Source: an uncultured Hormoscilla sp. (GTDB lineage Bacteria; Cyanobacteriota; Cyanobacteriia; Cyanobacteriales; Desertifilaceae). Taken from it: 64,000 nucleotides of DNA. Of this stretch, positions 1 through 64,000 are shown piece by piece (positions within the stretch are counted from its first letter, which is position 1; each line of letters opens with the position of its first letter). The stretch lies in NCBI GenBank assembly GCA_963921275.4, contig OZ001293.3, forward strand, positions 4,096,001 through 4,160,000. Reading direction: 5' to 3'. The position numbers and the translations under genes are program-made. Below the pieces are notes generated by a model that made no database searches, had not been told where the DNA came from, and saw nothing but the letters and a program-made list of their open reading frames with translations.

Positions 1-596
1 ATCTCTCCTAAATTCTCTGGGATTTCCTCGAACTCTGACGCCTGCTTGATGAAATAAATCCATTTCTCTGCTAAAGTAGTCAGGTCTTTCAACTCTTTTT
101 CAAATCTCGGCAATTCGACAAAGATTAGCTGCAATTCGTGTTCGGGATACGCTGAGGAGTCTTCTTCATCTTTGAACTGGAATTTATGAATTACTTTCTG
201 GCTTTGATGGAACAGAATAAAATCTGTTCCTGTGACGGAAATCACTGGGGATATCTTCAGGTAATAGTCTCCTGATGTTAACTGATTTGCATAGGCTTTG
301 CACATGTTGTATATTACCCGCTTGTGAAATGCTGATACCCGTGCTATTTGCATTTCAATTAATACCATTTCATCATTCTGTAGTATAGCTCGGACATCCA
401 AGTAACTTTCCTTTAATGTCTCTACCTCACCCGGGTTGTAAGGATTGACAATGGTTAAGCTGGAAATTACGCTTTCTCCATTGTAGACGATCGCATTCAA
501 GAAACTTATCAGAATATCTTCACTTTGGTCGGAGCCAAATATTTTTTTGAAGGCAAAATCGACTTTGGGACTAATGAAGGTTTTCTTGGCTATCAC
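1..596 (-). CDS. Rpn family recombination-promoting nuclease / PD-(D/E)XK putative transposase (3' end runs off the window)
   Basis: Manual translation from GTG at 596 behind an AAGGAG RBS: MIAKKTFISPKVDFAFKKIFGS...LISFLNAI...YLDVRA...IEMQ, the typical Rpn N-terminal motifs; absent from ORF track because it is open to the window edge. Confidence 0.85.
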   Translation of the reverse strand, partial: MIAKKTFISPKVDFAFKKIFGSDQSEDILISFLNAIVYNGESVISSLTIVNPYNPGEVETLKESYLDVRAILQNDEMVLIEMQIARVSAFHKRVIYNMCKAYANQLTSGDYYLKISPVISVTGTDFILFHQSQKVIHKFQFKDEEDSSAYPEHELQLIFVELPRFEKELKDLTTLAEKWIYFIKQASEFEEIPENLGE

Positions 597-777
597 TTTT
601 TTCTCCTTATTTTATCGGTTCGGCGATTCCTGTCAAGCTTGCTCCACGCTCTGACGCTTAACTGACTATACTATATTAACACATGGAAGTAGTGCTATTC
701 TTTGCCTAGACACCGGTGCTAGCCTGGGGCAAGAGCGTAGGGCTCACTCCCGCCCCAATACTTCTCGGTAATAACCT

Positions 778-847
778 GTCATTGCGAGGGGGGAAGCTCA
801 AACCGAGATTGTAGGGATCGCCCCAGGATCCCCCCCTCGCAATGACA
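778..847. repeat. REP/MITE-like inverted repeat TGTCATTGCGAGGGGGG...CCCCCCTCGCAATGACA
   Basis: 17-bp perfect inverted arms; the same arms recur at about 29143-29270. Confidence 0.6.
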
Positions 848-999
848 AATAAGTTTTTTTTCGCTATATCAACGATATTGGTCTCTGCCGTTGTGCTTAA
901 CCGAGAGGTATTGACTCCCGCCCGCGCTAACTGTATGATAGAGAACAATGAACAATGGCTTTCGGTAATTTTTAATTTTGCATTGCTTCAGAGGTAAAG

Positions 1000-1500
1000 A
1001 TGGTACAGACATCCACCAGTCCCAACACCGAAACTAATACGATCGCACTGCCAGGGACAGTAGCACTGAACATCACCCAGGAGCAGTTTGCGGCCCTAGC
1101 AGCAGCAAACCGAGACATGAGACTGGAAAGAACTGCAGAAGGAGAGTTAATAGTGAATCCACCTACAGGCTGGGAAACAGGAGAACGCAACCGCAGCCTT
1201 ACCGGACAACTCGATCGCTGGTACGAAGAGAACGAAAATTTGGGTAAAGCCTTTGACTCATCGACAGGTTTCATTTTACCAAATGGCGCGACTCGCGCCC
1301 CCGATGCTTCTTGGGTTAGTCGAGAACGTTGGGATGCCCTTACTCCCGAACAAAAAGGAACCTTTGCTAATATCTGCCCTGATTTTATTGTTGAGTTACG
1401 GTCTAGTTCCAATCGGCTGGGAACCCTGCAAGCTAAGATGACCGAATACATCAATAATGGCGCCAGACTGGGCTGGCAGGGGCGACGGCGGCTTTGCTAG
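1000..1500 (+). pseudogene. Uma2 (DUF820) family endonuclease, C-terminally truncated
   Basis: ERTAEGELIVNPP, FDSSTGFILPNGATRAPDASWV and PDFIVELRS motifs; after ARLGW the expected LIDP tail is replaced by unrelated sequence. Confidence 0.8.
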
Positions 1501-1675
1501 GGCAGGTTTTTAAGTTGGCAGTCACTCAACCTTGGTTTGGGGCCCAAAATGTGGACGTGACGGCACCGGAATGGTTGCGGGGTGGCTTGCTACTGCCCCT
1601 CGGAAATAATTTTCAACTGTCTTATGTGAGGCTGTTTATAATTGGGCTCACGGTCCTTTGTATTGTCGGCATTTA
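1477..1675 (+). pseudogene. urtB: Internal fragment of urea ABC transporter permease UrtB
   Basis: QPWFGAQNVDVTAPEWLRGG...YVRLFIIGLTVLCIVGI resembles cyanobacterial UrtB; no start codon, ends at the intron 5' boundary. Confidence 0.65.
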
Positions 1676-4073
1676 GTGCGACTCGTTCAGTGTAAACCAC
1701 CGGTGATAACCGAAGGGGGACCACTGGCAAGGCTCCATTAGCCTTGATAACTTTTAGATGATGGTGGTGAAAGCCCACCCCTCCAGGTGCAGGAGTGACA
1801 GCACTTACCCCACGGTAGCGATGGCATCAATCCGTGAAGCGGGTACGAAAGGCGCCCTGGCTGGTAGCCTAAACCGGTCATCGCCGATTTTTCGCGCAGC
1901 GTGCAAGTAGTCACGGTGAGCGAAAGCAAAGATTTACAGTGTCGTTACGACAAACCAGCGTAATAAGGCTAAACACGCTGGCCCAAAAGGGAAAGGATAA
2001 TGGTCATTGGCGGTTCCTTTTCCGACCAATAAGCACCGACAATAAACCCGGCATAAGGAATCCACCTAAAACTACGACCAATCATCTAGAGGAACGAAGT
2101 AAACCAGGTACATACTCTCAACCACCGGTCGATAGGTTGAGCAGCCACCAAAGGCGCAACATCTGCTTACATTCGGCAGGTTATATCTGGGAAAGATTTC
2201 GCGGAGAAGCTAACGCCTTTCTGTAATGGATGGGATATGCTGACGCCCTCACGGTAACGTCAATTGTAAAGTTGTAAGTAGCAATACATACGTCATGAGC
2301 ACGATGTCAAAATCGATGAATGAATGGAAGGATATCCCCTGGCCTCGGCTGGAACGGGTAGTCTTTAAGTTGCAAAAACGAATTTACAGAGCGGCACAAG
2401 AAGGCAATAAGCAAAAAGTTCGCAGGCTCCAAAGGTTACTGGTAAGCTCCCGGGCTGCCAAATGTCTAGCGGTACGACGGGTTACACAAGATAACCAGGG
2501 AAAGAAGACAGCCGGTGTGGATGGTGTGAAATCACTAACCCCAAAGCAACGCCGAGAACTGGTAGGACAGATTGAAATCTCAAACAAGGCTAAGCCTACA
2601 CGTCGTGTATGGATTCCTAAGCCAGGGAGAGAAGAAAAACGTCCTTTAGAAATACCCACGATGCACGACCGCGCGAATCAAGGGCTCCTCAAGATTGCGC
2701 TTGAACCCGAATGGGAAGCATATATGGAGGGGAACTCATACGGATTCAGACCGGGTCGGGGATGCCACGATGCAATTGCGGCAATATTCAGCAGCATTAA
2801 ACAGAAACCCAAATGGGTATTAGATGCAGATATTGCGAAATGTTTCGACAGGATAGACCACAAAGCGCTAGTCGAAAAATTAAATACTACGTCACCAATC
2901 CGTAAACAAGTACGGGCATGGTTAAAAGCCGGGGTGATTGACAAGAAGATATGGCACACAACTGAGGCAGGAACGCCACAAGGGGGTGTCATATCCCCAC
3001 TGCTAGCCAATATAGCCCTACAGGGGTTAGAGGAAGCAGTAATGGAATTAGCAAAGACACAAAGGGAAAAGCAAAAGCTGACGGTAGTCAGATACGCAGA
3101 CGACTTTGTGATCATGCATGAAGACAGGGAGATGATAGACAGAGCGCAAACAGTGGTGGCAGAGTGGCTAAGAAGAATAGGGCTTGAGTTGAAGGCCGAA
3201 AAGACAAAGATAGCCCACAGGCTAAATGGAGAAAACCCGGGATTCGACTTCCTAGGATTCAATATAAGGCAATATAAAGAGGGAAAATACAGAACCGGCA
3301 AATCAACAAACGGAACACCCCTAGGATTCAAAACCCTAATCAAACCCAGTAATAAGTCCATAGGGAAGCATAAAGAACGGTTATCAGAAATGGTAACTAG
3401 CCATATAACAGCACCACAAGCGGCCCTAATAAGCAGGCTAAACCCGATAATAAGGGGATGGTCAAACTACTTTAGGACAGTGGTAAGCAAGGAAATTTAC
3501 AGCGATATGGACAACTACCTATGGAACATCCTATGGCAATGGGCCAAAAGGAGGCACCCTAACAAGTCAAGTAACTGGATAACCTATAAATACTGGTCTG
3601 TAAACCAGGATGCTAAATGGCGATTCCGAAGCAAGACAAAAGAGGGTGATATGAAGATACGTAAACACTCCGAAACTGAGATAATCAGACACGTAAAAGT
3701 GAAAGGGACCGCAAGCCCATACGACGGGAACCTCACATATTGGAGCACAAGATTAGGCAAAAGCCCCGAACTGAGTAAAAGGGTAGCAACGCTACTCAAG
3801 CAGCAAAAGGGAAAATGCCAACAGTGCGGACTAACGTTTATGGATAGTGACAAATGGGAAGTTGACCATATCATGCCCCTTTCACTAGGAGGTAAGGACC
3901 GGTATGACAACCTACAGTTGCTACACAAACACTGCCACGACAAAAAGACTGCCAGCGATGGCAGTAGCCGTACCCATGACAAGGGTGGCGTGACCGAGGA
4001 GCAGGATGAGGCGAAAGTCTCATGTCCGGTTTTGAAGACGAGTCGGTCCGGTGACGGACTGGCTTAGTTTAAT
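1676..4073 (+). mobile_element. Group II intron (RT/maturase/HNH-encoding), copy 1
   Basis: Starts GTGCG at 1676; domain V/VI-like GAGCAGGATGAGGCGAAAGTCTCATGTCCGGTTTTG...GGCTTAGTTTAAT end; boundaries defined by alignment with copy 2. Confidence 0.92.
2295..4067 (+). CDS. ltrA: Group II intron reverse transcriptase/maturase with C-terminal HNH endonuclease
   Basis: RT0 (AVRRVTQDNQGKKTAGVDG), PQGGVISPLLANI, YADD, domain X (LNPIIRGWSNYF), CQQC...EVDH...NLQLLHKHCH HNH. Confidence 0.95.
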   Translation: MSTMSKSMNEWKDIPWPRLERVVFKLQKRIYRAAQEGNKQKVRRLQRLLVSSRAAKCLAVRRVTQDNQGKKTAGVDGVKSLTPKQRRELVGQIEISNKAKPTRRVWIPKPGREEKRPLEIPTMHDRANQGLLKIALEPEWEAYMEGNSYGFRPGRGCHDAIAAIFSSIKQKPKWVLDADIAKCFDRIDHKALVEKLNTTSPIRKQVRAWLKAGVIDKKIWHTTEAGTPQGGVISPLLANIALQGLEEAVMELAKTQREKQKLTVVRYADDFVIMHEDREMIDRAQTVVAEWLRRIGLELKAEKTKIAHRLNGENPGFDFLGFNIRQYKEGKYRTGKSTNGTPLGFKTLIKPSNKSIGKHKERLSEMVTSHITAPQAALISRLNPIIRGWSNYFRTVVSKEIYSDMDNYLWNILWQWAKRRHPNKSSNWITYKYWSVNQDAKWRFRSKTKEGDMKIRKHSETEIIRHVKVKGTASPYDGNLTYWSTRLGKSPELSKRVATLLKQQKGKCQQCGLTFMDSDKWEVDHIMPLSLGGKDRYDNLQLLHKHCHDKKTASDGSSRTHDKGGVTEEQDEAKVSCPVLKTSRSGDGLA

Positions 4074-4218
4074 TGTCTCTCTAGCCAGGTGCTCAGCTGG
4101 CTGAACCCTTTGTCGTCGTTGTAGAAGTGTTTTGGTGAGAGTTTTGCCGTTCTCAAGCATCAGAGCGACATGAAATGTCTTTTTGCGCTCTGTCGATGCC
4201 TAGAACTGTTTGTGTCAT
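4074..4218 (-). pseudogene. IS110 family recombinase N-terminal fragment (frameshifted)
   Basis: ATG at 4218; with frame corrections reads MTQTVLGID..KKTFHVALMLENGK...FYNDDKGFSQLSTWLERQ, a DEDD_Tnp_IS110-like start; cut by the intron 3' end. Confidence 0.7.
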
Positions 4219-4224
4219 AGCGCT

Positions 4225-4471
4225 GTACCTCAATTTTAACTCAATTTTAAGTGGATAGCATACAAATTGTATGCTGACTGGTCAATGCAACTAACCGCGG
4301 TTTAGCAGGCTCAACAAAGCGTGGGTGGCCTAAGATACTGGACAGTATCAGGATCAAACCAGTCGTGATTCACCTGCAGGGAGCTAATCTACACAACAGA
4401 CTTAGCCTTAAGGTGTATTAGGGGCACGCCAGCTTCACCTGACCGAAGTAGAGAGAGTGTTTGAGTGCTCT
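4225..4471 (-). ncRNA. Putative IS110 bridge RNA (left-end non-coding region), probably degenerate
   Basis: Lies directly upstream of the IS110 ORF; minus strand carries GCGTGCCCCT...CTGTTGTGTAGATT (target-loop-like) and CAGTATCT...GCATACAA (donor-loop-like). Confidence 0.6.
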
Positions 4472-4671
4472 GGTCGGGGTCGAGCTGGGAATCACTCCCC
4501 AACCCTCCAAGAGCGGAACCGGGCTTGCGACTTTCACCGCACCCGGCTACTGGGCAGTAGGGCCTTGTCATTGGTAGGATTACTGGGGATTACTCCCGTT
4601 GTCCCTCATCTCATGTAATTTCTCCCCTTTCCTGGTTGGTAAGTGGCGCTGCCGGATAACCTTTAGTATTA

Positions 4672-5683
4672 ACTCAAGTTGCGACCTATAAAAATTGGAT
4701 ACAAAAAGCTATGATAAAGAGAATTATTTTCAACTCTAATCCCTTAGATGTAACAGCATGAATTGACTTGGGAAACAAATTTGTGATTCGACTAAAACAG
4801 GTTTCAACTTGTTTTCTTGTTACTTTTTGTATATATTCAAAACAAGAATATTCTTTTTTTTTTGAGTTCTTTTTTCGCAAAGGTTTTAACATTATACTTG
4901 ACGACTCTTTTAGTAAATCCTCTAATTGATAATCATTATAAGCTTTATCTCCATAAACTATTGAATTTGATGGTAAGTCAAAGCCAAAAGATTGCAAAAC
5001 TTTAAAATCATTATAACTACCAGGATCTAGATAAAATTCTATTGGCTTTCCATTTTTGTTTACCAACATATGAACTCTTAATCCATAAAAATAACGTTTT
5101 TTACTGGCAATATACCCTCGATATTCTTCCTTGTTATAAATTTGGCATCTATCAATCCTAATATTATCACATACTGGCACCGGGAAACTATCAAGAATAT
5201 ATTCTTGACCCGGATTGAGATATTTAAATGTTTGAGCTATAACTTGGAAGAAAAACATCCAAATTGGTTCGTCAATATTGTGTAATCGACGATTGAACCT
5301 ACTTTTACTTAACAGATTTTTTATATACTTGTGTTGGACCATAAATTGACAAGAGCGATCGTGGTGTCCTCCGAAAAAATATGCAGCAACTAATCCGACT
5401 GTCATCACTTCGGCATTGTTCATTTTTACTTGTGGATCTTCTTTTATATTTAACGCTTTTAGTAGCTCGTCACAAAGAACAAAAATTGTTGTAATCATAT
5501 CTTCCATCATCTACATCCCCCAGCAATTAACTATTATTTTAGTACATTATAACCTATAAACAGCCAACCCGCCGTCTAGCACAAAAAAAATATAATTTTG
5601 TATCAAAAGCTACGAAATATCCCAAATATCTGTAAAGTCTAAGTGGGTAATTCATATTTTTTTTAATAGGTCGCAACTTAGGT
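4672..5683 (-). mobile_element. IS982 family element, copy 1
   Basis: TIRs ACTCAAGTTGCGACCTAT / ATAGGTCGCAACTTAGGT; 5-bp TSD TATTA. Confidence 0.9.
4686..5510 (-). CDS. IS982 family DDE transposase
   Basis: 274 aa; ILDSFP, YFYGLRVH, GDKAY, RKQVET motifs. Confidence 0.9.
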   Translation of the reverse strand: MMEDMITTIFVLCDELLKALNIKEDPQVKMNNAEVMTVGLVAAYFFGGHHDRSCQFMVQHKYIKNLLSKSRFNRRLHNIDEPIWMFFFQVIAQTFKYLNPGQEYILDSFPVPVCDNIRIDRCQIYNKEEYRGYIASKKRYFYGLRVHMLVNKNGKPIEFYLDPGSYNDFKVLQSFGFDLPSNSIVYGDKAYNDYQLEDLLKESSSIMLKPLRKKNSKKKEYSCFEYIQKVTRKQVETCFSRITNLFPKSIHAVTSKGLELKIILFIIAFCIQFL

Positions 5684-5946
5684 TATTACCAATTTATCTG
5701 AGTCCGTTTCACCAGTTATCCCACCTTCGCATGCTAGGTATTGGGGCGTATTAGGGTTACTTTAGCCCGAGATTTCCTACTGTCACCGACCCCTGTTTGC
5801 TTATCCCAGGCATTAATTAGGGCTTTTGCTTCTTGGGCCATCCCTCCCACCGTAGCTTGCGCTTCACATCTGACTGGTCTCGGTAGACAGCACACGATGG
5901 GTTACTTCGTTCCCTAGTATCATTTCACGATGCTTTTAGGTTCCTA

Positions 5947-6864
5947 CTATACCCCGGGTCTCTCCGTAAAGGAAGAGGGCAGATAGGGGGTCTGCACGCC
6001 CATTTTCTTCGCAGCTAACGCCTCCTCAGCGATGCGATCGCACTTGCGGAGGAACCCGGACCACAAATCTTGTCCCATAACGGGGTTTCTGAGATCGTGA
6101 CTGGCTTTAGAGACTGCTGCTTCTAGGGGTTCTCCTTTGCTAACGTAATATTGAATGCGTTCTTCTTCAAAGGCGGGATAAGGAACACCAGGTTCTATCT
6201 CCCAGTCCCGCTTAACTTTCTGACTTTCACCTAAAGCTATTCCGGCGACAAATTCATCCCAAAAGGGAGACAATAACCCTTTAGTCATGCCATCGATCAC
6301 CTTAAAAACCCATCCCGAAGGGTTAGGATACCCTTGGATCTTAGCATACTCTAATAAAGTCCGTTGAAATTCCTCTAATTCAGCAGGAGACTTCCAGGGA
6401 CCGCTAAATTGATAATTCGGAGTGACTTGCACGGCAATAGCTTGACGTCGCACCGGGAAATATTTATCTTCTTTAATTGTTCTGGGAGTTTTATCTTGAA
6501 CCTGAATTAGAGATGCTTGAGATTCCTCTGGTGTAATCAAATTATCCTCTAATCTTTTTTCTAGGGCCTCCAGGTCCGGCCAAAACTCCAGGGCCCCACT
6601 TTTCCCGCTAACTATTCTCTCTTTCAAGAGCGATCGGGCCTTAAGTTGGCGGCGTGCCAGATCTTGTTCCGAGGAATTCAAACCGGTTTCCGCCTCCATT
6701 TGCTCGACAGTAATGGATATCCATTCTTGAGAATTACCCGAGGAATGACTCTGACACAGTTGACAGAAAAACACGGCAGCAGTTACCCCACCAGTAACTT
6801 TAGCCACCTGAGGATAATATACCATTGGTTGACCTATCTGTCGCCAAAATACTCCTAATTTCAC
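5947..6864 (-). CDS. Hypothetical protein with N-terminal replication-protein-like HTH; C-terminus truncated
   Basis: 305-aa ORF; the stop codon lies inside the intron remnant, so the native end was deleted. Confidence 0.6.
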   Translation of the reverse strand: MKLGVFWRQIGQPMVYYPQVAKVTGGVTAAVFFCQLCQSHSSGNSQEWISITVEQMEAETGLNSSEQDLARRQLKARSLLKERIVSGKSGALEFWPDLEALEKRLEDNLITPEESQASLIQVQDKTPRTIKEDKYFPVRRQAIAVQVTPNYQFSGPWKSPAELEEFQRTLLEYAKIQGYPNPSGWVFKVIDGMTKGLLSPFWDEFVAGIALGESQKVKRDWEIEPGVPYPAFEEERIQYYVSKGEPLEAAVSKASHDLRNPVMGQDLWSGFLRKCDRIAEEALAAKKMGVQTPYLPSSFTERPGV

Positions 6865-6923
6865 TTTTTTATCCTTATCATTCGTTCGTAGTAAGGACTT
6901 TAGTCCTTACCTCCGTCATGCAA

Positions 6924-7322
6924 TTATGAGAAACAAATTGCTTCTACTTTCACCTCAACCAGCATCGCCGGATCTACTAAAGCGCTAACTTCAACCATTG
7001 TACTGGTTGGGGGATGTTCTGCAAAGAATTCGCGATGGGCCTGAATAAACTCTTGGGCGCGACTAATATCAGTCACAAACAAGCGTACTCGGATAACATC
7101 GCTACAGTCAGCCCCCAAATCCTGCAAAGATTTTTGGATAATTGACAAGCAATATTTAGTTTGGGCGTAAGCATCTCCGGGGGCGAATACGCCTCCAGAT
7201 TGATCGATAGGTGCGGTCCCGGAAACATAAATCTGGTTTCCCACTCTGAGGGCGCGACAGTAACCCGCTTTTTCCTCCCAACTCGTTCCCGAAAATGTCC
7301 TAGTAATTTGTTTATTCGCCAT
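6924..7322 (-). CDS. RidA/YjgF family protein
   Basis: SGTSWEEKAGYCRALRVGNQIYVSGT...PTSTMVEVSALV; start taken at MANKQ. Confidence 0.85.
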   Translation of the reverse strand: MANKQITRTFSGTSWEEKAGYCRALRVGNQIYVSGTAPIDQSGGVFAPGDAYAQTKYCLSIIQKSLQDLGADCSDVIRVRLFVTDISRAQEFIQAHREFFAEHPPTSTMVEVSALVDPAMLVEVKVEAICFS

Positions 7323-7324
7323 TC

Positions 7325-8077
7325 TCAATTTTCCATTTTCCATTCGCCATTCTCAATTCGCAACATTTGGTTGCCGCCGCGCTGAAATTCATAATCCACC
7401 TGCCGGGTTTCTACATGATAACCCTGCTGTCTTAATTCCATTATAGTACCTGACAGGTGTGGAGAAGGTTCTCCCGATAGATCCAGCAGGGGGAAGATGC
7501 GGACTGCCCTAGCGACTCGACATAGTTCTAGTATAGCATGGAAATGGAATGCTGCATCAAGTTGGTCGGAATAAAGAAATAATAGATGAGAACAGAGGGC
7601 TAAATCAAATTTTTTTTTATTGAAAGGTAGTACTGGCAATTCAGCTTTCACATAACGCCCTGACTTTTTCCCCTCGGTAAAATCAGCCAAAAACTGCTGC
7701 ATGGCTGCCATTCTCACCTGTCCTAGCTGAGTGGGAGAGGTGATTTCTCTTTGCCAAACATATTGATCTTGATTTGCCTTTACTCCCTCGACAATAACTG
7801 GATAAGTTGCTTGAATGCGTCGGGCAATTTCATCAGCGCTGAATTGATAAACTGGATCGCAGGAAATCACATTATTGTAGCCCTTTCGATGCCCTCGGGG
7901 CACGCTACTCGCACTACCCCTCGCACATCGCCGCGTCATTTCCGCATTAAAGCTAGCAGGACCGCCACCAGAATCAAGGATCTTTAAATCTAACTCTGGT
8001 ATAGTAATGTCGAACATTCTCAGGTATTCAGAGTGCGATCGGCCCCAGGGTACTACGTTATCTAGCTTTAATCCCAT
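7325..8077 (-). CDS. SAM-dependent methyltransferase with a 14-codon hairpin insertion
   Basis: VVPWGRS, ILDSGGGPASF, FDLALCSHLLFLYS, YEFQRGGNQML. Confidence 0.8.
   Translation of the reverse strand: MGLKLDNVVPWGRSHSEYLRMFDITIPELDLKILDSGGGPASFNAEMTRRCARGSASSVPRGHRKGYNNVISCDPVYQFSADEIARRIQATYPVIVEGVKANQDQYVWQREITSPTQLGQVRMAAMQQFLADFTEGKKSGRYVKAELPVLPFNKKKFDLALCSHLLFLYSDQLDAAFHFHAILELCRVARAVRIFPLLDLSGEPSPHLSGTIMELRQQGYHVETRQVDYEFQRGGNQMLRIENGEWKMEN
7887..7930. repeat. CG-bounded mini-hairpin element (net 42 nt)
   Basis: Same loop (cgct[a]ytcgcactacc) and same length as the copies at 14743-14786 and 38041-38084. Confidence 0.75.
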
Positions 8078-8721
8078 TGTTTGGCCTCCGTAAACTGGTT
8101 ATTTTGTATCCCCGGCGACGGTTTTAGTAAATTATATACAGGACTGAGGCAAATTGTCAAACCGAGTCCTAGATTTAGCTTCTGGTGGGCGGTACTGAGT
8201 TATGATATCATCAGGGAGCGCGATCGTTTGCTTTGAGAACGGCGATCCATGGCCTCCCATCCGCCGGTGCGATCGCCGGACATGAGAATCGTTGGAGAGA
8301 TTTGGAATTGTCAAATTGAGGACATTCCCACGAAGCTCAATTAATGGTAAAACCATCTTCACTGATGCAGGGCATCTGCGATGACAATTGTAGACTATAA
8401 TTGATAGATAAGATGGACTATTCCCAAATTCGCGCCGAAGCAGAAAGACTGCTGGAGATACTTTATGTAACACCGTTTGAAGACTGCTGCCCCTTGACCA
8501 AACAATTTTCCCATCTGATGGTTAGACCGGGTTTGTATGCTATCCGTCATCGGGTTGATGGTATATTAACTCAAGTTGCTACCTATAAAAATTGCGACCT
8601 CCCAGACAGCCATTTTGGTAAATTTATTCGCCAAAATGCCGTTTTGGGGTAAATCACAAGGTAATTTTGGCTGATTTTGGCTGATTTTGGCGCTTTGCAA
8701 GGAGTTGAGGTTCTATAGGTA

Positions 8722-9733
8722 ACCTAAGTTGCGACCTATTAAAAAAAATATGAATTACCCACTTAGACTTTACAGATATTTGGGATATTTCGTAGCTTTT
8801 GATACAAAATTATATTTTTTTTGTGCTAGACGGCGGGTTGGCTGTTTATAGGTTATAATGTACTAAAATAATAGTTAATTGCTGGGGGATGTAGATGATG
8901 GAAGATATGATTACAACAATTTTTGTTCTTTGTGACGAGCTACTAAAAGCGTTAAATATAAAAGAAGATCCACAAGTAAAAATGAACAATGCCGAAGTGA
9001 TGACAGTCGGATTAGTTGCTGCATATTTTTTCGGAGGACACCACGATCGCTCTTGTCAATTTATGGTCCAACACAAGTATATAAAAAATCTGTTAAGTAA
9101 AAGTAGGTTCAATCGTCGATTACACAATATTGAGGAACCAATTTGGATGTTTTTCTTCCAAGTTATAGCTCAAACATTTAAAGAGCTCAATCCGGGTCAA
9201 GAATATATTCTTGATAGTTTCCCGGTGCCAGTATGTGATAATATTAGGATTGATAGATGCCAAATTTATAACAAGAAAGAATATCGAGGGTATATTGCCA
9301 GTAAAAAACGTTATTTTTATGGATTAAGAGTTCATATGTTGGTAAACAAAAATGGAAAGCCAATAGAATTTTATCTAGATACTGGTAGTTATAATGATGT
9401 TAAAGTTTTGCAATCTTTTGGCTTTGACTTACCATCAAATTCAATAGTTTATGGAAATAAAGCTTATAATGATTATCAATTAGAGGATTTACTAAAAGAG
9501 TCGTCAAGTATAATGTTAAAACTTTTGCGAAAAAAGAACTCAAAAAGAAAAGAATATTCTTGCTTTGAATATATACAAAAAGTAACAATAAAACAAGTTA
9601 AAACCTGTTTTAGTCGAATCACCAATTTGTTTCCCAAGTCAATTCATGCTGTTACATCTAAGGGATTAGAGTTGAAAATAATTCTCTTTATCATAGCTTT
9701 TTGTATCCAATTTTTATAGGTCGCAACTTGAGT
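8722..9733 (+). mobile_element. IS982 family element, copy 2
   Basis: Same TIRs as copy 1; 6-bp TSD TAGGTA inside the MITE TIR. Confidence 0.9.
8895..9719 (+). CDS. IS982 transposase, probably catalytically dead
   Basis: GDKAY is GNKAY and QVET is QVKT relative to the other two copies. Confidence 0.8.
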   Translation: MMEDMITTIFVLCDELLKALNIKEDPQVKMNNAEVMTVGLVAAYFFGGHHDRSCQFMVQHKYIKNLLSKSRFNRRLHNIEEPIWMFFFQVIAQTFKELNPGQEYILDSFPVPVCDNIRIDRCQIYNKKEYRGYIASKKRYFYGLRVHMLVNKNGKPIEFYLDTGSYNDVKVLQSFGFDLPSNSIVYGNKAYNDYQLEDLLKESSSIMLKLLRKKNSKRKEYSCFEYIQKVTIKQVKTCFSRITNLFPKSIHAVTSKGLELKIILFIIAFCIQFL

Positions 9734-9768
9734 TAGGTAGCAACTTAGGTTATATTATATATTGGTAA

Positions 9769-10535
9769 GTGCGATTCGTTTAGCATAAACCGCCAGTGAT
9801 AACTGGTGGGGGACCGCTAGCAGGGTTTCATTAGCCCTAACAACTTACAGATGATGGTGGTGAAAGCCCACCCCTCCAGGTGCAGGAGTGAAAGCATATT
9901 CCTTACAGTAGCGATGGCATCAATCTGTAAAGCAGGAATAAAAGGCGCACTGGCCGGTAGCCTAAACCGGTCAACGTCAAGCAAGTAGCCATGATGAGCA
10001 TAAAGCAAAGATTTGCAGCGTCGTAAATATGAACCAGTGTAATAAGGCTGAGACACTGGCCCAAAAGGGAAAGGATAATGGTCGTTGGCAGGTTTATCTC
10101 TGACCAACAAGCACTGACAATAAACCCGGCGTATGGAATCCATCTAAAGCTACAACCAATCATCTGTAGGAACGAAGTAACCCGGTTACGCACTCTCTAT
10201 CACCGGTCGATAGGTAGAGTAGTCACCAAAGACGTAACATCTGCTCTCATTAGGCAGGTCGTAGCCGGAAAAGGATTGAGTGGAGAAGCAAACGCCTATT
10301 TGTAATGAGTAGGATACGCTGACGCTCTCACGGTAATGTCAAAGGTAAAGTTGCAAGTAACAGTACAAACGTTATGAACAAGGTTTCAAAACCGATGTAT
10401 GAATGGAAGACCATCCCCTGGCGAAAGTTAGAACGGAGGGTTTTCAAGCTGCAAAAGCGAATTTACAGAGCGGCACAACGTGGCAATACACTGCCACGAC
10501 GTAAAGACTGCTAACGATGGTAGTTGCCGTACCTA
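9769..10535 (+). mobile_element. Group II intron remnant with internally deleted RT ORF
   Basis: GTGCGATTCGTT start, colinear with 1676-2400; ORF MNKVSKPMYEWKTIPW...RAAQRGN jumps to the HNH tail CHDVKTANDG; 3' end lost at intron copy 2. Confidence 0.85.
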
Positions 10536-12933
10536 ATTAAACTAAGCCAGTCCGTCACCGGACCGACTCGTCTTCAAAACCGGACATGAGACTTTCGCCT
10601 CATCCTGCTCCTCGGTCACGCCACCCTTGTCATGGGTACGGCTACTGCCATCGCTGGCAGTCTTTTTGTCGTGGCAGTGTTTGTGTAGCAACTGTAGGTT
10701 GTCATACCGGTCCTTACCTCCTAGTGAAAGGGGCATGATATGGTCAACTTCCCATTTGTCACTATCCATAAACGTTAGTCCGCACTGTTGGCATTTTCCC
10801 TTTTGCTGCTTGAGTAGCGTTGCTACCCTTTTACTCAGTTCGGGGCTTTTGCCTAATCTTGTGCTCCAATATGTGAGGTTCCCGTCGTATGGGCTTGCGG
10901 TCCCTTTCACTTTTACGTGTCTGATTATCTCAGTTTCGGAGTGTTTACGTATCTTCATATCACCCTCTTTTGTCTTGCTTCGGAATCGCCATTTAGCATC
11001 CTGGTTTACAGACCAGTATTTATAGGTTATCCAGTTACTTGACTTGTTAGGGTGCCTCCTTTTGGCCCATTGCCATAGGATGTTCCATAGGTAGTTGTCC
11101 ATATCGCTGTAAATTTCCTTGCTTACCACTGTCCTAAAGTAGTTTGACCATCCCCTTATTATCGGGTTTAGCCTGCTTATTAGGGCCGCTTGTGGTGCTG
11201 TTATATGGCTAGTTACCATTTCTGATAACCGTTCTTTATGCTTCCCTATGGACTTATTACTGGGTTTGATTAGGGTTTTGAATCCTAGGGGTGTTCCGTT
11301 TGTTGATTTGCCGGTTCTGTATTTTCCCTCTTTATATTGCCTTATATTGAATCCTAGGAAGTCGAATCCCGGGTTTTCTCCATTTAGCCTGTGGGCTATC
11401 TTTGTCTTTTCGGCCTTCAACTCAAGCCCTATTCTTCTTAGCCACTCTGCCACCACTGTTTGCGCTCTGTCTATCATCTCCCTGTCTTCATGCATGATCA
11501 CAAAGTCGTCTGCGTATCTGACTACCGTCAGCTTTTGCTTTTCCCTTTGTGTCTTTGCTAATTCCATTACTGCTTCCTCTAACCCCTGTAGGGCTATATT
11601 GGCTAGCAGTGGGGATATGACACCCCCTTGTGGCGTTCCTGCCTCAGTTGTGTGCCATATCTTCTTGTCAATCACCCCGGCTTTTAACCATGCCCGTACT
11701 TGTTTACGGATTGGTGACGTAGTATTTAATTTTTCGACTAGCGCTTTGTGGTCTATCCTGTCGAAACATTTCGCAATATCTGCATCTAATACCCATTTGG
11801 GTTTCTGTTTAATGCTGCTGAATATTGCCGCAATTGCATCGTGGCATCCCCGACCCGGTCTGAATCCGTATGAGTTCCCCTCCATATATGCTTCCCATTC
11901 GGGTTCAAGCGCAATCTTGAGGAGCCCTTGATTCGCGCGGTCGTGCATCGTGGGTATTTCTAAAGGACGTTTTTCTTCTCTCCCTGGCTTAGGAATCCAT
12001 ACACGACGTGTAGGCTTAGCCTTGTTTGAGATTTCAATCTGTCCTACCAGTTCTCGGCGTTGCTTTGGGGTTAGTGATTTCACACCATCCACACCGGCTG
12101 TCTTCTTTCCCTGGTTATCTTGTGTAACCCGTCGTACCGCTAGACATTTGGCAGCCCGGGAGCTTACCAGTAACCTTTGGAGCCTGCGAACTTTTTGCTT
12201 ATTGCCTTCTTGTGCCGCTCTGTAAATTCGTTTTTGCAACTTAAAGACTACCCGTTCCAGCCGAGGCCAGGGGATATCCTTCCATTCATTCATCGATTTT
12301 GACATCGTGCTCATGACGTATGTATTGCTACTTACAACTTTACAATTGACGTTACCGTGAGGGCGTCAGCATATCCCATCCATTACAGAAAGGCGTTAGC
12401 TTCTCCGCGAAATCTTTCCCAGATATAACCTGCCGAATGTAAGCAGATGTTGCGCCTTTGGTGGCTGCTCAACCTATCGACCGGTGGTTGAGAGTATGTA
12501 CCTGGTTTACTTCGTTCCTCTAGATGATTGGTCGTAGTTTTAGGTGGATTCCTTATGCCGGGTTTATTGTCGGTGCTTATTGGTCGGAAAAGGAACCGCC
12601 AATGACCATTATCCTTTCCCTTTTGGGCCAGCGTGTTTAGCCTTATTACGCTGGTTTGTCGTAACGACACTGTAAATCTTTGCTTTCGCTCACCGTGACT
12701 ACTTGCACGCTGCGCGAAAAATCGGCGATGACCGGTTTAGGCTACCAGCCAGGGCGCCTTTCGTACCCGCTTCACGGATTGATGCCATCGCTACCGTGGG
12801 GTAAGTGCTGTCACTCCTGCACCTGGAGGGGTGGGCTTTCACCACCATCATCTAAAAGTTATCAAGGCTAATGGAGCCTTGCCAGTGGTCCCCCTTCGGT
12901 TATCACCGGTGGTTTACACTGAACGAGTCGCAC
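10536..12933 (-). mobile_element. Group II intron, copy 2 (apparently identical to copy 1, inverted)
   Basis: Same 619-nt 5' offset and 6-nt 3' offset around an identical 590-aa ORF. Confidence 0.92.
10542..12314 (-). CDS. ltrA: Group II intron reverse transcriptase/maturase/HNH
   Basis: Protein identical to 2295-4067. Confidence 0.95.
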   Translation of the reverse strand: MSTMSKSMNEWKDIPWPRLERVVFKLQKRIYRAAQEGNKQKVRRLQRLLVSSRAAKCLAVRRVTQDNQGKKTAGVDGVKSLTPKQRRELVGQIEISNKAKPTRRVWIPKPGREEKRPLEIPTMHDRANQGLLKIALEPEWEAYMEGNSYGFRPGRGCHDAIAAIFSSIKQKPKWVLDADIAKCFDRIDHKALVEKLNTTSPIRKQVRAWLKAGVIDKKIWHTTEAGTPQGGVISPLLANIALQGLEEAVMELAKTQREKQKLTVVRYADDFVIMHEDREMIDRAQTVVAEWLRRIGLELKAEKTKIAHRLNGENPGFDFLGFNIRQYKEGKYRTGKSTNGTPLGFKTLIKPSNKSIGKHKERLSEMVTSHITAPQAALISRLNPIIRGWSNYFRTVVSKEIYSDMDNYLWNILWQWAKRRHPNKSSNWITYKYWSVNQDAKWRFRSKTKEGDMKIRKHSETEIIRHVKVKGTASPYDGNLTYWSTRLGKSPELSKRVATLLKQQKGKCQQCGLTFMDSDKWEVDHIMPLSLGGKDRYDNLQLLHKHCHDKKTASDGSSRTHDKGGVTEEQDEAKVSCPVLKTSRSGDGLA

Positions 12934-13487
12934 TGAACTAACGGACATAACAACTCAATCAATTTTCACGAGTGGAGAATCTTCTTGCCACTATCAAGTC
13001 CAAGCAACAAGGGCGTCATAGTGCAACATAAAAAAATCAGGCAGGACCCTTTGTTTTAGCAACTAATCAACTTGATAAATTAGCGCTAAATTCAGAAAAA
13101 ATGCTCCACATATATAAAACCGAGCAGCAGGAAGTGAAGCGTTGTTTTAAGTTTGTTAAAGACCCAATGTTTTTTGCGGATAGTGTATTTATTAAATCTC
13201 CAAAATGAATTGAAGTTTTAGGTTTAATTATGGCTCGATCTTTGTTAGTGTATAAAGTAGTAGAGCGACAGATAAGGCAAACACTTAAAGGAACAGGTTC
13301 AGGAGTAAAAAATCAGTTAGGTCCGCTGACGGATAGACCGACCCTACCTTGGATATTTCAATGTTTTCAGTCAATCCATATCTATATATCAGGCGGTAAC
13401 AAACAGATTTCAAATATTAATGAGGAGCGTTTGCACTTTCTGAAATTCTTCCCCCAGCATGGAGCGCGGTACTATTTACTGGCGTAA
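12934..13487 (+). pseudogene. IS1634 family transposase C-terminal fragment
   Basis: FVLATNQLD...YK..Q..VKRCFKFVKDPMFFADSVFIKSP*IE.LGLIM...NQLG..TDRPTL.WIFQCFQSIH; internal stop. Confidence 0.8.
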
Positions 13488-13867
13488 AATTCAAGAGGGT
13501 AAATTATGTAAAAACACACATTCAATAATGAGTATAACTTAGAGATATTTCACCTCTGAGTAGCTTGATATTGAGCAATAATAGAAAAATTTTAGTAATT
13601 TTATGTCAAGTAAGTTGTTGTTGTTGGTTGGTATAATTTTTTGGGTATTTTAAGGGACGCTGCATTGGATATTTGCCTATATTTGTGATATTGTAAGAGT
13701 TAAAAAGACCGATGTTTTATTTATGTAGTACACTTGTCGTGCGTAATGTAGGTTTTAGCGCTCCCACGAGATGCAGCATCAGGAGACATCGAAGGAACTA
13801 CCAGAACCTGCTTGCCTACGGGGCCATAGCCTCCTAATTTTGTCCGGAGTATTGGCATTAATATCAT

Positions 13868-14232
13868 GCTCAATTCCTCCTTGTCTAAAGATTAATAGTC
13901 ATTTAATATCATATATTTGAAATCCACACGCGCACATTTCTTGCGCGTGAAAACAAATTCCCATTGGTAACCACGAAAATCTGCTCTGGGATTTTGTGCA
14001 ATTCCTCTCCCAGGTTTTTTATAGTCATTTAACGTCATATGTCAGGCTTGACACCCGATTCAGAGATGCGCGTGAAAACAATCTTTCTGTGGGTAGCCAC
14101 GAAAATCTACTCTCGAACCTTGTGCAATTCCTCTTTACTTGTAATTTTATAGTCATTTAATGTCATCTCTAAGAGCCTCGTGTAAGAGATGCGAGTGAAA
14201 ACAGACTCCCCGTTGGTAGCCACAAAACATGC
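13868..14232. repeat. Degenerate tandem array, about 3 units of 126-128 bp with four conserved boxes
   Basis: ATAGTCATTTAA at 13895, 14021, 14149; CAATTCCTC at 13871, 13999, 14125; GCG(C/A)GTGAAAACA and GGTA(A/G)CCAC(G/A)AAA in each unit. Confidence 0.8.
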
Positions 14233-14234
14233 TA

Positions 14235-14970
14235 CATGTACGAGTAGCTATATCTAGTATAACAAGTTTAGCGACTTGGAGTTTTGGGATGGTGATGACG
14301 CACTCTTCAAGCGTGGATAGGATTTCAGAATTTATTGCACAAATTAACTCCGAAAAACCAAATACAGTTCGGCAAAGATTATGCATAGTGGTATCAAAAC
14401 TCAAAAGTAAAAAAGGGAACATGCATAACAGAAATAGATGTAACTACTTGTTTTGTACCCTTGCTAAAATGGATATTAAGCTTGTGGCCACAAGATTTTC
14501 CTTACTTACCTTTAGCTATAGATGCTACTAATATTGGAGACAACTTTACTATCTTATCAATTAATGTCTTGATTAGAGGTAGTGGTATTCCCGTGGTCGG
14601 GCAAGTAGTGATCGCTTTTACAGAAAAAGCTTCTTGGCAGCCATTATGGAAAGAATTATTTTCTTCATTAAAAGCAATACTCCGGACAGTTTTTAGAGCC
14701 CAGAACCACCCGAAGTGCAAGGGTTGCGGCAAAAGGCGCACTCGATGTCTCCGGAGAGCGCTATTCGCACTACCCCGGAGACATCGTTCGCTAATTTTTT
14801 CTTTGTCAGCCCCAGGGCTAACGTCGCCTATATTGCTCTATTGAGCAAAGGCTTACGCTGCAAGCCAGAAGGCTACGTACAGTCAAAACGGTCCGGACTA
14901 TTGTAAAAGGTATGGTGCCATCTGAGATGATGACCATTGTATCTGCCGTAAGCGGACTGTATGCTCGAAC
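14235..14970 (+). pseudogene. IS4-like DDE transposase fragment, frameshifted and interrupted by a MITE
   Basis: WSFGMVMT, NTVRQRL, LLKWILSLW, LAIDATNIGDNFTILSINVL; resumes after the MITE (GMVPSE..IVSA..GLYA). Confidence 0.6.
14675..14903. mobile_element. MITE with CAATACTCCGGAC / GTCCGGACTATTG TIRs
   Basis: 6-bp TSD TAAAAG; relatives at 49275-49493 and a single end at 13841-13854; contains a 42-nt hairpin at 14743-14786. Confidence 0.8.
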
Positions 14971-15052
14971 AAGTTGCTGCTGGTGAGACTCGCTATTTGG
15001 GTTCCTTTGCTCAGTATGCAGATTTGGAGATTGACGATTAGCAGAATCCTGT

Positions 15053-15499
15053 TTACAGGTGGATAAAGGCGCGGATGCGATCGGCTATTTTTTGTTGACT
15101 TTTACTGCAACTTTTGTAGCGAACAGTAACAGGTACGCGATCGCCCCTTTTCAGCACTATTACTGTGCGGTAGCCAACCCTAGTATGACCTTTGCTGCGG
15201 GTTTTGTACTGTTCTACTTCTACTGTCCCGATCGCCCCGATCGCATATTCTCTGACTTTTTTACCACACAATCCATATTCTGTCAAGATTACTAATCCCA
15301 GAATTTTGTCAATATAGCAGGTTTCGATTTGAGCGACAAGCAGGAGATAGAGGAGTCCGATAAAAAGTGCGATCGCGCCTATAAATATCACAAACAAGAA
15401 ATAGAGTCCGATAGCAAGCCAAATGCTACCAACGATCCAGGCACTCCAGGGGTAAGCACGGAGTGTCAGGCGAATGGGCGTTTGCTCAATTACTTTCAT
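15053..15499 (-). CDS. Hypothetical membrane protein (2 TM)
   Basis: 148-aa ORF with two hydrophobic segments. Confidence 0.65.
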   Translation of the reverse strand: MKVIEQTPIRLTLRAYPWSAWIVGSIWLAIGLYFLFVIFIGAIALFIGLLYLLLVAQIETCYIDKILGLVILTEYGLCGKKVREYAIGAIGTVEVEQYKTRSKGHTRVGYRTVIVLKRGDRVPVTVRYKSCSKSQQKIADRIRAFIHL

Positions 15500-18400
15500 G
15501 GTTTGCTGGTAGTTTGGAGGAATATCCTGTAACTCGAGAAAGTCTCAAAGTCCAAAGTCAAGGCCTCCTCATAACTGGCCCCAGTAGCATCGATAGTCTG
15601 GACGCGGATGCTATAACTCGACTGGGTCTCAAAGTCCGGAGAACTGTTAATTCGCAGTGAGTCTCCTACTATGGTGAAGGCGTCATTATCATCATCACCA
15701 ACGCCTGAGACAAGCATATAAGTAAAGCTATCTCCATCCTCGGGGTCGGTAGTAGAGAAAGTCCCCACAACTGCACCCTCAGGCGAGTTTTCATTGATGC
15801 TACTGCTGCTGAGGTTGATGTCCGTCGGAGATTCGGCAACATCGTTCACGTCAATAATCAAGACCGACTCCAAAGCATTATTAGCAGAGTCGGTAGTTTG
15901 GACTTCGATGATGTAAATCTCCTGAGTCTCAAAGTCCAAAGAACTGTTAATTCGCAGTTGGTCCCCTACTATGGTGAAGGCGTTGTTGCCGAAGACTAAC
16001 TGGTAGGTAAAGCTATCGGAATTGTCAGGGTCGGCAGTTCCGAAAGTCCCTACGACTGCACCCAATGGGGAGTTAGAATTGATGCTATTGTTGCTGAGAA
16101 CTAAGTCGGTAGGAGATTCGGCAACATCATTGACGTTAATCATGAAGGCCTCCGATTTTTCCGGAACGGTGTAACTGGCCCCAGCAAAGTCGGTAGTCTG
16201 GACGCGGATGAGGTAACTCGACTGGGTCTCAAAGTCCGGAGAACTGTTAATTCGCAGTTGGTCCCCTACTATGGTGAAGGCGGCGTTATTATCGGCACCA
16301 GCGCTTGAGACTAACTGATAGGTAAAGCTATCCGAAACGTCGGGGTCAGTAGTAGAGAAAGTCCCCACGACTGCACCCGATGGGGAGTTAGAATTGATAC
16401 GGCGGTTGCTAAGGACTATGTCAGTAGGAGACTCGGCAACATCGTTGACGTTAATCATGAAGGCCTTCGATTTTTCCGGAACGGTGTAACTGACCCCAGC
16501 AAAGTCAGTAGTCTGGACGCGGATGATGTAACTCGACTGGGTCTCAAAGTTCGGAGAACTGTTAATTCGCAGTTGGTCCCCTACTATGGTGAAGGCGGCG
16601 TTATTATCGGCACCAGCGCCGGAGACTAACTGGTAGGTAAAGGTATCTCCTTCGTCGGGGTCGGTAGTGGAGAAAGTCCCCACGACACTACCCGATGCGG
16701 AGTTTTCATCAATGTTGCGGTTACTGAGAACTAGGTCGGTAGGAGACTCGTCAATAATATTGTTGACGCTAATAGTCAAGGCCTCCGAGTAACTGAGCCC
16801 ATCAGAGTCGGTAGTCTGGACGCGGATGCTGTAACTGGACTGGGTCTCAAAGTCAGGGGAACTGTTAATTCGCAGTTGGTTCCCGGAAATGGAGAAGACG
16901 TCGTTATTATCGGCCATGCCTGAGACTAACCGGTAGGTAAAGCTATCTCCAATGTCAGGGTCGGTAGTTTCGAAAGTCCCCACAACTGCACCATCATCGG
17001 AGTTAGAATTGATGCTACTGTTGCTAAGGACTATGTCGGTCGGAGGTTCGGGAACATCGTTGACGTTAATAGTCAAAGCCTCCGAGTAACTGAGCCTATC
17101 AGAGTCGGTAGTTTGGACGCGGATGCTGTAACTCGACTGGGTCTCAAAGTCCGGAGAACTGTTAATTCGCAGTGAGTCCCCTACTATGGTGAAGGCGTCG
17201 TTATCATTGGGAACGTCGCCTGTGACTAACTGGTAGGTAAAGGTATCTCCATTATCTTCGTCGCTAGTTTCGAAAGTCCCCACAACTGCACCATCATCGG
17301 AGTTAGAATTAATGCTGCTGTTGCTAAGGACTATGTCGGTCGGAGGTTCGGGAACATCGTTGACGTTAATAGTCAAAGCCTCCGAGTAACTGAGCCTATC
17401 AGAGTCGGTAGTTTGGACGCGGATGCTGTAACTCGACTGGGTCTCAAAGTCCGGAGAACTGTTAATTCGCAGTGAGTCCCCTACTATGGTGAAGGCGTCG
17501 TTATCATTGGGAACGTCGCCTGTGACTAACTGGTAGGTAAAGGTATCTCCATTATCTTCGTCGCTAGTTTCGAAAGTCCCCACAACTGCACCATCATCGG
17601 AGTTAGAATTGATGCTGCTGCCAGAGAGGTTGATGTCCGTAGGAGGTTCGGCAACATCAATGACGTTAATAGTCAAGGCCTCCGAGTAACTGGCCCCAGC
17701 AGAGTCAGTAGTCTGGACGCGGATGCTGTACCTCGACTGGGTCTCCCTAATGTTATTCTGGATGCGGATGATGAAATTCGATGGGTTCTCAAAGTCCAAA
17801 GAACTTTTAGTTAGCAGTTCGTCCCCGGAAATGGTGAAGGCGTCGTTATCATCGTCACCGTCGCCTGAGACTAACCGGTAGGTAAAACTATCGGAAACGT
17901 CGAAGTCGCTAGTTTCGAAAGTCCCCACAACTGCACCATCATCGGAGTTAGAATTGATGCTGCTGCCAGAGAGGTTGAGGTCGGTAGGACTTAGGTTAGG
18001 ACGGGGGCCGCCCGTGCGGGCGATTCGGTTACCGAACAGGTCGTCATTGTTCAGTATGGTGCCCGAGGTGATGGACGCTGGAGTGAGGCCTCCTAAATCA
18101 TTAGCGGCGCTATTGCCCGAGAAGGTTACATCTGTGAGGGCCACGGTCGGCAGGCTGCTGGGCATGCCCTGGTTGTTACTGTTGCTATTGGTGGTGGTAT
18201 CCAGGGCGAAAATGGCGCCCCCCAGACCTTGGCCGTTGTTCGTGCCAGTGCCACCTTGAGCGGTATTGCTGTTAAAGCTGCTGTTCAAAACGCTGAGCTC
18301 GCCCAAGCGGATGAATATGGCGGAGCCCATGCCCGCGCCGCCGCCGCCGGTGCCGCCGCCGGAGCCGAAGTTGACGCTGCCAGAAAATGAGTCGCGCATG

Positions 18401-19073
18401 CCGCCGCCGCTGCCGCCGCCGCCGTTGCCGCCGTTGAAAATGCCGTCGCCGCCGCTGCCGCCGCTGCCGCCGTTGCCGCCGTTGCCGCCGGTTGAGCTGC
18501 TGAAGCCGCCGAAGCCGCCGCCGCCGAAGTCGCCGGGGCCGCCGTTGTTGCCGTTGCCGCCGCCTCTGCGGTCGCCGGCGTTGCCGGCGTTGCCGCCGAA
18601 GCCGCCGGGGCCGCCGTCTTCGTTGAAGCCGCCGTTGCGGCCGTTATTACGAGGAAAAGGAGTGAAATTAGCATTACCACCCGCTGCACGGCCGCCGCCA
18701 TTGCCACCCATGGCGCCATTATTCTGGAAAGTGCTATTGGTCACCGTGACCGTCCCGTTAAAGACAAACAGGGCACCGCCCATGCCTGCCGCCCCGCCGC
18801 CGCCATTGTCTCCCTGGGCCCGGCCGTTGCGAAAGGTCAGGTCATCGAAATTGACTGTACCGTTTCTGACAAAGAACAGCCAGTGTTGGTTGTTGCCATT
18901 AATGGTGTTGTTGTTCCCTTTTATCGTGAGCTGGACGTCTTCTTCAATCAGGGGTAGCAACCCTGCCAGAATAATATTTCCCGTGATGTTAATGGTATCT
19001 GTCTCACCGTTATTACTGGAATTGGTAATGGCTTGGGATAGTTCTGCTGGTGTGTCGCGTCAAATTGAGCCAT
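15496..19073 (-). pseudogene. Gly-rich, cadherin-repeat surface protein/adhesin with 5' frameshift and abrupt C-terminus
   Basis: About 8 repeats of PTD..LS...I.EN...G.VVGTF.T.DPD..D.FTY.LV...DFETQSSYSIRVQTTD; ATG at 19073 is out of frame near 19056 compared with paralog 59157; near-exact 300-bp internal duplication; no RTX-like tail. Confidence 0.75.
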
Positions 19074-19922
19074 AATATCTCCTAATGTAAGAGATGAACT
19101 TTTTTAGGGGTTGGTCACCAACGACCTTGAGGGAAGCCAGCTTCTAGCTATCTATAGTAGCATTTCCTGCTTTGTTAGGGAAGAAATTAATTATACTTCA
19201 TTTTTTGGTTCCTCATTGGGAACAGCAAGTTCGCCACAGGTGATAAGTAGTAACCGGTGACGTTTTGGGCCCTCAGAAGGGTGCGGTCACAAATAGTTGA
19301 TAGCCGGGTGCATCGATGATGCATGTAATATAGCCCGCAAGGTCGAACTACGAACTACTTACCAACGGGCGCAAAACCACACCCCCGATTTTACTCCGGC
19401 TTTGGAGGTGCTTACTCCGGCCTTGGAGGTGCTTACTCTGGCCTTGGAGTTACTTAACTGCCCTTCGGTAATCTTGTCTCACGCCAAAGCAAAAGGTTGT
19501 GACGTCACCGAATGACTCTCGTACTCGGTGGAATGATTCAGTTACTCCTAAAAATGAACAGTTACCCCTGGAAATGACTGAGTTTTCCCGGGAATAACTG
19601 AGTCACTCCCTGGGGTGACTCAGTTATTCCTGGATAAAATATCTCCATTGTTAAGGGGCGTGAGCGCAGGCTGCGACCTTGGAGGCCAATGCCATTTAGG
19701 GAGAAAGCCCAGAGTCGGCTGAGATGCCTAAAGGGCGCACTACTCGTATTGCCCTTACGACATAGACATTTTGTCCCGTCAAGTGATGGGTGCGGCTCAA
19801 CTCGCTAGTCTCCCCCCTCGCTACGGACTTCTAGGCGATTGTTCTATACCACATCAATTTGATATACTACTTACTAATTGTTATTCTAGTGCAGCATAAA
19901 TTGACTTTCAACCATTCTACCT

Positions 19923-22900
19923 ATGGCTTTCTCTGCAATTATTCGCGAAATCGGACGCTCTCAGTTGACGAAGGAACTGCTCAGAAAACTGGAACGGTCC
20001 GGGTGCCTGACTCTCCAGGGTATCCCCCGCTTCTCTAAAGGATTGGTGGCTTCCGCTTTGGCTCAGGCCCAGAAACGCCCTCTGTTCGTAGTTACTGCTA
20101 CTACCGAAGAAGCCAGTCGCTGGGTTACTCAACTGGAGGCGATGGCTTGGCAGACATGGCATTTTTATCCTACTTCGGAAGCTTCTCCCTATGAACCTTT
20201 TGACCCTGAGTCGGAAATGACTTGGGGTCAAATACAGGTCTTGGCTGATTTGGTCGCTAAATCGACTGCCCGGGAATATAATATAGCGATCGTCGCTACC
20301 GAGCGATCGCTCCAACCCCATCTTCCCCCACCTGATGCCCTTAAACCTTACTTTATTCCCCTACAACAGGGGATGTCTTTTGAGCAACAGACCCTCGATC
20401 ATCAACTCACTCAACTGGGTTACGATCGCGTACCCCTGGTGGAAACAGAAGGACAATGGAGTCGCCGAGGTGATATTGTTGATATCTTCCCCGTCGCTTC
20501 GGAATTGCCCGTGCGCTTGGAATGGTTTGGAGATGAACTCGAACAACTGCGGGAGTTTGACCCCAGCACTCAGCGATCGCTCGATTTTTCGCGCAGCGAT
20601 TTTTTGCGCAGCGATTTTTCGCGCAGCGATTTTTCGCGCAGCGATTTTTCGCGCAGCGATTTTTCGCGCAGCGATCACATTAACCAGCTAATCCTCACAC
20701 CCACGGATTTTGCTCCCATTATCAAGGCCCATCTCCAACAGGATGTAGAAGAATCAGAAGAGATCCGACGCTTTCTGGGACTAACTTTTCCCCAACCAGC
20801 TTCTTTACTCGACTACTTGCCCGATCGGACTTTAATTGCTATTGACGAACCCATCCAATCTGCTGCCCATAGCAATAGCTGGTTGGCCCAGGCAGAAGAA
20901 CAATGGTCCCTGGTGAATCGGGAAATATCCTTGCCGAAAATTCATCGTAATTTTGCGGAATCATTGGCAGCAGCAGTCCCATTCAAGCAATTACATTTAT
21001 CAGAACTGGGAACGGAAACCCTCCCGACTGAAGATACTATTAATCTGGCGACCCGCCCCGTGCCAGTTTTGCCCCATCAATTTGCTAAACTGGCCCAAAC
21101 TATTAGAGAACAAGTAGTTAAGCGCTTTTCTACTTTTGTCATCTCCGCCCAACCTTCCCGTTCCGTTGCCCTCTTGCAAGAACATGATTGTCCTGCCCAT
21201 TTCGTCCCTAACCCCCGGGACTATCCTGCCATCGATAAACTGCTATCAACGCATACCCCCATTGCCCTGAAATATTCAGGCGGGGCAGAACTGGAAGGAT
21301 TCCTTCTCCCCACCCTCCCCATGCTAGTGGTGACCGATCGGGAGTTCTACGGTCAGCATTCCCTAGCAACCCCTACCTACGTGCGCAAACGCCGTCGCGC
21401 TGCTTCCAAACAGGTGGACCCCAACAAGCTGCAACCGGGAGATTATGTCGTTCACCGCCATCATGGCATCGGCAAATTTATCAAGCTAGAAAACCTGACG
21501 ATTAATAATGAAACCCGCGAGTATCTGGCGATCGAATATGCCGATGGTTTGCTGCGGGTGGCAGCCGACCAGTTGGGGACTTTGTCCCGGTTTAGAACTG
21601 CTGCTGGCCAGAAACCCCAATTGCATAAGTTAACTGGCAAAACCTGGGAGAAGACTAAGAATAAAGTTTGGAAAAATGTCAAGAAACTGGCAGTTGACTT
21701 GATCGGACTTTACGCCCAGCGATCGCAGCAAACGGGATTTGCCTATCCCGAAGATTCTCCCTGGCAAAAGGAATTAGAAGAATCTTTTCCCTATCAACCC
21801 ACCCCCGACCAGTTGAAGGCCACTCAAGATGTCAAACGGGATCTGGAGTCTCCACGACCGATGGACAGATTGGTTTGCGGTGATGTGGGTTTCGGGAAAA
21901 CGGAAGTGGCCATTAGATGCATCTTCAAAGCCGTTACCGCCGGCAAGCAGGTGGCTTTACTTGCCCCGACCACTATCCTCACTCAACAACATTATCATAC
22001 CCTGAAAGAACGCTTTGCTCCCTACCCCATTCATGTGGGTTTACTCAACCGCTTCCGCACCCCTGAGGAACGCCGGGAAATCCAAAAGCGACTGGCTACG
22101 GGGGAATTAGATGTGGTGGTGGGCACTCAAGCAATTCTCAGTAAGGATGTGAAATTCCGGGATTTAGGCTTGTTGGTAGTTGATGAAGAACAGCGTTTTG
22201 GTGTTAATCATAAGGAAAAGATTAAAGCCATGAAAACTCAGGTGGATGTCCTGACTCTCTCCGCCACCCCTATTCCTCGTACTCTTTATATGTCCCTGTC
22301 TGGCGTCCGGGAAATGAGTCTGATTACTATTCCTCCCCCCGGGCGCCGGTCGATTAAAACTCATCTTTTACCCTATGATAAAGATGCCGTCAAAACTGCT
22401 ATTCGTCAAGAGTTGGATCGCGGCGGTCAAGTTTTTTATGTCGTCCCCCGCATCGAGGGCATTGAAGAAATTAGCAGTAAACTCCGGGAGATGATTCCTG
22501 GGGCCCGAATGGCGATCGCCCACGGGCAAATGCCGGACAATGAGTTAGAAACTATCATGCTGAGATTCAGCAGCGGCGAAGCAGATATCATGGTCTGCAC
22601 TACCATTATCGAATCTGGCTTAGATATCCCCAGGGTGAACACGATCTTGATTGAAGATGCCCAACTATTCGGCCTTGCTCAACTCTACCAATTGCGGGGA
22701 CGTGTGGGACGGGCTGGCATTCAAGCTCATGCTTGGCTATTTTACCCCTATGAGAAACTATCAGATGTGGCCCGCAAGCGCTTACGGGCGATTCAGGAAT
22801 TTACTCAACTGGGTTCCGGTTATCAGTTAGCAATTCGGGATATGGAAATTCGCGGCGTTGGCAATCTCTTGGGCGTCGAACAGTCCGGACAGATGGACGC

Positions 22901-23426
22901 CATCGGCTTTGATTTATATATGGAAATGCTGCAAGAGGCCATCCGCGAAATTCAAGGACAAAAAATTACTCAAGTTGATGATACTCAAATTGATCTCAGT
23001 CTCACGGCCTTTATCCCTGCTAATTATATCCCCGATCTGGAACAGAAAATGAGTGCTTATCGCGCTGTGGCCTCTGCCAGTTCCCGCACTGAGTTGACCC
23101 AAATTGCCGCTGGTTGGAGCGATCGCTACGGTACCATTCCCGCCCCGGCCCAGCAACTATTGCGGGTGATGACAGTCAAGCAGGTGGCTAAATCCCTCGG
23201 TTTCTCTCGCATTAAACCCGAGGGAAAACAGCATGTCGCTATGGAAACGCCCATGGAGGAACCGGCCTGGAATTTACTTAAAGAAAAGCTGCCAACACAT
23301 TTGCGATCGCGCTTTGTCTACAGCAAGAGTAAAGTCACCGTTCGCGGTTTAGCTGTTCTCCCTGCTGACAAGCAACTGGAAAACCTGATTGACTGGTTGG
23401 GTAAGATGCAAGGGGCTTTGCCTTGA
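19923..23426 (+). CDS. mfd: Transcription-repair coupling factor
   Basis: UvrB-like N-terminus, RID (GDYVVH), [28 protein letters not shown]-terminus. Confidence 0.97.
20583..20672 (+). repeat. In-frame 15-nt tandem repeat x6 (DFSRS) inside mfd
   Basis: GATTTTTCGCGCAGC x6 with one variant. Confidence 0.9.
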
Positions 23427-23944
23427 CAATTAGTGAATATTGACATCTTGCTAGGCCGGGTACGTTTCCAGGCGGGAACATTGCGGGAACATTTCCCGAA
23501 CCCTAAAGGGCCCGGCTACACGAACAAAGCCCGCCTGCGCGGGCTAAATTACAAAAGTGAGATGCGCCCAGGAACTCGGCTTTATGATGCAAGGGGCTTT
23601 GCCTTGACAATTAGTGAATATTGACATCTTGCTAGGCCGGGTACGTTTCCAGGCGGGAACATTGCGGGAACATTTCCCGAACCCTAAAGGGCCCGGCTAC
23701 ACGAACAAAGCCCGCCTGCGCGGGCTAAATTACAAAAGTGAGATGCGCCCAGGAACTCGGCTTTATGATGCAAGGGGCTTTGCCTTGACAATTAGTGAAT
23801 ATTGACATCTTGCTAGGCCGGGTACGTTTCCAGGCGGGAACATTGCGGGAACATTTCCCGAACCCTAAAGGGCCCGGCTACACGAACAAAGCCCGCCTGC
23901 GCGGGCTAAATTACAAAAGTGAGATGCGCCCAGGAACTCGGCTT
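23406..23944. repeat. 181-bp tandem triplication including the mfd 3' end and a REP-like hairpin
   Basis: Three near-identical units at 181-bp spacing; AAAGCCCGCCTGCGCGGGCT REP-like motif also near 36550. Confidence 0.9.
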
Positions 23945-24614
23945 ATGTCGATTAAAACAGACTAATGACATAATGCCGTGCCTCCGTTAAGAGTTTCCCA
24001 CTAATACAACTACTTTTGACCACACCCCCTGGAAACCGACATCTCTTCTGGGCAATCCTGTGAATTGAGGTAAATTTTATAGAAGTAAATACTTGTAAAT
24101 TTCTGGTAATATCGTGAACCAACCACGCTGCCAGTACATAACCGATGTGGGCGATTGCCAGGGCGATCGAGAAGCTAACAGCATTCCAGCACGATGTCCA
24201 GCATAGTCCAATGACGTATAAGTCTTTATTTTTATACCATAGCTGAGACCTGAATGCAAGCATCTCTTAGGTAAATTTTGCCAAAATCCGCTGCTAAAAA
24301 GCCCTAAAATCCAGATATAGCAATATTTTTACCAATATTTACCAACCTGGCACTTAAGCATTCGGTGAGGCCACTGGTCAGTGACCGGTGACCAGTGGTC
24401 AGACGCACGTCGCTGGTAAGTTATGGGAGCAAACCTGCACTAGAACATGGCTTGCACTGGCGATCGCACCTTTGGGCCAGGGGCCGATCGCGCAGCTATG
24501 TACCGGCGTCTGGCTGTGCTTATCTTGGAACAAGACCTGTCGCGACTATCTTGGTGTTGCGGACAACTATTGTGATATGATTGTCCGAAGAGCATACCAG
24601 GAGTAATAGCCAAG

Positions 24615-25376
24615 ATGAAGTCAATCCGATTTTTGCTTTTATCTTTTCTTGTCGGACTATTGATTATAGTAGTAGTTTCCTGCGCTAAATCAATTAGTCC
24701 GAAAGCAGCTGACTGGGGTTATAATGGGCCTGCTGGACCTAGTAACTGGGGAGAGTTAAGCTCAGAATTTGCCACCTGCCAACAAGGAAAGCAGCAGTCT
24801 CCCGTTGATATCAAGTCAACTACGAGTGCTAACTTGCCGCCGATTGAATTTAATTACAAGTATACCCCGTTTAAGGTGATCAACAATGGTCACACATTGC
24901 AGGTAGAATACGAACCAGGGAGTTCAATCAAGATCGGAGGGAAGCGGTACGAACTGCTTCAGTTTCATTTTCACGCACCCAGCGAACATAGTATTGACGG
25001 CAAAACCTATCCAATCGAAGCACACCTGGTTCACAAAAGTCAAGATGGTGAACTTGCTGTGCTGGGGATTTTCATGCAGTCGGGGCGGGAAAACAGTTTT
25101 ATTCAAGCCCTGTGGTCTAATTTACCAGAAGAACAAGGAGAAAACCAAGTCAGAGGTATTAGCGTTAATGCTAGCGCTATGCCACCAGTTAACAAGTCTT
25201 ATTACAATTATCCGGGCTCATTGACGACCCCTCCTTGTAGCGAAGGAGTTAATTGGATTGTGTTTAAAACCCCGATCGAGGTTTCCCCAGGGCAGATTGA
25301 CGCATTCAAGTCAATTTATAATGGAAATGCGCGACCAGTTCAGCCCCTGAATGGCAGGAATATTCAGGATAATTGA
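24615..25376 (+). CDS. ecaA: Alpha-class carbonic anhydrase, exported (possible lipoprotein)
   Basis: QSPVDI, NNGHT, QFHFH, SEH, EAHLVH, GSLTTPPCSEGV, NARPVQPLN; signal peptide ending VVSC. Confidence 0.92.
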   Translation: MKSIRFLLLSFLVGLLIIVVVSCAKSISPKAADWGYNGPAGPSNWGELSSEFATCQQGKQQSPVDIKSTTSANLPPIEFNYKYTPFKVINNGHTLQVEYEPGSSIKIGGKRYELLQFHFHAPSEHSIDGKTYPIEAHLVHKSQDGELAVLGIFMQSGRENSFIQALWSNLPEEQGENQVRGISVNASAMPPVNKSYYNYPGSLTTPPCSEGVNWIVFKTPIEVSPGQIDAFKSIYNGNARPVQPLNGRNIQDN

Positions 25377-25665
25377 AATGCGATCCATTTCGGTATTGCT
25401 GCGGAGAACTCTGCCATTTATTCTGGGGTGAAATCACTATAATGAGTAATTGAACTGATCGTGTCCGAGAGCACCACCCTATCACACTTTGTGCGATAGG
25501 GTGGTGTCTCTGGACACGATCCCAAGGTCCCGGGTAGACTGGGTACAACAGGATGAGCTCGGGGCCAGATCTGACTATTGTCATCTGTGACAACTGGCGT
25601 AGCACTTGCGTAACTACTCGAGCGATCGTACTAAATACCGTCGCGCCAGTGTAACGACAATATGA

Positions 25666-25803
25666 TTACATAGCGTAGGCATATTGGAATGCCCACCAGA
25701 TCAGGAAGGCGATGCCTCCCAATACTAGGATAGCAGAGATGGCGACTGCTTTCGGGCTATCAGCGCCCTTGAACTTCATGATGCCACGGTTTAAGTCTGA
25801 CAT
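25666..25803 (-). CDS. Small (45 aa) single-TM cyanobacterial protein
   Basis: Manual translation MSDLNRGIMKFKGADSPKAVAISAILVLGGIAFLIWWAFQYAYAM behind a GAGGAG RBS; below the ORF-track size cutoff. Confidence 0.7.
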   Translation of the reverse strand: MSDLNRGIMKFKGADSPKAVAISAILVLGGIAFLIWWAFQYAYAM

Positions 25804-25877
25804 TTTGTTCTCCTCTGTGCGAAAATACAATTGCGATTACATCTGGGGCTGTTATTGCCATATTATTTATAGCTTAG

Positions 25878-26908
25878 GTGAGCTTGAATGTGAAAATTGC
25901 ACTGATTGTTTTAATAATTGCGATCGGATTGCTGGTAGCCCTAGAGGTAGCCCTGCGGTTGCTGTTTGGCAAAGCCAATCCCCTGATTTATGTTGCTGAT
26001 GAACAAATTGGATATTTGCTGGCACCGGAGCAGCGGACTCGCAGGTTTGGCGGCGTCTTCCGCATACTCTTGTCCTGAAGGACACGGCTGGCGCCGCGCT
26101 GCCGCGAACGGCATGCTCCAGACACCGCCGTCGCATCCAGATTAATCAATTTTATCAGCGCAGTCAAGCTATATCCTCAAAACGGGAACCCTCTACCCTG
26201 CGGGTGTTGCTGCTGGGAGATTCGATCGCCAATGGGGGTTGGTGGACGGACCAGGATAAGACAATTTCTTCTATGATAACACGCCAGCTGACAGAAACAG
26301 GGGATATGCTCTATACTAAAGTGGAAGTTCTCAATGCTTCGGCCAATTCCTGGGCACCGCGCAATGAATTGGCCTATTTACAGCGGTTTGGTACTTTTGA
26401 GTCTCAGGCGGTGGTGTTGCTGCTGAATACTGATGACTTGTTTGGTACTGCGCCTACTTCTGTCCCGGTAGGACGCGATCGCTACTATCCCAGTCGCAAA
26501 CCCCCCTTAGGCATTATAGAAGCTTACACCCGCTTGCTGCTGCCCTACAAGCCCCCGCCGGAAATGGCCGCAGTTAATGCCGAAAAGGGCGATCGGGTGG
26601 GTTTCAATTTAGAAGCAATTGCTAAAATCCAGGAAATTACAACTGTTGCTGGGGCGAAATTCCTCCTAGTCATGACCCCTCTCTTGCGGGAAGTTGGCGC
26701 ACCTGAACCCCGCAATTATGAAATTAAAGCCCGATCGCGACTATTGGAACTTACTTCATCGCAGGGAATAGAATACATTGACTTTTTGCCGATTTTCAAG
26801 GATGCCGAAAACTCTGAATCATTGTATCGCGATCATATTCATCTAAGTCCCGCAGGTAACCAGATGGTGAGTCAAACTATATGCTATGCTATTCGTAGGT
26901 TTGGTTGA
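25878..26908 (+). pseudogene. SGNH/GDSL hydrolase split by a ~77-nt hairpin insertion
   Basis: N-part ...QRTRRFG and C-part RIQINQF...RVLLLGDS...NASANSW...NTDD...DHIHL are in different frames around 26052-26131. Confidence 0.8.
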
Positions 26909-26929
26909 CGTTAGGAAACCAAACCAGCG

Positions 26930-27503
26930 ATAAACCAAGGACAAACCTGTTGGGTTTCTGGACGAAACCCAACGCAAGCGCTCTTACTACAAACCAAGGA
27001 CAAACCTGTTGGGTTTCTGGACGAAACCCAACGCAAGCGCTCTTACTACAAACCAAAGACAAACCTGTTGGGTTTCTGGACGAAACCCAATGCAAGCGCT
27101 AAAGCGCTTACTACAAACCAAGGACAAACCTGTTGGGTTTCTGGACGAAACCCAACGCAAGCGCTCTTACTACAAACCAAGGACAAACCTGTTGGGTTTC
27201 TGGACGAAACCTAACGCAAGCGCTAAAGCGCTTACTACAAACCAAGGACAAACCTGTTGGGTTTCTGGACGAAACCCAATGCAAGCGCTAAAGCGCTTAC
27301 TGCAAACCAAGGACAAACCTGTTGAGTTTCTGGACGAAACCCAACGCAAGGGCTAAAGCGCTTACTACAAACCAAGGACAAATATGTTGGGTTTCTGGAC
27401 GAAACCCAACGCAAGGGCTAAAGCGCTTACTACAAACCAAGGACAAACCTGTTGAGTTTCTGGACGAAACCCAACGCAAGGGCTAAAGCGCTTACTACAA
27501 ACC
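26930..27503. repeat. Tandem array of 9 units (59/65 bp) of a REP-like hairpin GTTGGGTTTC-TGGAC-GAAACCCAAC
   Basis: Units are nearly identical and have no unique spacers. Confidence 0.9.
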
Positions 27504-27627
27504 TATGGAATATGAAGAATCTGCGAGTTTTACTAATCGGCGGTTATGCAGCAATGCTGGCGTATTGCACCCATCTATTATCTCAAAATTTGACTGGCAA
27601 TTCCCAGGTGGCTAAAGCAGAAGCGAC

Positions 27628-27722
27628 TCCAGTCATGATTCGGTTCAGGGAGCTAATCTACACAACAGACTTGTCAAAGTGTGTTTGAGTCCTCTTCCAC
27701 CAGACTAATCCTAGCATACAAG
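27628..27722 (-). mobile_element. IS110 left-end remnant (internally deleted) with target junction
   Basis: Homologous to about 4360-4470; minus-strand junction TGCCGTGCCC-CT-TGTATGC. Confidence 0.65.
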
Positions 27723-27973
27723 GGGCACGGCAGAGCGTAGATTATCGGTGATGATGTAAAAGGTAACAGCTGCCGTGTCCCGGGGCGATCGCAAATGTGA
27801 TTTCGGGACAGGGCATCATTATCGGCTATGATGAGGAAGGAGACAAACAGGCTGCTTTGTGCCCCGGCGCAAGGCGATAGCCAATAGGTGGTCGCAGCAG
27901 GCAGATGAGAGATTGAGGTGCAAGATGAGAGGAAAGGAGACAGGAGGTGATGTATAATGCCAGGAAGTGAAGT

Positions 27974-29083
27974 ATGGCAATAGAGGTCAGCCACGTGGTT
28001 CAAGCACCATTATCAACATTAACAGAAAGCTCTGTTAGCACAGCCAAAGGCGAGTCATTGCGAACGCGCTGCGCGCGCCTAGCTCAAGAGATAATAGCAG
28101 GAAAGCGCCTAGACAGAGAAGAGGCGATCGCCCTGACGGAGATAGCAGGAGAAGAAAACATCTTAGAGCTGTGTGCAGCAGCCGACGTTGTGAGGCAAGC
28201 ATGCTGCGGGAATAAGGTAGACTTGTGCAGCATCGTGAATATAAAATCAGGGAATTGCTCGGAGAACTGTAGCTTCTGCGCCCAGTCAGCCCATCATCCA
28301 GGAGAGGGTTCGCCCATATACGGACTCAAACCCACCGCAGAAATAGTCGCCCAAGGGAAAGCAGCAGCAGCAGCCGGTGCCAAGAGATTTTGCCTGGTAA
28401 GTCAGGGACGGGGACCAAAATATAATAGCCCCAAATCAGGAGAATTCGAGCGCATACTGGAGGCAGTGGGGCAGATCATGGCCCAAACAGATATTAAACC
28501 CTGCTGCGCCCTGGGAGAAGTGACAGCTTCACAGGCCCAAGCCCTAGCAGCAGCAGGGGTGACCCGCTATAACCATAATCTAGAGTCCTCGGAGAACTTT
28601 TTCGGGAACGTCGCCACCAGTCATAGTTGGCGCGATCGGGTAGAAACCATCAAGCAGGTGAAAGCCGCAGGGATGCAAGCCTGCACGGGGGGGATAATAG
28701 GCATGGGAGAAAGCTGGTCAGACCGGGTGGAAATGGCCTTAGCCTTGCGAGAATTAGAAGTAGAATCAGTACCCCTGAACCTGCTGAATGCCCGACCCGG
28801 AACCCCCATGGGCGATCGGCCCCGGATGGATCCCTATGAGGCCCTCAAGGCGATCGCAATCTTCCGACTGATGCTGCCCGAGCAGATCATCCGCTATGCT
28901 GGAGGACGAGAAGCGGTCATGGGCGAACTGCAAGCATTAGGATTAAAAGCAGGCATCAACGCCATGTTAATCGGTCACTACCTGACCACCCTAGGTCAAC
29001 CCCCCGAACAAGACCACGCCATGCTGGAATCCTTAGGACTCCAAGGCGGAGAAGCCCCCATTCCAGGGCTGTATAAAGTATAA
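27974..29083 (+). CDS. bioB: Biotin synthase
   Basis: Radical SAM CSENCSFCAQS, YNHNLES, CTGGIIGMGES, IRYAGGRE. Confidence 0.95.
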   Translation: MAIEVSHVVQAPLSTLTESSVSTAKGESLRTRCARLAQEIIAGKRLDREEAIALTEIAGEENILELCAAADVVRQACCGNKVDLCSIVNIKSGNCSENCSFCAQSAHHPGEGSPIYGLKPTAEIVAQGKAAAAAGAKRFCLVSQGRGPKYNSPKSGEFERILEAVGQIMAQTDIKPCCALGEVTASQAQALAAAGVTRYNHNLESSENFFGNVATSHSWRDRVETIKQVKAAGMQACTGGIIGMGESWSDRVEMALALRELEVESVPLNLLNARPGTPMGDRPRMDPYEALKAIAIFRLMLPEQIIRYAGGREAVMGELQALGLKAGINAMLIGHYLTTLGQPPEQDHAMLESLGLQGGEAPIPGLYKV

Positions 29084-29103
29084 AGTCAGCAGCTTATGTA
29101 GGG

Positions 29104-29293
29104 TAGAATGTCACGCTCGTTAAGTCGAAGAATACTCATATCTGTCATTGCGAGGGGGGCTCGAAGGAGTTAACTTGTGTTGTAGTCTGATTAACCCCCC
29201 CGTAGCGCTACGGGGGGTCTACCGATGGTGCTCCCACAAAGTCGGTTTGGGTTCCCCCCCTCGCAATGACACCTTAATGAGCGTGACATTCTA
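29104..29293. mobile_element. MITE-like element with TAGAATGTCACGCTC TIRs and a nested REP-like palindrome
   Basis: Inverted ends TAGAATGTCACGCTC / GAGCGTGACATTCTA. Confidence 0.6.
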
Positions 29294-29330
29294 TTACGCT
29301 TTAACCTTCATCATTCACCATTGACCATTA

Positions 29331-29915
29331 GTGATTGCTCCCACAGAAATACTTTGGGCCTTGATAGGCTTAATCCTAACGATCAGCGGCACCTTTATAG
29401 AAGCATTGATCGCGACTCCGACCTGGAGTTGGAGTCAGCATGGCATAGCAATTCGGTCCCTAGAAGTATCCTATCAGGTAGGAGGAGTGCTGCTAGTGAG
29501 CTGTGTAGGAGGGAAAAATGCCGGAGCCTTATCGCAAATAGCCTATTTAACATTAGGGTTAACGTGGCTACCAGTATTTTCACAGGGAGGAGGCTTCAAC
29601 TATTTCCAGCAGCCTAGCTTTGGCTACTTAGTGGGATTCATTCCCGGGGCCTGGGTATGTGGGTTCCTAGCATTTCAGGGACGACCGCGACTAGAGACAC
29701 TGGCATTTAGTTGTGTCTGCGGCCTAGCGTGCATTCATCTCGTCGGCCTCAGCTATCTACTGGTGACTCACCTGTTTAACTGGGCACCGGGAGCGACAAT
29801 ACCCCTAATGGATGCTACTCTCAAATATTCTGTATATCATCTGAGAGGGCAGTTAGCAGTAGCCTGTGCTGCAACGGTTCTGGCTTTTGTCCTGCGGAAA
29901 ATATTGCTCTATTGA
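29331..29915 (+). CDS. bioY: Biotin transporter BioY
   Basis: AYLTLGLTWLPVFSQGGG...PSFGYLVGF; next to bioB. Confidence 0.9.
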   Translation: MIAPTEILWALIGLILTISGTFIEALIATPTWSWSQHGIAIRSLEVSYQVGGVLLVSCVGGKNAGALSQIAYLTLGLTWLPVFSQGGGFNYFQQPSFGYLVGFIPGAWVCGFLAFQGRPRLETLAFSCVCGLACIHLVGLSYLLVTHLFNWAPGATIPLMDATLKYSVYHLRGQLAVACAATVLAFVLRKILLY

Positions 29916-30003
29916 AAGTTGTCAGTTGTCAGAGGATAGTAGTCAGAGGATAGTAGTCAGTTGTCAGTTGGGAATTTGGAATTGGGAATTTGTCAGTTGT
30001 TAA

Positions 30004-30474
30004 ATGAGAATTAAGAACCGCTTTTTCTGGGCGATCGCCCTCGGCAGTCTAATTTTAGACCATCTAACCAAATTTTGGGTAGTAGGAAACTTCGCGCTGA
30101 GAGAAAGTTGGCCAGTATGGTCGGGGGTGTTTCACCTCACCTATGTCAGAAATACCGGTGCCGCCTTTAGCCTATTTAGTGATAACGGCTGGTGGTTGCG
30201 CTGGCTGTCCTTGGGGGTAAGCTTAGGCTTAATGGCACTGGCCTGGTACGGACCCAAGATGAACCGTTGGGAACAATCAGGCTATGGTTTCATCTTAGGT
30301 GGTGCCCTAGGAAATGGCATCGATCGCTTTGTTGCCAGTTACGTCGTAGATTTTCTAGATTTTCGACTGATTCGATTCCCCGTGTTCAATTTAGCAGATG
30401 TGTTCATTAATGTGGGTATTATTTGTCTATTGATTGCTGGTTTTAGCCATACCGGCCCTGACTATCCGGGTTAG
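30004..30474 (+). CDS. lspA: Lipoprotein signal peptidase II
   Basis: DHLTK, NTGAAFS, GALGNGIDR, VVDF, FPVFNLAD. Confidence 0.95.
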   Translation: MRIKNRFFWAIALGSLILDHLTKFWVVGNFALRESWPVWSGVFHLTYVRNTGAAFSLFSDNGWWLRWLSLGVSLGLMALAWYGPKMNRWEQSGYGFILGGALGNGIDRFVASYVVDFLDFRLIRFPVFNLADVFINVGIICLLIAGFSHTGPDYPG

Positions 30475-30525
30475 ACACGGAAAATGATAGTCTGAAAAAT
30501 TACCTGGCAGCTAACAGTGAGGCTA

Positions 30526-30566
30526 CGATGCCTTCCGGACGCATGGCGAAAACCCGGAAGGCATCG
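30526..30566. repeat. CG-bounded mini-hairpin element (net 39 nt)
   Basis: CG-ATGCCTTCCGG...CCGGAAGGCAT-CG perfect stem. Confidence 0.65.
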
Positions 30567-30992
30567 CAAAGTAATTAGATTACAGAATATAATGTATGTC
30601 AATAAAAAAACTAAGATTATAGGAAGCTGCCAATATAGCATTTCTCAGATAGATGCGATCTGATATTAGATAGATGAGGACGGGTGAATTGCAGATATCA
30701 TAAGGGTTGAGCGCGATTTGATCGGAGAACGCACGGGCTCCAGAGAAATGCTATAAAACGATCTCCGAAACTATCATTGTCAGCAAGGGGAAATGCCATT
30801 AATGTTAAGTAGTTGTGCCAAATGATTTTTATATTTGTGGCCGAGGTGATAGAGCAGGAAAATTAGAGCTGAAAGCATTACCCCATAAAGATTTCAGCGA
30901 TTTAAATTCTCGAAAATTTACGGCTGGGAAAAAATATCAAAATAATGCAAGCCTATGTACTTAATCGCCGCCGCCAAGGGTAAGTAAAGCCT

Positions 30993-33290
30993 ATGAGTTC
31001 ACCGCAAAATCAAAATAAGCCTCGGACAATCTTGGGAGCCATTACCCAAGCAGCACAGACGATGCCAGCTAAGGTGGTAAATTTTTCCCAACTGGCCCTC
31101 AAGCAAAAGGCGAGGGTGCCGAAACTGCTAGTACAGGAGGCGGATGGTTCCAAACCAGAAGTATATCCCCTACTGGGCGATCGCTTCTTGCTGGGAAGGA
31201 GTTCGAGCAATTGCGACATAGTAGTGCGAAACACGAATGTCAGCAAAATTCATCTGTCTTTGTCGCGGGACTCCAAGCAGGGCACCCCTTTTACAATCAA
31301 AGACGAAAGATCTACCAATGGCATCTATCGGGGTAAGCGGCGAATTAGCCAGCAGAAGCTGCGCCATGGCGACCAGTTTACTCTCGCACCACCAGAACTA
31401 AAGGATGCCGTCACAATTAAGTATCTGGATCCAGCACCCTGGTATATTCGGGGGGCGATATACACCGGTTACGGGATAGGGGGAGTCACAGCAATAGTGG
31501 TAGCGTTAATTCTCAACGAGTGGCGGAAATTCGACGTTAACCCACTACCAATCTCGGTGCAAGGACCGGTAATAGTCTATGCTCGGGACGGACAGACTCC
31601 CCTAGTACCGCCTCGGAATGACGCTCACAGAGAATTGCAGGAATTATCAGACTTTTCTTCCTACCTGCCAAAAGCGGTAGTAGCATCAGAGGATTCGCGC
31701 TACTACTGGCACCTCGGAGTCGATCCGATCGGGATTATCCGGGCCATAATAGTCAATTGGCGTGGGGGTGAAATCCGGGAAGGAGCGAGCACAGTGACGC
31801 AACAGTTAGCTCGCAGCTTGTTTAGAGACTATGTCGGCACGGAAGACAGCGCGGCCCGCAAGATTCGCGAAGCCCTAGTTGCCCTGAAGCTAGAATTCGT
31901 TTACTCGAAAAAGTATTTGATGCTGGCTTATTTGAACCGGGTATACATGGGCAGTGGCAACTATGGATTTGAAGATGCGGCCCAATTCTACTTCGACAAG
32001 TCAGGGGCCGATTTAACCTTGTCAGAAGCAGCGACCTTGGTGGGAATTTTGCCAGCACCCAATAGTTATAATCCAGCTAGAAATGAAGAGTTAGCTCGCA
32101 GGCAGCGGAATGGGGTGATCGAGCGGATGCTGGATTTGGGGATGATTACCACCGAAGATGCCAGGCGGGCCAGGCGATCGATAATAGAAGTGAGCCCGAA
32201 AGCCAAACTGGAGTTTCAGTCCACGATCGCGCCTTATTTTTACGATTACGTGTTCAGCGAACTGGAGGATTTGTTAGGAACGGAGGTAGCCAGAGAAGGG
32301 AACTTTATCATCGAAACAGGTCTGCACCCAAAGATGCAAGCCCAGTCGGAAGTAGCGCTGCGCGAAACGATGAATAATCAGGGGAGATATCTGGGATTTG
32401 ACCAAGGAGCAGTCGTTACCCTTGACGCTAGAACAGGCGAAATCATGGCGATGAACGGGGGTGTAGATTACACGAAAAGTCAGTTCAATCGCGCAACCCA
32501 GGCCCTGCGACAGCCAGGTTCTACTTTCAAAATATTTACTTATGCAGCGGCGATCGCCCAAGGAATTTCCCCTAAAAAGACCTATTCCTGCGCCCCCTTA
32601 CCCTGGGGAGGTGTAAGTTATAGTGCCTGCGAACGGAGTGCGGGCTATGTAGATATGTACACGGGGATGGCGCTGTCAGAAAATGCGATCGCCCTGCGGG
32701 TGGCGCAAAATGTGGGTCTAGACAAAGTGGTGGAAATGGCAAGACGACTGGGCGTGCGATCGGAACTTAAAGCCGTACCCGGTCTAGTATTAGGTCAAAG
32801 TGAAGTCAAGCTGCTGGAGATGGCGGGAGCTTATGCAGTCTTAGCAAATAGAGGTATCCGCAATCGTCCCCACGCAATTAGAGAGATTCTCGATAGTAGT
32901 GATTGTAGGGATCCTAACGATCTGGGCACTTGCCGGGTAATTTATAAATACAACACAGAGGCAAACCAGAAGGTGATAGATCCAAAGATTGCCGATACCA
33001 TGACCAAGATGCTCCAGGGAGTCGTGCAAGGGGGAACTGGTAGCGCCGCTTATATCGGACTGGGAGAAGAAGCAGGGAAAACTGGCACCACGAATGATGG
33101 TGTGGATTTGTGGTTTATTGGTTACCTATCCAAACGGCAGATTGTGACTGGCGTCTGGCTAGGCAACGATAACAACTCTGCCACCAACGGCAGTAGCTCG
33201 ATCTCGGCCCAACTCTGGGGCCAATATATGCGTAAATTCTTCCCCCCACCAAAAAAACCTGGTGCTTCCTCACCTCCATCGGTAGAGTAG
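30993..33290 (+). CDS. FHA-domain class A penicillin-binding protein (PBP1A-like)
   Basis: FHA (GR..S..H..S.NG), transglycosylase EDSRY / GASTVTQQLAR, transpeptidase STFK, SEN, KTG. Confidence 0.92.
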   Translation: MSSPQNQNKPRTILGAITQAAQTMPAKVVNFSQLALKQKARVPKLLVQEADGSKPEVYPLLGDRFLLGRSSSNCDIVVRNTNVSKIHLSLSRDSKQGTPFTIKDERSTNGIYRGKRRISQQKLRHGDQFTLAPPELKDAVTIKYLDPAPWYIRGAIYTGYGIGGVTAIVVALILNEWRKFDVNPLPISVQGPVIVYARDGQTPLVPPRNDAHRELQELSDFSSYLPKAVVASEDSRYYWHLGVDPIGIIRAIIVNWRGGEIREGASTVTQQLARSLFRDYVGTEDSAARKIREALVALKLEFVYSKKYLMLAYLNRVYMGSGNYGFEDAAQFYFDKSGADLTLSEAATLVGILPAPNSYNPARNEELARRQRNGVIERMLDLGMITTEDARRARRSIIEVSPKAKLEFQSTIAPYFYDYVFSELEDLLGTEVAREGNFIIETGLHPKMQAQSEVALRETMNNQGRYLGFDQGAVVTLDARTGEIMAMNGGVDYTKSQFNRATQALRQPGSTFKIFTYAAAIAQGISPKKTYSCAPLPWGGVSYSACERSAGYVDMYTGMALSENAIALRVAQNVGLDKVVEMARRLGVRSELKAVPGLVLGQSEVKLLEMAGAYAVLANRGIRNRPHAIREILDSSDCRDPNDLGTCRVIYKYNTEANQKVIDPKIADTMTKMLQGVVQGGTGSAAYIGLGEEAGKTGTTNDGVDLWFIGYLSKRQIVTGVWLGNDNNSATNGSSSISAQLWGQYMRKFFPPPKKPGASSPPSVE

Positions 33291-33584
33291 GATAGGCACA
33301 GATCCTGTCCGATGAGGGACTGGGCATCATCTGGTCCGGGTACTGAGCCCCAAGATAGCACCGGTTATAAGTGTAATAAAAGTTAACATATTTGGGGCAG
33401 CCAAAGCCGAATGCCAAGGCTATCATGAGAAAATAGCTGTGGGATAATGCCTATATAGTCGAGGAAGTAAGGTTCGGCAACAGAGCAGTAGAATTGCTAG
33501 TAATAGTAAAACGCAGGTTCCCATGGGACCGGATCTAGCGCCTGGCGCAGTACGTAAACGAGAATCAGTTTGGTGGAGAGAAAC

Positions 33585-33884
33585 GTGACGATTTACATTG
33601 GGAACTTGTCCTTTGAGGCGGAAGAAGACGACTTACGGAATATATTTGACGAATACGGGAAGGTAAGCCGCGTTAGCATGCCGAAGGACCGGGAGACGGG
33701 AAAGAAGCGAGGTTTTGCCTTTGTGGAGATGGATTCAGACGAGGAAGAAGAAAAGGCGATCGAGGAACTAGATAACGCCGAATGGATGGGTCGCATCATC
33801 AAAGTGAATAAAGCCAAGCCAAAAGAAAATAGGGGGGGCCGATCGGGTGGTGGTGGCTTTCCCAGAGAGAGAACGCGCTACTAA
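33585..33884 (+). CDS. rbp: RRM RNA-binding protein (Rbp family)
   Basis: GTG start, TIYIGNLS (RNP2), RGFAFVEM (RNP1), Gly/Arg tail. Confidence 0.92.
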   Translation: MTIYIGNLSFEAEEDDLRNIFDEYGKVSRVSMPKDRETGKKRGFAFVEMDSDEEEEKAIEELDNAEWMGRIIKVNKAKPKENRGGRSGGGGFPRERTRY

Positions 33885-33966
33885 CCGCTGCATCACCGTT
33901 AATTGCCAATAGCTAAGAGCAAAAACAAATTAGCCTCGTTACCACTGGCGACCCCTGGGAACGCAA

Positions 33967-34485
33967 TTAGCCAAGAAAACGACTGGCCATCTTCATAGCG
34001 TCAGCAATGTCAACATCACCATCCCCATCGGCATCCAAAAAGCTGCTCAGTACAGAATTGCCACCTTCGGGATTATCAGTTTCGCTGCCAGTTTGCAGCA
34101 GATTCAGGACCAAAGGGAGGACAGCCGGTAGCAGAGATTGAATGGTGTCCTCTGGCAGTCCGGTCTTTTGAGATGCAACTTCTACGATCTGTTGCACTTG
34201 AGGTAAGGTAAAAAGTGCCCGAACTGCTAGGGGGTTGGCTAAAGTGCCGCTAAATTGATTGACAAGAGACTGCACCTGGTTGTCACCTTCAGAATCTCGT
34301 TTTTCTTTTAAGGAAGAGCGGGTAAAGCTGCCGACAATTGACATCAGAGATTGCATTTGGTCAAAACTGGCACCAGAGTTGCCAGAGAGCATCTGTGCCG
34401 CGCCGAAAATATCACCCAGCTGACTAGGACTAGTTTGCTTAGTAGGGCTGCTGATGGCACCCATAATACTGTCGAAAAGTCCCAT
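33967..34485 (-). CDS. DUF937-like protein with C-terminal EF-hand-like motif
   Basis: MGLFDSIMGAI...FLDADGDGDVDIAD. Confidence 0.75.
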   Translation of the reverse strand: MGLFDSIMGAISSPTKQTSPSQLGDIFGAAQMLSGNSGASFDQMQSLMSIVGSFTRSSLKEKRDSEGDNQVQSLVNQFSGTLANPLAVRALFTLPQVQQIVEVASQKTGLPEDTIQSLLPAVLPLVLNLLQTGSETDNPEGGNSVLSSFLDADGDGDVDIADAMKMASRFLG

Positions 34486-34871
34486 AATTTTTACCTCCTG
34501 TTGCGGTTGAATCTTTGTTAATTGGGGTGGTGTCACACTGGTAGTGGGACCGATGAGCAATCATTACTCAATCGGGAATTACTTCCCCACAATAGCGAGT
34601 AGAAGAAAATTATACAGTTGAATAGTGAGCGATCGTCACTTCTTATTAATGAAAATATAGGGAGTAAACTAAAACAGCACTCTCAATCATGGCCGAGATC
34701 CTGTGGGCTGTAACCGGACGGGAGCGGTTGTAGCTAAAATATATCATAGATCCCTCCTAACCCCCGGATCCCCCCCTAACCCCCCTTAATAAGGTTAATA
34801 AGGGGGGGAACCGCTTATTAAGGGGGGGACCGCTTCCCCCGATCGCCCGCTGATAGCTGCGCACTGCAATC

Positions 34872-36497
34872 ATGAAACTGTCTCGCCTGTTGACGCTGAT
34901 TATCGGTCTGACCGTAATCTTAGGGCTAATGCTGTGGATGATCGATACCCTGCGTTGGTTCTACTGGCAGATTTCTTATTCATCTCCCCTGCTGGGTACT
35001 ATTGTGCTGCTGTTGCTGATCCTGCTGCTAGGACTGGTAATCGCAGCTTTTGTCTATTACGTGCTGCTGTTTGGGGGGGCTGGCAGCAAAAAGGGCCAGC
35101 GCTATGTGAAGCCGAAAGTGCCTCAAGCTAAGAATGAGGCGGCTTCCGAAACACTCCGGGCCGTGCGCAAACAGGCCGAGCAAATTCAGGATAAGGTGGC
35201 CCGACAGGCTTTAATTGAGCGATCGCGCCAGATAGAAGGTAGCCTGCAAGCAGGGGTGTTGCGGGTGGTGGTGTTTGGCACTGGTTCAGCGGGGAAGTCT
35301 TCGGTGGTGAACGCGCTGCTGGGCCGGATGGTGGGGCAGGTGTCCGCACCCATGGGAACTACGGAAGCGGGGCAAACCTACAGCCTCCAGCTGAAGGGGT
35401 TGGACTGGCAGATTTTGATTACCGATACTCCAGGGATTTGCGAAGCAGGTGTGGCGGGAACCGAGCGGGAACAGCAGGCCCGAGAGTTAGCGACAGTAGC
35501 AGATTTACTGTTGTTCGTGGTGGATAATGACCTGCGCCAGTCGGAATACGAACCCTTGCGGACTTTGGCACAGATTGGCAAGCGATCGCTACTAGTGCTG
35601 AACAAAACGGACCTGTATCCCCCGGAGGAAATGGAAGCGATTCTGGGGCGTCTGCGGGAACGGGTGCAGGGGTTGATTCCTGGCAATGATGTGGTAGCCT
35701 GTGCGGCTAATCCCCCAGAGGTGGTACTGGACAGCGGCAGTATATTTCAGCAGGAACCGGACGTGATGCCTTTAATCCGCAGGCTAGCTGCGGTGCTGCG
35801 AGCCGAAGGAGAAGATTTGGTCGCGGACAATATTTTACTGCAAAGCAGCGCCTTGTCAGAGGAAGCAAGGCGGATTATCGACGCCCAGCGCAAGCGTCAG
35901 GCGGACAAAATTGTCGAGCAGTTTCAGTGGATAGGTGGTGGCGCGATCGCGGTCACGCCATTGCCAGTGGTAGATTTATTGGCAACTGCGGCGGTAAACG
36001 CTCAGATGGTAGTAGAAATCGGCAAAATCTACGGCTGCGAGCTCAATATGGAACGGGGACGAGAACTGGCCTTGTCTCTGGCGAAAACTTTGGCCAGTTT
36101 AGGCATTGTCGAGGGAGCATTAAAGTTGGTGACTGCGGCATTACAATTGAATGTGGCCACTTTTGCGATCGGGAAGGCAATTCAGGGAGTGACTGCGGCT
36201 TATCTGACCCGGATTGCTGGTAAGAGTTTTATAGAATATTTTTGTCACGATCAAGATTGGGGTGATGGGGGGATAATTGAGGTGGTGCAGCAGCAATTTC
36301 AGCTCAACCGCCGGGATGAGTTTGTCAAGGTCTTTATTCAAGATGCGATCGCGCGAGTCGTCCAACCTTTGAGCGATCGATTCTATTTCGTAGAAGAGGA
36401 AAAGGAACAGTCGGAACCGGCGTCACCCGCACCTATAAGCAAGTTTGAGCCCCTGGATGATTGGTCCGAACCGCCACAGATCCAGGATGATTGGTAG
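34872..36497 (+). CDS. Membrane-anchored GTPase with DUF697 (YcjF-like)
   Basis: GTGSAGKSS, DTPG, NKTD; N-terminal TMs; TPLPVVDLLA. Confidence 0.85.
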   Translation: MKLSRLLTLIIGLTVILGLMLWMIDTLRWFYWQISYSSPLLGTIVLLLLILLLGLVIAAFVYYVLLFGGAGSKKGQRYVKPKVPQAKNEAASETLRAVRKQAEQIQDKVARQALIERSRQIEGSLQAGVLRVVVFGTGSAGKSSVVNALLGRMVGQVSAPMGTTEAGQTYSLQLKGLDWQILITDTPGICEAGVAGTEREQQARELATVADLLLFVVDNDLRQSEYEPLRTLAQIGKRSLLVLNKTDLYPPEEMEAILGRLRERVQGLIPGNDVVACAANPPEVVLDSGSIFQQEPDVMPLIRRLAAVLRAEGEDLVADNILLQSSALSEEARRIIDAQRKRQADKIVEQFQWIGGGAIAVTPLPVVDLLATAAVNAQMVVEIGKIYGCELNMERGRELALSLAKTLASLGIVEGALKLVTAALQLNVATFAIGKAIQGVTAAYLTRIAGKSFIEYFCHDQDWGDGGIIEVVQQQFQLNRRDEFVKVFIQDAIARVVQPLSDRFYFVEEEKEQSEPASPAPISKFEPLDDWSEPPQIQDDW

Positions 36498-36878
36498 CTA
36501 CTCTACGCCCCGCGCCCCGACGCCCGAACCCTAAAGGGTCCGGCAGTTACAAAGCCCGCCTGCGCGGGCTAGATTATATTAAAGTGCGATCGCATTTTTT
36601 GTAGGTTGGGTTGAAGCATGGATGCTGTTGGCGAAATCCATCTCGAAAGACGAATAAGAGCGTGCTACAAGAACGAGAAATCTTTACTTGGGCGATTAGT
36701 AATACTCAATGTAAGATGCTTGGTAGCACATTCGCCAACAGTATCAAGCATGAAACCCAACCAGAACATCCTGTCGGACGGACAATAATTCCTGGCAGCA
36801 GAATAACGATCGCTTCTCTCAATCCTGGGATATAATAGAGGCGATCGATACCCACCCTAAAGCAATAAGCAAGTCGCT

Positions 36879-37127
36879 ATGACCAGAAAAAATCTATTAT
36901 CTCGGATTTCTATCGATCCGAATATCTGCTTTGGCAAACCTTGTATTCGGGGGCATCGCATTTGGGTTTCCCTAATCCTTGATTTCTTAGCCAGCGGGAT
37001 GACAATTTCCGAACTGCTTGAAGAGTATCCGGGTATAGAACGAGATGACATTCTTGCTTGTATTGCCTACGGCGCTGAGATGGCACGGGATCATTATATT
37101 GAGATTCCTCTGGAGGCGAAAAAGTGA
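36879..37127 (+). CDS. DUF433 antitoxin-like protein
   Basis: RISIDPNICFGKPCIRGHRI...ELLEEYP...DILACIAY. Confidence 0.9.
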   Translation: MTRKNLLSRISIDPNICFGKPCIRGHRIWVSLILDFLASGMTISELLEEYPGIERDDILACIAYGAEMARDHYIEIPLEAKK

Positions 37128-37495
37128 ACATAAAGCTTGACGAAAATCTTGGTAGCGGTCGAGTTGTAGCACGGTTACGTCTGGCAGGGCATGATGTAGC
37201 TACAGTGGAAGAACAAGGTCTGAATTCTACGCCTGATGTGGAATTAATTGATATTTGTCGCCAAGAAGGCAGATGTTTAGTTACTTTAGATCGGGGCTTT
37301 GGTAACCGCATCCGCTATAAACCTTCTGATTATGCTGGAATTGTTGTGCTACGCTTGCCACCGCAACCCACCCCAGAAAACTTGCGGGAAGTAGTGGAAA
37401 CCTTAATCCGTGGGTTGGATGCCGCAGAAATCGAGGGTAAACTATGGATTATCCAGCGCGGGACTATTCAGGAGTATCAAGCATATTCAGAATAA
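37124..37495 (+). CDS. DUF5615 PIN-like toxin
   Basis: IKLDENL, GHDV, D.ELI...EGRCLVTLDRGF; overlaps the DUF433 stop. Confidence 0.88.
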   Translation: MNIKLDENLGSGRVVARLRLAGHDVATVEEQGLNSTPDVELIDICRQEGRCLVTLDRGFGNRIRYKPSDYAGIVVLRLPPQPTPENLREVVETLIRGLDAAEIEGKLWIIQRGTIQEYQAYSE

Positions 37496-37639
37496 TTTGT
37501 CTTGCCCGGGGTGAGGTTAATCTACAAAAAAGAGAATTTGTGAGAAGCAGCGCGACAATAAGCGGAGATATTTTTGGGAGGAAAAGGACCATATAGTAAC
37601 GTGGGCATTGGGAGATCCGTCATTCGTGCAGGATTTGTG

Positions 37640-37970
37640 AAAGTGCGATCGCATTTTTTGTAGGTTGGGTTGAAGCATGAAACCTAACATTGACATCCTG
37701 GAGGGCGAACAATAATTCCTGGCAGCAGAATAACGATCGCATTTTTTGTAGGTTGGGTTGAAGCATGAAACCCAAAATTGACATCCTGGAGGGCGGACAA
37801 TAATTCCTGGCAGCAGAATAACGATCGCATTTTTTGTAGGTTGGGTTGAAGCATGAAACCCAAAATTGACATCCTGGAGGGCGGACAATAATTCCTGGTA
37901 GCAGCAGAACGATCGCTTCTCTCAATCCTGGGATATAATAGAGGCGATCGGTACCCACCCTAAAGCAATA
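37640..37970. repeat. REP-like tandem repeats (~87 bp) plus duplicated toxin-antitoxin upstream region
   Basis: CGATCGCATTTTTTGTAGGTTGGGTTGAAGCATGAAACC x3; matches 36580-36866. Confidence 0.8.
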
Positions 37971-38040
37971 ATACCATTTGCAAAAAATGTTGCTACAATT
38001 CGTACCCTCTAATTTGCTCTCTTCGCTATCAGCCCGCCTT

Positions 38041-38084
38041 CGGTGTATCGTGGGAGCGCTATTCGCACTACCCACGATACACCG
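38041..38084. repeat. CG-bounded mini-hairpin element (net 42 nt)
   Basis: CG-GTGTATCGTGGG-AGCGCTATTCGCACTA-CCCACGATACAC-CG. Confidence 0.8.
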
Positions 38085-38213
38085 AGGGTTCAAACCCCCT
38101 ACGTTCTCAGGCGGGAGCCAGGGAACGAGGCTAAAGTCGGTTAAAACCGACTAACAGGATACTGCTCAAAAAAATGTAACATATTTTTTATGAAATGGGA
38201 TAAGCAAGTCGCT

Positions 38214-38425
38214 ATGACCAGAAAAAATCTCTGATCTCGGATTTCTATCGATCGCAATATCTGCTTTGGCAAACCTTGTATTCGGGGGCATAGGATCTGG
38301 GTTTCTCTAATTCTTGACTTCTTAGCTAGCGGGATGACTATTTCGGAACTGCTTGCAGAATATCCTGGTATAGAACGAGATGACATCCTCGCTTGTATTG
38401 CCTACGGCGCTGAGATGGCACGGGA
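38214..38425 (+). pseudogene. Second DUF433 copy with early stop and no toxin partner
   Basis: Close nucleotide match to 36879-37090; TGA at codon 7. Confidence 0.8.
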
Positions 38426-39126
38426 TTCCTATGTCGAAAGCAACTAAAGGCAGAGTCTTCAGAAATCGGGCGATCGATCGCCTGTTGCGGTATGGTAAGA
38501 TTTGCGATCGCAGGGCAATAAAAAGCGGGGATATTTTTTGCTGCCAGCACATTCACCAGTAGACCAGAAACCCGGTAGGTCGTAAAAAGGGTGCGGTCAC
38601 AAGTAGTTTGAAGTCTGCAGACTCATAACCGGTTTGGTGCGACCTGCTGCAGGTGCTGAGAGACCAAAATTGATAAAGAAACCCGGTTTCACCGCTTACC
38701 GCCCCCACGGGAGTATCCTCCGACAAGCGCAAATATGATTTACTCCGAAGCATATTTACTTTATCTCTCAGCAAATATGATTGGCACCGAAGCATATTTG
38801 CTTTGGTCATTTTAAATAATATTTGCCGCCGAGCAAATATTATCTGCCGCCGAGCAAATACCATCTAGGCCTGCCGATCTATGTAATGATCCGGAGTTTT
38901 CCCGGGATCCCCCGACTAGATAGATACTAGACCTGGCGTCCGCCAGTCAGATGACGACGGGTGTAGTCTTGCACCAGTTGGTAAAAAAATACTACACCCA
39001 CTTCTGGTGGGCAGTGCTGGCAGTGCCCCACCTTAGGAATGCAACGACAAATGAGCCGCACCCTCGTAAAAACCGGGTTTCTTGATTCTTTATTGCGATC
39101 GGACCGGGGGAGAATTATTTCGGACA

Positions 39127-39666
39127 CTACTCCCTGGAATCTTTGGCAAAACCATTCTCAGCAGGAGCATTTCTTAAGTTTACATCCTGCTGAGAATCTG
39201 CCGCCGGGTTTTGGATAGAGAGTTCTGGGGGTAGCGGGATAGTTATTTGCAGGTTTACACCAATTTTTATTTGATTGTTATCAAAACTTATATTAGTTAT
39301 ATTAACCACATTATTTCCTAGCGAACCATCACTGACTGGTAATTTAGTAGGGAGCTGCGTTTGATATCCAGCATCATCAAGCCACTCAGCAATATCTCTC
39401 CAGTTTTCTATCTTTTCACCGCTTTTGTCTACTAGACTTTTAACGTACTTATATATAGTGGCGCAGAGATCCGTTTCCACGCCCTTGCTATTTTTGCCCA
39501 GCGTGTCAGCGATTTTTGTTGGACTACAGCCACAAAGCAGCCCCCGCAGGTGCAGCTTCTCAACAGGTGTCAGTCGCTTGCCCTTAGCGGAGGCCAAGTC
39601 AGTGTAGAGAGTTTCCAAGTCCCAGTGCTGTGCGGCCTGGGCAAACTGCTCGTTAGTAGATTTCAT
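39127..39666 (-). CDS. HTH-domain protein (vWA-MoxR-associated N-terminal HTH-like)
   Basis: WDLETLYTDLASAKGKRLTPVEKLHLRGLLCG.SP.KIA.......V.TDL...IYKYV. Confidence 0.7.
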   Translation of the reverse strand: MKSTNEQFAQAAQHWDLETLYTDLASAKGKRLTPVEKLHLRGLLCGCSPTKIADTLGKNSKGVETDLCATIYKYVKSLVDKSGEKIENWRDIAEWLDDAGYQTQLPTKLPVSDGSLGNNVVNITNISFDNNQIKIGVNLQITIPLPPELSIQNPAADSQQDVNLRNAPAENGFAKDSRE

Positions 39667-39996
39667 AGTTGGTCTCTTCTAAAATTACTGATAGGATCCT
39701 AACACAATTCCTGATACACACCCGGAGATTACTGTATAAAGCTAGCTTATGATGAATATACAGTAGTTGACAGCGGTGCGATGCTACAGGGAAAGAGGGC
39801 GAGAGAGTCGAAGCTCAAGCAGCCGGTGATGGAAATGGCCATCCGGACGTTACCTCAGCCAAGATACTGTCCAACTGCCGGTGTCGTGCCGCCAAACTGC
39901 TCGTAAGCAGATTTCATAGCTAGTCTCCGCTCAAATTCCTGATTGAATCCTAACATAATCACTGATATCCACCCGGTAATTACTATGTAAAGCTAG

Positions 39997-40893
39997 GGCG
40001 TGTCATCAGTTAGATTAACGATATGGGTCCCCACCAAAAATATATAACAAGATGATTGAGTTGACAACCAGGATATATTGGTGTAATATAAGAGGGTAAA
40101 GGTTAGAGCAGGAGAATTTGAGAAATGCGTCGCTATGCTTTAAGAGATGACCAGTGGGAGAGAATCAGGGATCTATTGCCAGGTCGGGAGGGTTATGTGG
40201 GGGGGACAGCTAAGGATAACCGCTTATTTGTCTATGCTGTCTTGTATCGATATAGAGCTGGGATACCTTGGCGGGACAACTTACCCGAGCGATTTGGGGA
40301 CTTGAGGGTAATTCATACGCGCCATAGTAGGTGGTCAAAATCCGGGGTATGGGAAAGAGTATTCAAGGTACTTGCGTCCGATGCCGATAACGAATATGCG
40401 ATGATTGATGCCACGATATAAAGGGCTCATCAACATAGTGCAGGTGCTCAAAAAAAAGATTGCGACCCAAGCCATCGGACGCCGTAAAGGGGGTTTGAGT
40501 ACCAAAATTCACGCGACCTGTGACGCATTGGGGAACCCAACGGGTTTTCATTTAACAGCCGGTCAAGCTCACGATTTGGAAGGGGCTGATGTGTTACTTG
40601 ATAATATTAAGGCTGATGCGTTACTCGCAGACAAAGCTTCTGATGCTGACGAACGGGTTTTGAAACGTCTTGAAGCCCAGCAATGCGAACCTGTGATTCC
40701 GCCTAAATCCAATCGAAAAGAACAACGCCGTTATGACAAATATCTATACAAAGCACGTCATTTGATTGAGAATTTTTTTGCCAAACTCAAGCAATATCGA
40801 GCCATTGCCACCCGTTACGATAAGAGGGCTCAGAATTTCTTGGGTGCTATCTACCTGGCTGCTACTGTTGTTTGGCTTAACTGATGACACGCC
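39997..40893 (+). mobile_element. IS5 family (IS427-group-like) element, two ORFs with an A-tract frameshift; ORF A has a premature stop
   Basis: TIRs GGCGTGTCATCA / TGATGACACGCC; CTAG duplication; ORFs 40125-40421 and 40405-40884 (YKARHLIENFFAKLKQYRAIATRYDK). Confidence 0.88.
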
Positions 40894-40947
40894 CTAGCTT
40901 ATGATAAGTAAAGTAATGGGAAAATCATACGAAACCGGTCTCTAAAA

Positions 40948-42101
40948 GTGGACTTCTTTGAAATTACTGCCGAGGCTGAAAGCCGCTATGACAGGCACAA
41001 CCTGATTGACTGGTGGGACCAGGCAAAACTCAAGGCTGCCAGAGTGCTGGTGACTGGTGCTGGTGCTTTAGGCAACGAAGTGCTGAAGAATTTGGCCCTG
41101 GTGGGTGTCGGCAATATCACCGTCATTGACTTCGATACGGTCTCGGTCACCAACCTAACTCGGTCCGTCCTGTTTCGAGAATCAGATGTCGGCTTGCCGA
41201 AAGTAGAAGTTGCCCGTAAACGCGCCCTTGAGATTAACCCAGAGATAACAATTGAGGCAATTCACGGCGATCTGGAATTTGACATCGGCATTGGGGATGT
41301 TCGGGAACATGACATTATTATAGGTTGCCTGGACAGCATTAATGCGCGGTGGGCGATTAATCAGCTTGCTTATCGTGCAGTCATTCCCTGGATCAACAGC
41401 GGTATTGGCGTTACTGAGAAGGAAGTAAGTTTTTTCGATCCCAAAACAGAAGCAGCTTGTTATGAATGCACCATATCTAACCGGATGTGGGAGAGGCGCA
41501 ACCAGCGATACTCTTGTCAGGGGATGAAACGGAATCTTCCTGAAGCTGCCATGCCCACGACAGCCCCAATAGCCTCCATAGCTGGTGCGATGCAGGTTCA
41601 CCAAGCACTCCTATATTTCACGGCAAAACAGGACTACTCGATCCAGGGGAAAAAATATTTCTGGGATTAAATCCTTGGACAGCTCTCAAAATGCAAATTC
41701 AGCGTCAGGAGACTTGTCTTGCCCACGACTTATCCATTGAACCGGCAATAGAGATCGAGTACGATCCAAATATGAAGGTGCAAGAAGTTCTGAAACAGTT
41801 AGATACATCGGGATATGCCGAACCAGTTCTCTGGCTACGCAATGAAGTGATAGGCAAGATGACCTGCCATAAGTGCGGGTATGAGGAACAGGCGAACGCT
41901 CCCCTACGCAAATATCAAGAATCCCAGCAAGCTTGCCCCAAGTGTGGTTATGAATCAAGGGATTTTGAAGTAATCAGGAATCTGACTCTAGAAGATTCCT
42001 GCGCCAGCGTTATCTTAGAAGAGTTATGTCTGACGACGAACGAAATACTACACTGCGAGACCGCGAAAGGTCAAATAGCAATTCAATTTCGCCCAGCATA
42101 G
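40948..42101 (+). pseudogene. E1-like ubiquitin-activating enzyme (ThiF/UBA) with C-terminal Zn-ribbon region; single frameshift near 41617
   Basis: RYDRH, GAGALGNE, DFDTV..TNL.R, CYEC, RYSC; the alternate frame HGKTGLLDPGEKIFLGLNPW joins ORF 41691-42101 (CLAH, CHKC, CPKC). Confidence 0.85.
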
Positions 42102-42112
42102 GAGGAGTAAAT

Positions 42113-42373
42113 ATGGCTGATGCACTTTCTGTAGTTGTTCGTATGGCTGATGGAACCCGTAAAGCAGCCGTTAACTTGCCTGGTACTCTCATAATTGGAC
42201 AGCTTGTGCAAACCACACAGCAAAAGTGGAATCTTCCCGCTAATTCCAACTATGCTGTGCGTCTTGAGCGTACAGGTCAACAGTTAGACGCTTCTGCAAC
42301 TCTTAATTCAGTAGGAGTTCAGCCAGACGATGTGCTCTTAATTTTCCCAGTTTTAGAGGCCGGTCAAAAATGA
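42113..42373 (+). CDS. Ubiquitin-like beta-grasp protein (EsaB/YukD-like), 86 aa, ending LEAG-QK
   Basis: ATG behind GGAGGAG; TGQQLDASATLNSVGVQPDDVLLI is a Ubl-like signature; lies between E1 and E2. Confidence 0.8.
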   Translation: MADALSVVVRMADGTRKAAVNLPGTLIIGQLVQTTQQKWNLPANSNYAVRLERTGQQLDASATLNSVGVQPDDVLLIFPVLEAGQK

Positions 42374-42888
42374 GTGTACGAGAAAAAAGACTCCAAAATG
42401 ACTTTCAAAATTTATCGGCACTGGTTGATAACTCTGGTGGTACGCTAGCGATTATTTCAACGAGTGGCAATCCGCCGTATCAATATGTTATCGAATATCG
42501 ATGTCGAGGCATAGAGCAGTTGCGAAGATATGAGCCAGATGAGCCAGTGTTCCGCAATACTCATCGGGTATAAATTACTCTAGGCAGCAATTATCCAAGA
42601 GAACAACTGGCTGCTAAGTTTCTTACTCCCATCTTCCATCCCAATGTCTATAGCAGTTTAATAATTTGTCTTGGCAATGATTGGACAATTTCAGAAACCT
42701 TAACTGAATTAGTTATCAGAATTGGCAAAATAATTCAATATGCAGATGACATAACCAATTTGAAAAGTCCAGCTAATGGGGAAGCTAAAAGCTGGGCAGA
42801 AAGGAATAAGCTGCGTCTTCCAGTAGATACTCAGACATTCAAATCCCAAATTTTTTCTTGGGATGAACAACCGGTCAACATTAGTTGA
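42370..42888 (+). pseudogene. E2 ubiquitin-conjugating enzyme-like protein with one in-frame TAA (42571-42573)
   Basis: Readthrough: REKRLQNDF...NYPREQLAAKFLTPIFHPNVYSSLIICLGNDW...NLKSPANGEA. Confidence 0.85.
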
Positions 42889-42910
42889 CAAGATTTATAG
42901 GGTGATAGTC

Positions 42911-43483
42911 ATGAACCAATTTATCCAATTTATTTCCAATATTATTAGGAGGATACGCATGTCACAAGGACCGGAGTTACCATTTACTCGACGAAATAAC
43001 CCTGAAAGAAGAAGAATTCCAGATTCAGAACAGCAAGATCAAATTGTCTGGGAAGACAGTGCTCAAATTGTTTGGGAAGACAGTGAGGATGTTTATAGGC
43101 CGATTCCCAAAAGACATAGTAATTTTCAAGCTGAACGCGGCGTCGCAGCACCACGAGTGTATATCAAAGCGAATGCTCTTCATGAACTAAAAGATCATCT
43201 AGCATCTAATACACGAGTTGAACAAAGTGGTATTCTTTTTGGGAATGCCTACCAAGACCAGCAGCATGGAGTCTACGTTGAGATTACAGCAGCCGTAGCC
43301 GCCCCAGCAACAATTGGAACAAGCGCACACCTAGACTTCACGCCTGATTCCTGGCAGGGAATTATGGATTATGCGAAGTCTAAGCATTCCGGAGAAAACA
43401 TTGTAGGCTGGTATCACTCTCATCCGAATATTGGCGTGTTCATGTCAGGAACGGACTTTTTTCTCTATGACAACGCTAAATAA
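42911..43483 (+). CDS. JAB/MPN+ (JAMM) metalloprotease, probably C-terminally truncated
   Basis: EQSGILFG...VGWYHSHPNIGVFMSGTD motif; ORF ends 8 residues after the motif. Confidence 0.85.
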   Translation: MNQFIQFISNIIRRIRMSQGPELPFTRRNNPERRRIPDSEQQDQIVWEDSAQIVWEDSEDVYRPIPKRHSNFQAERGVAAPRVYIKANALHELKDHLASNTRVEQSGILFGNAYQDQQHGVYVEITAAVAAPATIGTSAHLDFTPDSWQGIMDYAKSKHSGENIVGWYHSHPNIGVFMSGTDFFLYDNAK

Positions 43484-43889
43484 ATTGGTATTAAGGATAA
43501 CCATAAATTGTCGAGATATGAATGGGAAAATATTATTTTATTCCGCTGCGATCGCGTATAAAGAATAGCTAAAATGACAATGTTTTTAGTCGGTTTTCAA
43601 CCGACTTTAGCTATTAGCCGGGGGTTTGAACCCCGGCGGGCTATCGGAACAGATACAAGATATATTTGAGAACAGATTTTGGGATTAGACGTGAGCGAGG
43701 TTCGGCGATCGCCCCAAATACTTCCCCCGAAAACAGAGATGCGATCTGGTACTTTTGTTTAATATAATTTAGGCTGCGTAGGCGGACTTGGTTTGTATAG
43801 CCCTACCCTTTAGGGTTAGGGCGGGGTAGCGGGCGCAAAAGTGAGGTTCACCCGAGGCGATTGCCTCTTGCTGGGATAGGGTGCAATAT

Positions 43890-44003
43890 GCTAAACTACA
43901 CAACAGACTTGCCTTGCATGGGTCTTAGGGGCACGCCAGCAACACCTGACCGCAGTAGAGAGAGTTTGGGTCCTCTTCCACCAGACTACTCTTAGCATAC
44001 AAG
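43890..44003 (-). mobile_element. IS110 left-end remnant with intact target-binding-loop region and target junction
   Basis: Homologous to 4383-4470; minus-strand junction TGCCGTGCCC-CT-TGTATGC. Confidence 0.7.
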
Positions 44004-44279
44004 GGGCACGGCATCAATAAATTATCGGGTGATTGAATTAATTAACTCACGCCATGCCCCGGACGGCACCGCATATTATTGCCGATAACAATATAATTGG
44101 CGATCGCCCTAAATCCTTCCCCGAAAACTCCAGATGCGATCGCCCCAAATTCTTCCCCGAAAACCGAGATGCGATCGCCCGTAAAGAGGAAAGTATCGGG
44201 GTTGTTACCATTGGTCATATTAATTAAAAAACGACGAGCAGTTTCGTAATCCATCTCCAGTAATATCTGGCGCAACACT

Positions 44280-44947
44280 CAGGGTATACTGCTGGTGGAG
44301 TGGGTATGGCAGCAGCCTTTAGCTTCTATCCCAGCAAAAATTTGGGAGCTTGTGGGGATGGTGGTATGGTTTTGACCAACAATGCCGAAGTGGCCCAAAA
44401 TGTGCGATCGCTCTGCAACTACGGAGCCCCGCACAAATATTATCATACCGAGTTCGGTATCAACAGTCGGCTGGATAACTTACAAGCAGCCATACTCAAT
44501 GTTAAACTTCCCTATCTGGAGCCGTGGAACCAATCTCGTCGGGAAGCAGCAACCATTTACGACGCCCAACTAGAACCATTGCAGGATCTAGGAATTCTTC
44601 CCATTCAGAACCACAGCAATACGGGGCACATTTATCATTTATACGTAATCCGCCTGCTGTCCACTTGCTCCATAGACCGGGATATCCTAGCTGAGAAACT
44701 GAACGCCCAAGGCATTCAAACTGGCATCCATTATCCCATTCCCTGTCATCTACAACCAGCTTATAAATATTTAGGCTATCGTGCTAGTGACTTTCCCCAG
44801 GCCGAAACTCTCTGCCAGCAGATTCTCTCCTTACCCATGTATCCCGGTCTGACTACCGATCGGATCGGGGGCATAGTCGCTACCATTAAATCAGCGATCG
44901 ACGCCTCCGGGGTTTTTGCGTCAGCGCAGCGGCTGCGCAGCCGCTAG
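44280..44947 (+). pseudogene. DegT/DnrJ/EryC1/StrS aminotransferase, 5'-truncated
   Basis: FSFYPSKNLGACGDGG, NSRLDNLQAA, LSLPMYP; N-terminal half missing. Confidence 0.85.
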
Positions 44948-45055
44948 CATCCCGGAGGCGTCGAAGGTGTGTCATAGGACTGCGCGTTTGTCTGTCCGAG
45001 GTAACCAATAACTGATAACTAACAACTGACATGGTGGGCAATGCCCACCTACCAA

Positions 45056-45550
45056 ATAGACATCTCCAAAATAGAAATTTATGCTATAATAAGATTTGAA
45101 AATTTAATTTTGTGACGAGTATTACCTGGACATATTTGCAAGCCAAGCCTAAAGAAGCAAAACGGCTCATCGGTATCAGCTATGAAAACTTAATACAACT
45201 TATTGCAATTGCTAAAAAGTTGGATAAAAATCATAAAGAAAAGGTGGAAGAACACAAAACTAGATTGATAAGTCGGAGGGGTGAAAGCTAAATTATTAGT
45301 AGAAGAGCAAATAATTTTAACTTTGATGTATCTGCGTCAAGGATTAACATTCCCAGTATTAGCTATACTTTTGTCAGTGAAAGCTAATGATATTTTTAAT
45401 TATTGGCAAGATATTTTCCGCTTTGCCGTTTACTTGAACAAAAAAATGGAGAAGATGAAGAATATTTATCTAAACTTTTAACAGAATATGAGTTGATAGT
45501 CGATAGCGCAGAGCAAGCCATACCAAGACCTAAAGACTATGAAGAGCAGT
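45056..45550 (+). pseudogene. IS5/ISL2-like transposase N-terminal fragment
   Basis: KRLIGISYE, EQIILTLMYLRQ, ELIVDSAEQAI.RPKDYEEQ across frameshifts. Confidence 0.7.
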
Positions 45551-46254
45551 AGGTGACCCGTCCAAGTCACGATTACCGGGGAAGTCGTCAGACAGGGATT
45601 CTATCCCCTAGCTCAGCCTTCCCTCTCTACCGCTTTGCTGATCTCCGGTGGCACGAACCAGCAAGCAGACCTGCGAAGGGTACTGGTACGTCGGACTTTA
45701 ATCGATGGTTCTGCGATCGAGAAAGAGATTGACCTGTTTAGCGCTCTGAAAAACTCCGAGCCAATACCCGATTTACGCTTAGAAAATGGAGATGTGGTGA
45801 TCTTGCCTCAACTGCCACCGGACGATCGCGATTATGACCGGGCATTGATCGCTACTACTAACCTGGCTGAACCACAGATCAGGCTCAAGCTTTTGAGATC
45901 CCCTGGTGGGATTGGTAATCTCACATTGCCAAACGACAGTACCTTTGTCGATGCGCTGCGATCGGGGCAAATCCTGACATATCCGACATCCGAAACATTG
46001 CTTTGATCCGGTTTGAGCCAAAAGAGGGCAGAACGGTTACCTATATCTTAGATGGTAAAAGTGCTCTGCTGGGTGACACCGATCAAGACCTGCTTTTGCG
46101 CAATCACGATGTCATTGCCGTAGGTCGAACCCTGATCTCTAGGATTAGTTTTGCCCTGATGACTATAACCCAACCATTCCGAGATATTTTGGGATTTCTG
46201 TTGTTCTTCAATCAATTTGATAATGTCTTCAACGAAGATCGCAGAAGAAACTGA
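45551..46254 (+). pseudogene. Polysaccharide export protein (Wza/SLBB) C-terminal fragment, frameshifted
   Basis: VQVTITGEVVR.GFYPL, ADLRRVLVRR, L.NGDVV, TQPFRDILGFLLFF. Confidence 0.75.
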
Positions 46255-46303
46255 TCGGTATTAAAATAATTTAACATCAAAAATTACCAAGGAAAATGCT
46301 ACC

Positions 46304-47450
46304 ATGACTTCACCCATTGTTAAGCGCTATCTGATTGCCTTAAATAAATACTGGTTTTTGATACCAGTGGGAATTTGGGTCGGTGTAGCTGGGGGCTTTG
46401 TTTACGATCTTTTTTTGCAATCGACTACCCAACAAACTGAATACACGATTACAGGAGTGCTGCGGTACACTCGTCCCCCAGTGACATTTTCTGAAATAGG
46501 TAATGTGATTCAAGACCAGGGACAGAAACTGACCCTGGAGGAACTGCTGGTTCCTAAGGTGCTGGAGTCAGTGATAGCATGAGATGGAGTGAAAACCGCG
46601 CCAAAAGATATTGTAAAAGCGATAAATGTCACACCTCCTAAAAAAGATAACTCAAAGCTGATGGTTATCTATAAAACGACTGATGAGTCGGAAGGACTGA
46701 TCGTAACGACAGCATTAATGGAGGAGATGGTAGAACGGAGTCGCGAAATCAATATAACCCTTTGGCGATTGGTGATTGACGAAATTAACAAACGCTTGCC
46801 AGCAGTGCTGGAGGAAATCCGGGCCGCAGAGCAAGATTTGGAACAGTTTATCCGACGAGAGCAAACGGCACTCTTAGCGATCGAAGCTGGGCAATTACCA
46901 GGCTCAATTGTCAGCAGTCAACAACAGCAACGACAGATTCAACTCCAGCTAGAGGGGATTGAGGCCCAAATGCAAAGCCTGTCCGAGCAACTGGGGTTGA
47001 CACCGGAAGAAGCCTACGCTTCAGCAGCCCTCAGTGCCGACCCGATTATTGCCGATCTGCGGGCCCGATTCTATCAAACTGAAACTCAAATGCAGCTAAT
47101 GAGTCAAGATTTGCGACCCGATCATCCATAATGATGCAGTTGCAGCGGGAACTCGAATCCTCTGAGCAATTGCTAGAGCAGCGAGCAGATGAGGTGATAG
47201 GCGGCAATGGCCAAGGGACACCACTTGTCAGTGAGACGATTCGCCAAGACAGCAACCTGGATCCAGCACGGCAACAGCTGGCTCAGACTCTAGTAAGTTT
47301 ACAAACACAGCGGGAGTAACTGCAACGGCAATTGCAGGTGGCGAGTGACCGAGAGCAGGAACTAAGACAACGGTATGAAACTCTGCCCAACAAGCGACTG
47401 GAAGAAGCGCGGTTGCAGCAACAGCTGGAGTTGAAAAAGAGTTTTTACAT
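46304..47450 (+). pseudogene. Wzc/GumC-like polysaccharide co-polymerase, multiple stops, truncated
   Basis: MTSPIVKRYLIAL.KY, coiled coil, ASAALSADPII; broken into four ORFs. Confidence 0.75.
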
Positions 47451-47678
47451 GGCTGAGTCCATCAATCTCCTCGCCTCTACGTGTGAATTCCGATTTTTGG
47501 GAGCCATCATTAACGGAGAGTATATGCCTCTGCACTCACTATCACCCATCGAGTCTCCAGCTTGATCGTTGTTCATTGAAAATTGAAAATTGGCGTTCCC
47601 AGGCGGGAGCCAGGGAACGAGGAAAATTGCCAATTGTGAATTTGTGATTATTTATTCATGTCCATTTTCCATTTGCCA

Positions 47679-49236
47679 TTATTCATCATAGTCAAATGGA
47701 TGGGGTCGAGCCGGGAATCGCTTCCCGACCCTCCCTTGAGGAACCGGACTTGCGATTTTCACCGCATCCGGCTACTGGGTACTAGGCCCTTTTCATAGGT
47801 AGACTTAATAGGAATTACTTCCGTTAGCCCTTGCCGCCTGTCTTTTCTTCCCTTTCCTGGTTTAGCGAGTGGTTGTTCTGATAACCGTTAGTATCACCAT
47901 TTTCAAGTCAGTTTTACCAGTTATCCATACCTTATCCTCCACTTGCGTTTCGGATTAGTTCCGTGGCTTTTTAGGATTACTCATTCCAGCAGCTTCCTAG
48001 TATCACCGACCCACGTCAGCGCTGGCTACCCAGCATCATCTACATTACTGTAGATGTTATCCCAGGAATTACCCCGGGCATTCGCTTCTTGGGCCATCCC
48101 TCCCCCCGTGGCTTGCGCTTAACATCTAACTTGTCCTGATGGACAGCACACGAGAGGTTACTTCGTTCCCTAACAACATTTCGCGATACCTTTAGGTCCA
48201 CACTATACCCCGGGAGCTATTTGAGTACTATATTAGCCAGAGTCTAAAACTAATACTAGCTACCATTTCCTTTTTAGGCCAGCGCATATAGCCTTATTTC
48301 GCTGGTTCCTTATAACGAGGCTTGCACATGTTTGCCTGCTCTAACCTTGGATATCTTTCCTAGCGGCGTCACCGGCTTAGGCTGCCAGTTATCCTACATT
48401 TGAGTCCTCGCTTAGCACCACGATGATGTCGCTTCGTAGCACCGAGGACCGGTGTCACCCCCGTACCTGGGGGGAGGGGAATTTAACCCCCATGCGGTCA
48501 GAGTTCCTGGCTAATGAAACCGGGCTAGCGTTCCGTGTTTGACCACGTTAGGCTAGAACGAATCGCACAGACCCATCAAGGGTGCTAAAAGCGCCCCAAA
48601 CACAAATCCACCAGCATGGGCCCAGTATGCAATTCCGCCCATATTAGCGGGTGCATTCAGACTGGCAAAGCTAGAAATCGCTTGGGTGACAAACCAAATA
48701 CCCAGAAAAACCATCGCTGGGATGCGAATGGTAGTGATAAAATACCCCAGGAAAACCAATGTGAGAACTTTAGCCCGGGGAAACCTGATAATGTAGGCTC
48801 CCATTACACCTGCGATCGCCCCTGACGCGCCCAAGGAAGGGATATCAGAAGACTGGGAAAAGAACCACTGGGTCAATGCCGCCAACATCCCGCAGATCAG
48901 ATAGAAGATGATAAATTTGACATGACCCAGTTTATCTTCCACATTGTTGCCAAAAATCCAGAGAAACAACATATTCCCTAACAGGTGCATCCAACTCCCG
49001 TGCAGGAATTGGGAGGTAAACAGAGTCAGCCACTCTGGCACCGGTTGGTTTACTGCCACGCCAGTAAAGCTAGCAGATAGCTCCCTGGGAACCACTGCAA
49101 ACAGGTGGTAGAATTCTCCTAGTTCTTGGGGTGCCAAACTAACTTGATACAGAAAAATCAGGATATTCGTAGCAATCAGCCCATAGGTAAAATAGGGGGT
49201 TGATTGGGTGGGATTTTCGTCATGTAAGGGAAACAT
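47679..49236 (-). CDS. Rhomboid family intramembrane serine protease (exons 49236-48569 and 47697-47679; unspliced ORF ends at 48553)
   Basis: FLHGSWMHLLGNM, GASG, AHAGG. Confidence 0.88.
47698..48568 (-). mobile_element. Complete-looking ORF-less group II intron (~870 nt)
   Basis: 5' GTGCGATTCGTTC at 48568; DV AGCCGGATGCGGTGAAAATCGCAAGTCCGGTTC; DVI ending CGACCCCATCC; no RT ORF. Confidence 0.85.
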
Positions 49237-49274
49237 TGTAAATTGTAAATTGTAAATTTTTGATTATTTCTTTG

Positions 49275-49493
49275 CAATACTCCGGACACTTTGGGGAACT
49301 CTTAACTCTTAACTCTTAACGGGAAACACTCCTTCGTAGTCCTTTTGCTGCAACCCTTTAGGGTTGCGGCAATGGGACATTAATTTTTTCGGAAGTCAGC
49401 CCCCCCGGCTAACAAACCCAAAAATTGCTCTGTATAGCATTGGCTTACCCTGCAAGGCTTACAGCGGAGTTGTCAAAATTGTCCGGACTATTG
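49275..49493. mobile_element. MITE with CAATACTCCGGACA / TGTCCGGACTATTG TIRs
   Basis: 6-bp TSD TCTTTG; same family as 14675-14903. Confidence 0.8.
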
Positions 49494-49641
49494 TCTTTGA
49501 CAATTCGCCATTTTCCATTATTATACTTCTGGTTAGGGCCAGATAATTGCGGCGGTGACACAGTTGGTTGACATTGGTTGCCAATCAAGCTATGGCACCG
49601 CCGCTGCGAGGGTCTAGCTGACCGAAATTGGCTAGTGCATC

Positions 49642-50130
49642 TTAGCGAGCACTTTTACCCCCTGCCCACCGGGACTCTATCTGCGGTTGGGTGAGCAGAT
49701 AACCGGCAATATCTACCAGATCGTCTTCTGTCAAGTTTCTCATCTTAGGAAAAATATCGGCACTGTTGATGCCAGGGTGCTCCTCGGAAATGTCCTCTTC
49801 TCCGTCGAAACTCATGGGGGCCTTCAGAAAATCCACTATCCCTTGAATGTTGTCGCGCGGTGGCGTTGCCAGAGATAGAGTTTCCAGGTCCAGTCCGATA
49901 TTGGGATTAGTTTTAGTCATTCCCTGGCCGTGACAGCTTGAACAGGCATAGTTAAACTGCTTTTTCCCGTTGTCAAGCTGCTTCTCGGTCAAGACGATCG
50001 TCTCACCATCTTCATTCTGTGGCACAGTACGGGTGGCTTCGTCTAGTTCGAGGGCAGTGACACTGCTGACAAACATGACAAAGGTCAATAATACAATGGC
50101 TACAGCTAGCCAGGTGTATTTTTTTAGCAT
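49642..50130 (-). CDS. psbV: Photosystem II cytochrome c550
   Basis: Signal peptide, CSSCH heme motif, KTNPNIGL, LATPPRDN, HPGINSADIFPKMRNL. Confidence 0.95.
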   Translation of the reverse strand: MLKKYTWLAVAIVLLTFVMFVSSVTALELDEATRTVPQNEDGETIVLTEKQLDNGKKQFNYACSSCHGQGMTKTNPNIGLDLETLSLATPPRDNIQGIVDFLKAPMSFDGEEDISEEHPGINSADIFPKMRNLTEDDLVDIAGYLLTQPQIESRWAGGKSAR

Positions 50131-50606
50131 GGTTCTCCCTAAAAATTTTTGTTCTTTTATGGCTTGGGCAACCCCAGATGCAGCATCAGGACACACCGAT
50201 AACCTTATCCCGGACTGAACAATACCAGTTGTCTGGCGGTCTAGCCCGGGCGGAGCCAGTAGATGACTGGCTCTATGGCTAGTAATCTGAAGCTATGTTG
50301 TCAGCTTCTTTGTCGGCTAGCGGGCGGCATGGTTTGTACCCTAAAGCTAGATCTAGAGTTGCACCTCATATGAACATCATGCCATTGCGGTGCTCTTTTC
50401 CCAAGCCTCTTCCCTGCCAGGCAAGGTGAGTATGTCTCTTGGATGTCTCAGGAGTAGTGCGACTATGATGTCCCCGGGTTTCGCCGTGCGCCTGGGGGAC
50501 ATCAAGCTCTGGTGGAGACATCGAACGCTTCCAAGATTTAGGGGTGGCGATCGCCATTCGGGCCCGTGAATTATCCAGTTGGCTTATTCCTCTGGTCGGC
50601 AGCTAG

Positions 50607-51563
50607 CTAGTTGATTATGGTCATACTGTTGATTAATTGAGAGTTGGTTAATGCCGTAGCATGGTGATTTCTTGGCAATGATTGTCCATCCTTTGCTAGC
50701 ATGGGCCCAGATTGATGGAGGCCGATCAGCTGGGCGAGGGTTTTTTTGAGCTGGGTGCGAGGGACGATGATATCGACAAAGCCATGCTCCAGGAGATACT
50801 CCGAGGTTTGAAAACCCTCTGGGAGCTTTTCTCGGAGGGTTTGTTCGATCACCCGGCGACCTGCGAAGCCAATGGTAGCTTTCGGTTCGGCGATAATAAT
50901 GTCTCCCAACATGGCAAAGCTGGCTGTTACGCCGCCGGTGGTGGGGTGAGTCAGCACGGGGATGTAGAACAGTTTAGCTTCTCGATGTTTTTCTAAGGCT
51001 CCTGCGATTTTTGCCATTTGGATCAGACTCAGCATCCCTTCTTGCATCCTGGCACCGCCGGAAGCACAGACAATAATGATTGGCAGACTCTCTAGGGTGG
51101 CCCGTTCGATCAGGCGGGTGAGTTTTTCCCCGACTACCGACCCCATACTACCACCCATAAACCGAAAGTCCATAACGCCGAGGGCGACTTTAAAGCTTTC
51201 TAGTTGACCCAAACCTGTCTGTACGGCGTCTGGAAGGTGGGTTTTTTCTTGGTATTCCCGCAGGCGAGCGCTATATTTTTTGCGATCGCGAAACTTCAGC
51301 GGGTCATCGGGATGCAGATGCCGATCTAGGGGTTGCCAAGTCTGGGCATCTATCAGCTGGCGGATGCGCTCATCGCTATCGACTGATATATGATGACCAC
51401 AGTCAGGACAGATCATTTGGGAAGCTTGCAGGTCTTTTGTATAGGCGATCGCCTCACAGGAGGGACACTTGGTCCACAGTCCATCAGCTACCTCACGTTC
51501 TTGTCGCTCTCGACTAATTGGCTCTGATTTTTGTTGATTTGCAAACCAATCAAATATAGACAT
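50607..51563 (-). CDS. accD: Acetyl-CoA carboxylase carboxyltransferase beta subunit
   Basis: MSIFDWF, CPSC/CPDC Zn finger, [20 protein letters not shown]. Confidence 0.96.
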
Positions 51564-51636
51564 GAAAACGGCTATTTCCCTTCTATTAGAGATTTTATAA
51601 GTAGAGGAACCACCATCCGACTCAAACACTATCCTA

Positions 51637-52425
51637 TCAGGTGACTGGGAAGAATAACCGTAAGTATGTCGATAAAATAGCTTCTCCCCAGAGGGCTGTT
51701 ACTGCTGCACCGAGGGCCAGAAATGGTCCAAAGGGCATGGCTTGACGCCGCTTGAGCCACCCGAGGGCGATCGCCCCTCCACCGGCAAAAGCCCCGAGGG
51801 CACAGGCGAGAAACCCTGCTAGCAGCAAATATTTCCAGCCTAACCAGGCCCCCATCATGGCCGCTAATTTGGCATCGCCGCCACCCATTGCTGCTTGTCC
51901 CAAGGCGAGAGACCCCAACAAGATAATGGCCTCAAACAACCATAGACCCAGAACTGCCCCAAATATCCCATTCATCAGGGGATAGACATCACCTGCACCA
52001 GTAGCTGCCTGAAACAGCAAGCCCGCCAATAATCCCGACTGGGTGAGAGAATTAGGTAAGGTCATCGTATCCAGGTCGATCAGGGACAATGCCAGCAGCC
52101 AGCTGAAGAATGCCCAATATCCCAGAGTTTGCCCAGATAGGCCAAAGCGCCAGTAAATCAGTAAAAATAGGATGCCAGAGGCAGCTTCTACCAGGGGATA
52201 GCGCCGGGAAATAGGGAAGAGGCAGTTGCTACAGCGCCCCCTTAACCATAGCCAGCCGAAAATTGGCACATTCTCAGAGGGCTTTAGCTGGTAGGAGCAT
52301 TTGGGACAGCGACTTGGAGGCCATAGTATCGATAACCCTGCTGGTATCCGATAAATTACCACATTTAAAAAACTGCCGATCGCCGATCCGAGGATAAAGA
52401 CAATTATAGCAGCAAATATTTCCAT
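51637..52425 (-). CDS. pilD: Prepilin peptidase
   Basis: [38 protein letters not shown]. Confidence 0.93.
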
Positions 52426-52446
52426 AGGTTAGCGATCTATTACTGC

Positions 52447-52839
52447 TCAGTCATACTGTTGTGATTCCATATAATCAAGGGGCACGAAGCATTCTTGGGG
52501 CAATAATATCGGTGTGCCCTTAAATATTAGTAGGGATCGATAGGTTTCGCGATTAATCACCACACCTAGGGGACGCCGCGTTTGTAAGTGAGGGATTTCC
52601 AGGTAAATATAATAAAGCTGTCGAGCCGCCTGAAGCAAGACTGGATCTCTAAACTTCGAGATCTCCTGCAGTGATCTCACCTGTTCGGCATGGCACCCAG
52701 GAGACATCTTCGGTGCCTTCGGGATGTATGCAGCCGCGGCTGCACTGCGCTGACGCAAAAACCCCTCAGGCACCGAGGCAACATCGATTCTGTCTGGACG
52801 ATTATATGGCGATTGTGCTGAAGTTTGCACCACTTGCAT
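52447..52839 (-). CDS. Hypothetical cyanobacterial protein carrying hairpin-element insertions
   Basis: Conserved-looking C-part DPVLLQAARQLY...RPLGVVIN...PILLPQECFVP; hairpins at about 52657-52775. Confidence 0.6.
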   Translation of the reverse strand: MQVVQTSAQSPYNRPDRIDVASVPEGFLRQRSAAAAAYIPKAPKMSPGCHAEQVRSLQEISKFRDPVLLQAARQLYYIYLEIPHLQTRRPLGVVINRETYRSLLIFKGTPILLPQECFVPLDYMESQQYD

Positions 52840-53028
52840 CTCCCTCTAGTCTCTACCCGACTTTAGCCGATCCGGGAGATTCCGACAAGGATTCTGCTCA
52901 GGGGTGTGGTCATACATTGGTTTAGTGGAGAACAGGGAACGGGGAACTCTTAACGCCGAACAGTTGCCAACTGGTGCGAGGTCACGCCCGTTTCCCCGTG
53001 ACCTCAACCCCGATAATGGAGAAGGGAT

Positions 53029-53250
53029 CCTCATCGTTTTCTAGCACTGGGATGCTGACTGCTATGTTTACTATAGTTTCGGCAGTGTCGTCGTTGGCGA
53101 GGGGGGGGTCTGACAAGATTTCCACTTCCACATAGCCGGTGTCGGTAAACTCGTCAGCAGCGTCAGTGATAGTGTAGGCGAAGAAGTCAGAGAAGACTGG
53201 GAACTCGTTCGCATCTTCTGCTGGAGGAGTATATTCCAGCTTATCGTCTG
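53029..53250 (-). pseudogene. Orphan Ig-like/cadherin-like domain fragment
   Basis: Manual translation DDKLEYTPP...DFFAYTITD...VEI..DPPLANDDTAET....VSIPVLENDED. Confidence 0.55.
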
Positions 53251-54393
53251 TCAGGTCATTGGGTGTCCAATAGCAGGTTTTGCTTGTGCCTTTTGTTGCA
53301 GCAGGCGGGAAATGTGGGCTTTTTCTAGGAGTCCCACTAGCACGCCATTATCACGAACTACGGGTAGCTGAGATAGCTGTAACTGTTCTAGTAGTTGTAC
53401 CACTTCTAGCAGGGATTGATCGGCTCGAACTGTTGTGGATACTGCGAGCGCTTGGGTCAGTTGCTTGACCTGAGTTTGGGGCCAGTTAGATGTGGGGATA
53501 GTTTTCATGTCCTCTACCTTGATGTTGCCGATCAGTTGTCCCCACTCATTGATGACCAGGAATTTGCGCCACTTCTCATTGCCAATTACGAAGTCGTTCG
53601 CAAATTCTCTCAGGGACAAGTTAGCTGCCACAATTGGGCTATTGGGAGTTACCGCATCTTCGGCTTTTAGTCCTGCTAGTGTATCCGCGATCGCGGCTGA
53701 CTGGGCCGATCGCCCGGCGTTTTGCAGCAGGAACCAACCGATTAACATAGTCCAGAAGCTACCGTAGTTGCTAATGCCTAGGAATGATAAAGAACCAATG
53801 ATGATGCCAACCCAACCCAGGAATTGACCGACGCGGCTAGCAAAAACGACTCCTTTGTAAGGATTGCCCGTGATTTTCCAGACTAGGGCCTTGAGGATAT
53901 TACCGCCATCCAGGGGTAAGCCGGGAATCAGGTTAAACAGCGCTAGCACTAGGTTGATATAGGCTAGCAGTCCGAAAATCGCTGCTACTGGCCCGGTGAA
54001 TGGGGCTGTCAGGTTGATGAAGGTCAGCAGACCAAACAGGATTATGCTGACCCCAGGACCCGCGATCGCTACCCAGAAGGCTTCCCCTGGGGTTTTGGAC
54101 TCTCTTTCTAAGCTGGCTAAACCGCCGAACAGAAACAGAGTGATCGATCTGACTTCTATTCCCTGGCTGATGGCGACAAAGCTGTGTCCCAATTCGTGGG
54201 CTAACACCGAGGCGAACAGCAACAGTGCTGCAACCAATCCCCACAGCCAGGGTAATGGCCAATCTATTGCTGGAAATTGAGCCGCCAGTGCGCCGCCATA
54301 GTTCAAGGTCACTAAGCCCAAGACTAAAAACCATGATGGATTCACATAGAAGGGAATCCCAAATATATCGGCTACAAGAATGTTGCCGTTCAT
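53251..54393 (-). CDS. Site-2 protease (M50) with CBS domains
   Basis: HELGH, FNLIPGLPLDGG, C-terminal CBS pair. Confidence 0.92.
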   Translation of the reverse strand: MNGNILVADIFGIPFYVNPSWFLVLGLVTLNYGGALAAQFPAIDWPLPWLWGLVAALLLFASVLAHELGHSFVAISQGIEVRSITLFLFGGLASLERESKTPGEAFWVAIAGPGVSIILFGLLTFINLTAPFTGPVAAIFGLLAYINLVLALFNLIPGLPLDGGNILKALVWKITGNPYKGVVFASRVGQFLGWVGIIIGSLSFLGISNYGSFWTMLIGWFLLQNAGRSAQSAAIADTLAGLKAEDAVTPNSPIVAANLSLREFANDFVIGNEKWRKFLVINEWGQLIGNIKVEDMKTIPTSNWPQTQVKQLTQALAVSTTVRADQSLLEVVQLLEQLQLSQLPVVRDNGVLVGLLEKAHISRLLQQKAQAKPAIGHPMT

Positions 54394-54644
54394 TTTCTCT
54401 ACCTCTGTTCTCAGCTGCGAGGGGCTTGTCCCTCTCGTGATGTTTTTATTGTAACGAAATGTCAAACCAGCTTTCATCTCTGGGTGGTGGTATTATCCGT
54501 CCTCTGGAGTTCGGTTTCAAAAATCCCGATATCGCCCGCTTATGTGACGTCAGTTCGGGCACAATCTAGTTGACAATCCTGTTGCCTTTCCCGCTATAAT
54601 TACCTTGGGAGCTAATGCACTCTTATCATATCACAGGTCTAATT

Positions 54645-55136
54645 ATGTCAGTATCCCCAACACCCCCATCTTATCGCCAAGAAGATCTCCAGCAAATTTT
54701 GCAGTTGGCGATCGCCCGTCAAGCTCACAATGATGATTTTTCTCGGGAACAGCTTTGGGAAATCGCTGCCGAGTTAGGTATTTCCGAGGAAAATCTCCAA
54801 TTAGCCGAACAGGAATGGTTATCTCGCAGAAGTGAACTGCAACAACGGCAGGAGTTTAATCTCTACCGCCGCCGCATGTTTCAGAAAAAGTTTGGCACCT
54901 ATCTGATCGTCAATACTTTTTTGCTGCTGCTCAATTTCCTCACTTCTGGCACTATTTCCTGGTCTCTATATATTTTATTAGTCTGGGGACTAGGGCTTGG
55001 CCTTAATGTCTGGAATCTGTATCAAGAGACGTCCGAAGAGTACGAACAGGCTTTCCTCAAGTGGAGTAACAAGAATCAACTCAAACGCTCGATTAACAAT
55101 GTTTTGGATAAGGTAAATAAGTTTTTGCAGAGTTAG
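54645..55136 (+). CDS. 2TM-domain protein
   Basis: YRQEDLQQILQLAI, EIAAELGIS, two TMs. Confidence 0.8.
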   Translation: MSVSPTPPSYRQEDLQQILQLAIARQAHNDDFSREQLWEIAAELGISEENLQLAEQEWLSRRSELQQRQEFNLYRRRMFQKKFGTYLIVNTFLLLLNFLTSGTISWSLYILLVWGLGLGLNVWNLYQETSEEYEQAFLKWSNKNQLKRSINNVLDKVNKFLQS

Positions 55137-55413
55137 ATGAGCAGCATTTTTAGGGCTATTTCATTCTATCAAAACGCGCCGCACCCTCGTTCCCACGGCT
55201 CGGGGCCCTCGGAAAGTAAATCTTTAATGACGTGCAGCGGGTTCTGTGGTAATCCCGGTCTCGCTAGGTTTATGACTGGTCGCAACCGGTGGGAGATGGC
55301 TAGGGTCGGCTGCTGGACGATCGGGGGTTGTCTGATTTTTCGGGCCGTCCGCAGACCGTAGATGGTGGATTTGAGCTAAACTAAGCTATAGGTACTATGA
55401 ATCTAGGGGAACT

Positions 55414-57198
55414 ATGGACGCGCTGATTGGCAAAACATTGCAGGGAGGCAAATATACTCTCGATCGACAACTGGGGCAAGGTGGTTTTGGGGTCACCTTC
55501 AAAGCTACTCATCACTACCTGAATCGGGTGGTGGTAATTAAAACTCTGAATGAGTCTGTGCGCCAGCATCCCAAATTTGTTGACTACCAGCGCAAGTTTC
55601 AGGATGAGGCCAGACGTTTAGCTTTATTTGTCCATCCCTATATTGTCCGCGTCAGTGACTTTTTCTCTGAAGATGCCATTCCCTACATGGTGATGGATTA
55701 CATTCAGGGTCAAACTTTGGGAAATCTGGTGTTTCCTAACCATCCTCTACCGGAAGCGACGGCTATTCAATACATCCAGCAGATTGGTTCGGCCTTGCAG
55801 GTAGTTCATGAAAATGGCTTGCTGCATCGGGATGTGAAGCCGGATAATATTATGCTGCGCCAGGGGACTGATGATGTGGTGCTGATTGATTTCGGTATTG
55901 CCCGAGAGTATCAAGCTAATTTTACCCAGACTCATACTAGCTTCGTTTCTGATGGTTATGCCCCGATCGAACAGTATATGCCCCAGGCTAAACGCACTCC
56001 CGCTATCGATGTTTATGCTTTGGCGGCTACTCTCTATGCTTTGTTGACGGCAAAATCACCGGTATCGGCTGCTTTGCGCGATCGCCAACCCCTTCAGTCC
56101 CCCAAGGAGTTGCAACCCCAGCTGAGTGAGGCTGTTTCTCAGGCGGTGATGCAGGGAATGGCGGTCGAAGCGGGCGATCGACCCGCTACTATTGATGCAT
56201 GGCTGCAATTGTTGGCCGATGCATCAACAGGGGCGACGAGAATCCAAATGCCAACACCCCAAGAACCAGCTGGCCCAGGAGAGTTAAATGCCACGCAAAG
56301 CGCTACAACTGTCCGAGTTGCCAACCACCAATCTGGACCGCAGACAGTCCCCCATGCTAAACCCTCAAGTTCCTCTCGCAAAGGGCCTGGCCTGCTGCCG
56401 ATCTCTGGTATGGTGGCGATCGGCCTCTTCCTGGTCATGGTTGCGGTTAATTTGTTCAAGCCCCAAGATCCTAAACCCATTGTCCGATCGCCAAGACCCG
56501 CACCATCTAATCGGACGCCCGTCACACCTGCACCAGATACTCCTCCGGTAGCAGAGGAACCGACAGAGGAACCGACAGAGGAACCGACAGAAGAACCGAC
56601 AGAGGAACCCGAATCTTCTGCTTCCCTCGTAGCAGAAGCACCTCCGACATCAGAACCCGATCGCCCGAAAAGACCGCCCGTCGCCCAGGTTCCCCCAGAA
56701 CCAGTCCAGTTACCGGAAACTCCCTCACGACCTGTACCTCCGGCCAAGAAACCAGAACAGCCAGAAATTCCACCAACTGCTAAGAATACAATCAATGTTC
56801 CACGAGGCTATTCCATTGGTATAGATGAAAGTGAGATTCTAGAGGATCTGGGTCAGCCAACTCAAATCTCTGCTGGTTATGGTAATAGCCGCGCCTTAAT
56901 TTATCAGGTAGTGCCCAGTAACATTATTTTACGCTACTATGTAGACCTCAATTCTCAACAAGTGTGTCGAGCTGAGGTATTCTTTCCCCAATCTGTAGAC
57001 CGACTAATGATGCGCACGACTGTCAATGGCATGCTGCTTGGCAGTGGCGCACTTAGCAAGATTCCCAGGGAACTCAAAAAAGTGCGTCAGGGTAAGTCCG
57101 ATTTCTACGAGTTTACACACAAAAACTTAAAAGGCGTCATCCAGAGAATAGATGGCGATCGCATTTACTTCGCTGTCTGGGATGCTAAATTCAAGTAA
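55414..57198 (+). CDS. Membrane Ser/Thr protein kinase (Pkn2-type) with Pro-rich linker
   Basis: [30 protein letters not shown] repeats. Confidence 0.93.
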
Positions 57199-58059
57199 AT
57201 TGTTCGAGTAAATTGTTCGTAGTAAGGACTTTAGTCCTTGCGATCGGAAGACACTAAGAGACTTCCAAACACCTCATACCTGACAACCCACCTCTGCGCT
57301 AGCGACAACGAACCCATGGAGACAACCAGGAGTCCCGAGAAGCATCCAGCGGAGACACAGGGAACCGTAGTGTGATACATCGGTACATTTTTGCCTTCCT
57401 CAACCTGTCTGACTGGTAACCCTGCTTGCACCATGGCCGCCTCGAAGGTAAACGAGCAGCCGATTAACTGGAAAAGCGCGTGCTATTCGCTGAGACTTGA
57501 CCACTGCGTTGAGCGTCGTAACCAGTTCACCGCCTGCGCTCGCGCCCCTTAACAATAGAGATATTTTATCCAGGAATAACTGAATCATTCCACCAAGTAC
57601 GAGAGTCATTCGGTGGTGTCACAACTTTTTGCTTTGACGTGAGACAAGATTACCGAAAGGCAGTTGAGTAACTCCAAAGCCAGAGTAAGCACATCCAAGG
57701 CTGGAGTAAGATCGGGGGGTGGTCTTGCGCCCATTGGTAAGACGATCCCTTCCAGTCCCCCGGAGACAAGTTGCTGAATAGCGCCGGTTGAAAAGGCTGG
57801 GGAGAAAGCGCCAGCAAATATGATGTATGGCAATATGCTGCTGTAAGTTTGGTCGAGATCGCGAATGCGCTGCGCGCACGCTACGCGAACGGGATACAAG
57901 AATGGGGCATAACCGGCGATCGACATGGGAACTACACGGACATCGTTATTGAACAGAGACACCCAACCCCGACAGTATAGTGGCAAAAAATTTATTTATG
58001 ATAATTTCCGGAAAATATGTTTTAATGATTGTAGTCCAAGCAAGAAAGCTACTATAATA

Positions 58060-59071
58060 ACTCAAGTTGCGACCTATAAAAATTGGATACAAAAAGCTAT
58101 GATAAAGAGAATTATTTTTAACTCTAATCCCTTAGATGTAACAGCATGAATTGACTTGGGAAACAAATTGGTGATTCGACTAAAACAGGTTTCAACTTGT
58201 TTTCTTGTTACTTTTTGTATATATTCAAAACAAGAATATTCTTTTCTTTTTGAGTTCTTTTTTCGCAAAGGTTTTAACATTATACTTGACGACTCTTTTA
58301 GTAAATCCTCTAATTGATAATCATTATAAGCTTTATCTCCATAAACTATTGAATTTGATGGTAAGTCAAAGCCAAAAGATTGCAAAACTTTAACATCATT
58401 ATAACTACCAGGATCTAGATAAAATTCTATTGGCTTTCCATTTTTGTTTACCAACATATGAACTCTTAATCCATAAAAATAACGTTTTTTACTGGCAATA
58501 TACCCTCGATATTCTTCCTTGTTATAAATTTGGCATCTATCAATCCTAATATTATCACATACTGGCACCGGGAAACTATCAAGAATATATTCTTGACCCG
58601 GATTGAGCTCTTTAAATGTTTGAGCTATAACTTGGAAGAAAAACATCCAAATTGGTTCCTCAATATTGTGTAATCGACGATTGAACCTACTTTTACTTAA
58701 CAGATTTTTTATATACTTGTGTTGAACCATAAATTGACAAGAGCGATCGTGGTGTCCTCCGAAAAAATATGCAGCAACTAATCCGACTGTCATCACTTCG
58801 GCATTGTTCATTTTTACTTGTGGATCTTCTTTTATATTTAACGCTTTTAGTGGCTCGTCACAAAGAACAAAAATTGTTGTAATCATATCTTCCATCATCT
58901 ACATCCCCCAGCAATTAACTATTATTTTAGTACATTATAACCTATAAACAGCCAACCCGCCGTCTAGCACAAAAAAAATATAATTTTGTATCAAAAGCTA
59001 CGAAATATCCCAAATATCTGTAAAGTCTAAGTGGGTAATTCATATTTTTTTTAATAGGTCGCAACTTAGGT
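58060..59071 (-). mobile_element. IS982 family element, copy 3 (transposase 58074-58898)
   Basis: Same TIRs; 7-bp TSD TATAATA; D/D/E residues intact. Confidence 0.9.
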
Positions 59072-59156
59072 TATAATAGCTAAAAGCTGACTTCCCTCAA
59101 GGTCGCCAGTGACCAGCCCCTAAAAAAGTTCATCATTCCTTACATCAGGAGAAATT

Positions 59157-61283
59157 ATGGCCATATTTAACGTAGACACACCAGCAAAACTATCTGATGC
59201 CATTACCAGTTCTAGTAATAACGGTGCTAGCGATGTCATTAACATCACGTCAGATATTACCCTGACTGGGTTGCTGCCCCTTATTGACGAAGACATGGGG
59301 CTGACGATAAATGGGAATGACAACACTATTAATGGTAATAACAAATTCCGGCTGTTCTTTGTCTTAGACGGTACAGTCAATTTCAACGAGCTGAATTTTA
59401 TGAACGGCGTGGCCCGGGGAGGCAATGGTAGCGGCGGGGCCGCAGGCATGGGCGGTGGCCTGTTTATCCATGACGGGACCGTCACCGTGACTGATAGCAC
59501 TTTCCAGAATAATAGCGCCATTGGTGGTAATGGCTATAGGGGCTTTGACATCAGCATCAGTGTGGGTGGTAATGCTAATTTCATCACTCCTATGCCTGAG
59601 AATAATGGCACGGACGGCATACCCGGCATACCCAGCAGCCCCGACGGCGGCGACGGCGGCGACGGCGGCTTCGGCGGCGACGGCGGCGACGGCGGCTTCG
59701 GCGGCAACGGCGGCAACGGCGGCAACGGCGGCATCGGCGGCAACGGCGGCCGAGGCGGCAACGGCGGCCGAGGCGGCTACGGCTACGGCAACGGCAACGG
59801 CGGCAACGGCGGCAACGGCGGCAACGGCGGCAACGGCGGCAACGGCGGCATCGGCTACGACAATTCCGGCAATGGCGGCTTCGGCGGCGGCGGCGGCGGC
59901 GGCATCACTGGCAAAGGCGGCTTGAGCGGCTTCGGCGGCGGCGGCGGCGGCTTCGGCGGCGGCGACGCAGACAATTCCGGCAACGGCGGCAGCGGCGCAG
60001 GCATGGGCGGAGCCATATTCGTCCGCACCGGCGATCTCATGATTTCGGACAGCAGCTTCAACAGCAATGATGCTCAACATGGCACTGGCTCCGGCTTCGG
60101 CCGAGGCCTGGGGGGCGCCATTTTCGCCCTGCACATCACCGCTAATACCAACGGGAACGACCAGGGCATGCCCGACGCCCTGCCGAGCGTGGTCCTCGCA
60201 GATGTAACCTTCTCGGACAATACCGCCACTAATGGTATGGACCCCACTCCAGCGGACATCACACTGGGCACCATGGTAAACAGTGGAGACCTGTTCGGCA
60301 ACCAATTCCGCCGCGACTCCTCTCCTACCGACATCGAACTCAGCAACAGCAGCATCAATGAAAACTTCGCAGCTAATAGCGTTGTGGGGACTTTCTCTAC
60401 TACCGACCCCGATAATGGAGATACCTTTACCTACCAGTTAGTCACAGGCGACGGTGCCGAAGACAACGCCGCCTTCACTATAGTAGGGGACCAACTGGAA
60501 ATCAACAGTTCCCCTGACTTTGAGGCTCAGTCGAGTTACAGGATATTCGTTCAGACTACCGACTCGACTGGGAACAGTTACTCGGAGGCTTTGATTATTA
60601 ATGTGAACAATGTTGCCGAGTCTCCTACTGATATAGTTCTTAGTAATGGCAGCATCAATTCTAATTACCGTGCGGGTGCGATCGTGGGGACTTTCTTTAC
60701 TAGCGATCCGGACGGGGGAAATACTTTTACCTACCGGTTAATCTCGGGTTTTGGTGACGATGATAACGCTGCTTTCACTATAGTAGGAGACCAACTGCTA
60801 ATTAATAGTTCTCCGGCTTTGGAGATGAGGTCGAGTTACAGCGTCCGCGTTCAGACTATTGACGTTACTGGGGCCAGTTACTCGGAGGCTTTGATTATTA
60901 ATGTGAACGATGTTGCCGAATCTCCTACTGACCTTAACTTCAGCAATACTCGTCAATCCCTAACTCTCAACCCCCAACGCCTAACTTTATCACTCTTTGA
61001 GAAGGAGGAGGACACTCTGATCGGCGGGGAGGGAAGCGATCGCGTCTACGGAAACCATGGAAGCGATCTTCTCTACGAAGGATCAGAGGCCAATATTTTT
61101 GTTCTGGAGTCGGACATGATGGGTACTATCATAGACTTTGAAGATGGCACGGACTTTATCAGGCTAGCAGGAGGTTCTCAGGGCCTCGATACCTGGATTA
61201 ATTTTGAATCGAAAACCATGGCCACCCTGCAGGGGATTGATGAGACCCTGATTAATGTCGATGATTTCACTGTGGTTAATTGA
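59157..61283 (+). CDS. Gly-rich, cadherin-repeat surface protein with RTX-like C-terminus
   Basis: Paralog of 15496-19073; two cadherin repeats; DTLIGGEGSDRVYGNHGSDLL, IIDFEDGTDFI tail. Confidence 0.8.
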   Translation: MAIFNVDTPAKLSDAITSSSNNGASDVINITSDITLTGLLPLIDEDMGLTINGNDNTINGNNKFRLFFVLDGTVNFNELNFMNGVARGGNGSGGAAGMGGGLFIHDGTVTVTDSTFQNNSAIGGNGYRGFDISISVGGNANFITPMPENNGTDGIPGIPSSPDGGDGGDGGFGGDGGDGGFGGNGGNGGNGGIGGNGGRGGNGGRGGYGYGNGNGGNGGNGGNGGNGGNGGIGYDNSGNGGFGGGGGGGITGKGGLSGFGGGGGGFGGGDADNSGNGGSGAGMGGAIFVRTGDLMISDSSFNSNDAQHGTGSGFGRGLGGAIFALHITANTNGNDQGMPDALPSVVLADVTFSDNTATNGMDPTPADITLGTMVNSGDLFGNQFRRDSSPTDIELSNSSINENFAANSVVGTFSTTDPDNGDTFTYQLVTGDGAEDNAAFTIVGDQLEINSSPDFEAQSSYRIFVQTTDSTGNSYSEALIINVNNVAESPTDIVLSNGSINSNYRAGAIVGTFFTSDPDGGNTFTYRLISGFGDDDNAAFTIVGDQLLINSSPALEMRSSYSVRVQTIDVTGASYSEALIINVNDVAESPTDLNFSNTRQSLTLNPQRLTLSLFEKEEDTLIGGEGSDRVYGNHGSDLLYEGSEANIFVLESDMMGTIIDFEDGTDFIRLAGGSQGLDTWINFESKTMATLQGIDETLINVDDFTVVN

Positions 61284-61359
61284 AGTTGGCTCAATAGCTG
61301 TTTTGGGGAACTATGGAAGCAGAGTCTTCCTTTAGCTATTAGCCGGGGGTTTGAACCCT

Positions 61360-61579
61360 CGGTGTATCGTGGGTAGTGCGAGTACGATGTCCCCGGGGTA
61401 GTGCTCAGACGATGTCTTCTGGGTAGTGCGATTAGCGCGAGGTGTCTCCTGGGTAGTGCTCAGACGATGTCCCCGGGGTAGTGCGATTAGCGCTCCCCGG
61501 GGACATCGAGCCACCAGGAGACACCTCGCCCCAGAAGACATCGAGTTCCCCGGGGACATCGAGCGACCACGAGACAGGG
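61360..61579. repeat. Five mini-hairpin elements nested inside one another
   Basis: Left arms A-B-C-D-E, one loop, right arms E'-D'-C'-B'-A'. Confidence 0.8.
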
Positions 61580-61613
61580 AAGGCGGTCTGACAGCGAAGT
61601 AGAGTGGGCATGG

Positions 61614-64000
61614 TTATTTCACCTTTCTCCCTATGAGCCAATAGGTGTTCATTTTACCCTTGCCCTTAACATCGATCGCCCCCCGTTCCTTAAATAAGAA
61701 TTGGGACTTTAAGCGATCGTAAGTAGCAGCAGTTACTTGAATGCCGCCTACAGAACCGTGAGATTCCATGCGACTAGCAACATTAACAGCATCGCCCCAC
61801 AAATCGTAGGCAAACTTTTTCAGCCCAATCACGCCAGCTACAACTGGTCCTGTATTGATGCCAATGCGGAGGTGAAAAGGTTTGCCATCATCCCGCTTAA
61901 ACTGAGTGATTTTCCGTTGCATGTCTAATGCCATCTCGGCGATCGCCTGTGGGTGGTCTGGCCTGGGGGTAGGGAGACCGCCTGCGACCATATAGGCATC
62001 TCCAATAGTCTTAATTTTCTCCAAACCATGGGCGAGAGCCAGTTGGTCGAAGGCAGAGAAGATTTCATTCAGTTGGCATACCAGTCTTGTGGGAGAGATA
62101 TCGGCAGAAAGACCAGTAAAGTCAACAATGTCCGCAAACATAATGCTTACGTCATCAAAGCGCTCCGCAATAGCATGTTGGTCTTGTTTTAATCGTTGCG
62201 CGATCGGATGGGGTAAAATATTCAGTAACAAGCCCTCGGACTTTTCCTGTTCTGCCAGCAAAGTCTCTTCTGCGCCCTTGCGCTCAGTGATATCTTCAAC
62301 AATGCCTTCATAGTAAAGCAGTTTTCCTTGCTCGTCGCGAACAGTACGAGCATTCTCAGAAGTCCAGATAATGTTGCCATTTTGGCGATAGACCTGAGAT
62401 TCAAAATGCGACACCGCATCATCCAGTTCCAAAGCCGCAATAAATTCCATCCTACGGTTTGGGTCTACATATAGTTCCGCTGCGACATTAGTCAGGTGAC
62501 TCATCAGTTCCTCTGGCGAGGAATAGCCAAACATCCGTGCTAGGGCCGGATTGACACTCAGGTAGCGCCCGTCCGGTGTAGACTGATAAATGCCTTCCGC
62601 CGCATTCTCAAAAATACTGCGGTACTTCTCCTCCGCTTCCTGCATGGCATCAATCATCCGCTTGCGCTCTGTAATATTACGAGCTACCCAAATCACGCAA
62701 TTGTCCGGCATCGGTGAAACGCTGGCCGAAAACCACACTTCCTGGGAATTGGAGCTTGTCGATTTTGCAATTGGCGATTGCGCTCCGCTCCCGCAAGGGA
62801 TACGGGAATATTTCCCTTGACTGTTTTCAAAGGGTAAGCAGTATTCTAAATTTACCGTTTGCCCTGTATTCAAGACATGCTGGATATTGCGAACAAAGAA
62901 GTCAGCTTGTTCGGCAGGCAAAACCTCATAGACAGTCTTACCTAAACGTTCGGCCTTGGGACTATACAAAACCTCAGAATTCGTCGAGACAATTTTGATA
63001 TAGCGTCCGCTAGCATCAAAGACGGTAATAATGTCAGTCATAGCGGCAAACAGAGCCCGCAGTTCCGCTTCCGAGACTCGCAGGGCCGCTTCCATTCGCT
63101 GGCGCTCGGCAATTTCAATCCGCAACTGATGGTTTGACTCTCTCAGGGCTGCTGTCCGCTCGGAAACTCTGATTTCTAGCTCTTCATTCGCTCTTTGCAA
63201 AGCTAACTCTGCCTGCTTGCGTTCTGTGATGTCTTCAACAGTTCCTTCATAGTAAAGCAAATTGCCATTTTCATCGAGCACCGCACAGGCATTTTCCGAG
63301 ATCCAAGTGATCCGACCGTCCCGGTGCTTGATTTGCGACTCAAAGCTCATCACCCCATCACCCGACTGTAGCAATTGGATGAATTCCGAGCGACGATCAG
63401 GGTCAAGGTAAAGTTGATCTTGGATGCTAGTGATATTTGCTATCAGTTGTTCGGGGGACTCATAGCCATAGATCCGAGCCAAAGCTGGGTTAGCACTCAG
63501 ATAATGACCATCAGGCGTAGTTTGGAAGATCCCTTCAACTGTATTTTCAAACAGATGGCGATATCTCGCTTCTGCCTGCCGCAGATCCGACTCGACCCGC
63601 TTGCGATCGGTGATATCAATGCCGATGGTGAAAACTGCCCGATCGCCATCGTATTTCTGGGCGACAATCAAATAATTGCGCTCGGAGCCCTTGATAACAG
63701 CAGATATCTCTCGGAAAGCATCCTGTTGAGGACGACTAGCGAAAAAGGAGCGGACAAACTCCTTAAACTCATTGCTAGTGCCTAAAAAACCAATATCTTT
63801 ACCAACAAAAGCTTCTGGGGGCAAGTCGAACATGTTAGCTAAATGGCGATTTACCTCTAGATAGCGTAAATCTGAACTAATCCACGAAACAATTCCCGGC
63901 ACTGCTGCCAAAACAGCTTCTAACTGCTCTTTGGTAGCCCGCAGCTCCTCTTCTGCCCGCTTGCGCTCAGTGATATCAATGCCAACGGTAAAAGCTGCCC
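61614..64000 (-). CDS. Multi-PAS class III adenylate/guanylate cyclase (5' end runs off the window)
   Basis: Several PAS/PAC repeats; FADIVDFT, KIKTIGDAYM, RIGINTG, YDLWGDAVNVASRMES; frame open to the window edge. Confidence 0.93.
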   Translation of the reverse strand, partial: AAFTVGIDITERKRAEEELRATKEQLEAVLAAVPGIVSWISSDLRYLEVNRHLANMFDLPPEAFVGKDIGFLGTSNEFKEFVRSFFASRPQQDAFREISAVIKGSERNYLIVAQKYDGDRAVFTIGIDITDRKRVESDLRQAEARYRHLFENTVEGIFQTTPDGHYLSANPALARIYGYESPEQLIANITSIQDQLYLDPDRRSEFIQLLQSGDGVMSFESQIKHRDGRITWISENACAVLDENGNLLYYEGTVEDITERKQAELALQRANEELEIRVSERTAALRESNHQLRIEIAERQRMEAALRVSEAELRALFAAMTDIITVFDASGRYIKIVSTNSEVLYSPKAERLGKTVYEVLPAEQADFFVRNIQHVLNTGQTVNLEYCLPFENSQGKYSRIPCGSGAQSPIAKSTSSNSQEVWFSASVSPMPDNCVIWVARNITERKRMIDAMQEAEEKYRSIFENAAEGIYQSTPDGRYLSVNPALARMFGYSSPEELMSHLTNVAAELYVDPNRRMEFIAALELDDAVSHFESQVYRQNGNIIWTSENARTVRDEQGKLLYYEGIVEDITERKGAEETLLAEQEKSEGLLLNILPHPIAQRLKQDQHAIAERFDDVSIMFADIVDFTGLSADISPTRLVCQLNEIFSAFDQLALAHGLEKIKTIGDAYMVAGGLPTPRPDHPQAIAEMALDMQRKITQFKRDDGKPFHLRIGINTGPVVAGVIGLKKFAYDLWGDAVNVASRMESHGSVGGIQVTAATYDRLKSQFLFKERGAIDVKGKGKMNTYWLIGRKVK

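Follow-up and report, generated by a model that had tools for sequence, protein, structure and literature searches.

Mobile elements at the locus

The window, a 64,000-nt stretch of contig OZ001293.3 from an uncultured Hormoscilla sp., carries at 4472-4074 on the minus strand a short segment, hereafter relic 1, that is enclosed by the ends of two group II introns. Two further segments of the same kind, relics 2 and 3, lie elsewhere in the window. The features discussed below, with the evidence for each in brackets, are:

1676..4073, plus strand: group II intron A, complete (Rfam, Pfam; GTGCG at 1676)
4074..4218, minus strand: recombinase pseudogene, codons 1 to about 48, with two frameshifts, cut at 4074
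4219..4472, minus strand: remaining IS110 left end (alignment with the nearest intact relative, L001, and with relics 2 and 3; blastn)
4258..4274, minus strand: palindrome of 17 nt, GCATACAATTTGTATGC, located past the donor loop and ahead of the ORF (hairpin z=-2.45)
4267..4450, minus strand: bridge RNA gene homologue with both binding loops, decayed (covariance model R1)
4276..4364, minus strand: donor-binding loop (R1, alignment with relatives; PMC11208158)
4377..4441, minus strand: target-binding loop (R1; architecture following PMC11208158)
4473..4551, minus strand: 3' end of group II intron B, domains V-VI (Rfam RF00029, 41.9 bits against a gathering score of 40)
5685-4670, minus strand: IS4/IS5-like DDE element (ORF 4686-5510, Pfam DDE_Tnp_1_3)
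27583..27732, minus strand: relic 3, left guide and most of the donor loop deleted (R1 E=0.023, alignment)
43890..44013, minus strand: relic 2, of the same subfamily, ending after the target loop (R1 E=1.4e-4, alignment)

The recombinase remnant of relic 1 starts with an ATG at 4218-4216 (minus strand), runs to 4074 and is spread over three frames (MTQTVLGID, KKTFHVALMLENGKTLTKT and FYNDDKGFSQLSTWLER), which amounts to two frameshifts in 145 nt. No match was returned when the three single-frame pieces were compared with Pfam, or when the 42-aa piece was searched against the PDB. Because the single-frame pieces are too short, an X-read-through of the remnant was needed, and this aligned at 75% identity (E=1.7e-11) with P0001, a 323-aa IS110 recombinase carrying PF01548 and PF02371. 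P0001 matches the IS621 transposase (8wt6) over its whole length (E=8.6e-74) and the ISCro4 transposase (9t56) over residues 6-316 (E=8.4e-78), and its family is large in cyanobacteria, with 7071 proteins at E<=1e-20 among the 8000 scored. When P0001 was compared with the window by tblastn, 4218-4076 was the only recombinase trace, the rest of the gene being absent; a second apparent recombinase start at 13019-12954 (E=2.7) was dismissed as noise.

The 3' end of intron A cuts the recombinase gene at 4074, at about codon 48, and the end of intron B abuts and truncates the IS110 left end. Homology of relic 1 to L001 and to relics 2 and 3 begins a few bases past the intron end at 4473, and the left end has lost its initial ~26 nt, including the core, the TGTATG that forms the right donor half, and the -10 element. 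At the other extremity, no ACAGTATCTAC-like right-end motif was found in the window. Intron A, whose ORF (2295-4067) encodes a reverse transcriptase/maturase/HNH protein, also occurs as an identical inverted copy at 10535-12937. Two places were considered for the rest of the element and rejected: the sequence beyond that copy (12938 onward) is not IS110, and the 32 nt (9736-9767) that precede intron B's 5' half do not correspond to the beginning of the left end. A blastn search of a plasmid collection with 4074-4480 gave no match. Intron B is in two halves, next to which the DDE element occurs in inverted copies, and the three IS110 relics of the window are nested with group II introns and another insertion sequence.

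A covariance model built from relatives

Relatives were collected by scanning one genome per species with a 25-member family alignment as query, which yielded 78 loci. We aligned 31 non-redundant left-end segments of these relatives, leaving the window sequence out. On the plain MAFFT alignment RNAalifold gave only 11 pairs, and the helices were therefore drawn by hand, checked column by column and turned into a covariance model, R1 (177 positions, 37 pairs). The loops are named after those of the bridge RNA of IS621 of Escherichia coli (Durrant et al. 2024, PMC11208160; Hiraizumi et al. 2024, PMC11208158).

Applied to the window, R1 matched relic 1 at 4450-4267 (minus strand) along the full model (positions 1-177, 58.5 bits, E=1.2e-16). 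The 3' end of this match lies 49 nt upstream of the recombinase ATG, placing the RNA in the left non-coding end upstream of the gene. R1 also found the target loop of relic 2 alone (43940-43890, minus strand, E=1.4e-4) and relic 3 with internal deletions (27712-27583, minus strand, E=0.023), together with a weak antisense match over relic 1 (E=0.1). The 78 related loci gave 80 matches; full-length matches adjoining a recombinase ORF stop just upstream of the ORF start, and they include copies whose proteins are 47-50% identical as well as copies from non-cyanobacterial MAGs. About 30 loci conserve a 61-nt block, corresponding to 4439-4379 of the window, some 190 nt ahead of the ORF.

Pairing in the R1 matches of relatives, counted on the model-fitted alignment and thus biased towards the structure, was standard in 84.5% of 2266 cells, compared with 64.6% in shuffles. 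Compensatory changes on both sides were seen at 32 of the 37 pairs, none of 500 shuffles reached the observed pairing measures, and slid controls, with partners moved by 1-3 columns, were 29-44% paired. Relic 1 itself retains standard pairs at 29 of the 37 positions and has non-canonical ones at the remaining 8. The initial annotation had predicted a fold with two internal loops. This stands for the relatives, both by covariation and by the minimum free energy folds of intact copies, which show two stem/internal-loop domains, and it stands for relic 1 as aligned to the model; it does not stand for relic 1 folded alone, where the two-loop shape was not obtained and the energy was no better than that of shuffles (z=-0.89). 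The region of the published 5' stem-loop is missing from relic 1, and short folds of this stem-loop in L001 and in relics 2 and 3 were no better than shuffles (z about 0). No bridge RNA family of Rfam matched in the window, nor did any match the intact L001 element, and the silence of Rfam on the window is for that reason uninformative.

The closest locus, L001, comes from Microcoleus asticus IPMA8. Its element is complete save for a possible frame break near the ORF start, with P0001 residues 13-323 aligning at 97% identity, and its left end shares with window 4452-4115 a contiguous 338-nt blastn match (73.6% identity) that includes the ORF start. Could the resemblance be accidental, or could 4472-4219 be part of the adjacent group II intron or its exon? 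The intron end does abut at 4473, and the single-sequence fold is unremarkable. Set against this are the match of an independently built covariance model, the contiguous match to the L001 left end and ORF start, and a recombinase N-terminus that follows at the expected spacing, and we find such an origin hardly conceivable. We are instead confident that 4472-4074 derives from an IS110-group insertion sequence, a close relative of IS621, of which it is an inactivated fragment, and just as confident that it comprises most of the left non-coding end, including the bridge RNA gene, and the start of a DEDD/serine recombinase gene.

Target guides and insertion junctions

The words from which a bridge RNA had initially been read were all located on the minus strand: AGCTGG at 4434-4429, CGTGCCCCT at 4428-4420, CTGTTGTGTAG at 4399-4389 followed by ATTAGCT, CAGTATCT at 4340-4333 followed by TAGGC...GCCT, and GCATACAA at 4274-4267. 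In the target-binding loop of relic 1, formed on the stem CAGG(TGA)AGCT / AGCT(C)CCTG, CGTGCCCCT is the left target guide. The right target guide is ..GTAG at 4392-4389, the end of a 7-nt TGTGTAG at 4395-4389, and the handshake A follows at 4388. The inner hairpin of the loop is weakened by a change from AGAC to ATAC.

Element ends in the relatives were set without use of the guides, the left end as the nearest exact CTTGTAT upstream of the RNA and the right end as the first GTATCT that follows the ORF; comparing the several copies found in one genome placed the ends identically. Regular guide columns were present in 74 of the 80 R1 matches, and the junction counts omit duplicates and matches lacking an exact CTTGTAT or GTATCT in the searched span. 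In intact relatives, the left guide segment, which aligns with CGTGCCCCT, is identical to the 7 bases and the CT found left of the element. Among 45 distinct left junctions, the guide was identical to the 7 flanking bases (7/7) in 31; the remainder agreed at 6/7 in 10, 5/7 in 2, 4/7 in 1 and 1/7 in 1 (L046). When a single junction was taken from each of the 19 left-guide classes, 118 of 133 positions matched, compared with a mean of 59.9 and a maximum of 92 in permutations, 0 of 10,000 of which reached 118. The right guide segment, aligned with ..GTAG, is the complement of the CT plus AC found right of the element. Here 56 distinct junctions were available, with matches at position 1 in 55, at position 2 in 53, and at positions 3-5 in 24, 13 and 19. 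One junction per class (18 right-guide classes) gave 34 of 36 matches at the first two positions; the permutation mean was 18.6, and 0 of 10,000 reached 34. The CT core was present in all tabulated junctions of relatives. Relics 2 and 3 have it also, and the left target and left donor guides of relic 1 both end in CT.

The guides of relic 1, CGTGCCCCT and ..GTAG, therefore predict the target CGTGCCC-CT-AC. An earlier version of this target, CGTGCCC-CT-ACA, loses its final A, position 3 matching in only 24 of the 56 junctions: the prediction ends at AC because only AC after the core is guide-specified in the cyanobacterial family. Its right half was taken from the relatives, since the window lacks a right end, a right junction and any free CGTGCCCCTAC target site. 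The guide CGTGCCC occurs in none of the 78 related loci. In the nearest intact copy, L001, guide and left flank both read CGTGTCC, one base from the CGTGCCC of relic 1. The L001 left junction is ...CGTGTCC-CT-TGTATG and its right junction ...ACAGTAT-CT-ACAGG. With the R1 match (E=1.2e-16) and the junction tests, the bridge RNA reading holds in position, architecture and guide assignments.

The donor-binding loop and the joint promoter

The donor-binding loop of relic 1 is closed by the stem GACTGGT (4364-4358) / ACCAGTC (4282-4276). Its left donor guide is CCAGTATCT at 4341-4333, where the family has ACAGTATCT; the first base is changed. The right donor guide region at 4305-4291 reads CTAAACCGCGGTTAG against CATTnACAAGGTTAG in the family. 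Here the right donor guide, TAAACCGCG, has kept 2 of its 7 pairing positions and lost 5, and the segment CTAAACCGCGG, compared with CATTnACAAGG in the family, no longer fits the CT core. The initial annotation had remarked that the donor loop looked altered, which is borne out by the mutated right donor guide, but on different grounds: it had taken GCATACAA for that guide, an assignment we reject, as GCATACAA lies 3' of the donor-loop stem and inside the 17-nt palindrome and the homologous guide position is 4305-4291.

The donor proposed at the outset, CAGTAT-CT-TGTAT, was recovered in the relatives, which read ACAGTAT-CT-TGTAT, and relics 2 and 3 start with CT-TGTATG. The left donor guide of relatives, ACAGTAT, is identical to the sequence that closes the right end (ACAGTAT-CT). 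The two also covary, with ACGGTAT appearing in both the left donor guide and the right end at 4 junctions. Five copies have GCGGTAT against ACAGTAT, a combination in which the A-to-G changes would still wobble-pair with the bottom strand. On the 3' side of the donor loop, AT..ACAAG was found in 47 of 65 distinct rows, and a G follows CAAG in 53 of 65. This family pattern is the right-donor-guide scheme of IS621, whose guide is split (A157-U158 / C162-G165) with the handshake at 166 (PMC11208158).

The CCGCG that relic 1 has in place of ACAAG could be viewed as reprogramming towards another donor end and not as decay, a reading suggested by a change at 5 of 7 pairing positions within a flanking scaffold, GCCTGC..GGTTAGT, that has been kept. 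Pairing with the CT core would, however, be lost with the new bases, even though the left donor guide still ends in CT; relics 2 and 3 retain the CT-TGTATG start; and relic 1 has many other inactivating lesions. Reprogramming thus seems to us extremely improbable, and we read the right donor guide as decayed.

In 27 of 38 distinct right-end/left-end pairs from the family, TTGACA (<=1 mismatch) ends 15-16 nt before the core end, and in the other 11 a TTGAC word lies further upstream. The family left end starts TGTATCTT or TGTATGTT. This TTGACA/left-end layout agrees with IS621, in which the promoter is rebuilt on circle formation (PMC11208160). Relic 1 has no joint promoter, on which native expression would depend, because the left-end start and the right end are both missing. 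At the family level, relic 1 is an IS621-type bridge RNA gene in every feature that can be tested; the right donor guide and the joint promoter are features that fail in relic 1 itself, not in the family. Two smaller features adjoin the donor loop. The 10 bases TTGTATGCTA (4265-4256), which include the 3' arm of the 17-nt palindrome, repeat the left-end terminus, and a promoter-like TTGACC-17-TATGCT at 4285-4257 overlaps the same palindrome.

Sister relics and the palindromic target

Relic 2 reads gaTGCCGTGCCC-CT-TGTATGCTAAGAG..., with both target guides of relic 1 following 70 nt downstream. Its left junction is TGCCGTGCCC-CT-TGTATGC, with the left target at 44010-44004 and the core at 44003-44002, and its left guide (43935-43927) agrees with its own left flank in cis at 7 of 7 positions. 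Relic 3 has the left junction TGCCGTGCCC-CT-TGTATGC as well, with the core at 27722-27721. Relics 2 and 3 are preceded by ~75 nt of mutually homologous sequence, and the arm CCGGGGCATGGCG / CCGGGACACGGCAG found there is an imperfect inverted copy of TGCCGTGCCCC. Both relics therefore occupy copies of one palindromic repeat, each in the right arm.

The target of relic 1 had been described as the arm of a REP-like palindrome. What speaks for this is the position of relics 2 and 3 inside a palindrome and the analogy with Microcoleus; on the other side, the window contains only two copies of the ~75-nt repeat, both occupied, and TGCCGTGCCCCT-like words are not enriched in it (7 found vs 4.8 expected). 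In the Microcoleus relatives, the analogous site CCCGCCCCTAC is unoccupied 29 times in 431 kb of loci, where ~0.2 would be expected by chance. Within the flanks covered, the word gcgggttt lies some 35-40 nt upstream of the free CCCGCCCCTAC in 27 of the 29, and an A-rich lead (..gtgaa/..aaaa) directly precedes it in 29 of 29. The 29 free sites appear to lie in one stereotyped palindromic repeat, which, by analogy, adds support to the REP-like reading. From the relics and the Microcoleus sites together, insertion into palindromic repeats is therefore a habit of the family, as it is of IS621 and ISPpu9/10. What this adds to the annotation of the window is three dead relics of IS110 left ends, every one of them the marker of a palindromic repeat.

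Proposed mode of action and the state of relic 1

The mode of action outlined here has been published for IS621 and is carried over to the cyanobacterial family from sequence. A live member would excise as a circle, and a promoter would be rebuilt across the right-end/left-end joint, with TTGACA contributed by the right end and TATCTT or TATGTT by the start of the left end. This joint promoter would drive an RNA of ~180 nt with two internal loops. The first loop would pair with the target by two guides, 9 nt that repeat the left flank and the CT core and about 4 nt whose complement is CT followed by the right flank; the second would pair with the element's own joint, ACAGTAT-CT-TGTAT, and the recombinase would then exchange strands at CT. 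In relic 1 the target loop would specify CGTGCCC-CT-AC, that is, the right palindrome arm in which relics 2 and 3 sit.

By its sequence, relic 1 (4472-4074) is almost certainly dead, a truncated relic and not a working guide. Continued use can nevertheless be imagined if its target loop or the whole RNA were transcribed, by read-through or from another promoter, and acted in trans with the recombinase and donor loop of an intact member. The IS621 bridge RNA does work in trans (PMC11208160), and relic 1 retains target guides, handshake A and basal stem, intact and identical to those of relic 2. Yet the junction promoter is absent, the sole promoter-like site is downstream of the RNA, and the inner hairpin of the target loop is mutated along with the right donor guide; moreover, the window has no intact recombinase, and no intact member of the subfamily occurs among the 78 loci. 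We hold such use to be quite unlikely and retain the reading of relic 1 as an inactive fragment. It is highly improbable, too, that a live member elsewhere in the genome makes use in trans of transcripts from the orphan target loops, which are intact in relics 1 and 2. If it did, dead copies would keep steering new insertions, or else excisions and inversions between occupied repeats, to CGTGCCC-CT-AC palindrome arms, and the rearranged mobile elements clustered around the relics could be the footprint of RNA-guided rearrangement.

Relation to known systems

Elements of this kind are already known, because Durrant et al. predicted thousands of bridge RNAs across IS110 elements by covariance model (PMC11208160); the newness lies in the cyanobacterial set and its targets. 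A full-text literature search found no paper on bridge RNA in cyanobacteria. In this IS621-like family, represented in Microcoleus, Tychonema, Pseudanabaena, Chamaesiphon, Leptolyngbya and others, guide classes track insertion sites, and the data set may help the choice of bridge recombinases native to cyanobacteria. The window also illustrates how one can work from raw sequence to a bridge RNA with its guides and predicted target, and confirm the reading afterwards with an independent model.

The likeness to IS621 begins with the recombinase family (P0001 vs 8wt6) and extends to the RNA, which was compared by its published architecture: the RNA gene lies in the left end and has two internal loops, the left target guide is 9 nt including the CT core, and the 4-nt right guide GTAG is followed by a handshake A. 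In the cyanobacterial family, though not in relic 1, the right donor guide is split in the IS621 manner, as AU..(N)CAAG and then G. The promoter rebuilt across the right-end/left-end joint, a family feature, and insertion into palindromic repeats are further points in common. Unlike IS621, the family is hosted by cyanobacteria, its target is CGTGCCC-CT-AC in the window and CCCGCCC-CT-AC in most Microcoleus copies, the left end is much longer in many Microcoleus copies (about 330-700 nt), with tandem repeats ahead of the RNA, and the window copy is a truncated pseudogene. Among solved structures, the family recombinase is best matched by the ISCro4 bridge recombinase (PDB 9t56), in a comparison of the protein alone.

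ISPpu9 and ISPpu10 of Pseudomonas putida (PMC12288879, bioRxiv 10.64898/2026.03.19.712850) resemble the family in their insertion into REP-type or stem-loop intergenic repeats and in a target placed beside a structured, GC-rich arm, but differ in host and in IS110 subgroup. The IS1111 group has the same recombinase fold and the same RNA-guided logic (PMC11208160). In IS1111 elements the RNA lies in the right end, which is long, and the subterminal inverted repeats are long as well, whereas the family described here has its RNA in the left end and a short right end, the core ending 20-24 nt after the recombinase stop in most copies.

Sister relics and target sites

Two further relics of the IS110 subfamily of relic 1, the decayed left end with a bridge RNA gene, lie in the window:

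43890-44013, minus strand: relic 2, with the target loop retained
27583-27732, minus strand: relic 3, with internal deletions

Both have kept the left junction TGCCGTGCCC-CT-TGTATGC, and both are located within an imperfect palindromic repeat of ~75 nt, each in its own copy. For L007-L040, part of our set of related IS110 loci drawn from one genome per species, we found 29 unoccupied perfect target sites (CCCGCCCCTAC), all within a stereotyped palindromic repeat of the form gcgggttt..~30 nt..ggtgaaCCCGCCCCTAC. The free-site flank GGTGAA resembles GGTGAAG, which precedes the left guide within the bridge RNA.

Between the donor loop and the ORF of relic 1 lies one further palindrome:

4274-4258, minus strand: 17-nt perfect palindrome GCATACAATTTGTATGC

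Part of this palindrome and the next two bases make up TTGTATGCTA (4265-4256, minus strand), a 10-base sequence also present as the left-end terminus in both relic 2 and relic 3. The palindrome is also overlapped by a promoter-like TTGACC-17-TATGCT (4285-4257, minus strand). In L001, the closest relative, from Microcoleus asticus IPMA8, a different hairpin occupies the equivalent position.

Left ends and donor guides of related elements

The left ends of the Microcoleus/Tychonema-type relatives (L002-L033) measure about 330-700 nt, and in them tandem ~20-nt GCGATCG-rich repeats separate the junction promoter from the bridge RNA. In this arrangement the RNA start would be far from the junction promoter, unlike in the IS110-group element IS621. 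In four of the 31 aligned copies (L012, L015, L027 and L030), the right donor guide ACAAGG is replaced by ACTCTCG or ACTCTTG, and yet their left ends still start CT-TGTATC; the altered guide may reflect either decay or an alternative pairing. In L008, L018 and L019, the IS110 copy plus its flanks lies within a ~2.03-kb unit that has inverted ends (ATACCAATT...AATTGGTAT) and is repeated at 99% identity, so that the insertion sequence looks to be nested inside another repeated element.

Introns and other repeats in the window

Group II introns and DDE insertion sequences are found both around relic 1 and elsewhere in the window:

1672-4074, plus strand: intron A, copy 1, full group II intron with a 590-aa RT/maturase/HNH ORF
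10535-12937, minus strand: intron A, copy 2, full group II intron with a 590-aa RT/maturase/HNH ORF, inverted relative to copy 1
4473-4669, minus strand: intron B, 3' part, its end abutting the IS110 left end of relic 1
9768-10488, plus strand: intron B, 5' 720 nt
47700-47776, minus strand: domain V-VI signature of a third group II intron
4670-5685, minus strand: IS4/IS5-like element, copy 1, 274-aa DDE transposase
8720-9735, plus strand: IS4/IS5-like element, copy 2, 274-aa DDE transposase
58074-58898, minus strand: IS4/IS5-like element, copy 3 (ORF), 274-aa DDE transposase

The two intron A copies are essentially identical, and their 5' flanks have only TT(T/C)A in common. Intron B shares about 83% identity with intron A and is divided into two parts that lie 5 kb apart in opposite orientation; each half neighbours a copy of one and the same DDE element. 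IS4/IS5-like copies 1 and 2 are mutually inverted and share 99% identity. Adjoining the second intron A copy, degenerate IS4/IS1634-type transposase-like fragments, judged from translation only, occupy 13000-14850 (plus strand).

Three Rfam CRISPR-DR28 matches, barely over threshold, were also obtained:

23523-23546, plus strand: first match
23704-23727, plus strand: second match
23885-23908, plus strand: third match

Their spacing is exactly 181 nt, a pattern that seems to fit a tandem repeat with a 181-nt unit better than a CRISPR array.

Follow-up and report, generated by a model that had tools for sequence, protein, structure and literature searches.

The 64,000-nt stretch of DNA analysed here (the window) carries, at positions 40948-43483 of the + strand, an operon of four tightly spaced genes for an E1, a ubiquitin-like protein (Ubl), an E2 and a JAB-family protease. 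The operon is a pseudogenised relic with intact counterparts in other cyanobacteria, a dead member of an already known kind of system, and very probably derives from a mobile ubiquitination cassette of eukaryote-like type that lost its function recently. The gene set E1 - Ubl - E2 - JAB had been proposed in a first-pass annotation, and all of its open reading frames, motifs and coordinates were recovered; its picture of a hidden operon needing in-silico repair does not hold, as the locus carries four independent lesions and its downstream genes are gone. The relic status follows from a JAB gene cut at 43456, an IS element between a divergent HTH gene and E1, and missing downstream partner genes. 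That decay is recent is indicated by the retention of invariant columns in the joined E1 pieces (31 of 31 across 32 orthologs) and in the E2 (34 of 35).

Genes and lesions of the operon

The E1 gene is split into two pieces. The 5' piece (40948-41618, + strand, in an open reading frame that runs to 41670) encodes the adenylation domain (Pfam ThiF, PF00899, E 8.4e-53) with the motifs GAGALG, CYEC and RYSC, the last containing the candidate catalytic cysteine (TGT at 41515-41517), and the 3' piece (41619-42101, + strand, -1 frame) continues with CLAH and a C-terminal domain that bears a CHKC...CPKC zinc ribbon. All of these motifs lie where the first-pass annotation had placed them, and its frameshift near 41617 proved exact: DNA alignment with four relatives (L010, L015, L016, L017) identifies the deletion of one base pair (G) between 41618 and 41619, where the window reads TATTT-CAC, three relatives read TATTTGCAC and the fourth TATATACAC. 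A related strain assembled from a run of another study (X7; 91-93% identical to the window) likewise has an additional G after 41618. Orthologous E1 proteins have 387 aa with a single ThiF stretch, and the RYSC cysteine is invariant in 32 sequences and present in the window. In a structural model of an ortholog (pLDDT 90.1), residues 13-264 align to single-domain MoeB, which has the highest Z-score among solved structures (Z 31.1; 231 residues at rmsd 1.8), and comparisons with SAE2, UBA3 and Uba1 align 296-316 residues and reach both C-termini. From these alignment ranges of the whole-protein model, rather than from a domain search, the C-terminal domain may be read as UFD-like. The best NCBIfam matches of the E1 are to ThiF and MoeB models, all far under cut-off.

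The Ubl gene (42113-42373, + strand; 86 aa) is intact. As annotated, it follows a strong ribosome-binding site, AGGAGGAG, and its stop codon overlaps the start of the E2 gene in ATGA. The protein is predicted to be a pro-form that ends in ...LEAG-QK with a two-residue tail, and its model (pLDDT 85.5) adopts a beta-grasp fold. The top PDB matches of this model in Foldseek are ubiquitin, SUMO and ISG15, with target-normalised TM values of 0.81-0.86 in the best ten, and each of the 49 fold matches listed is either a chain of ubiquitin, SUMO or ISG15 or a ubiquitin-like domain, Caldiarchaeum ubiquitin among them. Model and search support the beta-grasp assignment on which the first-pass reading had been made to depend. 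Pfam matches within the family are to Rad60-SLD (22 of 37 members), YukD (18) and ubiquitin (8); ThiS and MoaD do not occur among the 10 Pfam families listed for the Ubl members. Family members terminate in AG or GG, in some cases followed by a tail of 1-5 residues, and the EAGQK tail together with the ATGA overlap is shared with three loci (L017, L018, L030).

The E2 gene (42370-42888, + strand) encodes a canonical UBC protein (HPNV...IICLG) and is interrupted by an in-frame TAA at 42571-42573. DNA alignment shows GAA at this codon in four relatives, a single G>T change having turned GTAGAAATT of the relatives into GTATAAATT of the window. The half beyond the stop matches Pfam UQ_con (2.1e-07), and the closest PDB relatives in phmmer are the eukaryotic UBE2A/B, Rad6 and Ubc9 (1.6e-07); HPN and the cysteine are invariant in 16 sequences (alignment A1). 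The read-through product thus has the expected UBC fold with HPN and cysteine, and the coordinates and the overlap with the Ubl gene agree with those first annotated. No start codon precedes the catalytic half. The NCBI name of the E2 is already "ubiquitin-conjugating enzyme E2."

The fourth gene is a remnant of a Rpn11-like JAB/JAMM protease (42959-43483, + strand; Pfam JAB 9.8e-10), and the motif HSHPxxxxxxSxxD that had been said to close the set is found as HSHPNIGVFMSGTD. In alignment with L015-L017, homology stops at 43456, just past this motif, and the final 9 codons are unrelated to the orthologs. The 3' part of the operon is replaced by short dispersed, MITE-like repeats (43457-43650, without assigned strand): positions 43440-44320 produce 138 blastn HSPs across the genome, chiefly from 43565-43650, and loose contig ends at 43457 in three sequencing runs imply that 43457-43493 is present elsewhere as well. 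The X7 contig extends the JAB frame beyond 43456 with ortholog-like sequence, and the orthologs continue for a further 200-300 aa with a transmembrane (TM) helix; the window JAB is without the end of its fold and without its membrane part. The best PDB relatives of an ortholog JAB are Rpn11 (1.2e-13), CSN5 and the Caldiarchaeum Rpn11-like protein (6.6e-09). Neither the JAB C-terminus nor the zinc-finger genes that lie downstream in intact relatives were found by tblastn anywhere in the 7.03-Mb genome, nor was a second operon copy or any relocated piece when window pieces and L009 proteins were used as queries. Apart from this locus, the queries matched only a ThiF-family gene that is unrelated (33% identity) and an HTH paralog with a frameshift.

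Upstream of the operon and divergent from it lies an intact gene for an HTH-type protein of 179 aa (39127-39666, - strand), a candidate regulator. The protein has no Pfam or PADLOC match, and in the ESM Atlas it lies closest to clusters of cyanobacterial HTH regulators (0.97) and of HTH_VMAP-M9 (0.90). Its suggested linkage is borne out by its recurrence beside the operon in L009/L015, L016, L020, L031, L013 and L014. In L009 no more than about 140 bp separate the HTH gene from E1, whereas in the window an IS element of 905 bp (39993-40897, + strand) lies between the two genes. It encodes an IS4/IS5-type transposase in two frames (40125-40421 and 40405-40884; Pfam DUF4096 2.8e-22, DDE_Tnp_1 1.4e-19), and at least 20 further copies occur in the genome at about 98.5-99% identity. 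IS elements, group II introns and gene fragments abound in the genome; within 36000-48000, the sole Rfam match is to a group II intron domain (47700-47776).

Inactivation of the window copy

Because of the E1 frameshift, the E2 nonsense codon, the shortened JAB, the deleted zinc-finger genes and the IS insertion, the pathway is unable to run in this genome. The Ubl and the HTH protein are the sole products whose frames remain uninterrupted; both could still be expressed and act independently. A second genome of the same genus (G003, locus L010) carries the operon broken in a different way: the E1 N-terminus and the Ubl C-terminus are lost, a stop lies near the E2 start and the JAB gene is cut. 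Identity between the relic and its nearest intact orthologs is no higher than about 75%.

It is highly improbable that the operon is functional, with frameshift and TAA being assembly errors or programmed recoding and the short JAB a natural variant. The low number of lesions, the retained invariant residues and the intact Ubl, HTH and ribosome-binding sites would fit this reading, but orthologs have one open frame at the E1 break and a sense codon at the E2 stop, the sequence at that break, TATTT-CAC, offers no slippery heptamer and no long homopolymer, and the catalytic half of the E2 has no start codon of its own. The homology of JAB breaks off where a dispersed repeat begins, a point past which the related strain continues the gene, and the JAB C-terminus is missing from the genome together with the zinc-finger genes. 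Logan contigs from three runs of one study, with depths of 18-82, are identical to the window over 40900-43596; since that study is perhaps the source of the window and the contigs possibly represent the same data as the assembly, they do not rule out a systematic error, against which the X7 strain and the missing genes argue. Programmed frameshifting or read-through is rejected on the ortholog frames, the non-slippery site, the contig agreement and the missing genes. A functional operon is, taken together, already largely refuted, and the pseudogenised relic remains the preferred reading.

Intact relatives and their zinc-finger partner

Syntenic operons, which the first-pass annotation had suggested looking for, exist well beyond the genus: the order E1, Ubl, E2, JAB is found within 6.5 kb in 45 of 62 related loci, collected with an alignment (A2) narrower than A1, and spans cyanobacteria, Proteobacteria, Chloroflexi and Desulfobacterales. 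The distribution is sporadic: counting this genome in each case, the E2 family is present in eight of 61 relatives and, across the phylum, in 15 of 401 genomes. A close relative is present in a run labelled as a sponge metagenome.

A compact four-gene system, as first proposed, does not describe the intact relatives, which add one to three genes for membrane zinc-finger proteins of RING/U-box-like type. The zinc-finger motif occurs downstream of JAB in 24 of the 62 loci. Pfam Prok-RING_1 gave four weak matches (E 0.025-0.071), all on the zinc-finger region and under the cut-off of 29.1 bits; bacterial versions of Prok-RING_1 come with TM helices. By hydropathy, one TM segment is predicted in each of the five zinc-finger proteins tested and in two of three cleanly read JAB proteins, and some zinc-finger proteins are fused to TPR or Ig-like domains. 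The finger retains about one zinc site (C-x2-H/C ... C-x2-C), and D-P-V-T/S replaces the first cysteine pair of a RING, which we take to be U-box-like. NCBIfam returned nothing for Ubl, E2, zinc-finger and HTH proteins.

A model of the complex between E2 and the zinc-finger domain scores 0.66, the best of three controls 0.02; its runs share at least 96% of contacts, and the partner has a pLDDT of at least 80. Among solved complexes, 116 of 157 attain the mark used for this score, against two of 215 mismatched pairs; these counts apply only approximately here since own alignments were used. As RING-E2 complexes have already been solved, the pass may merely mirror likeness to known structures. 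The contacts on the E2 (residues 3-14, 73-74 and 103-107) place the partner, as modelled, on the canonical E3 face.

Among 107 flanking ORFs of 27 loci, PADLOC models other than TnpB-like and transporter models matched at nine loci (MzaA, mad2/3, NsnA, PD-T4-6, PDC-S28, Type III REase, QatBC and HEAT-type). With no background control on these flank matches, an association with defence is a hint only.

Comparison with known systems

The family belongs to none of Bil, Bub and CBASS; it resembles the eukaryote-like Ub/E1/E2/RING/Rpn11 cassette of Caldiarchaeum. In "Candidatus Caldiarchaeum subterraneum," an operon codes for pro-ubiquitin, an E1-like, an E2-like and a small RING finger protein and a Rpn11-like JAMM protease, and the system was reconstituted in vitro (PMC5654768). 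Both have a single beta-grasp Ubl, produced as a pro-form whose C-terminal glycine is followed by a short tail, a canonical UBC E2 with HPN, and a Rpn11-like JAB, with the Caldiarchaeum Rpn11-like chain itself among the matches noted above. Judging from its model, the compact E1 may also resemble that of Caldiarchaeum in having a ubiquitin-like/UFD-type domain at its C-terminus. The small zinc-finger partner is modelled on loops 4 and 7 of the E2, which were mutated in the Caldiarchaeum work (PMC5654768). The family differs in being bacterial, with the order E1-Ubl-E2-JAB-zinc finger, in TM helices on JAB and zinc-finger proteins, in a finger with only about one zinc site where Caldiarchaeum has a RING, and in a four-cysteine ribbon on the E1 C-terminal domain. 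The window copy further differs in an Ubl that ends in AG instead of GG, in being broken, and in having no RING-type or zinc-finger gene in window or genome.

Membership in a characterised anti-phage system, be it Type I/II Bil, Type I/II Bub or Type II CBASS with Cap2/Cap3, had been suggested by the first-pass annotation and is very unlikely, as E1, E2 and JAB fail the defining features of those systems. The parts list is identical, the distribution is sporadic, and the PADLOC CBASS models for "E1-E2" and "JAB" match with E values down to 1.5e-19 and 1.1e-07; however, the E1-E2 models match the adenylation part only (profile positions ~157-320 of 426), and the E2, Ubl, zinc-finger and HTH proteins match no PADLOC model at E<=0.001. 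The PADLOC check proposed earlier, run on window pieces and on intact L015 proteins, accordingly yields generic CBASS domain matches and no system-specific model.

Bil has an E1 of IAD-AAD-CYS architecture, an E2 of the CEHH/6c-6d type without the classical histidine, no E3, a Type I Ubl of two beta-grasp domains and demonstrated conjugation of the Ubl to lysine. The family shares with Type I/II Bil (BilABCD) separate genes for Ubl, E2, JAB and E1 and a sporadic occurrence, but its E1 has one ThiF domain, its E2 has HPN and matches UQ_con, its Ubl is a single domain, and its relatives have a zinc-finger partner. Bub (6E/DUF6527) works through Tyr/Ser oxyesters, with E1 and E2 lacking catalytic cysteines, a DUF6527 serine protease and Ubl-E2, JAB-E1 or E2-E1 fusions. 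An E1, an E2, an Ubl and a JAB-family peptidase that exposes the C-terminal glycine are common to both; unlike in Bub, the genes are separate and both cysteines invariant, and DUF6527 had no match among the nine L009 proteins scanned (L009 1844-7491). In Type II CBASS, Cap2 is an E2-E1 fusion acting with a CD-NTase and Cap3 is a JAB. The family has no E2-E1 fusion, and no CD-NTase or nucleotidyltransferase match was found in the 54 window ORFs scanned, out of 158 frames of at least 85 aa.

A ThiS/MoaD-type sulfur-carrier or cofactor-biosynthesis module is extremely improbable: the E1 shares its adenylation domain and a CxxC...CxxH/C zinc site with MoeB/ThiF, and the structural and NCBIfam matches above point the same way, but E2 and JAB stand in the same operon in most loci, the L009 E1 has no rhodanese match (Pfam, NCBIfam), and the Ubl is of ubiquitin/SUMO type by Pfam families and by all listed fold matches, mostly ubiquitin, SUMO and ISG15. 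MoeB/ThiF adenylyltransferases, whose carriers are MoaD/ThiS, come without an E2, a JAB or a zinc-finger partner and without a UFD-like C-terminal domain such as the family E1 may have. The absence of ThiS/MoaD, thiamine and molybdopterin genes, noted at first pass, was borne out in the same 54 ORFs, and the first-pass preference for conjugation over sulfur transfer is upheld by the ubiquitin-type beta-grasp Ubl, the UBC E2 and the co-occurrence of the four genes. The sole BATS-domain match in the window is a radical-SAM protein adjoining BioY, read as biotin synthase.

The bacterial "complete operons" cited in the Caldiarchaeum paper reportedly go back to Burroughs, Iyer and Aravind in 2011. 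In the full-text literature covered, with Burroughs et al. 2011 and 2012 outside its scope, neither an experimental study nor a dedicated account of the cyanobacterial operon was found.

Possible pathway and implications

As no experiment was found on any member of the bacterial family, every chemical step of a pathway in the intact relatives is drawn from homology. Gene identities, lesions, synteny and the sporadic distribution are observed; thioester chemistry, the E3 role, the location at the membrane and the biological purpose are inferred. The Rpn11-like, membrane-anchored JAB would cut the short Ubl tail (QK in the window) and free the C-terminal glycine, which an E1 of MoeB size and homodimer type would adenylate before loading the Ubl onto the invariant cysteine of the RYSC loop. 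The C-terminal UFD-like, zinc-ribbon domain of the E1 would recruit the E2, and the Ubl would pass to the E2 cysteine beside the HPN motif. One to three membrane-anchored RING/U-box-like zinc-finger proteins may dock on the helix-1/loop-4/loop-7 face of the E2 and serve, at the cytoplasmic membrane, as E3s or as adaptors for substrates, and tagging would be reversed by the JAB. The divergent HTH protein is probably the regulator of the operon. As for purpose, conflict or defence and control of membrane proteins are guesses that we weight about equally.

For this genome the operon is a dead copy and a further sign of ongoing gene decay, which matters little. The value lies in the intact family, whose E2, JAB and Ubl are closer to eukaryotic and Caldiarchaeum proteins than to those of Bil, Bub and CBASS. 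Tentatively, its members might constitute a complete membrane-anchored bacterial E1-E2-E3-DUB system, with an HPN E2, an E1 whose UFD-like domain recruits the E2, a TM Rpn11-like protease and TM half-RING/half-U-box ligases, in some cases joined to TPR or Ig-like modules that bind substrates, a counterpart of eukaryotic membrane ubiquitination used for conflict and defence or for membrane-protein control. On that reading, the independent decay in two genomes of an IS-ridden genus would imply that the system is dispensable in their lifestyle. Since the hosts in the records include culturable organisms such as Microcystis and Oscillatoria sp. PCC 10802, chemistry and targets would be testable, and the family bears on the pre-eukaryotic origin of the E1-E2-E3 logic.

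Organization of the Operon and Its Lesions

The plus strand of the window carries four genes in close succession between 40948 and 43483, and re-reading of the window confirmed all coordinates and motifs that the first-pass annotation had given for this operon. The 5' piece of the E1 gene (40948–41670, plus strand) matches Pfam ThiF (8.4e-53) and encodes VTGAGALGNE, CYEC, and RYSC (TGT at 41515–41517), while its continuation runs in the -1 frame of the same strand to a TAG at 42099–42101 and encodes CLAH, followed by a CHKC...CPKC ribbon. The Ubl gene (42113–42373, plus strand; 86 aa) has AGGAGGAG directly in front, and the E2 gene (42370–42888, plus strand) starts within the ATGA that closes the Ubl. 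An in-frame TAA at 42571–42573 interrupts E2, and its distal half reads FHPNVYSSLIICLG and yields a Pfam UQ_con match (2.1e-07), in line with the earlier assignment of the gene as an E2. The JAB gene on the same strand ends at a stop at 43483, matches Pfam JAB (9.8e-10), and contains HSHPNIGVFMSGTD; it most likely starts at ATG 42959, which is preceded by AGGAGG and lines up with the starts of its orthologs.

DNA alignment of the window with four related loci from other genomes (L010, L015, L016, and L017) served to call the lesions. The E1 frameshift, previously placed near 41617, was traced to one G absent between 41618 and 41619, the window reading TATTT-CAC versus TATTTGCAC in L010, L015, and L016; the corresponding site in L017 is TATATACAC. 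In E2, GTATAAATT in the window stands against GTAGAAATT in all four relatives, a G>T change that creates the TAA. The homology of JAB stops at 43456, just past the SGTD codons. Finally, an IS at 39993–40897, of which genome blastn detected at least 20 copies at ~98.5–99% identity, separates the HTH gene (39127–39666, minus strand) from E1, a spacer that measures only ~140 bp in the intact locus L009. The window copy is broken in four ways, and its E1-E2-JAB pathway cannot run.

Short repeats dispersed in the genome make up most of the region 43440–44320 (138 HSPs in genome blastn). Most of these HSPs derive from a ~70–90 bp repeat at 43565–43650, which looks MITE-like because many short copies at 85–97% identity exist in the genome. 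A DegT/DnrJ aminotransferase fragment at 44264–44944 (plus strand) covers profile positions 152–359 of 360 and lacks the first ~150 residues; since it sits just past the repeats that cut JAB, one deletion or rearrangement may have taken both gene ends.

Read Support and Timing of the Decay

Contigs from three public runs of one study showed zero differences over 40900–43596 at depths of 18–82, though these runs are not independent of the assembly because their study may be its source. A run of another study (X7, labelled sponge metagenome) holds a relative that is 91–93% identical, with 64 of 960 and 49 of 540 letters differing. The G that the window lacks is present behind 41618 in this relative, and one of its contigs continues past 43456 with the translation MRTQRAFFYH, which is the ortholog continuation. 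By tblastn with the intact L009 proteins, the JAB C-terminus and the downstream Zn-finger genes were absent from the 7.03-Mb genome of the window, and tblastn revealed no second operon copy in it.

The E1 pieces retain 31 of 31 invariant columns and E2 34 of 35, so the inactivation is a recent one. The Ubl frame is whole, and its EAG-QK end and the ATGA overlap are shared with L017, L018, and L030; as the same end recurs in these loci, it is regarded as a natural pro-form rather than a lesion. A copy in a genome of the same genus (L010, G003:C83:6000-17000, operon at 4178-6190) is broken at other sites: the N-terminus of its E1 is replaced by a short tandem peptide-repeat sequence, its Ubl lacks the C-terminal Gly, a stop lies near the E2 start, and its JAB is cut after ~100 residues. 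It is intact at the E1 frameshift site and at the E2 GAA codon. As these breaks differ from those of the window, the operon has decayed at least twice independently in the genus.

The window itself contains ordinary genes (Mfd-like, PBP, BioY, LspA, cytochrome c-550, and AccD-like), and it also harbors gene fragments, four IS copies, and two reverse transcriptases of the group II intron type; this content agrees with ongoing decay of accessory genes in the genome. The two copies of the reverse transcriptase/maturase with HNH domain (2244–4064, plus strand; 10545–12365, minus strand) obtain identical Pfam scores, and a group II intron RNA domain is located at 47700–47776 (minus strand; Rfam RF00029, 44.4 bits). 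The genome is IS-rich: besides the IS near E1, a 274-aa DDE transposase (DDE_Tnp_1_3) is encoded three times within the 64 kb, at 4689–5510 (minus strand), 8895–9716 (plus strand), and 58077–58898 (minus strand). A eukaryotic-type (alpha) carbonic anhydrase (24576–25373, plus strand; 3.2e-50) and two large cadherin-domain proteins (15499–19059, minus strand; 59124–61280, plus strand) are also encoded.

Identity of the Encoded Proteins

The beta-grasp fold, on which the ubiquitin-like reading of the 86-aa product depended, was recovered in a predicted structure built on a 37-row alignment (pLDDT 85.5). The 49 matches listed by Foldseek against the PDB were ubiquitin, SUMO, or ISG15 chains or ubiquitin-like domains, including Caldiarchaeum ubiquitin, with target-normalised TM scores of 0.81–0.86 for the ten best. 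Among 37 members of the Ubl family, Pfam matches were to Rad60-SLD (22), YukD (18), and ubiquitin (8), and the window Ubl's own sequence gave no Pfam match reaching E 0.01. The closest solved sequences of E2 are the eukaryotic UBE2A/B, Rad6, and Ubc9 (1.6e-07), in an alignment spanning HPN, Cys, and the SPAN motif, and its H, P, and C do not vary across the 16 sequences aligned. For the ortholog JAB, the closest solved sequences are Rpn11 (1.2e-13), CSN5, and the Caldiarchaeum Rpn11-like protein (6.6e-09); hydropathy indicated one strong TM segment C-terminal of the catalytic domain in the JAB proteins of L015 and L017.

The model of the 387-aa ortholog E1 (pLDDT 90.1) is covered by MoeB and ThiF over residues 12–265 (Z 30–31, 229–234 aligned). 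Alignments of the whole model with SAE2, UBA3, Uba1, UBA6, and UBA7 comprise 296–316 residues and reach both C-termini, which suggests that the modelled C-terminal zinc-ribbon domain (ortholog residues ~268–387) may occupy the place of the E2-recruiting UFD. Eight cysteines are invariant in 32 E1s, namely those of the CxxC, the RYSC Cys, C260, and the 4-Cys ribbon.

Distribution and Genomic Context of the Family

Using the L009 E2 as query, 109 proteins were obtained at E<=0.001, the named ones being annotated as “ubiquitin-conjugating enzyme E2” in Floridanema, Argonema, Microcoleus, Kamptonema, Microcystis, Nostoc, Nodularia, Calothrix, and others. The distribution of the E2 family is sporadic; with the window genome included each time, 8 of the 61 relatives sampled and 15 of the 401 genomes from the phylum carry it. 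A pattern scan of species-representative genomes returned 62 loci. The four genes, whose co-occurrence in other genomes had been in question, follow the order E1, Ubl, E2, JAB on a single strand within 6.5 kb in 45 of these, as judged by tblastn at E<=1e-4. The remaining 17 comprise four at contig ends (L029, L054, L058, and L061), one lone E2 fragment (L053), and 12 mostly actinobacterial loci in which BLAST detected no Ubl but did match E2 and JAB, and E1 as well in all except L072. In one of those 12 (L064), a 99-residue frame between E1 and E2, ~86 aa from the first Met and with a GG end, was recognized by eye. Non-cyanobacterial hosts by record title include Cupriavidus, Photobacterium, Burkholderiales, Cellvibrionales, Desulfobacterales, and Anaerolineaceae. 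Across the family, the Ubls terminate in AG or GG, several of them with 1–5 extra residues (QK, C, QQ, VTP, VRAV, RE, WC, TA, and YYPLC).

The suspected link of the HTH gene to the operon holds for a subset of loci, as this gene adjoins the operon only in L009/L015, L016, L020, L031 (a Microcystis locus), L013, and L014. The nearest ESM Atlas clusters of its product are those of cyanobacterial HTH regulators and of HTH_VMAP-M9, and a role as operon regulator is plausible. A paralog outside the window (G000:C1:3339155-3339600; 61–69% identity) looks frameshifted too, since its matches fall in two different frames. In a divergent cyanobacterial subtype (L014 and L064), JAB is followed by a VirD4/TraG-like coupling protein, recognized in L014 (2484–4226) by Pfam T4SS-DNA_transf (6.8e-17) and an NCBIfam VirD4-like match and in L064 (8463–10199) by eye. 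Also by eye, the upstream divergent gene of L064 (4573–5292, minus strand) combines a similar HTH N-terminus with a P-loop (GISGIGKTT) STAND-like region.

A Zn-Finger Protein as Fifth Component

The first-pass annotation described a four-gene system; the ordered core stands, and one to three Zn-finger genes in tandem are to be added after JAB at 24 of the 62 loci, each of them cyanobacterial. Every product has a hydrophobic helix at its N-terminus and a conserved Zn-finger domain (...KDPV[ST]QExFxPGExVYxCxx[HC]xLAYHEDSWx...CxxC) in which all 29 sequences share D, C, H, S, W, C, and C, and fusions to TPR repeats (L022, L025, L032, and L038) or Big_2 (L041 and L042) occur. Pfam Prok-RING_1 coincides exactly with this region in four proteins (E 0.025–0.071, all below the family cut-off). 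In proteobacterial and Chloroflexi versions of the operon, a similar protein was recognized by eye upstream of E1 (L049 4558–5618, L059 4536–5626, L055 5159–5530, and L057 4300–5391); for L049 and L057, hydropathy predicts a TM helix at the N-terminus. Also by eye, L049 and L059 contain a small ORF with J-domain-like sequence (...YHPD...) between this gene and E1, and the E2s of these versions carry an additional C-terminal CxxC...CxxC ribbon.

When the L015 E2 and the Zn-finger domain were modelled as a complex, the score was 0.66 versus 0.02 for the best of three controls. This score is attained by 116 of the 157 solved complexes and by 2 of the 215 mismatched pairs, counts that hold only roughly here as self-made alignments were the input. 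Contact agreement between runs was >=96% and partner pLDDT >=80. The modelled contacts involve E2 residues 3–14, 73–74, and 103–107, corresponding to helix 1, loop 4, and loop 7, the E2 surface used by RING and U-box E3s. Because RING-E2 complexes have already been solved, the result may reflect likeness only; such likeness in the model would be precisely what the reading of the Zn-finger protein as an E3 requires. Presumably, its D-P-V-T/S takes the place of the RING's first Cys pair, as in U-boxes, with one zinc site kept. The surface contacted in the model is also the one mutated in the Caldiarchaeum study (PMC5654768).

Comparison With Known Systems and Proposed Function

The operon had been likened to Bil, Bub, and CBASS modules, a likeness that did not survive comparison. 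Bil is defined by an E1 of IAD-AAD-CYS architecture and an E2 of the CEHH type that lacks the classical His, Bub by an E1 and E2 without catalytic Cys and a DUF6527 protease, with fusions, and CBASS by an E2-E1 fusion and a CD-NTase (PMC11601596, bioRxiv 10.1101/2023.09.26.559546, PMC1779556); the window operon family exhibits none of these defining features. Among characterised systems, the Caldiarchaeum Ub/E1/E2/srfp/Rpn11 operon comes closest, and complete operons are reported to be scattered among bacteria as well (PMC5654768). The window cluster is thus a broken copy of an already known type of system. Outside the class paper (Burroughs et al., 2011), literature searches turned up no publication devoted to the cyanobacterial operon or its Zn-finger family.

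By homology to the reconstituted archaeal system and eukaryotic enzymes, the following steps are proposed for the intact relatives. JAB would trim the Ubl tail, whereupon E1 would adenylate the Ubl Gly and take it over as a thioester at its RYSC Cys. Transfer of the Ubl to the E2 Cys would come next, and the membrane Zn-finger protein would lead E2~Ubl to membrane targets, from which JAB would strip the tag.

The purpose of the intact family may lie in conflict or defence, in favor of which stand its sporadic distribution, its presence across phyla, and PADLOC-type neighbours at 9 of 27 loci, a count made without background control. Alternatively, given that no effector is recognised and that TM-anchored ligase-like and protease components as well as TPR and Ig-like fusions are present, the family may perform housekeeping at the membrane.

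Follow-up and report, generated by a model that had tools for sequence, protein, structure and literature searches.

The segment at positions 61360-61579 of the window (the whole 64,000-nt stretch of Hormoscilla DNA analyzed here) is a nest of five members of a non-autonomous mobile foldback family which, judging from the genomes searched, is restricted to this genus. Reading of the sequence revealed five left arms, a single complete loop and five right arms in mirrored order (Table 1), the unit being a 44-nt hairpin composed of a 13-nt arm, the 18-nt loop GTAGTGCGANTAGCGCTC and a second 13-nt arm. The initial annotation had described this five-layered arrangement with its full inner loop, and it was confirmed by a nest parser, which strips simple hairpins and rescans iteratively, and by folding, in which the nest forms a single long hairpin of -90.3 kcal/mol, as compared with -44.1 +/- 3.9 kcal/mol for 200 shuffled sequences (z -11.8). 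The outermost layer (E1) was not called by the parser, because its decayed right arm is paired at 9 of 12 inner positions (manual base-by-base count) and the arm threshold was 10 of 12 pairs. Once this decayed fifth layer is counted, the nest is the deepest of the four four-deep nests of the genome.

The exact left arm of each layer was found in three to eight parsed elements genome-wide, the nest copy included (eight for E3), and the subfamily with the E1 arm CGGTGTATCGTGG is, in the genome-wide parse, almost confined to one host repeat. A separate stem sequence had been ascribed to each element; four distinct arm sequences are indeed present among the five layers, but E2 and E5 have identical arms. 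The arms of E4 can also be written (GC)GAGGTGTCTCCTGG / CCAGGAGACACCTC(GC). The innermost element, E5 (G000:C1:4157464-4157509, where G000 is the genome of the window and C1 its main contig), scored 69.4 bits with the covariance model R1. The spacers between the layers are 5 nt long on the right and are not complementary to the 12-nt spacers on the left, so the nest is no simple palindrome. The loop variant GTAGTGCTCAGA occurs twice in the nest and at none of the other parsed parent-child junctions (70 parsed), which makes some internal copying or conversion likely. On either side of the nest are convergent reading frames, with ends at 61283 and 61614. As to the history of the site, E1 would have entered the host repeat, and E2, E3, E4 and E5 would each have entered the loop of the preceding element.

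Table 1. Positions of the nest layers, the host repeat and further family members in the window
Feature	Position	Strand	Sequence and remarks	Basis
Host repeat, left part	61330..61359	+	..TAGCCGGGGGTTTGAACCC, plus the T preceding E1	same repeat empty at 43617-43642 and in the G002 ortholog
E1, outermost element	61360..61579	+	left arm CGGTGTATCGTGG 61360-61372; half-loop GTAGTGCGAGTA 61373-61384	
E1, right side	61562..61566; 61567..61576	+	AGCGA remainder; decayed right arm CCACGAGACA	sequence reading
E2	61385..61561	+	arms CGATGTCCCCGGG / CCCGGGGACATCG; loop variant GTAGTGCTCAGA..AGTTC; at the E1 loop tip (site i)	parser depth 4
E3	61410..61543	+	arms CGATGTCTTCTGG / CCAGAAGACATCG; at site i of the E2 loop	parser depth 3
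E4	61437..61529	+	arms GCGAGGTGTCTCCTGG / CCAGGAGACACCTCGC; at site ii (after TAGCGC) of the E3 loop	parser depth 2
E5, innermost element	61465..61508	+	intact 44-nt core; full 18-nt loop GTAGTGCGATTAGCGCTC; at site i of the E4 loop	parser depth 1
Host repeat, right part	61580..61600	+	AAGGCGGTCTGACAGCGAAG	alignment to relatives
Host repeat, empty copy	43617..43642	+	GGGGGTTTGAACCC-C-GGCGGGCT	sequence comparison
Solo E1-type element	38040..38085	-	in another host-repeat copy	sequence comparison
Solo element, CGATG subfamily	14743..14786	-	in unique DNA	loop-core match
Solo element, CGATGTGCGAGGG subfamily	7886..7931	-	ends approximate	loop-core match

The loop core occurs five times in the 64-kb window, as compared with 0.07 occurrences expected. 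An empty copy of the host repeat had been placed near 43620-43642 and a copy carrying the outer element alone at 38041-38084; both were found there, the latter in the opposite orientation (cf. Table 1). At 50466-50523 of the window, the arm motifs TGATGTCCC .. GGGACATCA .. GAGACATCG are present without the canonical loop, probably as a decayed or alternative-loop copy. An Rfam scan of the window at gathering score gave nine matches, none of them on the hairpins. Group II intron domains (RF00029, two of them also RF04357) were recognized at 3996-4073, 4473-4551, 10536-10613 and 47700-47776, and the genome seems intron-rich. Three matches to CRISPR-DR28 lie at 23523-23908, 181 nt apart, which is too far for an ordinary CRISPR array, and they may represent another repeat.

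A genome-wide pattern search, suggested by the initial annotation, was carried out in G000 (7.03 Mb, seven contigs, 47% G+C). The octamer GCGATCGC occurs 4738 times in this genome versus 84 times expected, an excess that is a cyanobacterial hallmark. One contig, G000:C3 (31420 bases), has a G+C content of 17.6% as compared with 47% for the chromosome and is probably foreign or derived from another organism in the sample. Matches to the loop core GTAGTGCGANTAGCGC, allowing up to two changes, number 477, all on C1; among them are 236 simple hairpins in which 11 or more of the 14 arm pairs are formed. The parser recovered 395 elements, and the 325 top-level ones comprise 273 solo copies, 39 two-deep, nine three-deep and four four-deep nests. 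Their core follows the consensus C-N-R-T-G-T-C-Y-C-C-N-G-G, then G-T-AGTGC-GANTA-GCGCT-C, then the complementary arm. Covariance modeling, likewise suggested at the outset, drew on 25 copies taken from four genomes and selected for arms with 13 or 14 of 14 bases paired; in 12 of the 14 arm pairs both partners change. Within the loop, a 5-bp helix (AGTGC/GCGCT) with a GANTA tip can form; a T.G pair in this helix is invariant in 25 of 25 copies, and both partners of one helix pair are changed in the loop variant GTAGTACGAATAGTGC (11 copies).

The first description of arms and loop was incomplete in that the arms vary around one consensus, with the subfamilies CGATG, CGGTG, CTGYG and AGGTG, in that the same arms also carry other loops and in that the loop site entered depends on the arm. 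The alternative loops are GTTTTCGCCGTGCGT (32 times in G000), GTTTCTAATAGCGT (in relatives) and a 28-nt inner hairpin, GCTCTTGTCC..GGACAAGAGC; arms and loops thus behave as exchangeable modules. Palindromes of arms without any loop were considered as the true unit and rejected, as only 11 were found, and they are probably loop deletions. A recurrent variant found on many arms has CTTTTG for GGGTAG at the arm-loop junction; it differs between orthologs of locus L048 (compared against G000:C1:2805719-2805808), and the left arm stays uncompensated in many copies. With crude gene calls, 98 of the 325 top-level copies lie in open reading frames of at least 120 aa and 227 outside them, while such frames make up 63% of the DNA, so the copies may be enriched between genes.

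Orthologous sites differ through gains and losses of family copies. The gene on the right-hand side of the nest shares 98% identity with its counterparts in G002 and G003, two relatives of the same genus, and homology resumes at position 61567 of the window. At the site of the nest, G002 has an empty host repeat (GGGGGTTTGAACCCTC followed by AGCGGTCTGAC), G003 has one element with E1-type arms and its loop on the opposite strand, and G004, a third relative of the genus, has a remnant of the right arm and a separate two-layer nest 12 nt upstream. We then have, from 84 loci fetched around elements of four relatives, 48 with colinear flanks in G000 (27 of 44 and 21 of 40), and ten of these sites are filled in the relative and empty in G000 (L004, L024, L029, L033, L044, L052, L055, L105, L114 and L117). 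Comparison of filled and empty orthologs had been proposed in the initial annotation, and the existence of such sites both at the nest and at ten other places, together with a unit of roughly 44 nt, bears out its suggestion of a mobile unit of about 40 nt that enters its own loop. All five genomes were compared at three sites. The first holds an element in G002 alone, the other four genomes being empty there in identical form, which identifies the change as an insertion; at the second, two genomes are filled and three are empty, and the third is filled in two, empty in one, affected by a larger deletion in one and unassembled in one. Since orthologous sites are empty or differently filled, the elements are mobile, and local tandem duplication with inversion, which had been named as the competing origin of the arms, is excluded.

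Orthologous copies also differ internally. The loop lies on opposite strands between species at two orthologs (E1 in G003, and L111), which indicates that loops flip between arms. Mirrored changes on both arms were found at L027, where 200 flank nucleotides contain no difference, and at L054, also with near-identical flanks; in five ungapped orthologous pairs, six single-side arm changes stand against one compensated change, numbers too small to decide. Contigs of four public sequencing runs over 60900-62100 break at the nest, and paralogous copies cross-map.

Insertion occurs without target duplication and usually replaces a target dinucleotide. In the ten filled/empty pairs there is no target-site duplication beyond 1-4 nt of ambiguous microhomology; the CG duplication assumed in the initial annotation is therefore not borne out, the CG...CG being the element's own first and last bases. 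The moved unit is usually a 46-nt hairpin, i.e. the 44-nt core plus one foot base pair, often with an extra 3' A. Typically a target dinucleotide GC, TC or CC gives way to N-core-N'-A, as at L033 (CGCG-GC-AACC to CGCG-T[core]A-A-AACC), L004 (ACG-GC-CCG to ACG-T[core]A-A-CCG), L024 (GTGG-TC-GGCG to GTGG-G[core]A-A-GGCG) and in the host repeat, 17 copies of which have a 1-2 nt spacer (mostly CC) versus seven with 46-47 nt (T[core]AA). The same is seen in the outer loop of L118, which reads GTAGCGC-TC-CCAC in G000 and GTAGCGC-G[core]C-A-CCAC in G004. L029, L044, L055 and L117 have each cleanly gained 44-45 nt, with an ambiguous overlap of 1-4 nt, and less tidy sites have one (L105), three (L052) or about eight (L114) target nucleotides replaced. 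Carrier loops minus their insert measure 17 nt in 46 of 69 cases, the loops of simple elements 18 nt in 245 of 326, and carrier outer loops end in AGCTC, AGCGA or ACC. In the CGATG subfamily, A follows the core in 49 of 57 unique-context copies and AAG in 29. Altogether, the junctions are not uniform (0-5 target nucleotides lost, about eight at L114, and 0-4 extra nucleotides gained), and no single rule covering all of them was found among the filled and empty sites compared.

Repeated self-insertion builds the nests. Seventy of the 395 elements lie in the loops of other copies, although such loops account for 0.10% of the chromosome, which amounts to a 174-fold excess. Two exact loop positions are strongly preferred, and the choice between them depends on the arm-end subfamily: 43 of 43 insertions at the loop tip (site i, GANTA^) have CGATG-type arms, and 13 of 13 insertions after TAGCGC (site ii) have arms of the CTGYG or AGGTG type (43/0 versus 0/13, Fisher 5e-13, with the caution that nested copies may multiply as composites, so that the events are not independent). 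The other 14 nested insertions include seven of the CGGTG type, six of which stand after GTGCGAG with T[core]AA ends.

Outside loops, 168 unique-context solo copies were compared: in the upstream flank, 110 of them have A at -22 and 109 have T at -21, with A at -20 in no more than eight, so placing an A/T signal 6-9 nt before the element, and the downstream consensus is A-A-G-G. This upstream motif is tied to the orientation of the loop, which means that insertion is oriented, and the loop-tip site has AGTG at the same distance. By alignment reading, the empty alleles of L055 and L004 have AT or AAT at the matching upstream distance; if this pattern is general, the motif would be a property of the target.

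Other inserted sequences were encountered during these comparisons. A unit of 15 nt, TTTTTCCGGAACGGT, with 99 + 81 occurrences on the chromosome, varies in presence between orthologous places (L039, L105). In one case it stands within a hairpin element's right arm, and it looks like a second, smaller mobile repeat. A 24-nt GC-rich unit (GCGCAGCG..GCGCAGCGC-like) follows GCGA in a hairpin loop that is filled in G000 and without it in G004 (L119 versus G000:C1:5697192-5697327), and a similar 24-nt insert stands beside GATCG (L004 versus G000:C1:5018253-5018323), which recalls SDR5 inside HIP1. In G000 the loop tip of one element contains a 36-nt insert, which is absent from G004 (L118 versus G000:C1:4717285-4717359). 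A 1025-bp insertion sequence, found in the window at 8713-9739 and 58057-59079, has more than 35 copies of about 99% identity on C1 and looks recently active; its 274-aa frame was taken by eye for a DDE-type transposase.

The exact 22-nt loop pattern was present in five of five genomes of the genus (80, 18, 26, 28 and 43 matches) and in none of nine genomes of other genera of the family and none of 27 others of the order. The covariance model R1 gave no match at E <=0.001 in 150 further genomes of the phylum (80 genera; best 41 candidates per genome). When the arm pattern was searched with any loop in one genome per species, 67 loci were obtained, 36 of them from Hormoscilla records; the other 31 were rejected as family members, as they have unrelated loops and look like chance GC-rich palindromes. 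Viral contigs contained no loop match, and metagenome contigs contained three, of which L202 is the sole true family member. Literature searches on small dispersed, mobile, nested or foldback repeats and on Hormoscilla genomes gave no description of the family.

The initial annotation had named no mobilizing enzyme, and this stands: no mobilizing gene was found among the RAYT-like gene, Y1_Tnp, element-flanked genes and larger repeats examined. Co-occurrence with candidate mobilizers such as RAYT/TnpA had been put forward as a guide; Y1_Tnp was recovered from all 15 relatives in which it was sought, genera that lack the hairpin family among them. The single RAYT-like gene of G000 (a 206-aa frame at G000:C1:241638-242256, with a counterpart in each of the five genomes of the genus) is flanked on both sides, within G000:C1:241000-243200, by arrays of a repeat of ~90 nt with GCAGGCGGGCTTTG..GTAGCCC, and the nearest family hairpins, at 238402 and 244932, are about 3 kb away. 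Nothing links this gene to the family; together with the GCAGGCGGGCTTTG arrays it looks like a classical REP/RAYT pair distinct from the hairpins. Genes flanked on both sides by elements were rejected as candidates, as all 28 are housekeeping genes, and the larger repeats that contain hairpins are an insertion sequence remnant and a nest. GIY-YIG gave two matches in G000; the first lies in an open frame of 672 aa, and the second, in a frame of 83 aa, is interrupted by a stop codon.

Taking the results together, we consider it probable that this is a non-autonomous foldback family whose hairpins are moved by an enzyme and have become stacked by self-insertion. The element would move as a folded single strand or an extruded hairpin, and a trans-acting, hairpin-recognizing nuclease or transposase would cut and rejoin it at the foot, reading the conserved arm ends and the loop; contacts that the element's ends make with the target would partly determine target choice. 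As the enzyme, the most ordinary candidate would be one of the HUH/Y1 class. Elements of the IS200/IS605 type are usually strand-biased, and no bias relative to replication was found here (153 leading versus 172 lagging copies, p 0.32; 325 copies, with a weak GC skew). There is also no orientation bias relative to genes (91 same versus 89 opposite), and the arm mismatches show no excess of G.T (87) over A.C (72, p 0.27), so that neither strand is marked as the folded one. Known cut-and-paste enzyme families give cleaner junctions than those described above.

We regard spread without any dedicated enzyme, through template switching at replication or through gene conversion over short homologies between hairpins, as unlikely but worth weighing. 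A stalled nascent strand would copy a hairpin elsewhere and return, and nests would spread via their 12-18 nt of loop identity. In its favor, the junctions are untidy, with 1-4 nt of microhomology and small replacements, the uniform nested scar (a 17-nt outer loop in 46 of 69) looks as if it had been inherited or converted, the mirrored arm changes at L027 and the indel-like ones on both arms of L054 resemble quasipalindrome products, and the multi-base variant CTTTTG is recurrent (L048). Such a process does not readily account for the very constant ends of the unit (44-47 nt) in unique DNA without homology to the element, for a target motif of fixed orientation located roughly 6-9 nt away from the junction, for the absolute rule linking arm type and site, or for the ratio of one compensated to six single-side changes in the five ungapped pairs. 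Most junctions have an additional 3' A behind a 46-nt hairpin that is perfectly paired, and this could instead point to an RNA route, in which a hairpin transcript would be reverse-transcribed (e.g. by a group II intron reverse transcriptase), completed by snap-back synthesis, given an untemplated A and integrated. Group II introns are abundant, with four Intron_gpII matches in the 64-kb window, and the invariant T.G of the loop helix would be U.G in RNA; even so, we judge this route quite improbable in view of the balanced gene orientation (91 versus 89), arms without a G.U excess and the many CTTTTG copies with an uncompensated left arm. In the CGATG copies, moreover, the A after the core (49 of 57) is present whatever base precedes the core and is thus not simply templated, which also speaks against it.

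A related idea, which we rate as a long shot, is a self-templating minimal replicator that inherits only its 5' arm and loop: the loop helix AGTGC/GCGCT would snap back and prime synthesis of the 3' arm from the 5' arm, which would end with an untemplated A. If true, it would explain the perfect 46-nt hairpins with their A and the immediate compensation of the arms, spread would require no more than the host polymerase and a nicking activity, and the arm ends would guide target choice. We find it hardly credible that the hairpins are not mobile at all and represent tandem duplication and inversion in place, or conserved functional sites such as terminators or protein-binding sites. The nest does lie between convergent genes, where terminators are expected, the arms of E2 and E5 are identical, and the doubled GTAGTGCTCAGA suggests some local copying; these points are outweighed by the empty or differently filled orthologous sites, by left and right spacers that do not match as in a simple palindrome and by the dispersal of the arm type of each layer elsewhere in the genome. 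For terminators one would also expect a T-run after the hairpins, where the consensus is AAG, and neither the 91 versus 89 orientations nor the 98 of 325 top-level copies within reading frames of at least 120 aa fits conserved sites of this kind.

The nest clearly documents the movement of near-minimal selfish DNA in nature; enzyme-mediated movement with self-insertion is the reading that we prefer. The family is unusually readable, as it has hundreds of copies and is represented by many sites, both filled and empty, across five genomes, and as the nests keep the sequence in which the insertions took place. Any mechanism has to accommodate the lack of duplication, the replaced dinucleotide, the extra A and the strict link between end sequence and target position; these junction and target rules are the new content, and the nest is unusually deep. 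In practical terms, the hairpins break short-read assemblies, and copies sit within genes as well as between them.

Among known systems, MITEs derived from DDE elements make target duplications. The present family resembles them in being non-autonomous with inverted-repeat ends and differs in that duplication is absent in ten pairs; a parent insertion sequence with the ends of the hairpin family was not found in a non-exhaustive search of larger repeats with hairpins and the abundant 1025-bp insertion sequence, which has other ends. IS200/IS605 elements insert directly 3' of a fixed word of 4-5 nt, with an orientation bias relative to replication. Their non-autonomous palindromic derivatives, which make no target duplication, are similar to the hairpins, whereas here the base next to the left end shows weak conservation, a motif stands 6-9 nt further upstream and there is no strand bias. 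REP elements are reportedly mobilized by RAYTs (Nunvar, 2010). With REPs and REPINs the family shares short palindromic hairpins in high copy number, copies inserted into or next to copies, a GTAG motif and the expected lack of target duplication. Here, however, GTAG starts the loop, 13-16 bp from the foot, whereas a REP has GTAG (or CGTC) at the foot, and the hairpins are not beside the RAYT-like gene, whose flanks carry the classical GTAG REP. REP elements are short, palindromic and mostly extragenic (Di Nocera, 2013; PMC3733652), and REPINs (Bertels and Rainey, 2011; PMC3116915) are hairpins with compensatory changes, consisting of two conserved REPs at the ends around a variable spacer, and flank RAYTs. 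The hairpin family is, in contrast to REPINs, conserved in the center and at the arm ends.

The likeness to the small dispersed repeats (SDRs) of cyanobacteria, which the initial annotation had pointed out, is apt. SDR1-8 of Nostoc punctiforme and its relatives are said to have been described by Elhai et al. in 2008 (Genome Res 18:1484) as repeats of 21-27 nt, and we know of no enzyme, intermediate or junction rule reported for them since their description. Both are very small, high-copy, non-coding mobile repeats of cyanobacteria with precise, sequence-specific insertion points; both nest in themselves (here 70 of 395) and share a secondary structure with compensatory changes; and both are dispersed and present or absent between close relatives (here 395 copies, with ten sites in addition to that of the nest). 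G000 additionally contains SDR-like inserts of 15 and 24 nt. SDR5 is mentioned in PMC4390886. The hairpins differ from SDRs in their 44-nt core and moved unit of 46-47 nt, twice the size, in their foldback of 13-16 bp with a conserved structured loop and an arm-dependent insertion site, and in belonging to another cyanobacterial lineage. How very small repeats such as SDRs move is a long-standing question on which the hairpin family bears, and by their description the Nostoc SDRs are the closest known kind.
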